A stretch of 64,000 bases of DNA from Gammaproteobacteria bacterium (GTDB lineage: Bacteria; Pseudomonadota; Gammaproteobacteria; Burkholderiales; SG8-41), in the NCBI GenBank assembly GCA_041483135.1, contig JBGPFE010000009.1, positions 54,629-118,628 on the forward strand, given 5' to 3'. The position numbers and the translations under genes were made by a program. Of the stretch, positions 1 to 64,000 are shown piece after piece (positions within the stretch are counted from its first letter, which is position 1; each line of letters begins with the position of its first letter). The notes beneath the pieces are model-generated. The model was not told the DNA's origin, ran no database searches, and worked only from the letters and a program-made list of their open reading frames with translations.

Positions 1-1046
1 ACGTGGTTGATGTCCTCGGGCCGGATGCGCGCTTCGAGGACCAGGCGCGGGTCGGCGGGCACGATGTCGAGCAGCATATCGCGCGGCCCGATCACGGCGC
101 CGACGCTGCCGACTTTCAGATCCACCACTTCGCCATCGACCGGCGCCACGACGCTCTGCCGCGTCGCTGCGTCCTTGCTCGGCCGCAGCCGCTCCTCGAT
201 CTCGAAAAGCTTGGCCGTGCTGTCCTTCAATTCGTCGGCGGCGGTCTGCGAAAACTGCGTGCGCAGGCTGATCTTGCGCAGCTCGGTTTCGGTGATGCGC
301 TGCCTGGATTTGGACAATTCCGCCTGGTGCTCGCCGACGCGGGCCTCGTAATCCAGCACCGCGCGCTGCACCGTCAGCACGCGCACCTTGCCGACGAAAT
401 TCTGCTTGAGCAGGTCCTCGTTGGCCTTCAACTCCTCGCGCTGGGAGGCAAGCGCTTCCATTTCGGCCTTGATCTGCGAAGCGGTCGCCGCCGATTCGAG
501 GCGCATTTCCTGGATTTGCCTGTCAAGCAGGTCGATCTGGCTCATGAGCGTCTCGCGGCGCGCGGTAAACAGCACCTGTTCACGGTGCAGGGTCTCGGCG
601 ACGCGCACATCGTTCTTGCGCGCCAGAAGATCGGCGCCGAAATCGATTCTCGGCGTGAGCGCCTTCTCCGCCGTCAGCCGCGCATTGCGCGCGCGTTCGG
701 CATCGTACTGCTGGAGCAGCAGGTCGAAGCTCGCGTCCACGCGCACATCGCCGATCACGATCAGCACCTGCCCGGCCTTGACGTGATCGCCGTCGCGCAC
801 GCGGATTTCCTTGACTATGCCGCCTTCCTGGTGTTGCACCGTCTTGCGGTTCATGTCGACTTTGATGAAGCCGGGCGCGACCACCGCGCCGGACAGCGGC
901 GCGAACACCATCCACAGGCCCAAGCCGCCGAACGCGACCGCGATCAACAGCAGCCCGGCGCGCACGATCGGCCATGCATCCGCGGCGTGCTCGACGTCGA
1001 TCGCCGGCACAAACAGCCCCCGCAGGCGTGCGATGAGCGCGCTCAT
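1..1046 (-). CDS. HlyD-family T1SS membrane-fusion protein (PrtE/AprE-like); 3' end beyond window
   Basis: Not in the ORF track because it is open to the window edge. My translation from ATG 1046 reads MSALIARLRGLFVPAIDVEHAADAWPIVRAGLLLIAVAFGGLGLWMVFAPLSGAVVAPGFIKVDMNRKTVQHQEGGIVKEIRVRDGDHVKAGQVL..., then a long coiled-coil, then ...VVAPVDGEVVDLKVGSVGAVIGPRDMLLDIVP. ATGA overlap with the upstream ABC gene stop. Confidence 0.85.
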   Translation of the reverse strand, partial: MSALIARLRGLFVPAIDVEHAADAWPIVRAGLLLIAVAFGGLGLWMVFAPLSGAVVAPGFIKVDMNRKTVQHQEGGIVKEIRVRDGDHVKAGQVLIVIGDVRVDASFDLLLQQYDAERARNARLTAEKALTPRIDFGADLLARKNDVRVAETLHREQVLFTARRETLMSQIDLLDRQIQEMRLESAATASQIKAEMEALASQREELKANEDLLKQNFVGKVRVLTVQRAVLDYEARVGEHQAELSKSRQRITETELRKISLRTQFSQTAADELKDSTAKLFEIEERLRPSKDAATRQSVVAPVDGEVVDLKVGSVGAVIGPRDMLLDIVPADPRLVLEARIRPEDINH

Positions 1047-2746
1047 ACCGCCGCTTGCCCGGAGTCAACCGCCTTGAGCGGCCCGCCCTGCGCCGGCCGC
1101 GGCGAGACGCGCGCCAGGACTTCGCTGCGCGGGCCGAACATCTCGACCGCGCCTTCGCGCAGCACCAGCACCTTGTCGACGCTCGCCAGCAGGCTCGGGC
1201 GGTGGGTGACGATGATAAGCGTCACGCCGAGCTCGCGCATGCCCGCGAGCGCCTTCATCAGCGCCGTCTCGCCCTCGGCGTCGAGGTTGGCGTTGGGCTC
1301 GTCGAGGACCACCAGCCGCGGCTCGCCGTACAGCGCGCGCGCAAGCGCGATCCGCTGGCGCTGGCCGCCGGAGAGCCCGGCGCCGCCTTCGCCGATCTGG
1401 GTGTCGTAGCCGTTGTGCAGGCGCAGGATCATGTCGTGCGCGTTGGCGCGCTGGGCCGCCGCGATCACGCCGTCCGCATCGACCGGGCCCAGGCGGGCGA
1501 TGTTTTCCGACACCGAACCGGAAAACAGCTCCACGTCCTGCGGCAGATAACCGATGTGCGCGCCGAGGCGCTCGCGCGGCCACGCCGATACGTCCGCGCC
1601 GTCGAGACGCACCACGCCCGAATTCGGCTTCCACACGCCGATCAAAAGCCGCGCCAGCGTCGATTTGCCCGACGCGCTCGGCCCGATCAGGCCCATCGCC
1701 TCGCCCGCCGCGAGCTGGAAGCTGACGCCCTTCAGGATGGCCTTGTCGGAGCCGCGCGCCGCGAACACCACGCGCTCCGCGGCGAGTTGTCCGCGCGGTG
1801 CCGGCAACTCGGTGACGTCGAGCGCCGCCGCGCGCGCATTCAGCAGCTTGTCGAGCCGCGCATACGCGCCGCGCGCATCGACCAGGCTTTTCCAGCCCGC
1901 GATCACCATTTCCACCGGCGCCAGCGCGCGCGACAGGATGATGGTGGAGGCTATCATCACGCCTGGGGTCACGTGCTGGTCGATCACCAGGTACGCGCCG
2001 ATGCCGAGCATCGCGGTCTGCACGAACTGGCGCACGAACTTGGTGAGCCCGCTGATCGAGCCCGCGACCTTGCTGGTCGCGATCTGCTGCCGCATCACGT
2101 CGCGATTCAACCGCTCCCACTGTCCGGTGACGCCTTTCAGCATGCCCAGCGCGCTCACCACATCGGCGTTGCGCAGGCTGGTGTCGATGTAGCGCGCGGC
2201 CTTGCGCGAACTCGCCTGCATTTTCTCCAGCGGCGCGCGCGACAGCCGCTCGTTCAGCACGCCCAGGCTCAGCAGCATTAGCGCCGAGACCAGCGCCGCG
2301 ATGCCGAGCACCGGGTGGAACATGAAGATCACGAAAATGTAGAACGGCAGCCACGGCGCGTCGAAAATCGAAAAAATGCCGCTGCCGGTGAGAAAGGTGC
2401 GCAGGATATTGACGTCGCGCAATCCATACACGTATTCCGTGCCGCCGAGCTTGGCGGCGTTGGCGAGCAGGCCGTCGAGCACCTGCGGCCCGAGCTTCAT
2501 GTCGAGCGCGATCGCGGCGGCGGCGAGCAGCCGCGCGCGCAGCAGGTCGAGCGCCGCCATGACCATCAGCGCAAAGGCGGCGGCGATGGTGAGCATCACC
2601 AGCGTCTCGTTGCTGCGGCTGGTAATGACGCGATCGAAAACCTGCAGCATGTACAGCGCCGGCACCAGCAACGCCAGGTTGATGAAGAAGCTGAACAGCC
2701 CGGCGTAAATGAAGAACGACCGGAAACGCAGCGCCAGTTCGCGCAT
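1043..2746 (-). CDS. T1SS ABC permease/ATPase, PrtD/AprD type (no N-terminal peptidase-like domain)
   Basis: 567-aa ORF. TM domain with LYMLQVFDRV, Walker A GPSASGKST, signature LSGGQRQR, Walker B LVVLDEP. Stop overlaps the MFP start (1043-1046). Confidence 0.93.
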   Translation of the reverse strand: MRELALRFRSFFIYAGLFSFFINLALLVPALYMLQVFDRVITSRSNETLVMLTIAAAFALMVMAALDLLRARLLAAAAIALDMKLGPQVLDGLLANAAKLGGTEYVYGLRDVNILRTFLTGSGIFSIFDAPWLPFYIFVIFMFHPVLGIAALVSALMLLSLGVLNERLSRAPLEKMQASSRKAARYIDTSLRNADVVSALGMLKGVTGQWERLNRDVMRQQIATSKVAGSISGLTKFVRQFVQTAMLGIGAYLVIDQHVTPGVMIASTIILSRALAPVEMVIAGWKSLVDARGAYARLDKLLNARAAALDVTELPAPRGQLAAERVVFAARGSDKAILKGVSFQLAAGEAMGLIGPSASGKSTLARLLIGVWKPNSGVVRLDGADVSAWPRERLGAHIGYLPQDVELFSGSVSENIARLGPVDADGVIAAAQRANAHDMILRLHNGYDTQIGEGGAGLSGGQRQRIALARALYGEPRLVVLDEPNANLDAEGETALMKALAGMRELGVTLIIVTHRPSLLASVDKVLVLREGAVEMFGPRSEVLARVSPRPAQGGPLKAVDSGQAAV

Positions 2747-2845
2747 GGCGCTACACCCTGCTCCGGTCAGTGCCCGTGTATTTGGTGGCTATATACAATG
2801 GATGGCGCCCCCAAGAATGCCCTTTTCCGAGCCGGAAAGTATACC

Positions 2846-3061
2846 TCAGGATGGGTAGCCAAGCCCCTGATTTTGCAGGGGGGTAGTGCACTGATTTGAA
2901 ACTCGCTCGGCCACTTCCTGCATAGACCGCAGGTTCCCGGCCACGCCGCCAGCCATGACCGGTGTAACGCGCACCGTCTTATGGACGCGCACGAAATGAT
3001 AGTGAGCGAAGTGCAGCGCGGCCGCTGCCCGGACTACGGCGATGCCGGCGGCCGGCGGCAC
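2846..3061 (-). pseudogene. C-terminal fragment of a DDE-type transposase/integrase
   Basis: 71-aa ORF containing LHFAHYHFVRVHKTVRVTPVMAGGV. This resembles the conserved C-terminal HYNF.R.HK.L..TPAMAAG block of transposases. No N-terminal catalytic part and no inverted repeats seen. Confidence 0.45.
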
Positions 3062-3091
3062 CGCGATCTTGTCTTGATCGCGGCCGCGCCG

Positions 3092-5758
3092 TCAGATGAT
3101 GTGAATGTCGGTAGCCGTGAGCGTCGGGTGGTTGGTCAGCGTCGCGACCTGGACCGCGGCCACTCCGCCCTGGCCGTCGGCGTCGTAATAGAGATTGCCG
3201 GTGGTCGTATTGTAGATCAGGTGATCGGTTGGGTTCTGCGCGGTGGTGAGGCCGGCGGCGGCGTGTAAGAACGAAGGATCGAGCGGGCCGGGCACGAGCC
3301 CCAGCGCGGTGAACACCGAATTCTCGAATTCCAGCGTATCACCGCCCACGCCGCCCGTGAAGTCGGTGATGGTGTCGACGTTGCTCGCGGCCGGCGCAGT
3401 GCTGAACACGAACGTGTCGGCGCCCGTGCCGCCCGTCAGTGTGTCTTTGCCGAGCCCGCCGTCGAGCGTGTCGGCGCCCGTGCCGCCGATCAGCTTGTCG
3501 AGGCCCAGGCCGCCGGCGAGCGTGTCGCCGTTGTCGTTGCCGGTGATCACGTTGTTGAGCGCGTTGCCGGTGCCCGTGATGGCCGCGCCGGCCGCCAGCG
3601 TGAGGTTTTCGACGTTCGCGTCCAGCACGTAGTTGTCGACCGTGGTCCTCACCGTATCGGCGGTGCCCCCATTGGCGAGCTCGACGATGGTGGCGCCCGC
3701 GCTGTTGACGACGTACGTATCGTTGCCGAGCCCGCCGGTCAGCGTGTCGGTGCCGCCGCCGCCGCCGTTGAGCGTGTCGTTACCGGCGAGTCCCGTCAGC
3801 GTGTCGTTGCCCAGGCCGCCGAGCAGAACGTTGGCCGACGCGTTGCCCGTCAGTATGTCGCCCAAGTCGTTGCCGGTGACGTTGAAGAGCCCGGTGCCCA
3901 ATATCGTCACGTTCTCGAAATTCGACAGATCCGGCGCGCCGCCTGCGCTCAGATCGACCGTGATCGGCGGGTTCACCGAAGGATTATTGAAGGCGATCTT
4001 CAGCGTGTCGTTGCCCTCGCCCAGGCTCTCGAACACCGTCCCGAGCTCGGACGCGTTGTCCAGCACATAGGTGTCGTTCCCCGCCTGGCCGTACATGAAA
4101 TCGTTGCCGGCGCCGCCGGTCAGCGTGTCGTTGCCGTTCCCGCCGTACAGCGTGTCGTTGCCCAGGCCGCCGTTGAGCGTGTCGTTGCCGTCGAAGCCGT
4201 TGAGCATGTCGTTGCCGGCGAGGCCGAGCAGAATGTTGTCGCCGCTGTTGTTGCCGATGACCTGGTTGTCCAGCGCGTTGCCGGTGCCGTTGGCGTTGCC
4301 CGCCGCATCGAGCAGCTGCAGGTATTCCACGTTCGCAGCGAGCACGTAGGTGCCGCTGCCGGAGAAGTCCACCTGGTCGGTGCCCGCGTTCAGCGCTTCC
4401 GTCACCATGTCGTAGGTCCCGTTGCTCGTGCCGTCCACCCCGTACGTGTCGTTGTCCGCGCCGCCCGCGAGCGTGCTCCTGCCGCTGCCGCTGGCCTCGA
4501 GATAATCGTTGCCGTTGCCGCCGTTGAGCTTGTCGTTGCCGCCTTCGCTGAAGAGCGAGTCGTTGCCGTCGCCGCCGTTCAGGATGTCGTTGCCGTCGCC
4601 GCCGATGAGAAAGTCGTTGCCGGTGCCGCCGTTGAGCGTGTCGTTGCCGCCGTACCCATAGAGCACGTCGCCGTTGTTGTTGCCGGTGATCACGTTGATG
4701 AGATTGTTGCCAAAGCCGTCGACCGCCGCGCCGGTCAGCGTGAGGTTCTCGACGTTCGCGACGGAGAACATCGAGAAGTCGACCGAGGCCACTACCGTGT
4801 CGGTGCCCTCGTTGAAGTTCTCGGTGATGGTCGCGTTCGTGTCGCCCACGAGGTAGGTGTCGTTGTTGAGGCCGCCGATCAGCGTGTCGAACCCCCCGCC
4901 GCCGTTGAGCGTGTCGTTGCCGGCGCCGCCGTTCAGCGTGTCGTTGCCGGCGTTGCCGTTCAGGATGTCGATGCCAATGCCGCCGAAGATCGTGTAAGCG
5001 TCGGCGGTCGTCACGGTGACCGTGTCGTTGCCGGCGCCCGCGTTGAGCGTCGCGCCGCCGGCCACGCTGGCGGTGATGGTGTCGTTGCCCGTCAGGAACG
5101 CGCCGCTCTGCGCCGCGTCAGCGACGTCGGTGAAAGAGTCGAAGAGCGAAACCTTCGCGACCGCCGGATTGAGCCCCATCATGTCGATCGAGTCGCCGTC
5201 GCTGTCGCTGAAGTGGATCTCCGTGAAGCCCCCCGTCACGGCGGTGCCGCCCGCGGTGAGCGTGAGCGCGCCCGTCAAGTCGAGTATATTGTCGCTCGTC
5301 TCGATGTGCGCGTGCGTGAGCGAGCCCGAGATCGCGCCCGCGCCCGAGATCGAGATGTGGCCGTCGAGCATCGCCTCCACGCCTCCCGCGTTGAAATGGC
5401 CGTGCGTGATGCTGCCGCTGGTGAGCGCGCCGGTGGTGGGGTTGAAATGCAGGCTGCCGATCATATCGAGCTCGTTCGCGCCGGTGCCGGTGAACGTCAG
5501 GGAAGTGACCGTGAACGCGCTCGGACTGAACGCGCCGAGCAGTATGAGCGTAGCGCCTGGATCGGAGGAGCCGGAGAGCAACGTGATGTCGAGTTCGGTC
5601 GGGCTAGAAAAGACGCTGTATGGATGACTGGGATTACTGAGGTCGGCATTGACCGCGTTAAACTGCGTCTGCGCGGCGCCGAGCTCGGTGATGACCTGAC
5701 TGACGTCGAAATCGAACGACGCCAGCGGCACGGTGCCGGTGAGATTGACGGTGGCCAT
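3092..5758 (-). CDS. RTX (GGxGxD nonapeptide) calcium-binding repeat protein, probable T1SS substrate
   Basis: 888 aa with dozens of GGAGNDTLNGG-type repeats and no N-terminal signal peptide. Acidic C-terminus ...LIYNTTTGNLYYDADGQGGVAAVQVATL...DIHII. GGGAG RBS before ATG 5758. Sits upstream of the ABC/MFP genes. Confidence 0.9.
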   Translation of the reverse strand: MATVNLTGTVPLASFDFDVSQVITELGAAQTQFNAVNADLSNPSHPYSVFSSPTELDITLLSGSSDPGATLILLGAFSPSAFTVTSLTFTGTGANELDMIGSLHFNPTTGALTSGSITHGHFNAGGVEAMLDGHISISGAGAISGSLTHAHIETSDNILDLTGALTLTAGGTAVTGGFTEIHFSDSDGDSIDMMGLNPAVAKVSLFDSFTDVADAAQSGAFLTGNDTITASVAGGATLNAGAGNDTVTVTTADAYTIFGGIGIDILNGNAGNDTLNGGAGNDTLNGGGGFDTLIGGLNNDTYLVGDTNATITENFNEGTDTVVASVDFSMFSVANVENLTLTGAAVDGFGNNLINVITGNNNGDVLYGYGGNDTLNGGTGNDFLIGGDGNDILNGGDGNDSLFSEGGNDKLNGGNGNDYLEASGSGRSTLAGGADNDTYGVDGTSNGTYDMVTEALNAGTDQVDFSGSGTYVLAANVEYLQLLDAAGNANGTGNALDNQVIGNNSGDNILLGLAGNDMLNGFDGNDTLNGGLGNDTLYGGNGNDTLTGGAGNDFMYGQAGNDTYVLDNASELGTVFESLGEGNDTLKIAFNNPSVNPPITVDLSAGGAPDLSNFENVTILGTGLFNVTGNDLGDILTGNASANVLLGGLGNDTLTGLAGNDTLNGGGGGTDTLTGGLGNDTYVVNSAGATIVELANGGTADTVRTTVDNYVLDANVENLTLAAGAAITGTGNALNNVITGNDNGDTLAGGLGLDKLIGGTGADTLDGGLGKDTLTGGTGADTFVFSTAPAASNVDTITDFTGGVGGDTLEFENSVFTALGLVPGPLDPSFLHAAAGLTTAQNPTDHLIYNTTTGNLYYDADGQGGVAAVQVATLTNHPTLTATDIHII

Positions 5759-6099
5759 GAGGCGGACTCCCTGTATGTAGAGTTGCCGGCGCGCCGCCGC
5801 TGCGGCGCGTCAAAAATTCCTGCCGGCGAATGCGCCGGCGGCACGCCGTCTTCTCCACGGCCGGCGCGCACGCCTGGCAATCCGCCTGCATTGCAGGCCA
5901 ATTATATAGTAGCGGTCCGGCCGGCTTGTTGATTTAACTCAAGGTTTGGGAAACTAACTACGGGTCGGACCACGCCATGACCCGGTATTTTCAAGAGTTT
6001 CCTCCCCCTGCGGCCGCTTCATTCCTTGGGTGACCGAATTGGCGTTGGGGACGTCGGGGAATTATGGCTGATGCAGGCGGCTCGCAGACAAACTTCCAA

Positions 6100-6272
6100 C
6101 CCGGATAGCTGCTGGCGTCAGAGAATCCCTTCCGCTCTTCAGTGAAGCCCGTTTTTTTGATCGGCGCGTCGTTCACGTTGATGACGCTCAGCGCAAACGT
6201 GTCCGGGGCGCTCGCCCCGGCGGAGTCGGTCACGGCCGGCGAGCGCGACGGCCGCAAGATGGTTCGTAACAA
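6100..6272 (-). pseudogene. Decayed fragment of a cadherin-like repeat from an RTX adhesin gene
   Basis: ORF 5991-6272 contains AVTDSAGASAPDTFALSVINVNDAPI. This matches the repeat ends of the giant protein ([25 protein letters not shown]). No credible start or remainder of the gene. Confidence 0.6.
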
Positions 6273-6297
6273 AGCCCGCTACGTGCGCGGATGAATC

Positions 6298-7068
6298 TCA
6301 GCGCCGCTGAAAATAGCGCTCGAGCGCGCGCAGCAGCACGTCGATTGCGAAGCCGACGATGCCGATCGCGATCATGCCCGACATCACGATCGCAGTGCTG
6401 ATGTTGCTCTGGCCTTTCACCATCAGATAGCCGATGCCGCTCGAGGCGACGATGAGCTCCGCGCCGATCAGCGATTGCCAGCCGAGGCCGGCGCTGACTC
6501 TGAGTCCCGCGACGACCGAGGGCAACGAAGCCGGCAACAGGACCTCGGTGATGACGAGCCAGCTGCCGGCGCCCAGGGTGCGGGCGGCCTCGATGTAGAG
6601 CTGTTCAACATAACGCGCGCCCCGGTATGTGTTGATCACGCACGGCGGAAACGCGCCCGTGAAAATCACGAGCACGGGCCCGCCGATGCCGGTGCCGAAC
6701 CACAGCGCCGCGAACGGCACCCACGCGATCGGCGCGACGAAGCGCAGCGCATCGAAAAGCGGCGTCACGATGCGGTCGAACCAGCGGAACCATCCCATCG
6801 CAAGCCCGAGCGGCACGCCGACCGCGACCGCCAGTCCGAATCCCATGCCGAAACGCCCGAACGAAGAAGCGAGATGCTGCTGCAGCGTGTAGCCGACGAA
6901 GGGCCGTTGGGTCAGGTCCCCGAACGTGTGCGCCACCGCGAGCGGCGACGGCAGAAAAAGCCGCGGCACGAGCCCGCTCGCCGCCGCGAGCGCCCACACC
7001 GCGAAGAATGCGCAACAGCCCGCGGCGCTCAGCAGGAAGAACGTGCGCGGAGGCAAAGGATCGTTCAT
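6298..7068 (-). CDS. ABC transporter permease (NitT/TauT family)
   Basis: 256 aa, multi-TM, EAA-loop IEAARTLGAGSWLVITEVLLPASLP. Last gene of a four-gene transporter operon. Confidence 0.9.
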   Translation of the reverse strand: MNDPLPPRTFFLLSAAGCCAFFAVWALAAASGLVPRLFLPSPLAVAHTFGDLTQRPFVGYTLQQHLASSFGRFGMGFGLAVAVGVPLGLAMGWFRWFDRIVTPLFDALRFVAPIAWVPFAALWFGTGIGGPVLVIFTGAFPPCVINTYRGARYVEQLYIEAARTLGAGSWLVITEVLLPASLPSVVAGLRVSAGLGWQSLIGAELIVASSGIGYLMVKGQSNISTAIVMSGMIAIGIVGFAIDVLLRALERYFQRR

Positions 7069-7075
7069 GCCCGCC

Positions 7076-7876
7076 TCATGCCGAACGCCACGGCATCGAA
7101 TAGGCTTCGAGCCATTCCAGCGCCCACGTCATCAACACGCCGGCCACCGCGACGCTCGCCATGCCGACCACGATCATCGCCGGAAACAGATCGAGCCCGG
7201 CCTGATACAGCACGTGCCCGAGTCCGGCGATCGCGCCGATCAACTCGCCCGCCACCAACGTCGTCCAGCACGCCTGCAGCGACAGCCGCAGCCCCGTGAA
7301 GATGAGCGGCAGCGCGCCGGGCACCAGCACTTCGCGCACCAGCATCCCGCGCGGCACGCCGAGCGTGCGCGCCGCCTCGATCAGATACGGCTCGATCGAG
7401 CGGACGCCCGCGTAAGTGTTAATCACGGCGGGCACAAACGCGGCGAACCAGATCACGAGCACTTTGGCCGCATCCCCGAGTCCGAGCCACACGATCGCGA
7501 GCGGAATCCAGGCGAGCGGCGGAATCGGCCGCAGCAGCAGGAACGTCGGGTTGAGCAGCGCTTCAGCCCGCCGGCTCCAGCCCATCAGCATCCCGAGCGG
7601 TGCGCCGACTGCCACCGCGGCCGCGAAGCCGAAGAGCACCAGCTGGCAACTGTGCAGAAAATGGCCGGGCAGCTTGCTGTCGGCGTAACCGTCGATGCTG
7701 ATCTGGCGCGCCGCGCTGAAAACTTCGGCGGGGTTCGGGAAGAACGCGGGCGAGATCGCCTGCGTGGCGACGGTCGCCCAGTACCACAGCGCGGCCAGCG
7801 CGACGAACGTCGCCACGCCGACCGCGGTGCGCAATCTGGCGCCGTTGCGGGATTCCCCGCCGAAACCGCCCGCCAT
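7076..7876 (-). CDS. ABC transporter permease (NitT/TauT family)
   Basis: 266 aa, multi-TM, EAA-loop IEAARTLGVPRGMLVREVLVPGALP. Confidence 0.9.
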   Translation of the reverse strand: MAGGFGGESRNGARLRTAVGVATFVALAALWYWATVATQAISPAFFPNPAEVFSAARQISIDGYADSKLPGHFLHSCQLVLFGFAAAVAVGAPLGMLMGWSRRAEALLNPTFLLLRPIPPLAWIPLAIVWLGLGDAAKVLVIWFAAFVPAVINTYAGVRSIEPYLIEAARTLGVPRGMLVREVLVPGALPLIFTGLRLSLQACWTTLVAGELIGAIAGLGHVLYQAGLDLFPAMIVVGMASVAVAGVLMTWALEWLEAYSMPWRSA

Positions 7877-7883
7877 CGCCGGT

Positions 7884-8930
7884 TCAGTTCGGATTATTCG
7901 CGAAGGCCTTCAGCTTCGGATCGCGGTCGACCATTTTCATGTAATCATCCATCACGTAGCGGCTTGCCGGCGGCACTTCCGGCATCGTGCCGCCGCTTTT
8001 CATGAACTCGGCGATCTGCGTCATCCACTTGTCGACGTCCGACGCGCCCGTGCCGCGGTTCATGATCTTCAGCTGTCCCGCGAGATCGTACGTAGGCCGC
8101 GTATCGAATTCCTTGCGCATCGATGCTTCGCTGATCGTGACGCCGCCGACCTCGTAGAATTTCTTCATCATCGCGATCGCCTCCGGACGGTGCGCGTTCA
8201 TCCACTTCCACGTGCGCAGATAGATCGCCAGGAACTTCGCGACGTTCTCGGGCTGCTCCTTCGCATAGTCCGCGCGCACGACGAGCGCCCCCGGCACGAT
8301 CGCGCCGGCGTCCTTGCCGGAACAGATGACCCGGGCGCCGACCTTTTCCTCGAGCGTGTAGATGTTCGGCGCCCACAGCCCGCCGTAGTCGGCGTTGTTG
8401 GACGACATCGCGGAAATAATCTCGGCCTGGCCCATGCTCTTGATCGTCACGTCGCTCTTTTTCAGGCCCCACTTGCCGAGGCAGGATTGAACCGCGTAGT
8501 CGCCGGTCGAGTTGGCGGTCAGCACGATGGTCTGGCCCTTGAGTATTTGCGGGTTCTTCAGCACGCTGTCAGCGGCCGTTTTGCTCGCCATCAGCGCGTT
8601 GCCGACCGACTCGTCGTTCGTGAGCCCGATCGTGAGCAGGTTATAGCGCACGGCGCCGAGAACCGCGGGCACTGAGCCGGTGCCGCCGACGTCCCACGAT
8701 TTCGAGGCGGACGCGGCGATCTGCGGCACACCGGCGGGGAAGATGCTGAAACTCGGCTTGAGACCGAGCTCCGCCCACCAGCCTTTTTCACTCGCCACGT
8801 AAAACGGCAGCGACCAGTAAAGCGCCGGCTGATAACTGACTTTGATTTCGGTCGGCGCCTGCGCTTGCGCTCCGGCCGCGCCCGCGGCGAATGCCGCTCC
8901 CAGCACGAGATTGCGAATGAATCTGAACAT
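7884..8930 (-). CDS. ABC transporter periplasmic substrate-binding protein (NMT1/SsuA-like)
   Basis: Start trimmed from ORF 7884-9104 to ATG 8930, preceded by AGGAGG. Signal peptide MFRFIRNLVLGAAFAAGAAGAQAQA. The upstream part of the ORF overlaps the ATPase gene. Confidence 0.88.
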   Translation of the reverse strand: MFRFIRNLVLGAAFAAGAAGAQAQAPTEIKVSYQPALYWSLPFYVASEKGWWAELGLKPSFSIFPAGVPQIAASASKSWDVGGTGSVPAVLGAVRYNLLTIGLTNDESVGNALMASKTAADSVLKNPQILKGQTIVLTANSTGDYAVQSCLGKWGLKKSDVTIKSMGQAEIISAMSSNNADYGGLWAPNIYTLEEKVGARVICSGKDAGAIVPGALVVRADYAKEQPENVAKFLAIYLRTWKWMNAHRPEAIAMMKKFYEVGGVTISEASMRKEFDTRPTYDLAGQLKIMNRGTGASDVDKWMTQIAEFMKSGGTMPEVPPASRYVMDDYMKMVDRDPKLKAFANNPN

Positions 8931-8946
8931 GGTGGCCCTCCTTTGG

Positions 8947-9750
8947 TCAGTGATTAACGTGATGCGGCGCCTGCTGTTCGCGCAATAAGCGCCAGATACT
9001 TGTCCGCAAATGCACGAACGAACCCTGGTCCATGACGTCCTCGATGCGCTCGTAGCGGTCCCAGTTCTCCGCTTTGCGCACCGCCGCGACGTCGATGATC
9101 TCACGAATGCGGCCCGGACGGCGCGTCATGACGACGACGCGGTCGGCAAGATACACCGCCTCCTCCACCGCGTGCGTGATGAAGAGCACCGTGCGCGGGA
9201 TCACCCGCGACAGTTTGATCAGCTCCTCCTGCATCACGACGCGCGTCTGCGCATCGAGCGCGCCGAACGGCTCGTCCATCAGCAGCACGTCGGGCCCGAG
9301 CACGTAGCTGCGTGCGATCGCGACGCGCTGCTGCATGCCGCCCGAGAGCTGGTGCGGGTAGGCCGATTCGTAACCCTGCAGTCCCATCAATTCGATGTGG
9401 CGCGCGACTTCGCGCTTGCGCTCTTCCGCAGCGACCCCCTTGGCGCGCAGGCCGAACTCGATGTTGTCGAAAACCGTCTTCCACGGAAAGAGCGCGAATT
9501 GCTGAAATACGACGGCGCGGTCGGGCCCCGGGCCGGCCACCCGTTTGCCGCCGACCGCCACCGTACCCGCGCTCGGAAATTCGAGCCCCGCAGCCATGCG
9601 CAGGCACGTGGTCTTGCCGCAGCCCGAGGGCCCGACGATGGCGACGAACTCCCGTTCGGCCACCCGGAAGCTTACCTCTTCCAGCGCCGGGAATTCCCGG
9701 CCGTCGCGTTTGAACACGCGGCTCACGCCATCGAATACGATGTCGCTCAT
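8947..9750 (-). CDS. ABC transporter ATP-binding protein (NitT/TauT family)
   Basis: 267 aa. Walker A GPSGCGKTT, signature LSGGMQQR, Walker B LLMDEP. Confidence 0.93.
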   Translation of the reverse strand: MSDIVFDGVSRVFKRDGREFPALEEVSFRVAEREFVAIVGPSGCGKTTCLRMAAGLEFPSAGTVAVGGKRVAGPGPDRAVVFQQFALFPWKTVFDNIEFGLRAKGVAAEERKREVARHIELMGLQGYESAYPHQLSGGMQQRVAIARSYVLGPDVLLMDEPFGALDAQTRVVMQEELIKLSRVIPRTVLFITHAVEEAVYLADRVVVMTRRPGRIREIIDVAAVRKAENWDRYERIEDVMDQGSFVHLRTSIWRLLREQQAPHHVNH

Positions 9751-9840
9751 TGCGGCTGCGCCACGTGCACCCCGGCGGCGGCGTCATGAACGCCGGCATC
9801 GGGCTGGTTCAATACCGTGCAAGGCGTCATTTTTTTGCAG

Positions 9841-10608
9841 CTATCCCGCGGAAAACCCGCCATCCACGAAGATCGTCTGCCCCGTCACATAATCCGACGC
9901 GCGGCTCGCCAGGTAAATCACGGTGCCCCGCAAGTCGGCGAGTTCGCCGTTGCGGCCGGCGAAAGTGCGCGCCGCGTTTTCCGCCCAGCGCGCGGGGTCG
10001 TTCACCACCGGCGCCGTGAGCGGCGTCGCGAAAAATCCCGGCGCGATCGCATTGGCGTTCACCCCGTGCCGCGACCACGCTTCGCCCTGCGCACGCGTCA
10101 ATTGTATGACGCCGCCCTTCGACACGCCGTACGCGCCGGAATTGTTAAATGCGCGCACGGCCTGCAGCGACGCGATGTTGATGATGCGGCCCCAGCGCCG
10201 GGCGATCATTGCGGGCGCGAGTTGCTGGGCGAGAAAAAACGGCGCCTCGAGATTGAGTTGCAGCGTGGCGTCCCAATCGGCCGCCGAGATATCCAGCATC
10301 GGTTTTCGGATGTTGACGCCCGCGGCCGACACCAGGATGTCGGGCGCGCCGAAGAACGTCGCGGCTTGCGCTGCACATGTGGCGATTGCGGCGCGATCGG
10401 TCAGGTCGCACGCCACCGCCGCGGCCCGGCCGCCCGTGGACTCGATTTCCTCCTGCGCCCGCGCGAGCCCGGCCTCCCGGCGCGCAACCAGCACGATCGA
10501 CGCGCCGGCTTCGGCCAGCGTCTTCGCGATCGCGTTGCCGATGCCCGAGCTTGCCCCCGTCACCAACGCAACTTTTCCCGCCAGATCGAACAGCGATTGG
10601 ACCGGCAT
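9841..10608 (-). CDS. SDR-family oxidoreductase
   Basis: 255 aa. TGASSGIG cofactor motif and YGVSK active-site motif. Lies 7 nt downstream of the HisD-like gene. Confidence 0.9.
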   Translation of the reverse strand: MPVQSLFDLAGKVALVTGASSGIGNAIAKTLAEAGASIVLVARREAGLARAQEEIESTGGRAAAVACDLTDRAAIATCAAQAATFFGAPDILVSAAGVNIRKPMLDISAADWDATLQLNLEAPFFLAQQLAPAMIARRWGRIINIASLQAVRAFNNSGAYGVSKGGVIQLTRAQGEAWSRHGVNANAIAPGFFATPLTAPVVNDPARWAENAARTFAGRNGELADLRGTVIYLASRASDYVTGQTIFVDGGFSAG

Positions 10609-10615
10609 CGCGCGC

Positions 10616-11932
<1,317 letters not shown>

Positions 11933-12065
11933 TCACCCTTGTCAAAGACGTGGCCGGCCGCCCGGAAGCCGGGCGCCGCAAGTGAGTCAGAGAATGGGGC
12001 AAACCGCGGCGAAAATCAACACGCCGCCTGCGTTCCGAGCGAGGCCGGTAGAATCCTTGCGCCGT

Positions 12066-12179
12066 TCACCGCTCGCGCCACGCATCATGCACGGTCTTTG
12101 GGATCGGAGACAGCAGGTATTCGATCACCGAGCGGTTGCCGAAATGGATCTCGGCTGCGACCTGCATGCCGGAGGTCAT
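12066..12179 (-). pseudogene. hlyD 3'-end remnant A (last 37 codons)
   Basis: Encodes MTSGMQVAAEIHFGNRSVIEYLLSPIPKTVHDAWRER*. By eye about 90% nt identity to the 3' end of intact hlyD (14871-14985). Confidence 0.85.
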
Positions 12180-12430
12180 TTCTTTGCGTTATCCATCCAC
12201 TCATGCATTTCACGATTTTCCTTTGCTGCTTCCCTGCGCCGCTCTCGGATAAACTCATCAACTAAAGATTTTTTCGTTCTGATACGCCTACGCACGAGCT
12301 GTTGCAAGCGCTTCAACATGCTCCTGCGAGTTAACATAGAGACGGTCATTGGAAGCGAGAATCAGATCAAGTTTGGAGAGAACGGATTTTAGATCAAATT
12401 GCTCCGCTTGCGTGGCGCAAACTAGACTGC
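12176..12430 (-). pseudogene. Frameshifted AbrB-type vapB-like antitoxin remnant
   Basis: One frame gives ...RRRIRTKKSLVDEFIRERRREAAKENRE..., compared with intact VapB IRRKRGKSLVDEFLAERRAETRRERAKR. The upstream frame gives LDLILASNDRLYVNSQEHVEALATA, compared with VVLILEPDSVRLMTHRAAIARAQ. Its TGA overlaps the ATG of remnant A. Confidence 0.6.
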
Positions 12431-12492
12431 TACCGCTCTGCACGATGGCTGTGGGACACCGGGCAGACTCAAGCGATGACGGAGCAGTATGG

Positions 12493-12521
12493 TTATGCTC
12501 TCTGCCCCAAACTGCTAGAAT
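12493..12521 (+). promoter_or_regulatory. Candidate extended -10 promoter for hicB-like gene
   Basis: TGcTAGAAT at 12513-12521, weak -35 TTATGC with a 17-nt spacer, about 26 nt upstream of ATG 12547. Confidence 0.4.
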
Positions 12522-12546
12522 GCGGCGAATCCGAACTCAGCGGTGC

Positions 12547-12729
12547 ATGTTTATGAAAACCTGCACCGCAGCGATCGAGCGCTGTCCGGATACCGGACTC
12601 TACGTCGGCTACATTCCCGGCTTTCCCGGCGCGCATTCGCAGGCCGCCACCCTGGATGAATTAGATGCTAATCTCAAAGAAGTCATCGAAATGTTGAGCC
12701 AGATCGAATCGCCGCGTATTGAATCTTAG
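12547..12729 (+). CDS. hicB: HicB-family (UPF0150) antitoxin-like protein, no adjacent HicA
   Basis: Trimmed from ORF 12349-12729. M(FM)KTCTAAIERCPDTGLYVGYIPGFPGAHSQAATLDELDANLKEVIEMLSQ matches the HicB N-terminal fold pattern (..Y.A.VP.LPGC.SQG.T.EEA..N..EAI). Confidence 0.7.
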   Translation: MFMKTCTAAIERCPDTGLYVGYIPGFPGAHSQAATLDELDANLKEVIEMLSQIESPRIES

Positions 12730-12741
12730 CAGGACGATTTA

Positions 12742-12927
12742 ATGACAAAGAGCGAGCTCAAAACCACACCTTACGATTCGGCGGAGTATCTTAGCGACGA
12801 AAAGGATATCGCCGTCTATCTTAATGCGGCGCACGAAGGCAATGATCCGGCGCTCATCCGCCATGCATTGAGTGTCGTTGCGCGGGCGCCAGGATTGCGG
12901 CGAGCGTCCATGAAGGACGAAGGGTGA
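12742..12927 (+). pseudogene. Truncated HigA-type 'addiction module antidote' protein (HTH half missing)
   Basis: MTKSELKTTPYDSAEYLSDEKDIAVYLNAAHEGNDPALIRHALSVVARA matches the N-terminal half of about 95-aa antidote proteins. The sequence then diverges and stops at 61 aa, abutting the RES gene 3' end. Confidence 0.6.
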
Positions 12928-12956
12928 TTTTCAGCAAGAAGTCCCTTCCTCGCCGC

Positions 12957-13424
12957 TCAATTCTTTTTCCACAGCCTTGGATCGAAAGAAAACGGCTCCG
13001 GTCGCAATACTTTTATGCGACTGAAATAGGGATGCCGGGGATTCAGAAGATAGTTGAACTCGTCTGCGACCAGCGCCGATGGAACTTTGAGCACCGCATG
13101 TCGCGCCGCGGCGCACCAACGGCTACCCAAATCCATGGTGGCGTCAATCGGAGGAGAGGATTTCCAGTGCCGGGGAAGAGTGGCGGAATCGACAGTTTCC
13201 AGGATCATATCGTCCGGAACTGTGGCGCGCACCGATACCAACGCTATCGCGGCGTCCCTGCGGCCCAGATGGACAAGGTACTCCAGCGCCGCGAGAGACA
13301 GCGTCGCGGCCGTGTATACGATCGGATGGCCCTTGTGATGCCAACGGCCTGAGGCATCCAGACCGCCTGTCCCTGAAAATACTGCTTTTGCGTATCGCTC
13401 CTTGCAGATCCTGTAGACGATCAT
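12957..13424 (-). CDS. RES-domain toxin (NAD+-targeting RES/ParT/MbcT family)
   Basis: Start trimmed to MIVYRICKERY... Contains GRWHHKGHPIVYTAATLSLAALEYLVH (R, E, S signature region). ATGA overlap with the upstream antitoxin (13421-13424). Confidence 0.88.
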   Translation of the reverse strand: MIVYRICKERYAKAVFSGTGGLDASGRWHHKGHPIVYTAATLSLAALEYLVHLGRRDAAIALVSVRATVPDDMILETVDSATLPRHWKSSPPIDATMDLGSRWCAAARHAVLKVPSALVADEFNYLLNPRHPYFSRIKVLRPEPFSFDPRLWKKN

Positions 13425-13861
13425 GCAACAAAGCCGTGCTCGATACGCTGCAGTTCTTCCTCCACCTCTCTCGTTCCTGCCTCGGTTTCGATCAGATCGA
13501 ATGGCATCCGATCCCCCAGGCCCGCCTGATTCGCGGACAGCCACTCCAGTGCCTGGCTCCGGCTTTCCAAAACCTCCTCGGCCAGCGCCACGATTTTGGC
13601 CGTGCGGTAGAGGCGGTCGCTCACCGCTGGCTTCATACGCGGGGTGCTTCGAAGGCCCACTAGCCGATCGATGGTCCGCGCGCTGACACCAAGCGCGCGC
13701 GACAGTATGGTGTTCGGAAGCTTGGTATTTGCTTTGAATTTCACGAAGACCTGCGAGCGGAAGCCGCGCCTGATCTCCTCATCGAAGTCCAGCTCGCGCT
13801 CCACCTTCGTCCCGATCACCCGCTCACCACCCAACAGATCGATTACGAGTTGTTCGCTCAT
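13421..13861 (-). CDS. Xre-type antitoxin with C-terminal DUF2384/ParS/MbcA toxin-binding domain
   Basis: 146 aa. HTH region LPNTILSRALGVSARTIDRL. C-terminal ALEWLSANQAGLGDRMPFDLIETEAGTREVEEELQRIEHG. Confidence 0.85.
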   Translation of the reverse strand: MSEQLVIDLLGGERVIGTKVERELDFDEEIRRGFRSQVFVKFKANTKLPNTILSRALGVSARTIDRLVGLRSTPRMKPAVSDRLYRTAKIVALAEEVLESRSQALEWLSANQAGLGDRMPFDLIETEAGTREVEEELQRIEHGFVA

Positions 13862-13895
13862 AGTGAACTCCGGACAGTGTCAGACATTTGTCGGT

Positions 13896-13924
13896 ATTAT
13901 ATACGTCATATGTCAGGGATGCAA
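13896..13924 (-). promoter_or_regulatory. Near-consensus sigma70 promoter of xre-RES, with operator-like palindromes just downstream
   Basis: Minus strand reads TTGCAT-17 nt-TATAAT. GACAgTGTC and GACAttTGTC palindromes lie at 13873-13892, between the -10 and the ATG. Confidence 0.6.
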
Positions 13925-13925
13925 A

Positions 13926-14105
13926 TTACCTCTCCCTCCACGCCTCGTGCACGGTCTTCTGGATTGGCGAGAGCAAGTATTCGATCACCGAGCGGTTGCC
14001 GAGCATGTCGACCGCCACAACGGCAGCGATTGCTGCGCCGTGCGCGAGCGCGAGGATCGCGGCCAGTATCGTCGAAAACCGCAGATTGATTCTCAGCGCC
14101 GACTA
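13926..14105 (-). pseudogene. hlyD remnant B (N-terminal TM-like segment fused to last about 24 codons)
   Basis: Encodes ...LRFSTILAAILALAHGAAIAAVVAVDMLGNRSVIEYLLSPIQKTVHEAWRER*. 27-nt and 25-nt blocks are identical to the intact hlyD 3' end. No start codon. Confidence 0.75.
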
Positions 14106-14155
14106 TGCATTCGTAAAAGGACGTCCGGACACATTATAGCTATGGCGCGCGCAGC

Positions 14156-14184
14156 TTGATTCCCTGAATATGGCCATTTATAAT
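14156..14184 (+). promoter_or_regulatory. Sigma70 promoter of phd-vapC module (possibly leaderless transcript)
   Basis: TTGATT (14156-14161), 17-nt spacer, TATAAT (14179-14184). ATG 14191 lies 7 nt after the -10. Confidence 0.55.
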
Positions 14185-14190
14185 ACACAA

Positions 14191-14436
14191 ATGGACATTT
14201 CAGTTACCGACTTCAAACACCGCTGTCTTGAGATAATCCGCAAAGTGGAGAAAACCGGCAAGCCTGTCACACTGACGCGCCGCGGCAAACCGGTTGCCCA
14301 TCTGGAAGCGAGCTCGGTGCATGGAGTCGCCAACAAGGCGAAGCCGTGGGAGCGCCTGCGCGCGCTGGGCGGCCGCCTGCTTGCCGGGCCGGGCGAGTCA
14401 GTGCTGCGCGACGAGGACTTCGAGGCGCTGCGCTGA
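14191..14436 (+). CDS. Phd/YefM-family antitoxin
   Basis: MDISVTDFKHRCLEIIRKVEKTGKPVTLTRRGKPVAHLE is a typical Phd/YefM N-terminus. The ORF-track start at 14170 lies inside the promoter spacer. Confidence 0.8.
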   Translation: MDISVTDFKHRCLEIIRKVEKTGKPVTLTRRGKPVAHLEASSVHGVANKAKPWERLRALGGRLLAGPGESVLRDEDFEALR

Positions 14437-14834
14437 AAGTACTGCTCGACACCCATGTCTGGGTATGGTGGCTGACGCCAAATTCGCCGCTGTCCGGCAC
14501 GGAACGTTCTGCGCTCGACACGAGCGCCGCGCGCCAGGGACTCTTTCTTTCAGCCGTGAGCCTGTGGGAGGCTCAGGTGCTGCACGCCAAAAATCGGTTG
14601 AAACTACCGTTGCCGTTCGCCGACTGGCTCCGCCGGGCAGCCGACGAGCGCATGATTTCAGTGGTGCCGCTCGATACGGACGTGATCCTTGCCCTCGATG
14701 CGCTGCCGGAAACTTTTCATGGCGATCCGGCTGACCGCTTGATTGTTGCTACGGCATGTGCACACAGTCTGCCGTTGGCCACTCACGATGCGGCAATTCG
14801 ACGCAGCCGCACCGTTACGCTCTGGAAACCGTGA
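14346..14834 (+). CDS. vapC: PIN-domain VapC-family toxin (start uncertain; conserved core begins about 14433)
   Basis: Core LKVLLDTHVWVWWL...FLSAVSLWEAQVL...DPADRLIVATA...LATHDAAI. The only in-frame starts are GTG 14346 (91-nt overlap with phd) or CTG 14433 at the position of a usual ATGA junction. Confidence 0.8.
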   Translation: MGAPARAGRPPACRAGRVSAARRGLRGAALKVLLDTHVWVWWLTPNSPLSGTERSALDTSAARQGLFLSAVSLWEAQVLHAKNRLKLPLPFADWLRRAADERMISVVPLDTDVILALDALPETFHGDPADRLIVATACAHSLPLATHDAAIRRSRTVTLWKP

Positions 14835-14870
14835 AGCCAAAGGCCGGCTGCTGACAAACGACCACGCTGG

Positions 14871-16244
14871 TCAGCGCTCCCGCCACGCCTCGTGCACGGT
14901 CTTCTGGATCGGGGACAGCAGGTATTCGATCACCGAGCGGTTGCCGAGATGGATCTCCGCCGCGACCTGCATGCCGGGGGTGAGCTTGTAGCGCAGGCCC
15001 TGCGCTTCGAGCTGCGATGAATTCAATGCCACGAGCGCGCGGTAGCTGAGGCTGGCTGGAGCATTCGCGCTGTCGGGCGGCGGCTTGCGGTCGCTGCTGG
15101 CATCCGCGTTCTTGTCGGTCGCGTCGTACGTGACATGACGCACCACTCCGTCGAGCATGCCGTACTTCTGGAACGGGTACGCTTCGAGCTTGATCTTGAC
15201 CTTCTGGTCGACTTCGACGAAGCCGGAATCGATGTTGCTGACCCAGACTTCCGCAAGCAAAGGCTCGTTGTGCGGCACCAGCGTCAGCAGCACGGTACCG
15301 GGAGATACCACCGTGCCCTGCGTATGCGTGGCGAGGTCCTTGACGATTCCGGCCTGCGGCGCCTTCAGCTCCAGCAAACCATGCTTGTATGTATTCTTCG
15401 CAAGCTCCTGGTTTAGCTTGCTGTACTGCGACTCGGCGTCGATCCGTTCGTTGTGCAACTGCTGCTGATAGTTGGAAGTGATCTGCGCGATGCGCTTGCT
15501 CGACTGCGCGATGGTCGCCTTGAGCGACTCGACGTTCTGGGTCTGCGCCTGCAGTTCCTGCTCGGTTTCGATGCGGCTGCGCGTGCGGTCGAGCGCCATC
15601 AGCTTGCCCGCGAACCCTTCCTTGGCGAGCTGGTTCCAGCCTTTTTCCTGCTCCTGGTAGATCGGCAGCGTCTGCTTGAGCTTGCTCTGCACTTCGATCG
15701 CGCTATTGAGATCGTGCTGCACTTTCGAAAGCGCCGCGCGTTCGGTGTCGAGCGCGTCCTGGTACGCCTGGCGGTGAGACCGAAACTGCGCGTCGACCTG
15801 CGCGTAAAGCGCCACGTCATCGCCTGCTTTTTTGGCGAGCGACACACCCTTGAGTTCCGCATCGATACGGCGCAGCTGCAGCACCCTCAACTGATAGTCG
15901 TTGTCGAGCACTTTGCGGTCCGCCACCGAAATGCTGGTGTCCATGCGCATGAGCGCCTGGCCGGCGACGACCTCGTCGCCTTCCTTCACCAGGATCTCCT
16001 TCACGACGCCCGAGTCCGCCGGCTGCACAACCTTGAGAAAGCTCTGCGGCACGAGCTTGCCCTGCGCGACCGCGACGATATCGAGCCTGCCGAACGTGGC
16101 CCAGACCAGCAACACTGCGAACAATGCCAGCAGCGCGTACAGAATCAGCCGCGGCAACGGCGAAGGCGGCGCGTGCTGCGCCTGCAGGATCGCGGGCGCG
16201 AAATCGAGCGCGTCGGCAGACAACTGCCGGATCCGGTTGATCAT
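14871..16244 (-). CDS. hlyD: HlyD-family T1SS membrane-fusion protein (HlyD type)
   Basis: Start trimmed to MINRIRQLSADALDFAPAILQAQHAPPSPLPRLILYALLALFAVLLVW.... Compare E. coli HlyD EFLPAHLELIETPVSRRPR followed by a TM helix. Long coiled coil. C-terminal LGNRSVIEYLLSPIQK. ATGA overlap with the vapC stop. Confidence 0.9.
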   Translation of the reverse strand: MINRIRQLSADALDFAPAILQAQHAPPSPLPRLILYALLALFAVLLVWATFGRLDIVAVAQGKLVPQSFLKVVQPADSGVVKEILVKEGDEVVAGQALMRMDTSISVADRKVLDNDYQLRVLQLRRIDAELKGVSLAKKAGDDVALYAQVDAQFRSHRQAYQDALDTERAALSKVQHDLNSAIEVQSKLKQTLPIYQEQEKGWNQLAKEGFAGKLMALDRTRSRIETEQELQAQTQNVESLKATIAQSSKRIAQITSNYQQQLHNERIDAESQYSKLNQELAKNTYKHGLLELKAPQAGIVKDLATHTQGTVVSPGTVLLTLVPHNEPLLAEVWVSNIDSGFVEVDQKVKIKLEAYPFQKYGMLDGVVRHVTYDATDKNADASSDRKPPPDSANAPASLSYRALVALNSSQLEAQGLRYKLTPGMQVAAEIHLGNRSVIEYLLSPIQKTVHEAWRER

Positions 16245-16621
16245 CGAATCAGTTCCAGATTGAAACGTTTTTTCAGCTTTGACCAGGCCCTGTCCGCCGT
16301 CAGAATGCGTCCTTTCAGATATTTGCCGGTCGCCAGGCACACGCGGTCCCCAAGCGACAGGCCGGCGCCGCGAATTCGTTCAAGACAACCCGCCTCGAAG
16401 GCGAGATCGGAATCGAGATCGAGCAGCTTCAGGCGCATGGCAAGTATCGAATTCCGCAGGGCGATGGTGTCAATCTCCCTGCGCGCAGCAAACCCAATGA
16501 CCTCGGCCAGATTCACGACGTTCATGTACGCCTGCTCGTCCATCGCGGCGGCGACTCTATCCGCCCCGTCCTCGCGCAGGATCAGCGCGAGCAACGCGGA
16601 CGCGTCGAGCACGAATATCAT
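16241..16621 (-). CDS. vapC: PIN-domain VapC toxin
   Basis: 126 aa. MIFVLDASALLA..., NLAEV, GDRVCLA, LTADRAW acidic-residue pattern of PIN nucleases. ATGA overlaps at both ends (16618-16621 with vapB, 16241-16244 with hlyD). Confidence 0.88.
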   Translation of the reverse strand: MIFVLDASALLALILREDGADRVAAAMDEQAYMNVVNLAEVIGFAARREIDTIALRNSILAMRLKLLDLDSDLAFEAGCLERIRGAGLSLGDRVCLATGKYLKGRILTADRAWSKLKKRFNLELIR

Positions 16622-16881
16622 CGCTTCGCGCGCTCCCGCCGCGTCTCGGCGCGGCGTTCAGCCAGAAACTCGTCAACCAGCGATTTGCCCCGCTTGCGCC
16701 TGATCGGCGCGCACAGAGTTTGCGCCCGCGCGATCGCCGCACGGTGCGTCATCAGCCTGACCGAATCCGGCTCCAGAATCAGCACCACGTCTTCCCCGGG
16801 ATTGATCGCCAGCGACCGCCGATACTCGGCTGGAATCACCACCCGTCCATGCGGACCCATCTTGATGTGTACCCTCGGCAT
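16618..16881 (-). CDS. vapB: AbrB/SpoVT-type VapB antitoxin
   Basis: Start trimmed to ATG 16881 with a GGGAG RBS. MPRVHIKMGPHGRVVIPAEYRRSLAINPGEDVVLILE is a swapped-hairpin AbrB-like motif. Confidence 0.82.
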   Translation of the reverse strand: MPRVHIKMGPHGRVVIPAEYRRSLAINPGEDVVLILEPDSVRLMTHRAAIARAQTLCAPIRRKRGKSLVDEFLAERRAETRRERAKR

Positions 16882-16940
16882 CGTTGCGCTCCCGTGTTGA
16901 TGTGTCAATTTTTTGTTATTAGGCCATAAATATAATAATC

Positions 16941-16964
16941 TGTCACTTATTTATAATAATGACA
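16941..16964. promoter_or_regulatory. Candidate VapB operator / promoter region
   Basis: TGTCA-N14(AT-rich)-TGACA inverted repeat. TATAATAAT occurs twice (16931-16939, 16952-16960) in the AT-rich gap upstream of vapB. Confidence 0.35.
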
Positions 16965-16982
16965 AATTAGCGCATTCCTGTC

Positions 16983-17019
16983 AAAAACGATGGGCGGACG
17001 CTGCGACGCGAAACCGCCC
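16983..17019 (-). terminator. Rho-independent terminator after the DUF3467-like gene
   Basis: Minus strand has GGGCGG...CCGCCC stem (17019-16992) followed by ATCGTTTTT. Confidence 0.55.
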
Positions 17020-17031
17020 CCGCCGGCGATA

Positions 17032-17385
17032 TCAGTGCTTGCTGTCTTTTTTCGCCGGCTCTGCCTTGGCCGCACCTTGCGCCTTGAGCCCGGCGACTAC
17101 CTGCCCCAGCTGCTGGTGCAGCGCGGCGAGCGTGTCGTAGCCGAGCGCAACGCGTACCGCGAGCTTGCCGGTCAGCGTCTCGGGAATTTTCCCGCCCGAG
17201 CGCGCGAGCTGCGACAGCGCCGCAAGCGCCGCCGGCTCGAGAAAACCGAAATCGACGAACACCATGCCCGGCGCGCCGTTGAGGCGCGTGAAGTTGGCGA
17301 GCACCGGCTGGTCGGAATTCCCGACCGGCGCGAGCCTGATGTTGAGGCCGACGGTTTTTTCCTGCTTTTCGTTCTGTTCTGCCAT
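17032..17385 (-). CDS. Small hypothetical protein, tentatively DUF3467-like
   Basis: Start trimmed to MAEQNEKQEKTVGLNIRL... (GGAAG RBS). The pattern LNI.L......LANFTRLNGAPGMVFVDFGFLEP....KLAVRVALGYDTLAALHQQL resembles DUF3467 (LNIEL..YSN...I.HS..EFV.DF....P...V..RI.L....AKRLL.AL). Confidence 0.7.
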   Translation of the reverse strand: MAEQNEKQEKTVGLNIRLAPVGNSDQPVLANFTRLNGAPGMVFVDFGFLEPAALAALSQLARSGGKIPETLTGKLAVRVALGYDTLAALHQQLGQVVAGLKAQGAAKAEPAKKDSKH

Positions 17386-17418
17386 GTAGTTGCTTCCTTG
17401 ATTAAGTACTCCGTTTTG

Positions 17419-17456
17419 CCCTTCACTCTTCACTCATTCACCCTTCACGTCACCTC
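17419..17456. repeat. Single array of TTCAC-containing 7/8-nt repeats
   Basis: TTCAC at 17422, 17429, 17437 and 17444, plus GTCAC at 17449. Lies between the giant gene stop and the next start. Confidence 0.7.
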
Positions 17457-20400
17457 AACCCAGTTTCACCAGCCCATCCTGCAATCCGGCGAGCGGCTGC
17501 AGGGTCTGCGGCGCGGAACCGAATTGCGCACTTGCCAATATGCTTTGCGCAGCATTAGTGGCAATGCCCGATAACGTTCCGTTCAACCCAAAGCGATACG
17601 CGAGATCGCCGCCGATAGCTTCAGTATCGCTGCCCGCGAGATGCGCATCGAGCAACGCGTTCATTACCGACCAGTGATTGGCATTGCTTGACGAAGCCGC
17701 CCGCGCCTGGTCGAATTTCTGCACGATCTTGCTGAAGTCGAACAGCTCGACTTTGTTGTCGCGCAACGTATCGGGGCCGCCCGGCGCGAAATCGCTCATC
17801 GCCTCGGCGATCACCTGCAGATTGAGCACGCTGCGGTTGTTCGCGTTCGCGTACCAATCCTTGAGCGTGACGTCTTCGTTGATCGCGGTCTGAAGCACAA
17901 GGCTGTTGCCCTGCTTGCTCAGGAACAGGTCGGCGTAGCGGATGCCGCCGCCGAGCGAGACCGTGTTGTCCTGCCCTGTGCTCGCCGCGACCGTGTCGTG
18001 GCCGTCGCCATGGTTGAACGCGATTACATCGGCGCCCGCGCCGGTCGTGATCGTGTCGTTGCCGGCTCCGCCAATGAACATCTCGTTGCCGGCGCCACCG
18101 GTCAGCGTGTCGTTGCCGTCTTTCGCGTAGAGCAGGTTGTTGCCGAATGCATCGGTCAATGTATCGTTGCCGTCATCGCCTTCGAGCAGGTCGTTGCCAC
18201 GGTCGCCGTTAAGCGCATCGTTGCCGCCGCCGCCGGCAAGGAAATCGTTACCGGCGCCGCCGAACAAGTCGTCGTTACCAAACCCGCCGAGCAGCACGTC
18301 ATCGCCGCTCGAAGCCCACAGCGCATCGTTGCCGTCGCCGCCGTCGAGCGTAACGTCACCGTAGGCGTAGTCCTGACTCGTCAGATCGATCACATCGTTG
18401 CCGGCGCCGCCTTCGATGCGCTCGATGCCGGAAATCCGCGGCACGCGGGTGCCGCCGGGGAATGCGCTGTAGCTATCGTCCAGCGCCAATACGTCATCGC
18501 CGCTCGTGCCGGTGAGCGTATCGTTGCCGCTGCCGCCATTGAATACATCGAACGAACGGTTCTTGCCGGCGATCACCGCGGTTTTATTGGTACTCGGATT
18601 TCCCGGGCTGCCGTCGTTGCGCGCGACAAACCCGCCATTCCATTTGCCGTCCGCATAGTAGATAAACCCATCGTCGCCGCCATTGCCGTTCAGCAGGTCC
18701 GTATTGCCAAGCCCATTCAGCGTGTCGTTGCCGGGCCCGCCGTTCAGCACATCGGGGTTCGGCGTGCCGACGAGGTTCAGGCCGCTACCCGTGCCGACCG
18801 TGACGTTGAATACATCGGATGCGCTCAGGCTGCCGCTATCAGTTGCGCCGACCTTGATCGATAACACCCCCGCGTCGGCGGCTGCCGGTGTACCGCTGAA
18901 GGTACGGGATGCAGCGTTAAATGCCAGCCACGACGGCAGCGGCGAGCCATCGGCCGACTGCGCGCTGTAGCTGAGCGTGTCGCCAATGTCGACGTCGGTA
19001 AACGTGTTGGCTGCGAACTGGAAGGCGAATGACGATCCCGCCGTGGCCGTCTGGTCCGCGATGGCATTCGAGAGCACCGGCGCATCGTTGGTGTTGGCGA
19101 CGCTGATATCGAAGGTATCGAACACCGAGGCGCCCGCAGTATCGGTCGCGGTGACCTTGATGCTGACGGCGCCAACGTCCGCATTCAGTGGCGTGCCGGT
19201 AAAAATGCGGGTTGCGGCATTGAACGTCAACCATGACGGCAGCGCACTGCCGTTGGCGCGCATGGCCGTATAGCCGAGTGTGTCGCCCACGTCCACGTCC
19301 GCGAACGTGTTGTCCGGAATCGTGAAACTGAATGCCGCGTCCTCGGTTGCTGCCTGGTCTGCAATAGCAGTGGCCAAAATCGGCGCATCGTTCGAATTGG
19401 CGACCGCCACGTCAAAAGTATCGAACGCGGAGGCGCCTGCCGTATCGGTTGCGGTCACCTTGACGCTTACCGTCCCGACGTCGGGATTCAACGGCGTGCC
19501 GGTAAAAGTATGGGTTGCGGCATTGAACGTCAGCCACGACGGCAGCGCACTGCCGTCTGCACGGTCGGCACCGTATGTCAGCGTGTCTCCCACATCAATA
19601 TCGGCGAACGTATTGGCTGGCAGCGTAAAGCTGAACACGCTGTCCTCGGTCGCCGCCTGATCCTCAATTGCGGTAGCCAGCATCGGCGCGTCGTTGGTGT
19701 TGGCTATCGTCACGTCAAACGTGTCGAACGCCGACGCGCCAGCTATGTCGGTTGCCGTGACCTTGATGCTCGCCGTGCCGACATCGGCGTTCAGCGGCGT
19801 TCCTGAGAACGTGCGCGTCGCTGCGTCGAACCCGAGCCAGTCCGGCAATGCCGATCCATCCACCGCCACCGCGCTGTAAGTCAAGGTATCGCCAACATCT
19901 ACATCGCTGAACGTGTTGGCAGGCAGCGTGAAGCTGAATGCGCTGTCCTCGCTTGCCACCTGATCCGCCATCGCATTGGCGAGAATTGGCGCGTTGTTGG
20001 TGTTGATGACTGTTAAATCGAACATATCAGTAGCGTTGAGGCTGCCTCCATCAGTCGCCGTGAGTTTGACACTGAACGTGCCGACGTCGTTGTTACCAGG
20101 CGTGCCGGTAAACGTTTCTGTCTCTGGATTAAACGCAAGCCATGCCGGGAGCGTTGAATCGTCGCTGAGCGAAACGGACAGCGTAAGCGTGTCACCAGCA
20201 TCCACGTCGGTAAACGTACCGACAGGCACAGTGAAATTGAATTGTGCATCCTCCAGCGCGCTCTGGTCGGAAACTGGGTTCGCCAACACCGGTTGGTGAT
20301 TTAAGGCAGTGCTGGTCACTGTTAGCTGGAACGTATCGGGTATCACGTACGTCCCAATGCTGGCGCCCGATACCTTCTCAGCAGCAGTAACCTTGACATC

Positions 20401-23400
20401 GATCGTACCGACATCCGTGCTGCCGGGCGTGCCGCCGAACGTCCGAGAATTACCGTCGAAGGTCAACCAACCGGGAAGCGCGCTACCGTCGGTCAGGCTG
20501 GCGGCATAGGCGTAGTCATGGCTGGAATCGAGGACATCAAAAAATGCGGTTGTCGAAAACTGTAGATTGAATGCGCTGCCTTGTGCGACGGTTTGATTAC
20601 CGATAGGGTCGGGTAGTGTGTGCAAGACGCCGGATGCGGCGCCGTTTGCCAATTGCTCGAGAGTTGTCGAATCCCAATACGAATGATCGGCAAATTGAAC
20701 ACGCTCTACGGCATAGCCAGAAAGCGGAAACCAGCGAATTGCCAGTTGGTCCTGAGTACCGTTGATTCCTATGTATATGTTGTCGTCGTCCCGCGTGATA
20801 GCCAGATCGGTTGAGGAGATGCCATCGCCCAACGCAATCTTGTCGAAATTCCCAAGATTCAGATCAAAATCGATAATAGAATCCTGGCCTGACCCGCGAC
20901 CGAATACATACGTGTCATTGCCCGCGTTCCCGCTTAACTTGTCGTTGCCGGCTCCACCATCCAGCACATCGTTCCCGTCCCATCCAAACAAGCTATCGTC
21001 GCCGCCGGATCCATTGACAATATCGTTACTGAATGTTCCGTAAAAGACATCAGAGCCGCTTGTAGGCAGAAACGCCTTGGCGTACAGATTATTGACTTGC
21101 CAGACTGTCCCGTCGCTGAATCGGACCTGCTCGACGTTATCTCCCTCGAAATCATTCAATGAAACTGAGAACCAGTGATCCAATATGACCTGATCGCTCG
21201 TGCCGCTGAGTGTAAGGAACAGCCGTCCCGCATTTGTCGAGGGCGGGTCGGCGGAAACAATGATATCTGCCGGTGCGATAGTAGCGCCGAACTCAATCGT
21301 GTCGACGCCTCCTGAACTATCACCCCTGTCGGAAGTAAAGCTGCGCGCGGTAAGGCCTGAAGGCGGTGCTTCGACGACCAGATCGTTCCCGAATCCGCGA
21401 TCGAAGCGGTAGACATCGTCGCCGAGGCCGCCATAGAGATCGTCGTTGCCGGGACCGCCTATCAAAATATCGTTGCCATCTCCCCCGTACAGGAAGTCAA
21501 CTCCATTCCCACCGGCAACGATATCGTTGCCCGCATCGGCAGCAATGCGATCGTTGCCGTCGTCCCCGGATAAATTGTCGTCACCATCACGGCCAGAAAT
21601 GTAGTCGTTTCCTGCGAGTCCCGCGATGACATCAGAGCTCGTAGTTCCGGAGAGAAAATCATTGCTAGCGCTGCCGATAGTATTCATGCGATTGGCCAGA
21701 TCGCTGAAGGACCAGCTAGTCCCGTCGCTGAATTGGACTGACGCTGGAATTGCAATGCTCGAAAGTCCACCCAGCGATGCGAGCCCGTTCTTGATCGTGA
21801 TCCGATCGGCGCCGGCCCCCACGATAATATTCAGATCGCCACTAGCGAAGCTATTGAATGTCGAAGTGATCGTTGCGGTCAGTTGGACATCTGCCGGAAG
21901 GATTCCGGTACCGAAAAAGATGCTGTTAGAACTGGCGGCGGTGCCGGTGCCACTACTATCCTGGTAGGTGTCCTGGCCGAAGCCGGGATTAAATATGTAG
22001 CGGTCATCACCGTCTCCGCCACGTAGCGTGTCATTGCCTGAGTTGCCCGTAATTGTGTCGTTGCCCGAGGCACCGGTTATTGTGTCATTGCCTGCCAGCC
22101 CGTCAATGACGGCATCCTTAAATGACGACGTAGTGGAAGCATTTATCGTGTCATTCCCGTTCGTTCCCGTGATGTAGTTTCTGTAATAGTCGGCAAGGTC
22201 CCACACTGTTCCATCGGAGAATTCAGCTCGCTCAACCCGATTTGCGCCAGGACTCGCAACCAGGGAAAGACGGTCGCTGCTACCGGCAAGATTGAAAAAA
22301 ACATGCGAGGCATCACCACTAACCGATATATCTTGCGGCCGAACACCCGCTGCGAAACGGATGGTATCTGTGTCGGTGAAGAATACCCCTTGACTGTACA
22401 GTTCATCTATTGTGTCGCGCCCCGAACCGTACCCAAATAAATAAATGTCATCGCCCTGCTCTCCCCAGAGCGTATCATCACCGGCTCCGCCATCGATTAT
22501 GTCGTTCCCGTCGCCGGCAAAACACTGATCGTTGCCGGCCTCGCCAAACAGAACATCATCCCCGGCCTCGCCCGTAAGCATATCGTTGCCGCTGCCACCG
22601 CTCAGTGTGTCATCACCATCCCCGCCATATAACCGGTCAATACCCGAGCCCGCCGCAAGTACATCGTTACCGTCGTTTCCCTGAATCGTGTAATCGCCGC
22701 CATCGACAGTGATCGAGTCGTCCGTTGATAGCCCATATAGATAGGTCCGGCCACTGATAATCAAAGGTCCGCTTGCTTGACGAATGTAATCCAGATCCCA
22801 TACCGTTCCATCGCTGAAATCCAAGGTGAAGCCGTCATCGCCGCGAAAGAGCGCGTCATACAGCATGATCTGATCTGTTGTGCCTTGGTGGTACAACGTG
22901 ATGACTTGATTGACGTCCGGGGCCCCGACAATAATATCGGCGGGCGCAATCCCGGCACCAAACACCAGCTTGTCCTGCCCTAACCCGCCGCCGAAATAAT
23001 CGTCGCTAATAATATCCTGCCCCCAACCCGCCTCGAAGAGCATTGTAGTGACCCCCGCGGCACCGCTGAGGAAGTCATTCCCCGCGCCGCCTTCGAGATA
23101 GTCATCTCCTGCACCGCCGATGAGAGTATCGTCGCCGCCGTCACCGTAGAGCAGATCATTCCCGTCGCCGCCTTTGAGCGTGTCGTTTGCGCTGCCTCCA
23201 AATAGTGTGTCATTCCCAGCTTGCCCGAGCAGCCGATTACTTTTGCTATCGACGGCAAGCACATCATCGGACGGTGTTCCCGAAATCGCTCCTCCGGATT
23301 CCAGCAATGCGTATTCGAGACGTTGTGCCACATCGTCTGGCGTGAGAACTGTGCCGTCGGCAAATACGAACCGCGAGATAGAAACATTCTTTGAAAATGT

Positions 23401-26400
23401 CGGATCGAACCACGACGTGATATTCAGTTCGTCATCAGTGCCGCGTATCCTGATACGTAATGAATAAGGGTCCACATTGGAATCGGACGTAGTCAATTCA
23501 TTACGCGTGAACATCACGTCATCAGGAGACACGCCAGTTTTGAAAATTACGGCGTCTTTCGTATAGTTCACACCGTTCGAAGTGCTGTCGATAACATCAT
23601 GGCCTGAACCCAACCCAAAGAGATACGTATTGGCGCCGGTGAAGCCGACTAACTTGTCGTCGCCTGGTCCGCCATCCAGGATATCGTCGCCACGGTCACC
23701 TTTGAGCGTGTCATTGCCGTTGCCGCCAAGAAGAAAGTCATCACCGATCCCGCCCACGAGTGTGTCGTTACCATCACCACCTTTGACTACATCGTTACCG
23801 CCGTTGCCGAAAATACTGTCATCCCCTCCCCCGCCATCCAGTCGGTCATCGCCCGCCTGCCCTATCATGAAGTCGGTGCCGCTGGTCGCGTTTTGCGCGG
23901 CAAACCACTTTTGCGTCAGGACTTGCTCGTTCCAGACCGTCCCGTCGGCGAAACGGACTTCCCTGATTGAATAGATCGGTGTGGCTACACGGGGCGGCGT
24001 TTCGATTTCGCCATACCAACTGAGAATCTTCAGCTGATCTGCGCCGCCGTTGAGTGAAAGAATCAGATTGTCCCGACCAGTAGCTGAATACGAGGGATCG
24101 ACGTCAGTAATAACAGTGACATCCGACGGTTGAACGCCCGGCAGCATCTGCACCACATTTCGTATAGTCCCGTAACCCGCGTTGCCGGATCCAGTGCTGA
24201 AATAGTCAAAAACCTGAACGGTGTCATGACCATAACCGTTGCCGAAAACTATCGTGTCGTTACCTCGGGAGCCGGAACTCACACCATCAAAAATGGTGTC
24301 GTCTCCGGGGCCACCGTCATGGGTATCTGCCCCCGGCGAACCGTTCAACTGGTCGTTGCCGTCACCGCCGCGAAGTGTACCCGTGCCGAAAAGTCGGTCG
24401 TCGCCATCGCCGCCCAGCAAAACGTTGATGCCTTGCAAATCGCTCAGGAGATCGTTTCCAGGCCCGCCATCCAGCGTGTCATTGCCGGTACTGTCGGAAA
24501 GGGTATCGTCGCCGCCCATGCCGGACAGAACGTTGTCGCTTGCATTGCCGCTGATAGTGTTATTTACCGCGTTGCCGGTGCCGACGCGCGCCGTGCCTGT
24601 AAGCGTCAATTTCTCAATTTCTCCCGACAATACATAATCACTGCTCGCTTGCACCTCATCGGTGCCCTCGCCTGGCAGTTCGGTCGCTACGTCGCTAGGA
24701 TTGTCGACTTTATAGATATCATTGCCGGGTCCGCCCACCATGGTGTCGATACCCGTTCCCCCGTCGAGAGTATCGTTCCCGCCTTGTCCTTCGAGTATGT
24801 CGTCGCCGGCCCCACCGGTAAGCGTATTCGGGTTCGCATTCCCGATGATGTGATTATTGTCAGCGCCGCCGCTCCCTGCCGTTGCCGACCCCGTAAGAAT
24901 CAAATCTTCGACGTTGGCCGACAACGCGAAGCTAACGCCGGCTTGTACGGTGTCATGACCTTCGTTCGCATTTTCGATTACGGTGTCGAAACCATTGTCG
25001 ACGATGTAATAATCATCGCCTCGACCTCCGCGCATCTGATCGAATCCGGTCCCGCCATCGAGCCGATCGTTGCCGTCCAGACCGTTCAGGATATCGTTCC
25101 CACCGAGACCCTCGATTTGATCGTCAGCTGGCGAACCCGTTAGCGTGTCATTGCCCGCCGTACCCTGGACGACTGTCAGCGCCTGGGCCAATAACGCGCT
25201 TCCGCTTAGCGTTGTCCCATCGGCAAACTCGTAGCTCTCGATTTGGATGCCGTCGGAAATATACAAACTATCACTGGTGCCGTAAGAAACCCTAAGCCAG
25301 GTTGCCCCTAATCCTTTTGTGGCGACAAGAGAGTTTGCAGTAATTCCCGGGCCAAAAACAACGCGGTCATTGCCGCCTGCGTCATCGGTGAGTTGGTCAT
25401 TGCCATCCCCGCTATTGAACAAGTAGGTATCGTCGCCGCTCTCCCCAATCAAAACATCATTGCCCGTACCGCCGATGAGCGTGTCATCGCCGGCTCGCGA
25501 CTGAATGAAGTCATTGCCGCCTTTGGCGTCTATGAAATCGGGATCGTTGACGCCGAACAGCACATCATCGTTACTGGTGCCGACGACGTTAAATCCAAGA
25601 CTCAGCAATTCTTCGTAATCAAGGCGCGTGCCGTCGACGAATTCGAAGAACTCTATCGTGTGTGGTCCGTGGACATCGTTTGGATCGACAGTTTCAAGAT
25701 GAATGGCATCGCCCTGATCGCCGACGTGGATGAGCAGCGACCCCCCTCCCAGCGACAGAGAATCCGGTGTAATGCCCTCTCCGAAAATCAGCGTATTGGG
25801 CGCACCGGAAGTGGACATGTCAGTAATGTGATCGACACCGTCGCCCAGATTGAACAGGTAGGTGTCGTTGCCGTCGCCACCGGTCAGCGTGTCGTTGCCG
25901 CGGCCTCCCGAGAACGTATCGTTGCCGCCGTTGCCGGTGAGCGTGTCGTCGGCCGTGCCGCCCATCAGATTGTCATCGCCAGCGGTGCCGGACAGATTCT
26001 GTGGCGTGATCAGGGTGTGGCCGAGGAACTGCGCCCAGGTCTCGACACTGCCGTCGGCGTATTCGACCGACTCGATGTTGCCCTGCAAGCCATCCTTGAC
26101 CGCGATGGTGTCGGTCGCAGTATATTGAATGCCTAAATACTGCGGATTTTCTTCTGGAACGAACGTGATAATGCTGGATGCCGATATGCCATCGCCGAAT
26201 TTGATGCGATCGACACCCCCCTCGTCTTCCAGCGTGTCGTTGCCATCACTCGCGTTGAAGCTATAGACATCGTCGCCAACTCCGCCCAACAGCGCATCGT
26301 TGCCGGAGTCACCCGCAAGCTGGTCGTTGCCATCTCCACCTTCGAGCTGATCGTCTCCTGTCCCTCCGAATAAAGTATCGTTGCCGCCGAATCCCTGGAG

Positions 26401-29400
26401 TACGTCGTTGCCCGCTTCCCCATCGAGGTAGTCGTCACCCTGGTAGGCAACCGGGATGTTGTCGCCGTCCCCGGCCATCTGGTCATCGCCATCACCACCG
26501 AAGAGGGTGTCGCTGCCGCCCTGACCGAGCAGGATGTCGTTGCCCGTGCCGCCATCGAGATAATCGTCACCGTGAAATTGGGCGTCGAGCAAATTACTGT
26601 CACCAGACAGCTGATCGTTGCCGTCGCCGCCGAAGAGGGTATCGTCGCCGCCGTCGCCGAAGAGCTTGTCGTCCCCCGCTTCGCCGTCGAGATAATCGTC
26701 GCCGTGAAATTGCTGGGCGAGCAGATCGTGGTCCCCGGAAAGCTCGTCGTTGCCGTCGCCACCGAACAATGTGTCCGACCCGCCCTGGCCGAACAGAAGA
26801 TCATCGCCGCCTTCGCCGTTGAGATAGTCCGCGCCGTCCGCCTGTGGATCGGAGTAGACAGCGCTGCTGACATCGTACGTCGCGGTGTCGCCGAGCAAGA
26901 CATCGTTGCCATCGCCGCCGAACAGCGTGTCGGCATCTTCCTGACCGACGAGCCGGTCGACGCCATCGCCGCCCAGCAGCAGATCGTCACCGGCGCCGGC
27001 CCAGATCACATCATCGCCGGCTCCGCCATCCAGCACATCGCTTTCATCCCCCGCCGCGCGCGGATCGCCGCCAAAGCCCGTGAACGAATAGAGCGGCGCA
27101 TCCGGCGTGCCCGATTGGATCACCGTCCAGCCCTGGCCTTCAGCTACGACGTTCCCGGTGTGGATGCCGCCAACGCCAACGGCAGTGTACCCATCCCCCC
27201 CAAACAGAAAATCGTTGCCGTCGCCGCCATTGATTACGTCGGAACCGGCGCCGCCAGCGGCAACATCGTTGCCTTCGTCACCGGTCAGGTAGTCATCATC
27301 TGCGCCACCTTGCAGCGCATCATTGTCGAGACCGCCATAGAGCTCGTCGTTGCCGCCGGAGGCGATCAGGATGTCGTTGCCTTCTTCGCCATATAGGTAT
27401 TGGTCACCATCATCGTTGGTGATGATGTCGTCGCCAAGTCCACCCCAGCCTTCGGCCTGCGCAAGGCTTACGCTGATGCGATCATTGCCACCAAAGCCGA
27501 ATATTTTTTGCAGGAATGAGGTGCTGGTAAGAGTGTCCGCGCCTTCCGTGCCGTCAAGTTCCGTTTTTTGAAGGGGATCGGGAAACAAAAGATGGATGCC
27601 GAGTTCGCCATCATGAAAATTCTGAACTACAACTTTTTCCGGGCTGCCGTCCTTGGTGATCGTCAATATTCCAGGGGAGTTTACTTTGCCCGTAAATTGA
27701 TACTGAAATCCGTTGCTATCCTGAAACTTCTTCGGGTCGTCGCCGGGCACCGCACTCTTGTCTCCGGTCAAGTCCTGGCCCTCAACAACGATCTTGCCCT
27801 GACCATCCCCCGCGCTCTGAGAGTTCAGCAATCCGGCGTAATCGATAATTTCATCGCTGTCCGAGCTGCGCTCGACAATATAAGTATCGAAGCCGCTGCC
27901 GCCCCGTATTACATCCTTACCCGATCCACCAGTGAGCGTGTCGTCACCCGCGCCGCCATCCAGGGTGTCGAAGCCACGCCCACCCACCAGCGTGTCAGAG
28001 CCGGTGCCTCCCGATATCGAGTCATAACCGTCATCGCCCTCGATGTAATCGTCACCGAATCCACCGCTGATCGTGTCTCCACCTCCGCCACCATACATGT
28101 GGTCATTCGCAATTCCACCGTTGATCGTTTCAGCGTTATCGCTACCAAAGATGAAACGATCGACTCCGATATTAGGACCGAAGGTGATTTTTCGTGGTAT
28201 GTCCTCAAAGTGAGCCTGGACTTGCGCTGAAAGCGCTCCGTCTACGCGGTTATAGCGAATATAGTTTGCCAACATCGTGGCTCGATCTTCGAGCCATTTA
28301 TCTGTAAGAGTGCCGCTGTCGTTGTTTACATCGTAAAGATTAAGTTCACCGCTCGCGTTGTGCTGCGTATAGATCGTGTTGTCGCCAACAATGGCAAATG
28401 GGTTAAGTTCCCTGAGCGCATAGCGGTACCCAAGCGCTTCCGAGCCTTGGGCGATATTGGAAAGATCGGTGGCATTGGTGCCAACAAGACTATCCAAGAA
28501 CAACGACGGGTTGGCTTTAACTAGATTTTCTAGCTCAAGCAATTTGTCAAAATATTTCCTGCGACCATTAATGTCGCCAGCACCGATTCCAGACAAACTA
28601 GATGCGTCTACCAACGGTAAGTCGGTTAAGCCTGTTGTCCGGTTTCCGAAGACTTTGTAGAGCGCATCAACCAGCTTTTCCTGGGTATCCTTGGCCTGGC
28701 GCGAGGCCGCCTCGAAAAGCGCGGTCATGTCTGAAAGTCCAAGCGCGTTGTTCATCCGGTACAACAGCGCTTGCAGCGCGAGGCTGTCCATAAACGGTTC
28801 AATCAGGTGGCTGTTGGCCTCGGTTGCAACCGGCTGCCGTGGACTTAAAGCTGTATCGTTGGTAATAACGCTTGATACTATGTTTATATCATCTCCGGGC
28901 GCCTCATCCTCGCTCTCGAAGTTGTGAATCGGAAGTCCATCAAACGTTGACGTTGGCGGCGTACCCAGGAAACGCCCGAAAAGGTCCACCAACTCATCGG
29001 TAAGTTTAAACGGTGCTGTGCCAATGGCAGTCGCAATCCCAGCAACGGGACTGCGGGAAAGAACTCCCACAAGGGTTCCCAGAATGACACTCGAATATTC
29101 TGGGTCAAACCCGGGAGCGTTGTATGTGTAAGCATCCTTCACTAAATCTGGAAACAATCTCGCGGCGAGTGCCGCGAGGTGTCCGCCCAAGCTGTGCCCA
29201 GTGACAACGATTTGTTCTCCAGAACCAATAAGATTCAACCCTTGCCCGGTGAAGTTTGGAGTGAAATACAAATACGCTGCACCGCCTCGCAATGGAATGC
29301 TCGGTAGGATGGAAGGTTGGGTTGTAGATACATTCCATTGAAGCTGAAGAACGTCCGTCTTAGTCTCAGGTGCTCGTAACCGCAAAATGAAATTGACCAT

Positions 29401-29823
29401 CGATACCGCTTGCGATAGCGCAAGACCGATGAAGCCTATCTGAGCGAGATCAGCAGCAAATAGGTCGAGCCCCAGTTGGGTCGTCGGTTCGGTTCCTCGA
29501 AATGCAAGCACTTTTTCACTCGTTCCACCAGATTGACGTTGGAAAAGGATTGCAGCAAAACCAGTTCCGTCATTTCCGTAGTAACCATTACGATTAGGGC
29601 CGAAGTCTGGGATGGCCCAGACGGGCTGGCTGCTGGCTTTGGCTTGGTCGGAGTCCTTGTCGAATGTCTGGTTCGCTAGCGCTGATGGAATGCGTTTCTG
29701 ATCGTCTGCATTTGCAAGCCTAGCAACTGTCGCGCCATCGAGAGGTTGTCCATCCAGAATCACGTAGGCAGCGGTGGCGAGCTTGGAAAACTCGTAGTAA
29801 TCAAGAATATTGGGCATGGCCAT
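17455..29823 (-). CDS. Giant (4122 aa) T1SS-type protein: N-terminal class-3-lipase-like alpha/beta hydrolase, RTX blocks, haemolysin-type Ca-binding-related modules, six cadherin-like repeats
   Basis: GHSLG nucleophile elbow (Ser211, nt 29191-29193) followed by YTYNAPGF. Many GGxGxD runs. About 11 modules of type Y.F..G.G.D.I.D......I.F..GI...D. Repeats NDAP(I/V)L...D.D.GDTL.Y......LP.WL.F....TF.GTP. No signal peptide. The likely true start is the second ATG (29817), 6 nt after AGGAGG. Confidence 0.93.
18790..20615 (-). repeat. Six tandem about 300-bp coding repeats (cadherin-like/dystroglycan-type domains)
   Basis: For example, attgaacgtca(a/g)cca(t/c)gacggcagcgcactgcc recurs at 19219 and 19519 (period 300). 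The protein repeats are about 100 aa each, and the first is divergent. Confidence 0.9.
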
Positions 29824-29827
29824 CCTC

Positions 29828-30556
29828 CTAACGTGGGCTAGCGGGTACTAATACATAGTGGTAAAGCAAATACCGAAGTTCAGGCGGCTTCGGTGCAGTT
29901 CCCTTGCAGGTAACCGCTCCACTCCCAAAAAATCGAACCCACAGACTTTCTACCCAACCCAGATAACGAGTGTAATGAATGTCACGGGCAATAACTTCAC
30001 CGGTCTGCGAATCAACTACGATGTCTTCTGTCTTCTCTAGTTTTAAGCCGACGGGTACCTCCTGACGTGGATCGGCAAACCTGTAGTGATACCTTGCCGT
30101 AGGATGGTCCAGGACGGTAATTCGCCATGTCCCGTCTGGATACTTTTCAAGGTGAGATATCTTTCCAGGCGCACTGCCAGATACACTCGTGTTCCTCTCC
30201 CTGAACCGGAATCCAGCTTTTTCATATTCGGCAACAAGCTGCTTATCCGTCACAATCTCCGCTTTGCTCCAGCCAGTAGTCGTGGCATCGTAATAGCCAT
30301 CCACCTCCACCTTGCGTGTAACATGCACCCCAGCGTCCTCGCAAAGCTTAGAGAACTGCCAAGCAATCCAGAACTCATCAGCATAGGGAAGGATCAACAG
30401 AATCAGCGCTAATGTACCGATCACCGATCCGCGCCACGGTTTTGCTGCCCATGCCAGCCACAACGGTCGCAATACGAATTTGTAGACAACAACCCATAAC
30501 GCTCCGGCAATGGCCAAGCCAATGGGATAGATTTGCAGAGCCTGCCAATAACTCAT
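29828..30556 (-). CDS. Hypothetical two-TM membrane protein
   Basis: 242 aa. TM helices [21 protein letters not shown] and [15 protein letters not shown], then a soluble domain of about 170 aa with no motif I recognise. Its TAG stop lies inside the RBS of the giant gene. Confidence 0.75.
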
Positions 30557-30582
30557 GGCTGTGCTCCCACATCGAGAGCTAT

Positions 30583-31517
30583 GGGGTCAGGTCTTGAATC
30601 TTGAATCATGCGATCCCTCCCGTTTGATGACCTTGCTCACCGATGAATAATGAAGCCCAAGATAGGCCGCGATCGCCGCTTGCGAGTAGCCATGGCGCAT
30701 TGCGGCTTCGACGATTGCGCGATTTCGCTGAGGACGTCCATTCAATACTTTCACCGTGAGAATCCCTCCCAGGCTGGGCCGGCCAAGAAAGCGCTGTTCG
30801 CGCCGCATCTCTCGCAGGCCGTGGCGGGGACGCTTCAATTTGGCGATGAACGCGGCACTTCCCAGGATGACCTGGGCTTCCAGCCCCTTCCATGGGCTGG
30901 GAGCCTTGATCCCCTCAGCTACGAATGCCCGATAGCGCTTCTGCGCAGCCGACTGATGCCTTCCGAATTGCCCGAGTATCCAATCGCAGGTCAGATAGCC
31001 GGGCGCAGGAGACAGGCCGGCGGTTGCACGATAGCTGCTCCATTGGTAGTCCTGCGCCCTTCCCACCATGCGCGCTCGCACGGGATTGAGTACGACGTAG
31101 CGGCAGAGTTCCAGAAGATAGCTGTCGCGATCCACCACGATCGCCTTGAATCGCCCCTGGAAAACATGCCCGACGCGATGATGCCGGCGATTAAACCTCT
31201 GGGTGTAGATCCCATTGAGCTGGCGCATGCCGGCACTCAAATTCGCCTCGGTGGTCTCGATCATGAGATGGTAGTGGTTGCCCATTAAGCAGTAGGCGTG
31301 AAGCAGCCAGTTAAATCGCGCGATCGTCTGCTCCAGCACGGACAGGAATTCGCCCCGATCGGCATCATCTTCGAAGATCTTCCTACGCGCATTCCCACGT
31401 GCCGTTACGTGATACACGGCTCCCGGAAACTCGATTCGAAGCGGCCTGACCATTCTTAGCGTTCCTTCGAATCAGCTCCCAAACTCACCATTAATTCAAG
31501 ATTCAAGACCTGACCCC
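30583..31517 (-). mobile_element. RAYT unit: Y1 transposase gene bracketed by perfect 24-bp inverted repeats
   Basis: GGGGTCAGGTCTTGAATCTTGAAT at 30583-30606. Its exact reverse complement is at 31494-31517. Confidence 0.8.
30587..31453 (-). CDS. REP-associated tyrosine transposase (IS200/Y1 HUH family) with C-terminal HTH
   Basis: 288 aa. GAVYHVTARGN, HUH motif GNHYHLMIE, Tyr motif RYVVLNPVRARMV. C-terminal GYSQAAIAAYLGLHYSSVSKVI resembles a DnaA-C-like HTH. Confidence 0.85.
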   Translation of the reverse strand: MVRPLRIEFPGAVYHVTARGNARRKIFEDDADRGEFLSVLEQTIARFNWLLHAYCLMGNHYHLMIETTEANLSAGMRQLNGIYTQRFNRRHHRVGHVFQGRFKAIVVDRDSYLLELCRYVVLNPVRARMVGRAQDYQWSSYRATAGLSPAPGYLTCDWILGQFGRHQSAAQKRYRAFVAEGIKAPSPWKGLEAQVILGSAAFIAKLKRPRHGLREMRREQRFLGRPSLGGILTVKVLNGRPQRNRAIVEAAMRHGYSQAAIAAYLGLHYSSVSKVIKREGSHDSRFKT

Positions 31518-31528
31518 TTTAGTATTGT

Positions 31529-32140
31529 TCATAGGGTCTTCAACATCGTGCATGCGTCGAGAGTGCGGTCTGAAAGCGTTGATTCAAGTGGCCGATTGAC
31601 TTCCTGGTTGTAGGACATAACCAAATGCTTCTTCTCGTTCTTGACCAGTCCACTGAGATCTTCCCAGCTGTCTCTGCCCCACGGGTTCGTTAGTAAATTG
31701 GCTTTCCCACCCTTAGGAAATTCATCCTTTTGGATCTGTGTCCAAGCATTTCCATCCCAACGAAAAAACACTGAGCTTGAGGGTGGATCGTTATATTTCT
31801 TGCACAAGTCGCGACTCCGAATATTTACCACCAAGTAGTCCTTACCTTCTCGCATCTCAAGGGCGAGCGGATGCTCCTGACCATTGCCTTTCCAAGACAC
31901 TCCATCAGGAAAAGTGATTTCCCATGAACGATATCCACCTCGGGGCGCAACTGGGAATCCGGATTTTTCCGCAACTGCAGCTCTCTTGACGATGACAATC
32001 TCTCCAGTCGCAAGTTGAACCTCCTCTCTCCATTCCGCGCGGTCAACCTTGCTGCATCCGCCCACAATAGGTACGAGGCATAACCAGCAACAGAGAAACG
32101 TCAGTGCGGTAGCTATGGGGTTAGGCTTGGCTAATTGCAT
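31529..32140 (-). CDS. Hypothetical lipoprotein
   Basis: Start trimmed to MQLAKPNPIATALTFLCCWLCLVPIVGGCSK (lipobox VGG|C). The mature part of about 175 aa has no recognisable motif. A/T-richer than its surroundings by eye. Confidence 0.7.
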   Translation of the reverse strand: MQLAKPNPIATALTFLCCWLCLVPIVGGCSKVDRAEWREEVQLATGEIVIVKRAAVAEKSGFPVAPRGGYRSWEITFPDGVSWKGNGQEHPLALEMREGKDYLVVNIRSRDLCKKYNDPPSSSVFFRWDGNAWTQIQKDEFPKGGKANLLTNPWGRDSWEDLSGLVKNEKKHLVMSYNQEVNRPLESTLSDRTLDACTMLKTL

Positions 32141-32153
32141 AACCCGGCGTAAG

Positions 32154-32169
32154 GGGGTCAGGTCTTGAA
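32154..32169. repeat. Third, partial copy of the REP-like repeat
   Basis: GGGGTCAGGTCTTGAA, same orientation as the 30583 copy. Together with 31494-31517 it brackets the lipoprotein gene. Confidence 0.7.
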
Positions 32170-32216
32170 ATATCACTTTTATCATTTCGATTGCCCCGCT
32201 TGATTGATCACTTTGC

Positions 32217-34349
32217 TCATTGTGTTTCTCCCAGCCGCACCACTTCATCGACCTTCAATCCTTTCGGCAACTGATGCGCGATGAACAGCATCGACACCTT
32301 CCCCTTGAGCTGATTTACGGTCTTTGCAAAACTCTCTGCGGTGGGCTCATCCAGACTGCTAGTCGCCTCGTCGAATATCAGTATCTTCGGCCGCTTGAGT
32401 AAGGCGCGCGCGATTGCGATGCGCTGTTTCTGTCCTCCTGAAAGTCCCACACCGTGCTCTCCGATCACGGTCTGGTAACCCTCGGGCAATTTCTCGATCG
32501 TCTCGTGTATCTCCGCGAGCTTGCATGCCTGGATCACCTGCTCGAAGGTCGCGTGCGGGTTGGCCAGGACCAGGTTGTCGTAGATCGTGCCTGAGAAAAG
32601 TATCGTCTCCTGCGGCACAACGCCGTAATGCTGTCGCAACTCGTTTGCGGAAAAATGACGGATGTCGCGGTCATCGATCAGAATCGCGCCGTCGTTCGGC
32701 AGGTAAAAACCCTGCATGAGCTTGGCGAGCGTGCTCTTGCCCGAGCCCGACGGACCCATCAGCGCGATGCATCGCCCTGGCTCTATCGTGAGATTCAAGT
32801 CGCGGTAAAGGAAAGGCAGGTTCTCGGCGTAGCGGAAGCTCAGGCCCTTGATCTCGAGCTTGCCTCTGCCCCCGCCTTCGCGTGCGGGAACCATCGAATA
32901 CGGCTCGGCCGGCGCGTTCATCACGTCACCGATGCGTTTCACTGCGACGCTCGCGTTCTGAAACTCCTGCCACAGGCTCACCATGCGCAGGAGCGGCCCC
33001 GACAAGCGGCTGGCGAACATCTGGAACGCGACCAGCATGCCGATCGTCATGTCAGTCGAGTTCATAACGATCCACGCGCCGACGCACAGTACGGTCAGCG
33101 TCACGAGCTGGTCGAGCATATTGGCGACCGAGTTGGCCGTGTTCGCGATCTGGCGCGTGTTGAACCCCGCGGCAAGGTACGCGGACAGGTATTCCCCGAA
33201 CCGGTCTTTCAACTGCGGCTCCATCTGCAATGACTTGACCGTCTCCATGCCGGCGACGTACTCGGTGAGAAACGCCTGGTTGCGCGCGCCGAGCAGGAAT
33301 TGCTGGTTCAATCGTTCGCGCAGCAGCGGGGTAGCAAAGAAACTGATCGCGGCGATACAGAGCAGGATCGCGAGCACGAGCAGCGTCAAGAGCCAGCTGT
33401 AATAGAACATGACGCCGAGGAAGATGAAGAGGAACGGAATGTCGAGGCAGAGCGTCACCGCCGCGCCGCTGATGAATTCGCGGATCGTCTCGACCCCATG
33501 CACTCGCGCGATCAGCACGCCGGTCGGCCGGTGCTCGAAAAACCGCGGCGGCAGCTTGAACAGGTGCTCGAACACCTGCAGGCCGAGCACGGCGTCGATG
33601 CGGTTTCCCGTATGCAGCACCAGGTATTGCCGCACCCAGGTCATGATGGTGCTGAAAAGCATGAATACAACGAGCCCGATGCCGATCACGGCCAGAGTGC
33701 TCGCCGTGTGATGCACGATGACCTTGTCGATCACGACCTGGGTGAAGACGGGGGTTGCCAGCGCCATCAGCTGGATCGCGAGCGAGGCGAGCAGCACGTC
33801 GCGCCAGATCTCCCTGTGCTTGAGCAGTTCGGGGATGAACCACCGGAAGCCGAATTCAGGCTTCTCCTGCAGCAGCGGATCGCCTTCGACGGCGCCTTTC
33901 GAGCTCGCCTGGAACAGGATGACCTGCCCCGAGTACTGCGCTGCGAATTCGGCCAGGGCAGCCTCGAATGGATTCTTGCTCTTCTCGTCGAAGAGCAGCA
34001 CACGCACGTCGTTCGCTTTCAGGACGAGCGCGAGACGATACGGCCGCGGCGCTTCGGATCGGGCCGCATCACCCGGGTCGTTCGCGGCGGAATCAGGGTG
34101 CGGCGCGGAAGCCGGCTTCAGCACCGCCAGGCACGGCAACGGCAGGTTCGCGAGGTCGGCCACCGAAGCCTGCTTGATGCCCGCTTTCAGCCCCAGCGCT
34201 TCAGCGGCCTGCTGCAATGAATTGAGGCTGTACGGCGGAGCGACCTGCTGCAGCACGAGATTGGGGGCAAACGGGACGCGCTGCAGATGACACATCCCCT
34301 GGAGTCCCCAGACGAAGGTGTCTGTCGCGAATAGCAGATTGCTATCCAA
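32217..34349 (-). CDS. hlyB: HlyB-type T1SS ABC transporter with N-terminal C39-like domain (CLD)
   Basis: 710 aa. TTG start after GGGAGG. The N-terminus MDSNLLFATDTFVWGLQGM aligns with E. coli HlyB MDSCHKIDYGLYALEIL and has no Cys at the catalytic position. Walker A GPSGSGKST, LSGGQKQR, ILIFDEA. Confidence 0.92.
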   Translation of the reverse strand: MDSNLLFATDTFVWGLQGMCHLQRVPFAPNLVLQQVAPPYSLNSLQQAAEALGLKAGIKQASVADLANLPLPCLAVLKPASAPHPDSAANDPGDAARSEAPRPYRLALVLKANDVRVLLFDEKSKNPFEAALAEFAAQYSGQVILFQASSKGAVEGDPLLQEKPEFGFRWFIPELLKHREIWRDVLLASLAIQLMALATPVFTQVVIDKVIVHHTASTLAVIGIGLVVFMLFSTIMTWVRQYLVLHTGNRIDAVLGLQVFEHLFKLPPRFFEHRPTGVLIARVHGVETIREFISGAAVTLCLDIPFLFIFLGVMFYYSWLLTLLVLAILLCIAAISFFATPLLRERLNQQFLLGARNQAFLTEYVAGMETVKSLQMEPQLKDRFGEYLSAYLAAGFNTRQIANTANSVANMLDQLVTLTVLCVGAWIVMNSTDMTIGMLVAFQMFASRLSGPLLRMVSLWQEFQNASVAVKRIGDVMNAPAEPYSMVPAREGGGRGKLEIKGLSFRYAENLPFLYRDLNLTIEPGRCIALMGPSGSGKSTLAKLMQGFYLPNDGAILIDDRDIRHFSANELRQHYGVVPQETILFSGTIYDNLVLANPHATFEQVIQACKLAEIHETIEKLPEGYQTVIGEHGVGLSGGQKQRIAIARALLKRPKILIFDEATSSLDEPTAESFAKTVNQLKGKVSMLFIAHQLPKGLKVDEVVRLGETQ

Positions 34350-34459
34350 CGCGTTCCTCCCGCGTACCGCTGAAGCTTTTCTTATTGATTACTGCTTCGG
34401 ATCTCGGCGGCCCCTCGAAGCCCTGAGGCTTCGTCCTATTTCCTCACTCCACCGCCTGT

Positions 34460-34510
34460 TTTATATTTAAGCCAACTAGTTCACGGATAGCAAGTCTATC
34501 AAAACGATAG
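34460..34510 (-). promoter_or_regulatory. Candidate hlyB promoter core plus GATAG/CTATC repeat operator
   Basis: Minus-strand TATAAA (34460-34465), 111 nt upstream of the hlyB start. GATAG-N5-CTATC-N5-GATAG at 34486-34510 covers the -35 region. No good -35 hexamer. Confidence 0.35.
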
Positions 34511-34847
34511 ATTTCGATTAATCGTCTTTTATTACAATAGGATGGAACCGGCTATCACCTTCGGCCTAGGCAATTATTTTTGCCAGGGCAGAAACCGGCA
34601 GTCACGAAATATTCTTAACAGACCGCAAAAATGAGTCTACCTAAAGGAAGGCAATCAAAGCTGTAGGGGGAAGCCGACACTTGGCGTCAGGTTTTTCCTG
34701 ACAAGCGCCGGCCGCACCGTGCGCCGGGAGAAAAATGGGGACTGCGAGTTACGGGAGGGAAGAAACTTTACCGGCGAGCGATCGCCGCTGGAGCGCTGGA
34801 TTCCGTACGAAAACTTAAAATCGTCGAAGGCGCAACAAACGGTGCCG

Positions 34848-35441
34848 TTATTTTTGCGGCCCGGTCCGCTTTGCGTCGTCCGTGGCGGTGACTTTCACTT
34901 CGGGTCCGCTGCGCTTTTCTTCATCCTTGGCGATGACTTTCACTTCCGGTCCGCTGCGCTTTGCGTCTTCCGTGATGATGACTTTCACATCGGGCGGGTT
35001 CGCTCGCGGCTCCTCCAGCGATACCGCTTTGTTCTGCTCCTCGACATGCCGCGTGACCGCCTGGACGTGCTCGAAGCGTACCGTATCGACCTGGCGCGCG
35101 AATTGCTGGTAGACGACGTAGGTGAGCACGGAAGCAAGTACCGCAAAAATCACGGCCTCGACGCCAAGCTTTTTGTGCGCGGTGGCGCCTTCCGGAAAGA
35201 ACATGAGCTGCACGCCGGTTTCGGCCGCATGAAGCTTGGCGTCGTACATCGCGCGCTTCTTCTGATCGGACAGGATCTTGTAACCCTCGCGGATCAGGGT
35301 GAGCTCGGTCATCGTCTCCGTGGTGCCGCGCATGCTCGTGGTCGCGCCCAGCTTCTGCGTCAGGCTCGCGTACGCACTGTCGATCTGGGCCTGATCTGCA
35401 TCGTGCGGCACGCCGAGCATTTCATAGAATGTCCTTTTCAT
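34848..35441 (-). CDS. J-domain-like membrane protein lacking HPD, with C-terminal 15-aa repeats
   Basis: Start trimmed to MKRTFYEMLGVPHDADQAQIDSAY... (GGAG RBS). J-like helices (...IREGYKILSDQKKRAMYD) but LTQKLGATT replaces K.HPD. TM helix VEAVIFAVLASVLTYVVY. Repeats PEVKV....D..KRSG x3. Confidence 0.75.
   Translation of the reverse strand: MKRTFYEMLGVPHDADQAQIDSAYASLTQKLGATTSMRGTTETMTELTLIREGYKILSDQKKRAMYDAKLHAAETGVQLMFFPEGATAHKKLGVEAVIFAVLASVLTYVVYQQFARQVDTVRFEHVQAVTRHVEEQNKAVSLEEPRANPPDVKVIITEDAKRSGPEVKVIAKDEEKRSGPEVKVTATDDAKRTGPQK
34863..34992 (-). repeat. Tandem 40/45/45-bp coding repeat
   Basis: The unit ggtccgct(g/t)(c/t)gc...gtgactttcac(t/a)tc(g/c) repeats three times. It encodes the P(E/D)VKV... 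repeats. Confidence 0.85.
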
Positions 35442-35458
35442 GGCGGCACTCCGTTGGC

Positions 35459-35743
35459 TCACGACTTATGTACTCCGGTGTGCTTAGGCATTACGTTGTG
35501 TTTTTTCGCGCGCTGCAGCAGGGATTGCGTCTGCAGGCCGTGGTCGTAGTTCGCGCGCGCAGCGGGATCCGACAGCGTGCGGTAGGCAAATTGCACGGCG
35601 ACGTATTGCTCGCGCGCAGTCGCGCTGTCTTTATTGGCGGGGTTGCTGGGATCGAATTTCCTGGCGAGCCTGAAAAACGATTGCTGGATTGCTTTTTGGC
35701 TCGCCTGCGGCGTGATGCCAAGCTGCTCGTATAACGTTTTCAT
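35459..35743 (-). CDS. Small J-domain-like protein lacking HPD
   Basis: 94 aa. MKTLYEQLGITPQASQKAIQQSFFRLARKFDPSNP...FAYRTLSDPAARANYD aligns with the DnaJ J-domain, but HPD is DPS. Its stop overlaps the alternative GTG start of the next gene. Confidence 0.75.
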   Translation of the reverse strand: MKTLYEQLGITPQASQKAIQQSFFRLARKFDPSNPANKDSATAREQYVAVQFAYRTLSDPAARANYDHGLQTQSLLQRAKKHNVMPKHTGVHKS

Positions 35744-35856
35744 GCGCCCCCTCCCCCGATACGCAACATGTAACTAGACATCGTTTTAGCATTAGAATCA
35801 AGGTTGTAATCTCGTGTCAAATCTGTCGATTTGATAGATTTTCTCTAAGCGGTTGA

Positions 35857-35886
35857 TTTATATTTAAATTTCTCTTACTTTGGCAA
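35857..35886 (-). promoter_or_regulatory. Sigma70 promoter of the J-like gene pair
   Basis: Minus strand reads TTGCCA (35886-35881), 18-nt spacer, TATAAA (35862-35857). It lies 114 nt upstream of ATG 35743. Confidence 0.5.
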
Positions 35887-36107
35887 AAAGCCCTGGTTAA
35901 ATATTTGTTTCAGCGTGCATTATTTCTCAGTTCCGCGGCAATCGGGGCACGCTGCGCCGCGACTGACTCCTGAACCCAAACCGGCAGACTCTCCTGAAAA
36001 CCGAGCCAGCAAACAGCAGACATACGGCGGTCAAGCACGGCCCCGAGATCGATGAACTGCGTGCCGCAAAATCAGCGACCGTCTTCGCGGATCTGAGCGA
36101 GTCCGGA

Positions 36108-36995
36108 TTGATCCATTTTTCCGGCGCGGACAGCGGAGCGTTCCTGCACGCTCAACTCAGTTGCGATGTCGAAAGCCTGCAGCCGGGGCAGGCCCGGTAC
36201 GGAAGCTACAACTCGCCGAAAGGCAGGATGCTCGCGAGCTTTCTGCTGTGGCGGAGCAACGCCGGATACGTGATGGACTTGCCGCGCGCCCTGCGCGAGC
36301 CGATACGCAAGCGGCTGGCGATGTATATCCTGCGCTCCAGGGTCACGGCGACCGACATCAGCGACGATCATGTATTGATCGGCATCTTCGGCGTGCGCGC
36401 GGAAGCGGCTTTGAAGCCCCTGTTCGATACGATCCCCGCGGCTCCGCTCACCATGACGACCGACCGGAACGCGAGCCTGCTGCGACTCGATGCCAATCGC
36501 TTTCTCATCATGGCCTCGCCCGCGCGAGCGCCGGAGCTGCGGGACGTGCTGGGCAAAGACGCGGTTCCCGTCACCCAAACAGTCTGGAACTGGACCGATA
36601 TCAGAGCGGGCATCCCGTATATCACGCTCGCCACGCAAGAGCAGTTCGTGCCGCAGATGGCGAATCTGGATCTGATCGGCGGCGTGAGCTTCACCAAAGG
36701 CTGCTACCCCGGGCAGGAGATCGTTGCGCGCATGCATTACCTCGGCAAGTTGAAGCAGCGCATGTATCTGGCCAATGTCGCCACCCGGGAAGCGCCGCAG
36801 CCGGGAGACAAGCTCTACAGCGCCGATACGGGAGATCAGTCGAGCGGCATGATCGTGAACGCCGCGCCCTCCCCCGACGGCGGGCACGATGTGCTGGCAG
36901 TGATCCAGATCGAAAGCGCCCGGCGCGGCGAGGTGCGCTGGAAGTCGCTCGACGGGCCGCTGCTCAAGTTTCTCGAATTGCCGTACGCGTCTTGA
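36108..36995 (+). CDS. ygfZ: Folate-binding tRNA-modification/Fe-S protein YgfZ (N-terminus uncertain)
   Basis: Signature FTKGCYPGQEIVARMHYLGKLKQRMY. The ORF-track start is TTG 36108, but conserved-looking sequence continues upstream (..ATVFADLSESG). Confidence 0.85.
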   Translation: MIHFSGADSGAFLHAQLSCDVESLQPGQARYGSYNSPKGRMLASFLLWRSNAGYVMDLPRALREPIRKRLAMYILRSRVTATDISDDHVLIGIFGVRAEAALKPLFDTIPAAPLTMTTDRNASLLRLDANRFLIMASPARAPELRDVLGKDAVPVTQTVWNWTDIRAGIPYITLATQEQFVPQMANLDLIGGVSFTKGCYPGQEIVARMHYLGKLKQRMYLANVATREAPQPGDKLYSADTGDQSSGMIVNAAPSPDGGHDVLAVIQIESARRGEVRWKSLDGPLLKFLELPYAS

Positions 36996-37125
36996 GCGGC
37001 TAATTTACCAACGGAAGCTTTGATTAAGCCTCGTCTACTGAACAGGGCTTCCCCTGACTTAGGGGATTTACAAGGGGGCATCGCCCTCTTGCTCAAACAT
37101 CATCGATCACGAATTCGAGGGCCGA

Positions 37126-37410
37126 GTGTCACATTCATACTATATTTACTACCGCGTCGATCCGGTGCAAGCCGAGGCAGCCGGTCCGCGCATCAAACAA
37201 CTGCTGGATGCGGTCAAAGGATCAACCGGGATCGCGGGCCGGATCATGCGAAAGCGCGGTGAACCGAATCTGTGGATGGAGGTCTATGAAAACATCGCCG
37301 ATGAAGCCCGGTTCGAGCGGGAGCTGGCGGAAGCCGTGGGTAAACTCAAAGTCGCCGAATTTTTACAGCCGGGCAGCGCGCGTCAAACCGAATGTTTTGA
37401 AGAGCCGTGA
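37126..37410 (+). CDS. DUF4936-family protein
   Basis: 94 aa, GTG start. YYIYYRV......LWMEVYENI..FERELAEAV.......GSARQTECF fits the DUF4936 pattern. Confidence 0.7.
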   Translation: MSHSYYIYYRVDPVQAEAAGPRIKQLLDAVKGSTGIAGRIMRKRGEPNLWMEVYENIADEARFERELAEAVGKLKVAEFLQPGSARQTECFEEP

Positions 37411-37416
37411 GCACAG

Positions 37417-37490
37417 ATGAAGGATGAGGGATGAAGGCAGCGATGTTGAATGCTGTTCACCATTCACGATTCACCATTAACCATTCACCA
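37417..37490. repeat. Inverted arrays of TGAA/TTCA heptamers
   Basis: Left arm ATGAAGG ATGAGGG ATGAAGG (37417-37437). Right arm TTCACCA TTCACGA TTCACCA TTAACCA TTCACCA (37456-37490). Confidence 0.8.
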
Positions 37491-37495
37491 AGTTC

Positions 37496-38287
37496 ATGTG
37501 CCTGATCCTTTTCGCGCATAAGGTTCACCCCCGCTATCCGCTGGTATTGGCGGCGAACCGGGACGAAGTGTACGTCCGCCCCACCGCTCCGGCGGCGTTC
37601 TGGGACGACCATCCGCAGATTTACGGCGGGCGCGATCTCGAGCATGGCGGCACCTGGCTCGGCATTACGCGCAGCGGCAAAATAGCTGCGGTCACGAACT
37701 TCCGCGACGGCTACGCAACCAAGAGTTCCATGCGCTCGCGCGGCGAATTGGTCAGCAACTTTCTGCGCGGCAACCAGGCGGCGGCCGAATACGTGAATCG
37801 CGTGGGCCGCGATGCCGATGCCTATAACGGCTTCAATCTGATTGCGGGCGATCTCGACGGGCTGCATTACATCACGAATCGCGGCGGCTATATATCGGCG
37901 ATCGCGCCCGGCATACACGGTCTGAGCAACCATCTGCTGGACACGCCGTGGCCCAAAGTCGAGCGCGGCAGGAAAATTCTTGCCGATCTGTTGCAGCAGG
38001 AAGTTCAGGAATTGATCGATGGCCTGTTTGCGGTACTCGCGGACCGCGCGATCGCAGCCGACGACGCGCTTCCCGACACCGGCGTGGGATTGCCGCGGGA
38101 GCGCGTTCTGTCCCCCGCTTTCATCGTCTCGCCGGCTTACGGCACGCGCTCGTCGACCGTGCTCCTGGTCGACAATCACGGCCAGGTGATTTTCATCGAG
38201 CGCAGTTTCGGCGAACGCGGCAAATCCGGCAAATCGGTAACCGGGCGCTTCGCGCTGGAGGCAACCCCTAGCCCCGCTTCGGCTTGA
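37496..38287 (+). CDS. NRDE-family (TANGO2-like, DUF833) protein
   Basis: MCLILFAHKVHPRYPLVLAANRDEVY. N-terminal Cys2 and NRDE motif. Confidence 0.88.
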   Translation: MCLILFAHKVHPRYPLVLAANRDEVYVRPTAPAAFWDDHPQIYGGRDLEHGGTWLGITRSGKIAAVTNFRDGYATKSSMRSRGELVSNFLRGNQAAAEYVNRVGRDADAYNGFNLIAGDLDGLHYITNRGGYISAIAPGIHGLSNHLLDTPWPKVERGRKILADLLQQEVQELIDGLFAVLADRAIAADDALPDTGVGLPRERVLSPAFIVSPAYGTRSSTVLLVDNHGQVIFIERSFGERGKSGKSVTGRFALEATPSPASA

Positions 38288-38720
38288 TCAATTCGAGCCG
38301 CATGGTGCGATGGGGTATGCCCGCATCCATGAATTCGTCGCTAATGACTGCAAAACCGAACCGCGCGTAGAACTGCAACGCGCGCGTCTGCGCGTTCAGC
38401 ACCGCACTCTCGAATCCCTTTTCCCTCGCAGCCGCGATCAGCTCCGTCAGTATCGCGCTACCGACACCCTTGCCGCGCCAGTGCCCGAGGACAGCCATGC
38501 GACCGATGTGCCCATCGGGCAGCAGGCGCCCGGTGCCGATCGCTTCGCCTGCCGCTGTTTGCGCCAGCACGTGGATGCATTGCCCGTCGAGACCGTCCCA
38601 TTCGAGCTCTGCGGGAACGTTCTGCTCGTCGACGAAAACGGTCTTGCGCACCGCCCTCAATAAATCGCCGGCTTCGTTCCAGCCGACGCGATTGATCTTA
38701 AATTGAGAAGAGCGGTTCAT
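38268..38720 (-). CDS. GNAT-family N-acetyltransferase
   Basis: 150 aa. RMAVLGHWRGKGVGSAIL (R/Q-x-x-G-x-G/A acetyl-CoA motif) and YARFGF. Confidence 0.85.
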   Translation of the reverse strand: MNRSSQFKINRVGWNEAGDLLRAVRKTVFVDEQNVPAELEWDGLDGQCIHVLAQTAAGEAIGTGRLLPDGHIGRMAVLGHWRGKGVGSAILTELIAAAREKGFESAVLNAQTRALQFYARFGFAVISDEFMDAGIPHRTMRLELIKPKRG

Positions 38721-38780
38721 CGCCGTGAATTATAATGGCAGCCTCCTCATTGCGAACGATTGATTCAGGGATACGGATCG

Positions 38781-40754
38781 ATGCAAAGCCTGTGGAACGA
38801 CCGGGATGCTGCCGGGCACAAGAGCGATCTGGCGCAGCGCGTTTACACGTCACGCCTGCTTGGCCGGGACAAGACGCTCGTGCTGCACGGCGGCGGCAAT
38901 ACTTCGGTCAAGATCCGCGAGCGCAATCTGGTCGGCGACGAGGAGGTAATCCTCTACGTCAAAGGCAGCGGCTGGGACCTCGAATCCATCGAGGAAGCCG
39001 GTTTCTCGCCGGTGCGCATGGCGCATTTGCTCAAGCTCGCGCAACTCAAAACGCTGAGCGATCCGCAAATGGTCAACGAGCTCGCGACGCACATGACGCG
39101 CGCCTCGGCGCCGGCGCCGTCGGTAGAGACCATCCTGCACGCGCTGCTGCCGCATAAATTCGTCGATCACACGCATGCCGACGCCGTGCTGGCGGTCGCC
39201 AATACCGCGGACGGCGAAAAGCGCATCGCGGAGATCTACGGCGACCAAGTGGTCGTCATCCCCTACGTCATGCCCGGCTTCGACCTGGCGCGGCTGTGCG
39301 CCGAGATATATCCCAAACACGCTGGTAAAAACACCATCGGCATGGTGTTAATGAAGCACGGCATTTTCTCGTTCGGCGCGACCGCCAGGGAATCCTACGA
39401 GCGCATGATCCGGCTCGTCGATCTCGCCGAGCGCTATCTCGAACGGCATGGCGCGTGGCAACTCAAGCACGCTGCGGAGCGCGCCGGCAAATCAGCGGAT
39501 CGCGCCGAAATCGCCGGACTGCGGCGAAACGTATCACGCGTGGCCGGCAATCCCATGGTCATGGCGACGCATCAAGACGCGCGCACTTCATCCTTCGTGC
39601 AACGCGCCGACATAGCGACCGTATCGCAGCAAGGGCCGGCGACGCCCGATCACGCAATCCGCACCAAGCGCGTGCCGCTGCTCGGCCGCGAGATCGAGAA
39701 TTATGCGCAGTCGTACCGCGCCTATTTCGAGCAACATGCGCCGCTTTCGAAAGAGCCGAAAACCATGCTCGACCCGGCGCCGCGCATCGTGCTCGACCCT
39801 GCGCTTGGCATGTGCGCAATCGGACGCGCGACCAGGGACGCCGCCATCGTCGCCGATCTTTATTCCCACACCATGGATGTGATCGAGCGCGCAACACTGC
39901 TTGGCGGCTATCAGGCCCTGCCGGCGCGCGATATTTTCGAGGTCGAATACTGGGACCTCGAGCAGGCCAAGCTGCGCAAAGCCGGCAAACCGCCGCTCTT
40001 CACCGGCGAAGTCGCGCTCGTCACCGGCGCGGCATCAGGCATCGGCAAGGCGTGCGTCGATGCGCTGCTCGCGCGCGGCGCTGCGGTGGTCGGGCTCGAT
40101 ATCGACGGCCGCATCGAAACCCTGCACCGGCGCGAGGATTTTCTTGGCATCCGCTGCGATGTAACGTCACCACAGGCCGTCAACACCGCGCTCGACAAAG
40201 CGGTGCGAACTTATGGCGGTCTCGACGTCCTGATACTCAATGCCGGCATCTTTCCCGGCGGCACGGCGATTGCGGCGCTCGACAACGACGCCTGGCGCAA
40301 AGTGATGAGCGTCAATCTCGACGCCAATCTGATGCTGCTGCGCGAATGTCACCCGCTGCTCAAGCTCGCGCCGCGCGGCGGGCGCGTCGTCGTGATCGGC
40401 TCCAAGAATGTACCCGCGCCCGGGCCCGGTGCCGCGGCCTATTCAGCGTCCAAGGCAGCCCTCACCCAGGTCGCGCGCGTCGCGGCGCTCGAATGGGGGG
40501 CAGACAACATCCGCATCAACACGCTGCATCCGAACGCGGTATTCGATACCGGTATCTGGACCGCCGAAGTGCTGCAGGCCCGCGCCGCGCAATACGACTT
40601 GAGCGTCGAGCAATACAAGAAAAAAAATGTGCTCAAAACCGAGGTCACCAGCCGCGACGTGGCGGAACTTGCCACCGAAATGTGCGGCCCGCTGTTTGCC
40701 AAGACCACCGGCGCGCAAGTGCCGATCGACGGCGGCAACGAGCGCGTGATCTGA
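38781..40754 (+). CDS. Bifunctional class II aldolase/adducin-domain plus SDR protein (YuxG/RhaEW-like)
   Basis: Start trimmed to MQSLWNDRDAAG. N-terminal half LVLHGGGNTSVK...HTHADAVLAV. C-terminal half TGAASGIGKA...YSASKAA. Confidence 0.88.
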   Translation: MQSLWNDRDAAGHKSDLAQRVYTSRLLGRDKTLVLHGGGNTSVKIRERNLVGDEEVILYVKGSGWDLESIEEAGFSPVRMAHLLKLAQLKTLSDPQMVNELATHMTRASAPAPSVETILHALLPHKFVDHTHADAVLAVANTADGEKRIAEIYGDQVVVIPYVMPGFDLARLCAEIYPKHAGKNTIGMVLMKHGIFSFGATARESYERMIRLVDLAERYLERHGAWQLKHAAERAGKSADRAEIAGLRRNVSRVAGNPMVMATHQDARTSSFVQRADIATVSQQGPATPDHAIRTKRVPLLGREIENYAQSYRAYFEQHAPLSKEPKTMLDPAPRIVLDPALGMCAIGRATRDAAIVADLYSHTMDVIERATLLGGYQALPARDIFEVEYWDLEQAKLRKAGKPPLFTGEVALVTGAASGIGKACVDALLARGAAVVGLDIDGRIETLHRREDFLGIRCDVTSPQAVNTALDKAVRTYGGLDVLILNAGIFPGGTAIAALDNDAWRKVMSVNLDANLMLLRECHPLLKLAPRGGRVVVIGSKNVPAPGPGAAAYSASKAALTQVARVAALEWGADNIRINTLHPNAVFDTGIWTAEVLQARAAQYDLSVEQYKKKNVLKTEVTSRDVAELATEMCGPLFAKTTGAQVPIDGGNERVI

Positions 40755-41809
40755 TGCCGGCTTTGGCGAGCAAAGTCGAAACGCTGCGCTGGCGTGACGG
40801 CCGGTTCGAGATGATCGACCAGCGCGCGCTCCCCGCTGTCATCCGCTACCTCCAGTTTGAATCCGCCGCCGCAGTCGCCGGCGGCATCCGCAGCATGGTG
40901 GTGCGCGGCGCGCCGGCAATCGGCTGCGCCGCCGCTTATGGCGTAGCACTCGAAGCGCTGCGCTTACAGAACAAAAAGCCCGCCGACTTCGGTACCGGAC
41001 TCGAAGCCGGATTTGCTGCGCTGGCGGCAAGCCGCCCTACGGCAGTCAATCTGTTCTGGGCGCTCGCGCGAATGCGCAATGCCTGGCAAACGTTCGGCGG
41101 CAGCACGCCTGCGCAGATTGCACCGATGCTGCTCGCCGAAGCGCACGCGATCTATGCTGCAGACATTGAAGCCAATCACCGCATGGGCGAGCATGGCGCC
41201 AAGCTGATCAAAGACGGCGCCCGGGTGTTGACCCATTGCAATGCCGGAGCGCTTGCCACGGCCGGTTACGGCACTGCGCTCGGCGTGATCCGCTCGGCGG
41301 TCGCGGCCGGCAAGCAAGTGAATGTATTCGCGAACGAGACGCGCCCGTTTTTGCAGGGCGCGCGGCTCACGGCATGGGAACTCATGCAGGACGATATCCC
41401 GGTGACGCTGATCGCCGACAGTGCGGCCGGTTTTCTGATGAGCCGCGGCGAAATCGACGTCATCGTGGTCGGCGCCGACCGCATAGCCGCCAACGGCGAC
41501 GTCGCCAACAAGATCGGCACTTATTCCGTCGCCGTGCTCGCGCAGCGGCATCGCGTCCCGTTCTACGTCGCCGCGCCGCTGTCGACGATCGATGCGAACG
41601 TTGCGCGCGGCGCCGACATTCCGATCGAGGAACGCAGCGCCGACGAGATCCGAGGCTATGGGGAAACGCGCTGGGCGCCAGATCACGCTACGGCGCGCAA
41701 CCCGGTGTTCGATGTGACGCCGGCGGAACTCGTCACCGGCCTGATCACGGAAAAGGGAGTGGTGCCGGCGCCCGACGCCGGTAAAATCAGAAAACTGCTG
41801 GGAAAATAA
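40754..41809 (+). CDS. mtnA: S-methyl-5-thioribose-1-phosphate isomerase
   Basis: MPALASKVETLRWRDGRFEMIDQRALP...VRGAPAIGCAAAYG...GADRIAANGDVANKIGTY. The ATG overlaps the preceding TGA by 1 nt (TGATG). The long ORF 39455-41809 is an artefactual upstream extension. Confidence 0.92.
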   Translation: MPALASKVETLRWRDGRFEMIDQRALPAVIRYLQFESAAAVAGGIRSMVVRGAPAIGCAAAYGVALEALRLQNKKPADFGTGLEAGFAALAASRPTAVNLFWALARMRNAWQTFGGSTPAQIAPMLLAEAHAIYAADIEANHRMGEHGAKLIKDGARVLTHCNAGALATAGYGTALGVIRSAVAAGKQVNVFANETRPFLQGARLTAWELMQDDIPVTLIADSAAGFLMSRGEIDVIVVGADRIAANGDVANKIGTYSVAVLAQRHRVPFYVAAPLSTIDANVARGADIPIEERSADEIRGYGETRWAPDHATARNPVFDVTPAELVTGLITEKGVVPAPDAGKIRKLLGK

Positions 41810-41842
41810 CCGGGCTAGTCTTAAAAACCCGGAAAACCTGTT

Positions 41843-41939
41843 AACCGCGGATTAACGCCGATAAAAATCCGCACCCATCAAAACAACCACCGGTATGGCT
41901 TTTGATTGTATCCGCGTTCATCTGCGTTCATCGGCGGTT
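41843..41939. repeat. Long imperfect palindrome with about 10-nt internal repeats between convergent genes
   Basis: AACCGCGGATTAACGCCGAT... pairs with ...GCGTTCATCT GCGTTCATCG GCGGTT. GCGTTCATC is repeated at 41914 and 41924. Confidence 0.6.
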
Positions 41940-41959
41940 GCGTTTTATTGAAATAGTCT

Positions 41960-42700
41960 CTAGATCGTGAGGCCGCCGCTGACTTCGATCACGGCGCCAT
42001 TGATATAGCTCGCCTCATCCGAAGCGAGCCACGCAAACGTGTTGGCGATTTCCTCCGGTTTGCCGAGACGGCCCATAGGCACTTTTTCTTCGAGCGCGCG
42101 CAGCACCTTTTGCGGGATCGTACCGAGGATGGTGGTGGCGATGTATCCGGGACACACGGCATTCGCCCGAATGCCCTTGCGGCCGAGCTCGCGCGCCCAG
42201 GTCTTGACCATGCCGATCACGCCGGCCTTGGTCGCGGCGTAATTGGTCTGGCCGAAATTGCCGTGGAGGCCGACAATTGAAGACGCATTGAGGATCACGC
42301 CTGATTGTTGCGCCAGCATGGTGTTGACCACGGCCTTGGTGCAGTTGAAGACGCCTTTCAGGTTGATCTCGATCACGCGGTCAAACTGGGCCTCGCTCAT
42401 GTTCTTCAACTGGGCGTCCTGCACGATGCCGGCATTGTTGACGAGACAATCGACGCGGCCCCATTTCGCGACGGTCGCCGCCACCATTCCCTCGAGCGAT
42501 TTGATGTCGCTCACGTCGGCCACATAACCCATGGCGTCGCCGCGGGTTTCCTTGCACATGATGACGGTTTCTTCGACACTTTCCGGGGTGAGGTCACAGA
42601 CAACTACCTTGGCGCCTTCGGTGGCAAATTTGACGGCAGTGGCCTGCCCGATGCCCCGGCCGGCGCCGGTGATAATCGCTACCTTGTCCTGAAGCCTCAT
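41960..42700 (-). CDS. FabG-like 3-oxoacyl-ACP reductase / SDR
   Basis: 246 aa. TGAGRGIG, NNAG, YAATKAG motifs. Confidence 0.85.
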   Translation of the reverse strand: MRLQDKVAIITGAGRGIGQATAVKFATEGAKVVVCDLTPESVEETVIMCKETRGDAMGYVADVSDIKSLEGMVAATVAKWGRVDCLVNNAGIVQDAQLKNMSEAQFDRVIEINLKGVFNCTKAVVNTMLAQQSGVILNASSIVGLHGNFGQTNYAATKAGVIGMVKTWARELGRKGIRANAVCPGYIATTILGTIPQKVLRALEEKVPMGRLGKPEEIANTFAWLASDEASYINGAVIEVSGGLTI

Positions 42701-42893
42701 TGGACCGCCTTTCCTGGAAATATTGAGCGTTTAGCGCCGTCGTTGCGGCGCACAATCCCGGCGATTTTAGTGCACCGCACAATGATTCTGCAACATTTTC
42801 GTAATGTGGCATATTGAGGCACTTGGTGAATTGCCGGGGATTGCAGCGTAGTGCCTCCGGGGATGCCCGAAGATAAGCATGGGCGCGTTGGGT

Positions 42894-43375
42894 TTAGTCG
42901 GTGATGAAGACTTCGTCGCCAGCCTCAACGCGCGCAAAAAAATCCAGCAAGTCCTTGTTATGCATACGAATGCATCCTATCGAGCCGGGTTTACCCATTA
43001 CCACGCTGTCAGGACTGCCGTGAATGTAGATAAAACGCCGCATGGTATCGACATCCCCCAGCCGGTTGAAACCGACCTCGCATCCGGATAGCCACAAAAT
43101 GCGCGTCAGGATCCAGTCGCGGCCAGGAAATTTTTCAGCCAATTCAGGCGTGTAGGTCTCACCGGTCGGGCGCCGCTCGACAAATACCGCGTTCATCGGC
43201 GCGCCCGCACCGATTTTGGCTCGAATGATGTGCTTACCGCGCGGGGTGCAGAAGCTGCCGTTGCGCTCGCCCGCTCCATGCCTGGAAGTTGAAACCGGAT
43301 AACGTTTGATTAGCCTACCGTTATTTCAAAACAGTTCAGCGTATTGCGTATATAAACTAATGTCGATTCTAGACA

Positions 43376-43376
<1 letters not shown>
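42894..43376 (-). pseudogene. L,D-transpeptidase (YkuD-domain) gene interrupted by an in-frame TGA at codon 17
   Basis: MSRIDISLYTQYAELF-TGA(43326-43328)-NNGRLIKRYPVSTSRHGAGERNGSFCTPRGKHIIRAKIG...HGSPDSVVMGKPGSIGCIRM. All in the same frame throughout. The ATG overlaps the tadA stop. Confidence 0.75.
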
Positions 43377-43940
<564 letters not shown>

Positions 43941-44334
43941 CGCAGCGCTATTCCCATTCAATTGTTTCTGAGGTCTGAAGACCCGCATGAATGCTAGCGT
44001 TCTTGAAGTTGAGCATCGACATTTACCATCGCTTTTACCGTAAAAGAACCACAGCTTTTACAGGCGCGGGAGATGGACTCAATTTGCGGGGCGGATACTC
44101 CTCGGCATCAATCGTCAACTAGGATCGTGCGCTGTCGGCATATTCTACCCTTCTGGAGTCCTCCTCCGCGGGGGCTCAATAGGTAGTTCCGCGGCAGTAA
44201 TCGGCTGGACGTTGCGTTCGGCTCGCAAGCGCAAATCCTGAGGCCATGCCGATTTACACATTTCATACCTAGGCGGATCGACCGTGGTTTGAAGAAGGGG
44301 TCGGCCCTGTGCCAAAAACTCGAATTTGGTGCCC

Positions 44335-45342
44335 TCAAATTTGGCCACTATTGTTTTTCCGCGGGCTTCCACGGCGAACGGCAGGCTTTCTTGATTTGCG
44401 CGCGATGGAGGGTTCACTGGGAGCCGCCATCCGCAATGACCACTCATCCCAGTACGCATTCTCGCCGAAGCGTTCAACGAGGAAATCCAGAAACGATCGA
44501 ACTTTCGCCGGCATGAATTTACGACTTGCGTATACCGCGAAGATTCCCAATTCGCCAGCATCGTAATCGGCCAGTACATGAACTAGGCGACCCGCTTTAA
44601 GGTCAGCGCCAACCAGAAAAGTAGGCAAAAGAACAATTCCGTGGCCATCCAACGCCAACTGCTGCAACAGGTCTCCGTTATTGACTTGCACGCAGCCCTC
44701 AACCTGAACGGTCTCCTCTTGACCTCCGTGCTTGAATACCCAGATCTTTGGTCGAGGATTGTAGAAGTAAGTAAGGCAATTTTGCTCGCGAAGTTGTTGT
44801 GGGGTTTTCGGCGCACCGCGCTGCTTCAGATAGGCAGGTGAAGCGCAAACCACCAGGCGGGTGGTAGCGAGCTTGCGCGCAATTAGCGTGCTTTGGTCGA
44901 GCGTGCCGATTCGGATGGCAAGATCAAAGCCCTCCTTGCCGATGTCAATAAAGCGGTCGCTCAGTTCCAGTTCTATGCTGACTTCGGGGTAACGCCCCAA
45001 AAATTCGCTGATTGCGTGCGAAAGGTGGCGCAATCCGAACGACAGTGCCGACGTGATCCGGATCTTTCCGCGAGGCACGACGGTCGACTGACCCGCTTCA
45101 AGCATTGCCTCATCCAATTCGCCGAGAGCCCGCTGGGCGCGCTCGTAAAACGCGCTGCCCAGTTCGGTCAAAGCGACCCGCCGTGTAGTTCGGTCCAAAA
45201 GCCGGGTGCCGATGCGCTCTTCCAAATACTTTATGTGCTTGCTGACAACGGCGCGCGACAGTTCAAGGCGATCAGCGGCCGCAGCAAAGCTGCCGTCGCC
45301 CGCTACGGCGATAAAAACCTTGAAACTCAGCAATGTATCCAT
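44335..45342 (-). CDS. LysR-family transcriptional regulator (unusually long C-terminal tail)
   Basis: N-terminal wHTH FIAVAGDGSFAAAADRLELSRAVVSKHIKYLEERIG. 335 aa. The last about 35 aa are a low-complexity, basic extension. Confidence 0.88.
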   Translation of the reverse strand: MDTLLSFKVFIAVAGDGSFAAAADRLELSRAVVSKHIKYLEERIGTRLLDRTTRRVALTELGSAFYERAQRALGELDEAMLEAGQSTVVPRGKIRITSALSFGLRHLSHAISEFLGRYPEVSIELELSDRFIDIGKEGFDLAIRIGTLDQSTLIARKLATTRLVVCASPAYLKQRGAPKTPQQLREQNCLTYFYNPRPKIWVFKHGGQEETVQVEGCVQVNNGDLLQQLALDGHGIVLLPTFLVGADLKAGRLVHVLADYDAGELGIFAVYASRKFMPAKVRSFLDFLVERFGENAYWDEWSLRMAAPSEPSIARKSRKPAVRRGSPRKNNSGQI

Positions 45343-45381
45343 TTTGGGGCGCGGTTTATTATATATGAATCGTGTTCAATA

Positions 45382-45413
45382 TATCAACGATTAGCATCTT
45401 TATCAACGCATTA
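45382..45413. promoter_or_regulatory. Direct repeats in LysR/pirin divergent region (candidate LysR site)
   Basis: TATCAACGATTA (45382-45393) and TATCAACGCATTA (45401-45413). Confidence 0.3.
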
Positions 45414-45495
45414 TGAACCCGTAGCATGTCGTCTCATCAGATCGATCAATTTGCTAATTGAAACCTCAAGAGATGCGGCAAGGAGAGAGACGGAC

Positions 45496-46194
45496 ATGTT
45501 TGAGATTCGCAAGAGCAATGAACGGGGTCATGCCGATTACGGCTGGCTGAATAGCTACCACTCGTTTTCATTCGCCGACTACTACGACTTGGACCACATG
45601 AATTTCGGGGCTTTGCGCGTGATTAACGAAGACCGTGTCCAGCCCGGGACGGGTTTCGGCACGCACGGCCACCGCGACATGGAGATCGTGAGCTACGTGC
45701 TGGACGGCGCCCTCGAACACAGGGACAGCATGGGAACGGGTTCGATTATCCGTCCAGGCGATGTGCAGCGCATGAGCGCCGGGCGGGGCGTCCTGCACAG
45801 TGAGTACAACCCCTCGGCAAGCGAAGAGACACACTTCCTGCAAATCTGGATCACACCCAAGTTCACGGGAACCCGTCCGAGTTACGAGCAGAAGCATTTC
45901 TCCGCCGACGAAAAACGCGGACGGCTCGCATTGGTCGCGTCAAGCGATGGCCGCGATGGATCGGTCACGATCAACCAGGATGTCGCGATCTACGCCGGAC
46001 TGTTCGATGAGGCGGAGCGCGCCGTTCACAAGATCGAACCGGGCCGTCGTGTCTATGTGCACGTCGTGCGCGGCAAGGTGACGGTCAACGCTAACCCGTT
46101 GGGCGCTGGGGATGCGCTCAAAGCAGTCGACCCCCACCAAGTTGCAATTGAAGACGGCAAGAACGCCGAGATACTGCTGTTCGATCTCGCGTAA
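45496..46194 (+). CDS. Pirin-family protein
   Basis: Start trimmed to MFEIRKSNERGHADYGWL... after AGGAGAGAG. HGHRDMEIVSYVLDGALEH cupin metal motif. Confidence 0.9.
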   Translation: MFEIRKSNERGHADYGWLNSYHSFSFADYYDLDHMNFGALRVINEDRVQPGTGFGTHGHRDMEIVSYVLDGALEHRDSMGTGSIIRPGDVQRMSAGRGVLHSEYNPSASEETHFLQIWITPKFTGTRPSYEQKHFSADEKRGRLALVASSDGRDGSVTINQDVAIYAGLFDEAERAVHKIEPGRRVYVHVVRGKVTVNANPLGAGDALKAVDPHQVAIEDGKNAEILLFDLA

Positions 46195-46227
46195 TTTTAA
46201 TCGTTACATCAACCCAAGGAGATATCC

Positions 46228-46869
46228 ATGAAAACAGACCTGCTCACCCCGCAAAATTCAGCGGTTATATTCATCGACCACCAGCCGCAAATGGCCTTTG
46301 GCGTGACATCGATTGATCGCCAAGTGCTGAAGAATAACGTCGTGGCGTTGGCCAAGACCGCCAAGACGTTTGGCCTGCCGACGATACTCACTTCGGTTGA
46401 AACCGAGAGCTTCAGCGGCTACATCTGGCCGGAATTGCTGGCGGTATTTCCGAATCTGAAACCGATCGAGCGCAGCAGCATGAACTCGTGGGAAGACGCG
46501 AAGTTTGTCGAGGCCGTGAAGAAGACGGGCAGGAAGAAGCTCGTGATCGCGGCACTCTGGACCGAAGTGTGCCTGCTGTTTCCGGCGCTTCACGCGCTCG
46601 CGGAAGGCTACGAGGTTTACGCCGTAGTTGATGCGTCAGGAGGAACTTCTCCGGTCGCGCACGATGCCGCTGTGCAGCGGATGATCCAGGCCGGCGTGAT
46701 CCCCGTGACCTGGCAGCAGGTCATGCTCGAATATCAACGCGACTGGGCGCGCAAGGAAACCTATGACGCCGTGATCAACATCGTTAAGCAACACAGCGGT
46801 GCTTACGGCATGGGCGTCGAATATGCCTATACGATGGTCCACAAGCAGCCCGCGACGAAAGTCGCCTGA
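46228..46869 (+). CDS. Isochorismatase-family hydrolase (YcaC-like)
   Basis: 213 aa. VIFIDHQPQM...LVIAALWTEVCL (catalytic Cys context). Confidence 0.85.
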   Translation: MKTDLLTPQNSAVIFIDHQPQMAFGVTSIDRQVLKNNVVALAKTAKTFGLPTILTSVETESFSGYIWPELLAVFPNLKPIERSSMNSWEDAKFVEAVKKTGRKKLVIAALWTEVCLLFPALHALAEGYEVYAVVDASGGTSPVAHDAAVQRMIQAGVIPVTWQQVMLEYQRDWARKETYDAVINIVKQHSGAYGMGVEYAYTMVHKQPATKVA

Positions 46870-46931
46870 GTGGATTGGAAAACCAAGTCGGGCAGGTTCC
46901 CTGCCCGACGAATGAACTCGATGGATGAGGC

Positions 46932-47894
46932 GTGATGGGCTATCTCCTTAATGGTGTGTGGAACGACGGCTGGTACGACACCGCGGGCACTGCGGGCGAA
47001 TTTGTCCGGCCAGACGCGAAGTTCCGCAGCCGCGTTACAGCCGACGGCTCAAGCGGCTATCCGGAAGAAGCGGGACGATACCATTTGTACGTGTCGCTGG
47101 CCTGCCCGTGGGCTCACCGCACGCTTATCTTTCGAAAACTCAAAAATCTTGAGGCCGCGATCTCGGTATCAATAGTAGAACCCGTGATGTCATCCGAGGG
47201 CTGGTCATTCAGTGCGCCGCTGCCCGATCACATCAATGGGTTCTCGTATCTGCACCAACTCTATACCAAGACAGAGCCGCGTCATTCGGGACGCGTGACT
47301 GTTCCAGTACTGTGGGACAAAGAACGCAATCTGATCGTTAACAACGAATCGGCCGAAATTATCCGCATGCTCAACAGTGAGTTCGCGGCGTATAACCCCC
47401 TCGGATACGACTACTACCCCGTCCGATTGCGTGGTGAGATCTACGATGTCAACGCTTTTATTTACAACAACATCAACAACGGCGTTTACCGCTGCGGTTT
47501 TGCCGGCACGCAAGCGGCCTACGAATCCGCGGCGAGGCGGCTTTTTCACGCGCTCGATACGCTAGAGGAACGGCTTTCGCGCACGCGCTATCTCATCGGC
47601 AACACGCTGACAGAAGCGGATTGGCGACTATTTACGACGCTCATCCGCTTCGACGCGGTCTATCACGGGCACTTCAAGTGCAACCTGCGGCGTATCGAAG
47701 ACTATCCCAATCTTTCCGCATACCTGCGCGATCTATACCAAATGCCGGGGATCGCGGAAACGGTGGATCTCGATCACATCAAGCGGCATTACTACATGAG
47801 CCATGAGCACATCAATCCGACCCGCATCGTGCCGCTGGGACCGGAACTGGATTTTCGGCGCCCGCATGATCGCGAGCGCTTCGCATGCAACTGA
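46932..47894 (+). CDS. Glutathionyl-hydroquinone reductase (Xi-class GST, YqjG/ECM4-like)
   Basis: RYHLYVSLACPWAHRTLIFRKL (CPWA motif). 320 aa. Confidence 0.88.
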   Translation: MMGYLLNGVWNDGWYDTAGTAGEFVRPDAKFRSRVTADGSSGYPEEAGRYHLYVSLACPWAHRTLIFRKLKNLEAAISVSIVEPVMSSEGWSFSAPLPDHINGFSYLHQLYTKTEPRHSGRVTVPVLWDKERNLIVNNESAEIIRMLNSEFAAYNPLGYDYYPVRLRGEIYDVNAFIYNNINNGVYRCGFAGTQAAYESAARRLFHALDTLEERLSRTRYLIGNTLTEADWRLFTTLIRFDAVYHGHFKCNLRRIEDYPNLSAYLRDLYQMPGIAETVDLDHIKRHYYMSHEHINPTRIVPLGPELDFRRPHDRERFACN

Positions 47895-47941
47895 GGTTTT
47901 GGCGATGGCGCAACTTTTCATTCACAAGGAGAGACAGAATC

Positions 47942-48394
47942 ATGCAAACCCGTAATACGACTCAAGGCGTCAACGCCGGTGCAGCCGGGATTCAACCCGA
48001 GCACATCGCCGACTGGACCGCTTTACTCGGCCGCATAGCGCTCGCGCTGCTCTTTCTGTGGTCCGGCTATGGCAAACTCGCCGACATTCCGAATACCGTG
48101 GGCTATATGAATGCGTACCACATGCCCATGGCCAATGTGCTGGTGTGGCCTGCGGCATTGCTCGAGCTTGTCGGCGCCGCCATGTTGCTCGCGGGGTGGA
48201 AGGCTCGGTGGGCGGCGCTGGCATTGGCCGCTTACAGCATCGTCTCCGCTGCGATCTTTCACAACTTCTGGGCCGCACCGCCCGACCAGGCGTTGAATCA
48301 GACCATACATTTCATGAAGAACGTTGCCATCGTGGGAGGCTTTCTCCAGGTATTCGCGTTTGGCGCCGGGCGCTATGCGGTCGACCGCCGATAG
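47942..48394 (+). CDS. DoxX-family membrane protein
   Basis: Start trimmed to MQTRNTT after AAGGAGA. LLGRIALALLFLWSGYGKL and four TM helices. Confidence 0.85.
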   Translation: MQTRNTTQGVNAGAAGIQPEHIADWTALLGRIALALLFLWSGYGKLADIPNTVGYMNAYHMPMANVLVWPAALLELVGAAMLLAGWKARWAALALAAYSIVSAAIFHNFWAAPPDQALNQTIHFMKNVAIVGGFLQVFAFGAGRYAVDRR

Positions 48395-48453
48395 TGTCTA
48401 AACAGCGTATAGCGCTATCGAGTTCGTGGCGCGAAATTGGTTTGGAGGCTCGT

Positions 48454-50376
48454 ATGGCTCAATTTGCAAGCGGATATACCCGACGCGAATTCATGAAAGC
48501 GAGTATTGCCATGGGTGCGTCGACATTGACAGGAGGATGTGCAATGACTATCGCTAATCCAGCGCCGGACAGTACTCCGGCCGACATGATTCTCGCCAAC
48601 GGCCGTATCGCGACACAGGATGAGCGGCGATCGTTCGTGAACGCACTGGCAATCAGGGACGGGCGCATCTCCGTAACTGGGGATACGGCGACAGTGATGA
48701 GATATCGTGGTCCCTCGACGCGTGTGATCGAACTCGGCGGGCGCACGGTTATTCCAGGCCTGATCGACTCGCACTCGCACCCCATACGCGGGGGCCTTTA
48801 CTACAACCTCGAATTGCGATGGGACGGCGTGCCGTCGTTGGCCGATGCCTTGCGCATGCTGCGCGAGCAGGCGCAACGCACGCCGCCCAATCACTGGGTT
48901 CGGGTAGTCGGCGGCTGGTCGGAATCCCAGTTCGCAGAGAAACGTATGCCGACACTTGATGAGATCAACGCTGCCGCGCCGGACACGCCAGTGTTCGTGC
49001 TCAATTTGTATGCTACTGCGCTACTTAACGGTGCGGCGCTGCGCGCTGCCGGCTATACCAAGGACACGCCGAATCCGCCGGGTGGTGAAATTCAGCGAGA
49101 CAAATCGGGGAACCCCACCGGGCTGCTCATTGCAAGGCCGAACGCAACGATTCTGTATGCGACGCTCGCCAAAGCGCCGAAGCTGCCGTTCGAGCAGCAG
49201 CTCAATTCAACGCGCCAGTTTATGCGAGAGCTGAACCGATTCGGAATCACCAGCGTGATCGACGCGGGCGGCGGCTTTCAGAACTACCCTCAGGACTACG
49301 AAGTGGTATCGGCGCTCCACCGCGACAATCTTTTGACGTTGCGCCTGGCCGCTAACCTCTTTACGCAGCGCCCGACTCAGGAGTTCGATGATTTTTCGAC
49401 GTGGGTGAAAGACGTGAAGGCCGGACAGGGCGATGACATGTACCGTATCAACGGTGCGGGTGAGATGCTCGTCTACTCCGCGGCAGATTTTGAAGATTTT
49501 CTCGAACCACGTCCCGATATGCCCGAGCGCATGGAGCGCGAACTTACTGCCATCGTGAGGCTGCTGGCGGAGCATCGCTGGCCATTCCGACTCCACGCCA
49601 CCTACGACGAGACGATCACGCGAGCGCTGAACGTTTTCGAATCGGTGAATCGCGAAATTTCGCTGAACGGGCTGCACTGGTTTATCGACCACGCCGAAAC
49701 CATTTCGCCGCGAAATATCGATCGCATCCGCGCATTGCAGGGTGGTATCGCCGTCCAACACCGGATGGCGTACCAGGGCGAATATTTCATCAACCGTTAC
49801 GGGAAGGCGAAAGCTGAGCAGTCGCCCCCGATCAGGCAGATGCTCGCGGCCGGCGTGCCCGTCGGGGCTGGCACAGACGCTACACGGGTCGCTAGTTACA
49901 ACCCGTTCGTATCGTTGTACTGGCTCGTGACGGGCAAAACTGTCGGCGGCACCCCGATGTATACGGCCGCGAACCGAATGGATCGTATGGAGGCTCTGCA
50001 TTTATGGACCGTCGGTAGCGCCTGGTTTTCCAGCGAAGAAAGTAACAAGGGCAGGCTCGTTCCAGGTCAACTTGCCGATCTGGCCGTCCTGGCCGCCGAT
50101 TACTTTTCGATACCCGAAGAGGACATCAAGCGCCTTGAAGCCGTCCTTACGATCGTCGGTGGCAAACCCGTATACGCGACGGCCGAGTTCAAGGATATGT
50201 CGCCGCCTTCGTTGCCTGTCGCGCCCGAATGGTCGCCGGTGGGCCGTTTCGGCGGATACCGGCAGAGCGCCACAAACGCAACCGCGGCGGTGGCGACCTC
50301 CGGAGTCGCGCACCAGCGGGCGCACTTGGCCAGCCACCTGTGGGGCCCGGGGGGCTGTTCCTGCTGGGCATTCTAA
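48454..50376 (+). CDS. Amidohydrolase-3 family metallohydrolase with Tat signal
   Basis: Start trimmed to MAQFASGYTRREFMKASIAMGAS (twin-Arg motif) after GGAGG. PGLIDSHSHP metal-binding motif. Confidence 0.85.
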   Translation: MAQFASGYTRREFMKASIAMGASTLTGGCAMTIANPAPDSTPADMILANGRIATQDERRSFVNALAIRDGRISVTGDTATVMRYRGPSTRVIELGGRTVIPGLIDSHSHPIRGGLYYNLELRWDGVPSLADALRMLREQAQRTPPNHWVRVVGGWSESQFAEKRMPTLDEINAAAPDTPVFVLNLYATALLNGAALRAAGYTKDTPNPPGGEIQRDKSGNPTGLLIARPNATILYATLAKAPKLPFEQQLNSTRQFMRELNRFGITSVIDAGGGFQNYPQDYEVVSALHRDNLLTLRLAANLFTQRPTQEFDDFSTWVKDVKAGQGDDMYRINGAGEMLVYSAADFEDFLEPRPDMPERMERELTAIVRLLAEHRWPFRLHATYDETITRALNVFESVNREISLNGLHWFIDHAETISPRNIDRIRALQGGIAVQHRMAYQGEYFINRYGKAKAEQSPPIRQMLAAGVPVGAGTDATRVASYNPFVSLYWLVTGKTVGGTPMYTAANRMDRMEALHLWTVGSAWFSSEESNKGRLVPGQLADLAVLAADYFSIPEEDIKRLEAVLTIVGGKPVYATAEFKDMSPPSLPVAPEWSPVGRFGGYRQSATNATAAVATSGVAHQRAHLASHLWGPGGCSCWAF

Positions 50377-50387
50377 GGAGGCGCCTC

Positions 50388-50945
50388 ATGGGGACCGATA
50401 CTGCGCCCTGCGCCGCTCGCGAGATGGTCCACGTCGCGATCATGAGGGTTGTCCGCGAAGGACGAGAAGCAGAATTCGAGACGCTCATCGAACAGTTCTT
50501 TCACGAAGCGGCTCGCCAGCCTGGTGTGTGTGGCGCGTACCTCATTCGCCCGTTTGCCGGGTCGAGTTCACGCGAATATGGAATTCTGCGCTCGTTCCAG
50601 AGCGTAGAGGATATGAATCGTTTCTACGAGTCTGACCTCTTCCGCAAGTGGAACGAGGCAATTCGGCCCCTTGTAGAGGGAGAGCCTCAAAGACGCGAGC
50701 TTCATGGCATGGAGGCGTTCTTCCGCGAGGGTGCCGCGCATCCTCCGAGATGGAAGATGGCCACCGTCACCTGGATTGGCGTCAGCCCCGCCGTTTATAT
50801 TTTCTCGAACGCAGTGCCTGCGGTGTTTGGCCATTTGTCGATGCTGATGAGCCTGCTGCTGGTCAATGCATTCGTCGTCGCAACGCTCACCTGGGTCTTT
50901 ATGCCGCTGCTTACAAAACTGTTCCGCCGCTGGCTACACACCTGA
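50388..50945 (+). CDS. ABM (antibiotic biosynthesis monooxygenase)-like domain fused to two TM helices
   Basis: Start trimmed to MGTDTAP after AAGGAGG. The ferredoxin-like ABM pattern VHVAIMRVVREGREAEFE...YGILRSFQSVEDMNRF is followed by hydrophobic helices. Confidence 0.7.
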   Translation: MGTDTAPCAAREMVHVAIMRVVREGREAEFETLIEQFFHEAARQPGVCGAYLIRPFAGSSSREYGILRSFQSVEDMNRFYESDLFRKWNEAIRPLVEGEPQRRELHGMEAFFREGAAHPPRWKMATVTWIGVSPAVYIFSNAVPAVFGHLSMLMSLLLVNAFVVATLTWVFMPLLTKLFRRWLHT

Positions 50946-50982
50946 AAGTCTTGATCGTCACGCCAGAAATGCGCGACTCCCC

Positions 50983-52548
50983 CTACTCCCATTCTATCGT
51001 CGCCGGCGGTTTGCTCGAGATGTCGTAGACGACGCGATTGATGCCGCGCACTTCGTTGATGATGCGATTCGCAACCTTGGACAACAGCGCGTGCGGCAGC
51101 TCCGCCCATTGCGCGGTCATGAAGTCCAGTGTTTGCACCGCGCGCAAGGCGACCACGTTTTCGTAAGTGCGGCCGTCACCCATCACGCCGACCGAGCGCA
51201 CCGGCAGGAAAACCGCGAATGCCTGCGCGGTTTTTTCATACCAGCCCGCCGCGCGCAGTTCGTCGATGAAAATTGCATCCGCACGCCGCAGCAACTCCGC
51301 GTATTCAGCCTTGACTTCGCCGAGGATGCGCACGCCGAGCCCCGGCCCCGGAAACGGATGACGAAATACCATGTCGTGCGGCAAACCAAGCGCCAACCCC
51401 AGTTCGCGCACTTCGTCCTTGAACAATTCGCGCAGCGGCTCGAGCAGCTTGAGGTGCAGGGTCTCCGGCAGCCCGCCGACGTTATGATGGGATTTGATGG
51501 TGTGAGCCTTCCTGGTTTTCGCGCCCGCCGATTCGATCACGTCGGGATAAATCGTGCCCTGCGCCAGCCACTTTACCTGCGGCAGCCTGGCTGCTTCGCG
51601 CTGGAACACCTCGACGAACACGCGGCCGATGATCTTGCGCTTCTCCTCCGGATCCATGATGCCGGCAAGCTCGCCGAGAAAGTGCCGGCGCGCATCGACG
51701 GGTATCACTTTGGCGCCGAGATTCCTGGCCAGGGTCTGCATCACCTGCTCGGCTTCGTTGAGCCGCAGCAGACCGTTGTCGACGAACACGCACGTGAGTT
51801 GCTTGCCGATCGCGCGGTGGATCAGTGCCGCCGCCACCGCCGAATCGACCCCGCCGGACAGCCCGAGCAGAACTTCTTCCTTGCCAACCTCGGAACGGAT
51901 GCGGCCGATTGCCTCGTCGGCATAACCAGGCATGCTCCAGTCGCCAGCAAGGCCGCAGATGTCGCGCACGAAGCGCTCGATGATCGCCTTGCCCTGCAAC
52001 GTATGCGTGACTTCGGGATGAAACTGCACCGCGTAGAAACGGCGTGATTCGTCGGCCATTCCCGCAACCGGTGTCGCCGCGTTGCCCGCGATCACCCTGA
52101 ATCCCGGCGGCAGTTCGGTCACCTTGTCGCCGTGACTCATCCACACGTCGAGCAGGCCGTGGCCTTCCCCGCTGATGCGGTCCTGAATGTCCCGTAACAG
52201 CGCCGAATGGCCGCGTGCGCGCACTTCGGCATAACCAAACTCGCGGACCTTGCCGCTCTCGACCTTGCCGCCCAGCTGCTCGGCCATCGTCTGCATGCCG
52301 TAGCAGATGCCGAGCACCGGCACGCCGAGCTCGAATACGGACTTGGGCGCGCGCGGTGTGCCACCCTCCCACACCGACGCCGGGCCGCCCGACAGGATCA
52401 CGCCCCGCGGCGCGAACTCCCTTATGAAGTCATCGGAAACGTCGTACGGGTGCAGCTCGCAATAAACGCTGGTTTCGCGGACCCGGCGCGCGATCAACTG
52501 GGTGTACTGCGCGCCGAAATCGAGAATGAGGATTTTTTGGTGCTGCAT
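50983..52548 (-). CDS. guaA: GMP synthase (glutamine-hydrolysing)
   Basis: 521 aa. [33 protein letters not shown]-terminal ATIEWE. Confidence 0.98.
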
Positions 52549-52654
52549 AGTGAATGAGTGAATATGTGAATGGGTGAATGCGTATTTAAAACTCGCCTGC
52601 GTTTAGTCGCGCCCGTTTACTCCTTCACTCCTTCACTCCTTCACCTTTTCACTC
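52549..52654. repeat. Inverted arrays of GTGAA/TTCAC with exact 8-nt phasing
   Basis: GTGAA at 52550, 52558, 52566, 52574. TTCAC at 52624, 52632, 52640, 52648. Mirror-symmetric about 52601. Confidence 0.85.
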
Positions 52655-54112
52655 GGTTCTATAATTCGGCGCTTCCTTGGTGATTTGCACGTCGTGCACG
52701 TGCGATTCGCGGACGCCGGCGTGCGTGATTTCGACAAATTCGGCCTTGCTGCGCAGTTCGTCGATCGAGTTGCAGCCGGTGTAACCCATGCTGGCGCGCA
52801 GCCCGCCCATCAGTTGCTGTATCAGCGGCACCACGCCGCCTTTGTACGGCACGCGGCCCTCGACGCCCTCCGGCACCAGTTTCTCGGTCGCTTCCTCGGC
52901 GTCCTGGAAATAGCGGTCGGCCGCGCCCTGCTGCATCGCGCCGAGCGAGCCCATGCCGCGATACAGTTTGTAGGAACGCCCCTGGTAGAGCTCGGTTTCA
53001 CCGGGCGCCTCCTCGGTGCCGGCGAAAAGCCCGCCGATCATGATCGAGTAGCCGCCCGCGGCAATCGCTTTCGCGATATCGCCGGAAAAACGGATGCCGC
53101 CGTCCGCCACCAGCGGCACGTCGGTTTTGGCGAGCGCCTTGGCGACGTTCTGCACCGCGGTGATCTGCGGCACGCCGACACCGGCGATAATGCGCGTGGT
53201 GCAAATCGAACCTGGGCCGATGCCGACCTTCACCGCATCGGCGCCGTGTTCAACGAGCGCTCTGGCGGCGTCGGCGGTCGCGATGTTGCCGCCGATCACC
53301 TGCGTTCTCGGATAATTCTTCTTCATCCACTTGACGCGGTCGAGCACGCCCTGCGCGTGACCGTGAGCGGTGTCGACTACAATCACGTCAACGCCTGCTT
53401 CAATGAGCGCTTCGGCCCGTTCCTCGGTGCCTTCGCCGACACCGATTGCCGCGCCGACGCGCAGCCGCCCGAGCTTGTCCTTGCAGGCGAGCGGATGCTC
53501 GGTCGACTTCTGGATATCCTTGACCGTGATCAGACCGCGCAACTCGAATTTCTTGTTGATCACCAGCACGCGCTCGAGCCGGTACTTGTGCATCAGCGAC
53601 ATCGCCTCTTCGCGGCTCGCGCCTTCGCGCACCGTGACGAGCCTCGAGCGCGGCGTCATGATGTTCTTGACCGGCTGGCCGAGATTGGTTTCGAAACGCA
53701 GATCGCGGTTGGTGACGATGCCGACCACCCGTCCGCCGGCATCGATCACCGGCAGGCCAGAGATCTTGTGCTGGGCCGTGAGGTTCAGCACATCGCGCAC
53801 TTTCATGTTCTGGGTGATCGTGATCGGGTCCTTGACCACCCCGCTCTCGAAGCGCTTGACCTTGGCGACTTCCACGGCTTGCGCGCGTGACGCCATGTTC
53901 TTGTGAATGATGCCGATGCCGCCTTCCTGCGCGATCGCGATCGCGAGGCGGGATTCGGTAACAGTGTCCATGGCGGCGGACACCAGCGGGATATTGAGAC
54001 TGATCGTGCGCGTCAGCCTGGTTTTGAGGCTGACGTCGCGAGGCAGAATTTTGGAATGAGCGGGAACCAGCAGGACATCGTCGAAGGTTAGGGCTTTTTG
54101 CATCACGCGCAT
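52649..54112 (-). CDS. guaB: IMP dehydrogenase
   Basis: 487 aa. [13 protein letters not shown] pair, [11 protein letters not shown] catalytic loop. Confidence 0.98.
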
Positions 54113-54289
54113 CTTGTGATCCTTCGCAAAACAGCATTATACGCAAGTCGCCGTAAACCGCCAACCGACCGAGTGCGTTAAATGCCCGAGATCATTGACG
54201 AAATGCCCCAAACTCGCTAACTTGGGGCAAACCATATCTCGATCTGCCGAATGGGCCGCAGCGGCCCTGAAAACTAGGATGACGCGACG

Positions 54290-54757
54290 ATGATACGACT
54301 ATTGATGGGTTGCGCAGCGATGCTACTGGCCGGTGCAGCCGCCGGCCAGATCATGGAATGCGTGGATGCCAAGGGCAACAAGGAGTACGCGCAAACCTGT
54401 CCGCCCGGCACGGCCAAGGAAACCAGGCTCATGAAAAGCGGCGCGGGCGCCGCCAGCTCCGGAGCCGGATCTGCGGCACCTGCCGGCAAGTCGCTGGCCG
54501 AGCGCGAAGCCGAGTTCAAGAAACGCAACCTTGAGCGCCAGGAGGCCGAAACCAAGGCGGCAAAACAAAAGTCCGACGCCAAAGACACAGATCGCGGCTG
54601 CAATGATGCACGCGCTCAGCTTAGATCATTGCAGGAGGGACAACGGATTTCTCGCGTCGATCCCAACACCGGCGAACGCTCGTTCCTGGAAGACAAGGAT
54701 CGTCCCGGCGAGATCGCGAACGCCCAGAAAGCCGTCGACAACTGGTGCAAGAAGTAA
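54290..54757 (+). CDS. DUF4124-like secreted protein
   Basis: 155 aa. Signal peptide, then ECVDAKGNKEYAQTCP, a charged coiled region and a C-terminal Cys. Confidence 0.65.
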   Translation: MIRLLMGCAAMLLAGAAAGQIMECVDAKGNKEYAQTCPPGTAKETRLMKSGAGAASSGAGSAAPAGKSLAEREAEFKKRNLERQEAETKAAKQKSDAKDTDRGCNDARAQLRSLQEGQRISRVDPNTGERSFLEDKDRPGEIANAQKAVDNWCKK

Positions 54758-54774
54758 CAGCAGGCTGCGCCAGT

Positions 54775-55083
54775 TCAGCGTACGGCTTTAGCTACCCGCC
54801 GCGCGCGCTTGCGGCGTGCCTGTTTCGGATCCGCAAGCAACGGCCGGTAAATTTCGACCCGGTCATTTGCGCGCAGCATCGTCGATAGCGAAGCGCGTTT
54901 GCCGAAAATTCCCATTACTGCCGAATTCCAGTCGATCCCGGGGTGTTGCGCAGCGATGCCCGACATCGCAATCGCTTCCTTGATGCGGGTTCCAACGGGC
55001 ACCTGCAGAATCACCACCGTTTGCGCTTGCGGCAGCGCGTAGACGACTTCGATCTCGATCAAGCCGGCCCGCGCGTCAACCAT
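54775..55083 (-). CDS. rnfH: RnfH-family ubiquitin-like protein
   Basis: Start trimmed to MVDARAGLIEIEVVYALPQAQ. C-terminal DRVEIYRPLLADPKQARRKRA matches E. coli RnfH. Overlaps the ratA 3' end. Confidence 0.88.
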   Translation of the reverse strand: MVDARAGLIEIEVVYALPQAQTVVILQVPVGTRIKEAIAMSGIAAQHPGIDWNSAVMGIFGKRASLSTMLRANDRVEIYRPLLADPKQARRKRARRVAKAVR

Positions 55084-55507
55084 AAATGCTTTGCGCGCGC
55101 TTGACGAAGGCATCGACCAGGCTGTTCGCGATGTGGCTGAACACCGGGCCGACCAGCTTTTCTAGCAGACGGCTGGAAAATTCGTAGCGCAGATTGAAAT
55201 CGATCTTGCAGCCGCTGCCGCCGAGATCGGTGAAGCGCCAGCTACCTTCGAGCGTCTTGAACGGCCCTTCGATCAATTTGATGCGCATCCACTGCGGCTC
55301 GCTCTTGGCATTCTCGGTGCTGAAACTCTGCCGGATGCCGCGGTAATTGATATGGATAGTCGCGCGGATGACTTGCGCGTCGCGGAAAAGAAGCTCAGTG
55401 CCGCCGCACCACGGCAGGAACTCGGGATATTTTTCCACGGCGTCGACCAGAGCAAACATGCGCGGCGCGGAATGCGCGACCAGCACTGATTTATTCACTT
55501 CAGCCAT
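55076..55507 (-). CDS. ratA: SRPBCC/RatA (YfjG, CoQ-binding Coq10-like) protein
   Basis: 143 aa. YPEFLPWC motif. Conserved ratA-rnfH pair divergent from smpB. Confidence 0.88.
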   Translation of the reverse strand: MAEVNKSVLVAHSAPRMFALVDAVEKYPEFLPWCGGTELLFRDAQVIRATIHINYRGIRQSFSTENAKSEPQWMRIKLIEGPFKTLEGSWRFTDLGGSGCKIDFNLRYEFSSRLLEKLVGPVFSHIANSLVDAFVKRAQSIYG

Positions 55508-55596
55508 GAATGTGATCGGGCACGGCAGCAGGCAATATCGATGGCCGGATGACGCTTGCTGCTACAATTCCGGATTGACGGCAACTATACCGCGAC

Positions 55597-56040
55597 ATGA
55601 GTATTGCGCAAAATAAAAAAGCCTTCCACGATTATTTCGTAGAGCAGAAATTCGAGGCGGGGATCGCGCTCGAAGGCTGGGAAGTGAAAGCGATACGCGC
55701 CGGCCGCGTGCAGCTCAAGGAAGCCTACGTGATCGTGCGCAACGGTGAAATCTTTCTGATCGGCTGTCACATCAGTCCGTTGCTGAGCGCATCGACCCAT
55801 TTTCAACCGGACCCGGTCCGCACGCGCAAACTGCTTCTGCATGCCGAGGAAATCAACCGCTTGATCGGCAGCGTCGAGCGCGCGGGATATACCCTGCTGC
55901 CGCTCGACATGCACTACGCACGCGGCCGCATCAAGCTCGAGGTCGGGCTCGCCAAGGGCAAAAAACAGCACGACAAGCGCCAAGCCGAAAAGGAGCGCGA
56001 GTGGCAGCGCGAGAAGCAGCGCTTGCTGAAGATGAAGTAA
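55597..56040 (+). CDS. smpB: SsrA-binding protein
   Basis: 147 aa. [19 protein letters not shown], basic C-terminal tail. Confidence 0.97.
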
Positions 56041-56059
56041 CCATACTGCCGACAAGGAA

Positions 56060-56136
56060 TGGGGTGGCTGATGGGACTCGAACCCACGACAACCGGAATC
56101 ACAATCCGGGACTCTACCAACTGAGCTACAGCCACC
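56060..56136 (-). tRNA. tRNA-His (GTG)
   Basis: Reverse complement is GGTGGCTGTAGCTCAGTTGGTAGAGTCCCGGATTGTGATTCCGGTTGTCGTGGGTTCGAGTCCCATCAGCCACCCCA. It has the extra 5' G, anticodon loop TTGTGAT and an encoded CCA. Confidence 0.95.
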
Positions 56137-56161
56137 ATCGAAACCATGCGGCGCGCAACCA

Positions 56162-56238
56162 TGGCGCGCCCGGCGGGACTCGAACCCACAACCCCCGGCT
56201 TAGAAGGCCGGTGCTCTATCCGATTGAGCTACGGGCAC
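56162..56238 (-). tRNA. tRNA-Arg (TCT)
   Basis: Reverse complement is GTGCCCGTAGCTCAATCGGATAGAGCACCGGCCTTCTAAGCCGGGGGTTGTGGGTTCGAGTCCCGCCGGGCGCGCCA. Anticodon loop CTTCTAA. Confidence 0.93.
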
Positions 56239-56252
56239 TCTATCGGGCAATC

Positions 56253-56329
56253 TGGTCGGGGTGGAGAGATTTGAACTCCCGACATCCTGGTCCCAAACCA
56301 GGCGCGCTACCAGGCTGCGCTACACCCCG
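56253..56329 (-). tRNA. tRNA-Pro (TGG)
   Basis: Reverse complement is CGGGGTGTAGCGCAGCCTGGTAGCGCGCCTGGTTTGGGACCAGGATGTCGGGAGTTCAAATCTCTCCACCCCGACCA. Anticodon loop TTTGGGA. Confidence 0.93.
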
Positions 56330-56521
56330 AAAACTACCGTTTCAGTGTAGGCTAACATCGGCTGCACGCCGATCTTACGCCGGAACCAAAGGCGCGTAAT
56401 ATAACCCCAGCGCTGCACAGGGTCAACGTGAAACCGGTAAAAAACGCCCCCGGCATAATTACTTGCACCCCCACCGGATTTCTGCTATTAAAGCACCTTT
56501 TTTGAACAATTGGAAAGCCTC

Positions 56522-56944
56522 ATGGCAGCAGAATTACAGAAGCCGTTCCCGCCCTACAAAGCGAAAGCGCGGGAGGAATACATGAACCCGAAGCAGCTCG
56601 CGCATTTCAAGAAAATGCTCGAGGAAATGAAGCGCGGGCTCTCGCAGGATATCGACCGCACGGTGCATACCATGCAGGATGAGGCGACCATCTTTGCGGA
56701 TCCGAACGACCGCGCCAGCCAGGAATCCGACATGTCGCTCGAGTTGCGCAACCGGGACCGCGAGCGCAAGCTGATCAAGAAGATCGACGAAACCATTGTC
56801 AAAATCGATGCCGGCGAATACGGCTACTGCGACAGCTGCGGCGTCGAAATCGGGCTCAAACGGCTGGAAGCACGCCCGACCGCCACGCTGTGCATCGACT
56901 GCAAGACGCTCGATGAACTCAGGGAAAAGCAGGTCGCAAAATAA
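56522..56944 (+). CDS. dksA: RNA polymerase-binding transcription factor DksA
   Basis: ATG 56522 (the ORF-track TTG at 56510 is less likely). Coiled-coil with DPNDRASQE, zinc finger [25 protein letters not shown]. Confidence 0.95.
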
Positions 56945-57050
56945 ACGCGTATTTTCGACCTGCTTTCAGTGCAGACTCACTTTTTCGAATGAAAAAGTTA
57001 TGTCGTAACTAAAAACAGGTAGCAAGATAAGCGGCCCGCACGCCGCAATT

Positions 57051-57084
57051 AAAAAGGGCAGCCGCCGGCTGCCCTCATATTTTT
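57051..57084. terminator. Bidirectional rho-independent terminator (dksA / pnp)
   Basis: AAAAA-GGGCAGCC-GCC-GGCTGCCC-TCATATTTTT. Confidence 0.65.
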
Positions 57085-57097
57085 ACCTGCCTGCCGA

Positions 57098-59209
57098 CTA
57101 CTGCACGGTCTGTGGCTGTTTCGCCTCGGCGGCGGCGGCTTTCATGCTCAAGCGCAGCCGGCCTTTCTCGTCGGCTTCGATCACTTTGACACGCACCGTC
57201 TGCCCTTCCTTCAGATGGTCGGAGACGGCATTGACGCGCTCATTGGCGATTTGCGATATGTGCAGCAGCCCGTCCTTGCCCGGCAGCACGCTGACGATGG
57301 CCCCGAAGTCGAGCAATTTCAGCACGGTGCCTTCGTATATGCGCCCAACCTCGACGTCCGCGGTGATCTCCTCGATGCGCTTCCTGGCAAGCTCGCCGCC
57401 CTCGGACGACACACAGGCAATCGTCACGGTGCCGTCGTCGGCGATGTCGATCGAAGTGCCGGTTTCCTCGGTCAACGCCCGAATCACCGCCCCGCCCTTG
57501 CCGATCACGTCGCGAATTTTCTCCGTCTTGATCTTGATCGTGATCATGCGCGGAGCGTAGGCCGAGAGTTCGGTCCGCGCGCTCTGCAGTACATCCTTCA
57601 TCTTCCCGAGAATATGCATGCGGCCTTCACGTGCCTGCACCAGCGCGGCGTGCATGATTTCCTTCGTGATGCCGGTGATCTTGATGTCCATCTGCAAAGC
57701 GGTGACGCCTTTCTCGGTGCCGGCAACCTTGAAATCCATGTCCCCGAGATGGTCCTCATCGCCGAGAATATCGGATAGCACCGCAAAACGCTTGCCTTCC
57801 TTGATCAGTCCCATCGCGATGCCGGCGACATGCGCCTTGAGCGGCACGCCGGCATCCATCAGCGCCAGACAGCCTCCGCACACCGACGCCATCGAGCTCG
57901 AGCCGTTCGACTCCGTGATCTCCGACACTACGCGCATCGAATAAGCGAACTCCTCAGGCGTCGGCAGCACCGCAAGCAATGCGCGCTTGGCAAGCCGGCC
58001 ATGGCCGATCTCGCGCCGTTTCGGCGAACCGACGCGGCCGGTCTCGCCGGTCGCATATGGCGGCATGTTGTAATGAAGCATGAAGCGATCTGTGTACTCG
58101 CCCTGCAGCGCATCGATCCGCTGCTCATCGCGCGAGGTGCCGAGAGTGGCGACTACCAGCGCCTGCGTCTCGCCACGCGTGAACAGTGCCGAGCCGTGCG
58201 CGCGCGGCAGGATGCCGGGACGGATGGTGATCGGGCGCACGGTGCGCGTATCGCGCCCGTCGATGCGCGGCTCGCCGTTCAGAATCTGCCCGCGCACAAT
58301 TTTAGATTCGAGCGCGAAACAGATTTCCTTTACCGCGTTGGCGTCCGGGCCGCCTTCCGTGCCGACACCGACCTCGGTGAACACGCGCGTCCAGATGTTG
58401 TCAATCGCCTCGGAACGGGCCTGTTTCTGCTTGAGCTCGAATGCCGCGCGCAATTCCTTCTCGGACAATTCTGCGATGCGCGCGATCAGCGCCTCGTCCT
58501 TCACCGGCGGCGCCCAATCCCGCAGCGGGGTATTCACCTCATCGGCAAGCTGGTTGATGAGTTCGATTACCGCTTGCATCTGCTGGTGCCCATGTACGAC
58601 AGCGCCCAGCATCACGTCCTCGGACAACTCGTTTGCTTCCGATTCGACCATCAGCACCGCCTGCTGTGTTCCCGCGACCACCAGATTGAGTTGCGACGAT
58701 TTAAGCTCGGTCGCAGTAGGGTTCAGCAGATACTGGCCATCGACGTAACCGACGCGCGCGGCGCCGATCGGACCATTGAACGGGATGCCGGAAATCGCCA
58801 GCGCCGCGGAGGCGCCGATCATCGCCGGAATGTCCGAGTCGATTTCGTTGTTCGACGACACCACGGTGGCGACCACCTGCACCTCGTTGTAGTAACCGTC
58901 CGGAAACAACGGACGAATCGGCCGGTCGATCAGGCGCGAAGTCAGAATTTCCTTTTCCGAAGGACGGCCTTCGCGCTTGAAAAAGCCGCCGGGAATTTTG
59001 CCGGCGGCGTAAGTGCGCTCCTGGTAATCCACGGTGAGCGGCAGAAAATCTTTCCCTTCCACCGCCGTTTTGGCGCCGACGACAGTCACCAGCACCACCG
59101 TGTCCTCCAGATTCACCAGCACTGCGCCACTGGCCTGGCGTGCGATTTCGCCCATTTCGAGCGTCAGCTTGTGGCGCCCCCACATGATAGTTTTCTTTAT
59201 TGGATTCAA
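57098..59209 (-). CDS. pnp: Polyribonucleotide nucleotidyltransferase (PNPase)
   Basis: 703 aa. Two RNase PH domains plus KH plus S1 ([30 protein letters not shown]). Confidence 0.98.
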
Positions 59210-59280
59210 GGTCTTATCCTTTATGCCACGGTTTGGCCACGCTTTTGAGTGCGGGCAAAGAGTATCAAATTTCAGACGCT

Positions 59281-59322
59281 ACAAACAAACATGGCCGCGC
59301 CGGGCACCATGCCCGGCCGGCC
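59281..59322 (-). terminator. rpsO terminator / pnp leader hairpin
   Basis: Minus strand has GGCCGGCCGGGCA-TGG-TGCCCGGCGCGGCC followed by ATGTTTGTTTGT. The position matches the classical rpsO-pnp intergenic hairpin. Confidence 0.6.
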
Positions 59323-59367
59323 ACTCATCAACAGTTAAAGTCGTTACCCACCGGCACACCGGCGGTA

Positions 59368-59637
59368 TCACTTGCGCAGACCGAGACGGTCGATCAGCGC
59401 GCGATATTTTTCGACGTTGGAGCGTTTCAAATAATCCAGCAGCTTGCGGCGCTGGCTCACCATGCGCAGCAAACCGCGTCGTGAATGATGATCCTTGACG
59501 TGGGTTTTGAAATGCTCGGCCAGTTCAGTGATGCGTGCCGACAGCAGCGCAATCTGCACTTCCGGCGAACCGGTGTCGGCTTGCTTGCGCTGGTAATCCT
59601 TGACGATCTGGGCTTTTTGCGTGCCGCTTGTTGCCAT
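59368..59637 (-). CDS. rpsO: 30S ribosomal protein S15
   Basis: 89 aa. [27 protein letters not shown]. Confidence 0.98.
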
Positions 59638-59690
59638 TCCCTGCCTCCACTTGCAAAGTTTGCTATTTTAACCTGCAACTACCGGCTTTC

Positions 59691-60650
59691 TCAAGCAATT
59701 TTAGGCGCTTGCAGACTCTCCTCGGAGCCTCCGACCAGCCCTGCGACAGGCGTTGCCACCAGGCGTTTCGGCAGCAGCAGCCCCCCCGGTTGCAAAGCGC
59801 CCAGCCCCAGGAAACGCCGGTTCTGGTCGTAGAGGCGGACTAATCCAGCATATCCCGGAGCCTCAACCCGGCCAGCCTGCCCCATCAGTATGCGCCGCAC
59901 CAAGTCTGCCGCGAGCACCAATTCAGGTAGCGCCGATACCAAGGCATCGACCGGTAGTAAGCAGGCGGGCCTTTGCAGCGCTGGCATTGACTCGACCTGC
60001 GCTAGCGTTACCGCGTGCTCGAGACTGAATCCGCCTACCGCCGTGCGCCTTAAGCCCGCCAGCGTGGCCCCGCAGCCGAGTGCGTAGCCGATGTCCTCGG
60101 CCAGCACACGGATATAAGTGCCTTTGCTGCAGCGCACGCCGATTTTGAGCCGCTCCGCGGCAAAATCATGCAAGGTAATGTCATGGATGGTGATACTGCG
60201 CGGCTTGCGATCAACCGTCTGCCCAGCGCGTGCATAAGCGTAGAGTGGTTTGCCGTCGCGCTTGAGCGCGCTATACATCGGCGGAGTTTGCTCGATGTTG
60301 CCGACAAAACCGCGTAGCACCGTCTCCACCTGCTCACGCGTGGCAGCAACGGTCTGCCGCGAGGTCACCTCGCCTTCGGTATCGCCGGTGGCGGTCGTCA
60401 CGCCCAGCAGGATCTCCGCGTCATAGCTTTTGTCGGCGCCGAAGGTAGCGGTCGAAAACTTGGTGGCTTCGCCCAGACACACCGGCAGTAAGCCGCTGGC
60501 GAGCGGATCGAGCGTGCCGACATGACCGATTTTAGCGGCATTGAACAGCCGCTTGACGCGCTGGATCGCCGCGTTCGACGTGATACCGATTGGCTTGTCA
60601 AGCAACAACACGCCGTCGACCGGCTGGGTGGCGAGAGCAGTCCGCGTCAA
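59691..60650 (-). CDS. truB: tRNA pseudouridine(55) synthase
   Basis: 319 aa. GVLLLDKPIGITSN, GHVGTLDPLASGLL catalytic Asp motif. Confidence 0.96.
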   Translation of the reverse strand: MTRTALATQPVDGVLLLDKPIGITSNAAIQRVKRLFNAAKIGHVGTLDPLASGLLPVCLGEATKFSTATFGADKSYDAEILLGVTTATGDTEGEVTSRQTVAATREQVETVLRGFVGNIEQTPPMYSALKRDGKPLYAYARAGQTVDRKPRSITIHDITLHDFAAERLKIGVRCSKGTYIRVLAEDIGYALGCGATLAGLRRTAVGGFSLEHAVTLAQVESMPALQRPACLLPVDALVSALPELVLAADLVRRILMGQAGRVEAPGYAGLVRLYDQNRRFLGLGALQPGGLLLPKRLVATPVAGLVGGSEESLQAPKIA

Positions 60651-60669
60651 AATTCCGCCCAGGACAGGG

Positions 60670-61047
60670 TCAGCGGCGTTTTTTCTTGCCGCGGACAGCG
60701 GTACCCACCGCCTCGTCGATCAACTGCGACAGCCGTATGCCGCGCTCGACCGATTCGTCGTAGACGAAATGCAGTTGGGGGACGCCGCGCAACTTGACGC
60801 GCTGACCAAGCTCATGCCGCAAGAAACCGGCGGCATGATTGAGACCTGCAGTTGCCGCTGCAATCTGGTCATCGTCGCCAAGGGTGGTGAAAAAAACTTT
60901 AGCATGCGCATAATCGGCACTGACCTCAACGTCGGTCAATGTCACCATGCCGACGCGCGGATCCTTGACCTCGAGCCGGATCATGTCCGCGAGCTCACGC
61001 TGAATCTGCTCGGCCACGCGCAGCGTGCGTGAATAATCGCGGGGCAT
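60670..61047 (-). CDS. rbfA: Ribosome-binding factor A
   Basis: 125 aa. R..RVAEQIQRELA.....VKDPR.G.VT.TDVEVS.D...AKV. Confidence 0.95.
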   Translation of the reverse strand: MPRDYSRTLRVAEQIQRELADMIRLEVKDPRVGMVTLTDVEVSADYAHAKVFFTTLGDDDQIAAATAGLNHAAGFLRHELGQRVKLRGVPQLHFVYDESVERGIRLSQLIDEAVGTAVRGKKKRR

Positions 61048-61055
61048 CGCAAATC

Positions 61056-61148
61056 CAGTTTCGAGTTTTGCGTTTAGAGTTTTGAGACGTTAGTTCCGGG
61101 CTCTGCTCGTCACCGGATTAACTCGCAACCCGCAACTCCAAACTGCCG
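61056..61148. repeat. Inverted heptamer arrays forming a long imperfect hairpin between infB and rbfA
   Basis: Left arm CAGTTTC GAGTTTT GCGTTTA GAGTTTT GAGACGT. Right arm ACTCGCA ACCCGCA ACTCCAA ACTGCCG. Pairing blocks are 61056-61/61140-45, 61063-67/61134-38 and 61077-81/61120-24. Confidence 0.8.
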
Positions 61149-63695
61149 TTACAAGGTTCTCGCCACTTCGACGACCTCGTAGGCTTCGAGCTGGTCGCCG
61201 ACCTTGATGTCGTCGAAGTTCTTGACCGACAGACCGCACTCGAAGCCGGCCTTGACTTCACGCGCATCGTCCTTGAAGCGCTTGAGCGAATCGAGTTCGC
61301 CGTCGTGAATCACGACGTTGTCGCGCAACACCCGCACTCTGGCGCTGCGGCGCACCAGACCTTCAGTTACGTAGCAGCCTGCGACCGTGCCGACTTTGGA
61401 GATCTTGAACACTTGACGCACCTCGACCATGCCGAGCACGCTTTCCTTCTTCTCGGGTGCCAGCATGCCGGACAGCGCGGCTTTCACTTCATCGACGGCT
61501 TCGTAAATGATGTCGTAGTACCGGATATCGACGCCCGAGGATTCGGCAAGCTTGCGCGCCATCGCGTCGGCGCGCGCGTTGAAACCGATGATCACGGCTT
61601 TGGATGCAAGCGCGAGATTAACGTCGGACTCCGTAATGCCGCCGACGCCGCAGTGCACGATGTTAACCTTGACCTCGTCGGTCGAAAGTTTCGGCAGCGT
61701 ATGCGACAGCGCCTCATAGGAGCCCTGCACGTCAGACTTGATGATGATCGACAGCGTCTTCGCCCCCGCCTCGCCGATCTGCTCGAACATGTTCTCGAGC
61801 TTGCTCGACTGCTGCTGCGCGAGCTTGACGTCGCGGAATTTGCCCTGCCGGAACAGTGCGATTTCGCGTGCCTTGCGTTCGTCGCCAAGCACCAACACTT
61901 CGGAACCGGCGGCCGGCACGTCCGACATGCCCTGGATTTCAACCGGGATCGACGGCCCGGCGCTGTCGACAGCCTTGCCGTTTTCGTCGAGCATCGCGCG
62001 CACCCGTCCGAACACGGCACCCGCCAGCACGACATCACCTCGCTTCAGCGTACCCGACTGCACCAGCACGGTTGCGACCGGACCGCGGCCCTTGTCGAGC
62101 CGCGCTTCGATCACGATACCCTTCGCCGGTACATCCTTGGCGGCTTTCAGTTCCAGCACTTCAGCCTGCAACAGCACGCTTTCCAGCAACTGATCGATGC
62201 CCTGGCCCGTCTTGGCCGACACCGGTACAAACATGGTGTCGCCGCCCCATTCTTCAGGCACGACCTCCTGCCCCGCGAGATCCTGCTTGATTCGATCTGG
62301 ATTCGCTTCCGGCTTGTCGATCTTGTTGAGCGCCACCACCATCGGCACTTTGGCTGCCTTGGCGTGGTGGATCGCCTCGATGGTCTGCGGCATCACGCCG
62401 TCATCCGCCGCCACCACCAGAATCACGAGATCGGTGATTTTCGCACCACGCGCGCGCATTGCCGTGAATGCCTCGTGGCCCGGCGTATCGAGAAACGTAA
62501 TCATGCCGCGCGGCGTTTCGACATGGTAAGCGCCAATGTGCTGCGTGATGCCGCCGGCTTCACCGCTCGCCACGCGCGTGCGGCGTACGTGATCGAGCAG
62601 CGACGTCTTGCCGTGATCGACGTGCCCCATCACGGTGACCACCGGCGCGCGCGGCTCGAGTGTGACCTGCACGGGCGCAGCCGTTTCAGCGAGAAACGCG
62701 TCGGGATCGTCGAGCTTGGCACGCACCGGCTTATGCCCCATTTCCTCGACTACGATCATCGCGGTTTCCTGGTCCAGGACCTGGTTGATCGTGACCATCG
62801 TGCCGAGCTTCATCATCGCCTTGATGACCTCGGCCGCTTTCACCGACATTTTCTGTGCCAGCGTGGCAACCGTGATCGTCTCGGGCACGCTGATATCGCG
62901 CACGATCGGCTCGGTCGGCGCCGCAAACACATGCTCACCGCCCTGAGCCTCCTCGCCTTCGTGCTTCACGTGACGGTCTTTGCGCGTGCGCCATCCCATG
63001 CCGCCGCTCATGTCGCCACGCGTTTTAATAGAGCGACGCTTGACGCTTTCGTCTCTCCAGACGACTTCCCTGACCGGTTTCTTGGCTTTTTTCTCGGTCT
63101 TGGGCTTATCGCCGGGCTTGAGTGCCGGCTTATGCAGCGTGCCTTCCGTAAGCACCGCGGTCGCGGGTTTCGCCTCGGCAACCGGGGCCGTCGAGGCTTC
63201 GGGCGCCGCCTCTACCGCGGCCGACGCCGCCTCCGCGTCGGCTTTCTTGCGCTTCTGACGCGTTTGTTTCTGCTGCGCCTCCTCGCTTTGCCGCGCGATC
63301 AGTTCGGCCTGCTTTTTCGCCTCCGCTTCACGGATCGCGACTTGCTCGGCATCGAGCACCGGCGCCTTAGGCTCGGCCGGTGCGGTTTCAGCCGCATCAC
63401 GTTTGACCAGCACGCGCTTTTTGCGCACTTCGACCTGGATGGTACGCGCCTTGCCGGTGCCGTCGGATTTCTTGATCTCGGTCGTTTGCTTGCGCGTCAG
63501 AGTGATCTTGTTCTTGGCTTCTTTAGCACCGTGCGCATGCCGCAGATAATCGAGCAGCTGCGTCTTGTCCTTTTCGGTCAGGACGGTATCGTCAGCGAGT
63601 TTTTTCTTGACACCGGCAGTCTGCAGCTGTTCCAGCAGCAACTCTACCGGCAATCCGAGATCCTTCGCAAATTGTGTGACGTTGATCTGTGCCAT
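61149..63695 (-). CDS. infB: Translation initiation factor IF-2
   Basis: 848 aa. [13 protein letters not shown]1 motif, [13 protein letters not shown]. Confidence 0.98.
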
Positions 63696-63713
63696 GGTGA
63701 ACTCCGGGAATAA

Positions 63714-64000
63714 TTATGCGAACCACGGCGCGCGAGCGGTCATGATCAGCTGTTTGGCACGCTCGGCGTCTATGCCGGTCATTTCGACCAGATCATCCAT
63801 TGCGAGATCGGCGAGATTTTCTTTCGTGATCACGCCTTTCTCCGCCAGCAGGCGCGCAGTCTGATTGTCCATGCCCTCGAGGGTCAGCAGATCCTCGACG
63901 TCGTGCTCGAGCTTTTCTTCAGTTGCAATTGCCTGTGTCAACAACGCGTTTCGTGAGCGGCTGCGCAGCTCGTTGACCGTGTCTTCATCGAAAGATTCGA
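63714..64000 (-). CDS. nusA: Transcription termination/antitermination factor NusA, C-terminal part (5' end beyond window)
   Basis: The frame is open to the window edge: ...ESFDEDTVNELRSRSRNALLTQAIATEEKLE...LEGMDNQTARLLAEKGV...AERAKQLIMTARAPWFA (acidic repeat HhH region). Located upstream of infB. Confidence 0.93.
   Translation of the reverse strand, partial: ESFDEDTVNELRSRSRNALLTQAIATEEKLEHDVEDLLTLEGMDNQTARLLAEKGVITKENLADLAMDDLVEMTGIDAERAKQLIMTARAPWFA

Follow-up and report, generated by a model that had tools for sequence, protein, structure and literature searches.

A self-complementary pair of short-unit tandem arrays fills the guaB–guaA spacer of a betaproteobacterium

Anatomy and predicted fold of the guaB–guaA spacer

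The analyzed stretch of DNA, in the following referred to as the window, has a length of 64 kb and contains the genes of IMP dehydrogenase (guaB; 52649..54112; 487 amino acids; Pfam domains IMPDH and CBS) and GMP synthase (guaA; 50983..52548; 521 amino acids; Pfam domains GATase and GMP_synt_C). Both are encoded on the minus strand, a point absent from the first-pass annotation of this DNA. On the plus strand, the spacer between them reads CAT A GTGAATGA GTGAATAT GTGAATGG GTGAATGC ... CTCCTTCA CTCCTTCA CTCCTTCA CCTTTTCA C. The pentamer GTGAA, whose complete unit is GTGAATNN, starts at positions 52550, 52558, 52566, and 52574 and faces TTCAC at positions 52624, 52632, 52640, and 52648, with the center of each facing pair at 52601. 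The four-against-four symmetry about this position that had been described in the first-pass annotation was thus confirmed at the exact positions, and the observation that the 3-nt linkers are not complementary is mostly true for arms aligned in the symmetric register. Only 1 of 8 positions distinguishes the unit consensus of one arm from the reverse complement of the partner-arm unit. TRF detected a left array (52549-52580; period 8; 4.0 copies) and a right array (52619-52644; period 8; 3.2 copies; 100% match). The sequence GTGAANNNGTGAA has seven matches in the window compared to 0.16 ± 0.37 expected from 100 dinucleotide shuffles, none of which reached seven; six of these matches are located inside the guaB–guaA spacer and the remaining one at 17429.

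In the sense of the mRNA, the order of elements is GAG-UGA(stop) AAAG, three copies of GUGAAGGA, GUAAA, a stretch of ~32 nt, CAUUCACC CAUUCACA UAUUCACU CAUUCACU, and the AUG of guaA. The G-rich 5′ arm (52616..52652, minus strand) consists of GUGAAAAG and three GUGAAGGA units, three units of the arm carrying an SD-like AAGGAG, and is extended by a fifth, degenerate unit GUAAA (52620..52616) that had not been recognized previously. The guaB stop codon UGA (52649..52651, minus strand) lies within the first unit, and the reported overlap of the right plus-strand arm with this codon was correct, as TCA at 52649-52651 corresponds to UGA on the minus strand. The apical region (52584..52615, minus strand; ~32 nt) contains a small internal stem, is not conserved in relatives, and has no terminator-like U tract. 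The 3′ arm (52549..52583, minus strand) is C-rich and G-poor (G–C = –12 over 36 nt), is composed of (ACG)CAUUCACC CAUUCACA UAUUCACU CAUUCACU, which are units of the AUUCACNN type, and ends 1 nt upstream of the guaA start codon (AUG at 52546..52548, minus strand; CAT on the plus strand). Since the left plus-strand arm stops only 1 nt from this codon, the arrays occupy the ~100-nt spacer from stop to start. No SD motif is present in the region from –17 to –4 of guaA, and a pattern scan of positions 52200-53000 found no promoter or terminator, the 3′ arm running directly into the AUG. Searches against Rfam 15 yielded only tRNA matches for the whole window at the gathering score, and the best match by E-value within 52450-52750 was a snoRNA (E-value 0.06; 21 bits compared to a gathering score of 50). 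Coding potential of the arrays was rejected on the basis of their period of 8 or 7 nt and the frequent stops in every frame.

Folding of the minus-strand transcript by ViennaRNA predicted one imperfect hairpin of four helices of 5–7 bp, which are separated by internal loops of 1–3 nt (–34.8 kcal/mol, z –4.0, with none of 200 shuffled sequences being equally stable). In this fold the UGA is paired within the first helix (P(unpaired) ~0), and the AUG follows directly 3′ of the last base pair, 1 nt past it. The first-pass annotation had considered a simple stable hairpin unlikely and had proposed either a phased array of short binding sites or a structured RNA with regular internal loops. The predicted fold agrees with the structured RNA, but the hairpin, although imperfect, is predicted to be stable. 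The opposite strand folds equally well, and the spacer as single-stranded DNA also gives a significant fold (–20.7 kcal/mol, z –4.5). According to the predictions, hairpin registers that are moved by one unit cost only 3–4 kcal/mol, and if the first 24 nt are made unavailable, as they would be beneath a ribosome positioned at the UGA, those 5′ units that are still free pair anew with the 3′ units nearest to the AUG (–23.9 kcal/mol).

Mirror array pairs in the window and in related Betaproteobacteria

The window contains four mirror pairs and one single array in total, with TRF periods of 8 at guaB–guaA and 7 at the other loci. The second mirror pair (37416..37490, plus strand) consists of three copies of GAUGAAG, a loop, and five copies of UUCACCA, and takes up the space from the stop codon of a DUF4936 gene (37126..37410) to the start codon of the TANGO2/NRDE gene that follows (AUG at 37496). 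The third pair (43846..43943, minus strand), which is preceded by no ORF, is situated in the leader of tadA (AUG at 43834) and comprises three to four copies of GAGAGGC, a loop, and three CUCGCCU-type units with a predicted fold of –57.1 kcal/mol; a 54-amino acid ORF (43824..43988) that extends across these arrays looks spurious. The fourth pair (61053..61146, minus strand), with GAGUUGC-type units, a loop, and (U/G)C(A)AAAC-type units, fills the spacer between the infB stop codon (61149) and the rbfA AUG (61047). The single array (17419..17456, minus strand) is G-rich, reads GUGAAGG GUGAAUGA GUGAAGA GUGAAGG, and begins at the stop codon of a gene coding for a 4122-amino acid RTX-type protein (17455..29823); the gene downstream of it has its own SD. 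The related arrays to which the first-pass annotation had pointed near 37417-37490 and 17419-17456 are thus both real. The four pairs within 64 kb represent three unrelated unit types, and two of them are not predicted to fold better than shuffled sequences (TANGO2, z +0.4; rbfA, z –1.1).

A total of 128 guaB–guaA spacers, which were obtained from 80 GTDB genomes, 80 metagenome contigs, the window, and two near-identical assemblies, were compared. Mirror arrays were found in 12 distinct spacers, namely that of the window and 11 from related Betaproteobacteria, and these arrays belong to five unit types: GUGAA (the window, L003, L007, L010, and L024), UCAGG/CCUGA (L008, L011, and L094, where the arrays lie on either side of a conserved apex that resembles a terminator), GUGAGG or GUAAGG/CCUCAC (L089 and L096), GAGGAUC/GAUCCUC (L106), and GGCGAU/AUCGCC (L158). 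Five of the spacers (L089, L094, L096, L106, and L158) were retrieved by the metagenome scan, in which the nearest match was 88% identical. A further metagenome contig (L132) carries a mirror pair after the guaB stop codon, with a different gene downstream. All 12 array-bearing spacers are predicted to form a single long hairpin (z –1.8 to –6.6). In 10 of them the outer pair is located at or before the stop codon (the exceptions being L024 and L158), and likewise in 10 the 3′ side of the outer pair is no more than 13 nt away from the AUG. The antisense strands fold as well as or better than the sense strands. When the arms were combined as duplexes, own partners reached a summed –421 kcal/mol compared to –281 ± 28 kcal/mol for permuted partners, and none of 20,000 permutations was as low. 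Each 5′ arm thus pairs best with its own 3′ arm, which indicates that the units of the arms turn over while their complementarity is kept. In L010, a linker variant of one specific unit is mirrored at the symmetric position, resulting in a perfect stem of ~20 bp.

The presence of the arrays differs among close relatives. At 87–88% GuaA identity they are present in L003 and absent in L083, and in many other relatives the guaB–guaA spacer either is very short or contains no more than a simple GC hairpin plus U tract. Among the sampled relatives for which long flanks are available, L007 is the closest (85% GuaA identity). It carries three mirror pairs within 14 kb, which are located between guaB and guaA, between infB and rbfA (GAGGAUU/AAUCCUC, unlike the unit at this locus in the window), and between the genes of tRNA-Arg(TCT) and tRNA-His(GTG); the orthologous tRNA-Arg/tRNA-His spacer of the window contains no array. 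In array-free relatives, the DUF4936 and TANGO2 genes abut or overlap and the infB–rbfA spacer has a length of 10–50 nt. The first-pass annotation had proposed a comparison of the spacers in relatives and had regarded absence of the arrays elsewhere as evidence against its reading; this objection falls away, because the arrays recur both in orthologous spacers and elsewhere in the genome. The guaB–guaA pair hence belongs to a lineage-wide, fast-evolving class of pairs that are situated in spacers inside transcription units and show a strict G-first polarity. In transcript sense, the 5′ arm contains more G than C and the 3′ arm more C than G in all 18 pairs. Within the guaB–guaA set, the mean skew over 36 nt is +8.7 (5′) and –11.9 (3′) compared to –1.4 and –4.5 in array-free spacers (p = 3e-7 and 7e-6, respectively). 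Since the TANGO2 pair on the plus strand and the loci of the window on the minus strand obey the same rule, the polarity tracks transcription and not the DNA strand.

Several features of the arm sequences bear on the constraints acting on them. Transition mismatches between the arms comprise 22 G·U on the sense strand and 36 A·C. As G·U is not favored over A·C, there is no signature of RNA-level compensatory selection, and DNA-level copying between the arms fits better, also because the antisense folds are often the more stable ones. In the independent 3′ arms of the GUGAA type (the arm of the window's guaB–guaA spacer excluded), variation is lower in the UUCAC core than in the linkers (4/85 compared to 8/34, p = 0.0045). 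This suggests that either pairing or binding constrains the core, and the UUCAC core may have a binding role. The last 20 nt upstream of the guaA AUG contain 2.25 G in spacers with arrays and 4.1 in those without (p = 5e-5). An SD motif is missing before guaA in ~90% of the betaproteobacterial spacers regardless of arrays, and on these grounds the idea of SD sequestration or an RNA thermometer was dropped. Stop triplets are enriched in the 5′ arms (2.25 compared to 0.85, p = 0.008), an enrichment that was not seen in the UCAGG and GAGGAUC lineages. Together with the position of the first unit on the stop codon, it is as expected from tandem duplication of a stop-containing segment. A read-through trap with tandem stops in all three frames was rejected, as the enrichment is modest and missing in two lineages and stop-codon seeding explains it better.

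On the short timescale covered by other assemblies, the arrays were stable in length. Two other assemblies share the guaB–guaA spacer without any difference, and seven each do so for the TANGO2 and the tadA arrays, whereas the infB–rbfA spacer has the same length in nine other assemblies but the window differs from all nine by four transitions in the loop and the 3′ arm, with the flanks being otherwise identical over ~1.8 kb. Contig L169 has a single extra difference in this ~1.8-kb infB–rbfA region. No copy-number polymorphism was detected among the 2–9 other assemblies per locus, which represent a shallow sample of strains that are ~99.9% identical. A contingency (phase-variation) locus was rejected on this shallow timescale, as the other assemblies contained no length variants.

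Relationship to known repeat systems

The most similar repeats described so far are the heptamer SSRs of Xanthomonas campestris and X. axonopodis (GGGAATC, typically ~4 copies), which have a counterpart in Nostoc (GGGGA(C/T)T; Rehm et al., 2015, PLoS One, PMC4692102). In Xanthomonas, 70–75 convergent array pairs were found per genome, each within one intergenic region and in most cases flanked by ORFs of the same orientation. On the coding strand, the G-rich array lies less than 50 bp after the stop codon, sometimes overlapping it, and the C-rich array less than 50 bp before the start codon (PMC4692102). These arrays are transcribed, and their position is kept between species while length and sequence are variable (PMC4692102, where REP/BIME palindromes are also mentioned as a class). 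An earlier study, as cited there (ref. 33 of PMC4692102), found heptamer SSRs to be over-represented in large GC-rich genomes and put forward polymerase slippage as an idea. The guaB–guaA pair resembles the Xanthomonas pairs in its head-to-tail units of 6–9 nt with 4.0 and 3.2 copies in a non-coding spacer, in the reverse-complementary and convergent orientation of both arrays within one spacer, and in its location between co-oriented ORFs with the G-rich arm after the stop and the C-rich arm before the start, a polarity shared by all 18 pairs. It differs from the Xanthomonas GGGNATC repeats in that its units GUGAAGGA and AUUCACNN lack a run of three G, so that a G-quadruplex is impossible at this locus, and in its unit length of 8 nt (7 nt at the other loci of the window). 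Moreover, units in the lineage studied here differ among loci as well as among species instead of following a genome-wide consensus, and the host is a betaproteobacterium. The guaB–guaA pair is therefore a variant of the known Xanthomonas-type class, with the 8-nt unit, the locus-specific units, the lack of G-quadruplex potential, and the betaproteobacterial host as new features. In a 2022 preprint on Nostoc, deletions of heptamer repeats left the role of the repeats open. The literature search yielded no publication that describes such pairs in Betaproteobacteria or a co-variation of their arms, and articles on intrastrand-triplex repeats (PMC4666352) and a 2025 STR survey (PMC12699852) were judged irrelevant to the guaB–guaA arrays.

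A second class of heptamers, TAACTGA direct repeats, occurs in marine Beggiatoaceae, some Cyanobacteria, and Bacteroidetes (MacGregor, 2015, Front Microbiol, PMC4679880). These arrays end a few nucleotides from start codons in the place of the ribosome-binding site, SD motifs are rare, the downstream genes include housekeeping genes, and translational roles and binding of S1, Csp, or CsrA have been proposed (PMC4679880). The 3′ arm of the guaB–guaA spacer is similar in that it ends 1 nt before the AUG without an SD motif. However, TAACTGA is one fixed unit genome-wide that shows no G/C skew and has almost never an inverted partner (1 indirect set among 170; PMC4679880), whereas the unit at guaB–guaA is CAUUCACN and its arms are G/C-skewed and paired with an inverted partner.

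Two further systems share aspects of the architecture. Like the pairs of the window, the REP/BIME elements of enterobacteria and pseudomonads are imperfect intercistronic palindromes in transcribed operon spacers that fold as RNA hairpins. REP elements have a conserved consensus of 20–40 nt, occur in hundreds of copies, and are linked to RAYT transposases; they can stabilize the upstream mRNA and, if located near a stop codon, disturb termination. In contrast, the four pairs of the window (the only ones included in this comparison) have no common consensus and their arms are internally tandem-repetitive. In translational coupling by long-range mRNA pairing, as exemplified by the MS2 coat–replicase and rpmI–rplT types, the downstream start region pairs with a sequence that the upstream ribosome must unwind, and the same arrangement is proposed here for guaB–guaA. 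The pairing partner at guaB–guaA differs from that of the MS2 and rpmI–rplT types by its location within the spacer directly after the stop codon and by the tandem-repeat nature of both partners, and the same architecture also occurs in a ribosome-free tRNA spacer.

Origin and possible role of the array pairs

What is observed at guaB–guaA is an inverted SSR pair, in which two tandem arrays of short units, complementary to each other, fill the spacer from stop to start. It is most plausibly regarded as a product of slippage and template switching that persists as an intercistronic hairpin and represents neither an array of sequence-specific protein sites nor a contingency locus; we consider this reading probable, if far from certain. 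A 7–8-nt unit would have been seeded at the stop codon (GAG-UGA-A giving rise to GUGAA) and would then have grown by replication slippage. The complementarity of the opposite arm would mainly have been maintained by copying at the DNA level from one side of the hairpin to the other, through intrastrand template switching or quasi-palindrome correction, and selection would retain only those versions that fold with the G-rich arm first in the transcript. In the guaBA mRNA, the arms are predicted to zip into an imperfect hairpin of approximately –35 kcal/mol that loops out the 100-nt spacer, with the UGA in the first helix, the AUG 1 nt after the last pair, and the C-rich, G-poor arm held base-paired. 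Access to the SD-less guaA start would then be gained mostly by ribosomes that, after termination at guaB, open up the hairpin at its base, and naked spacer RNA would stay unexposed. The pair may thus persist because the folded transcript tucks the spacer away, brings stop and start into juxtaposition, and keeps the C-rich arm paired. On the basis of the modeled fold, initiation at guaA is likely to be coupled to termination at guaB. Translational coupling cannot be the general role of the pairs, however, because one pair of L007 lies between tRNA genes and the tadA pair follows no ORF.

A broader proposal is that the pairs serve as a general intra-operon spacer device of this lineage and of Xanthomonas, a “sliding zipper” that would act as a Rho shield and mediate ribosome hand-over from stop to start across 100 nt. 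The G-rich array, which is transcribed first, would at once pair with the C-rich, rut-like array, and the tandem-repeat nature of the two arms would allow the helix to shift its register. While a ribosome occupied the upstream stop codon, new pairs would form among the remaining units and would hold the hairpin base, together with the SD-less start, beside the terminating ribosome. This generalization to a common device is rather doubtful.

The serious rival to the favored reading is pure mutational filler, that is, arrays generated by slippage and template switching that are neutral or slightly deleterious, with a hairpin that has no role in expression and with complementarity and polarity as mere by-products. 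The fast turnover and the differing presence among close relatives agree with this view, as do the unrelated contexts including a tRNA–tRNA spacer, the differing units even inside one genome, the two window pairs that are no more stable than shuffled sequences, the lack of a sense-strand G·U excess, and the four substitutions in the infB–rbfA spacer between otherwise identical flanks. On the other hand, a process restricted to replication would not predict that the G-first polarity tracks transcription in 18 of 18 pairs, and neither the exact extension of the arrays from stop to start, the lower variability of the pentamer core relative to the linkers, the persistence of guaB–guaA arrays with different units over several lineages, nor the stable copy number in the sampled population speaks for mere filler, which we consider possible but less probable than retention of a folding product. 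Alternatively, the pairs could be DNA-level elements such as cruciforms, slipped structures, or iterons that act on replication or transcription. The arm complementarity is indeed symmetric on both strands and the single-stranded DNA folds are significant (z –4.5 and –3.6), but the interrupted arms are ill suited to cruciform formation (–17 to –21 kcal/mol when folded as DNA), the phasing of 7–8 bp is off the helical repeat, and the units vary between loci. Such a DNA-level element is less likely above all because the polarity tracks the direction of transcription, and it appears highly improbable.

Phased binding sites on single-stranded RNA, as favored in part by the first-pass annotation, would consist of C-rich UUCAC every 7–8 nt or of GGA/GGAG every 8 nt and would be recognized by Rho, S1, Csp, or CsrA, with the other arm masking them. 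The conserved UUCAC core between variable linkers in independent arrays is consistent with such sites, as is the concentration of GUGAA-type arrays, which occur at three loci in the window and only twice in the 1.6 Mb from other genomes; the TAACTGA heptamer arrays have moreover been proposed to be bound by S1, Csp, and CsrA (PMC4679880). A rut site, which mediates Rho-dependent termination, is unstructured, contains more C than G, and has a length of 60–90 nt, and the Rho subunits contact 5 nt each at a spacing of 4–5 nt (PMC12360218). The 3′ arm is rut-like in being G-poor with more C than G, and the Rho subunits likewise bind 5 nt separated by linkers (PMC12360218), but the arm has a length of only ~35 nt, its period of 8 nt (7–8 nt for the pairs in general) deviates from the 9–10 nt of Rho, and both arms are predicted to be paired. 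CsrA-type motifs are represented by the three AAGGAG of the 5′ arm, which are situated in or beside internal loops, but many 5′ arms lack GGA, including the orthologous arms of L007 and L003. A phased protein-site array is less likely mainly because the units vary: orthologous spacers and the three other loci of the window use entirely different units, and it is the complementarity that is kept and not a motif. A fixed array of protein sites is thus unlikely, and single-strand binding sites as the basis of the feature would be surprising. Of the interpretation offered in the first-pass annotation, the structured RNA therefore stands, whereas neither the improbability of a stable hairpin nor the binding-site array is upheld. 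Control of guaA by an RNA switch (thermometer, attenuator or terminator, or purine sensor) could be suggested by the position of the hairpin next to the start codon, by the many internal loops that would melt stepwise, and by the terminator-like GC hairpin with U tract in the guaB–guaA spacer of many relatives, which in Thiobacillus-type spacers is flanked by arrays. This is very unlikely, however, as the hallmarks of a riboswitch, thermometer, or terminator are missing: there is no match to an Rfam family beyond the weak snoRNA hit, no terminator or promoter pattern, no SD to sequester, and no evident alternative pairing partner, and the same architecture is found before unrelated genes and between tRNA genes.

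In several large, GC-rich bacterial genomes, the intergenic DNA contains more heptamer-class tandem repeats than expected, and inverted pairs beside stop and start codons have been described since 2015 without any accepted function. To this picture, the pairs described here add that the sequence of the unit is free to change while the complementarity of the arms stays, that the G-rich arm is always the first in the transcript, and that the pairs replace gene junctions which abut and are probably translationally coupled in relatives, and are also found between tRNA genes. Taken together, these properties argue against a sequence-specific binding protein and point to a constraint of structure and polarity that acts on a mutational product. 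Should the pairs have no function, the locus would represent a clean natural example of hairpin evolution by slippage and template switching.

Repeats and hairpins at the guaB-guaA junction

The Thiobacillus-like guaB-guaA spacers among the sampled relatives (contigs L008, positions 4697-4797; L011, 2778-2903; and L094/L097) carry UCAGG/CCUGA arrays with a conserved GC hairpin and its U tract (AAGUCACGCG...CGCGUGGCUUUUUCUUU) between them. Compensatory changes were found within this GC hairpin in L094, and it has the appearance of an intercistronic terminator or attenuator that is embedded in the apex of the longer hairpin formed by the arrays. Another conserved hairpin, with CCACAGAG / CUCUGUGG-like repeats and terminating in AAAAA-AUG, is present in four spacers of Methylophilaceae (L080, L126, L138, and L139) and may represent a further lineage-specific repeat hairpin at this junction. 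In three other spacers (L114, L122, and L124), 3-4 copies of an approximately 13-nt, CUACGACCCGAUU-like direct repeat are located 3' of the guaB stop codon and are followed by a terminator-like hairpin and then by a Shine-Dalgarno (SD) sequence (GAAGG); an inverted partner of these direct repeats is absent from the spacer.

Across the betaproteobacterial spacers (L003-L162), an AGGA, GGAG, or GAGG motif located 4-17 nt 5' of the guaA start was detected for only about 8-10% of the guaA genes, and many of the spacers contain a terminator-like hairpin instead of an SD motif. Initiation of guaA seems to be generally SD-poor in this class.

Local divergence of the infB-rbfA spacer

The infB-rbfA spacer of the window (61047-61152) differs by four transitions from nine other assemblies of the same organism. 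These are located at -44, -31, -16, and -8 relative to the rbfA AUG, all of them in the loop or the 3' arm (the second array in the transcript) of the mirror pair. Across the approximately 1.8 kb flanking the spacer, the window and the nine assemblies show no further differences, save a single one in contig L169. The background divergence amounts to approximately 4 differences per 7.5 kb. The pattern in the spacer looks like local hypermutation or conversion within the array.

Other repeats and reading frames of the window

The single GUGAA array of the window begins at the stop codon of an RTX-type gene of 4122 aa (17455-29823, minus strand), which contains many 27-nt repeats (nonapeptide GGxGxD) and 303-nt repeats at 19078-19770; a second RTX-like ORF (888 aa) occupies 3092-5758 on the same strand. 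The ORF at 30587..31453 (minus strand) has one mini-array at each end, TCTTGAA x2.3 (30592-30607) and ATTCAAG x2.1 (31494-31508), whose units are reverse-complementary and separated by approximately 900 nt, an arrangement that may be due to chance. Upstream of the tadA array, a region of approximately 390 nt (43945-44334), bounded by the stop codon of a LysR-type gene (44335..45342, minus strand), contained no convincing ORF and had no match in Rfam. An Arg-rich ORF of 54 aa (43824..43988, minus strand), which spans the tadA arrays and terminates just within tadA, is probably spurious.

Mirror pairs outside the usual gene context

In L132, a GUUAGNN / NNCUAAC mirror pair (297-397), each arm of which contains 6-7 stop triplets, follows the guaB stop codon, and the downstream gene (MAGYRDLKVWQ...) takes the place of guaA. 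The relative L007 carries a GUUGAGU / ACACUCA pair (5249-5322) between tRNA-Arg(TCT) (5158-5234) and tRNA-His(GTG) (5339-5413); the orthologous tRNA spacer of the window (56136-56161) is without an array. Since the L007 pair is situated between two tRNA genes, the mirror-pair class is not tied to translation.
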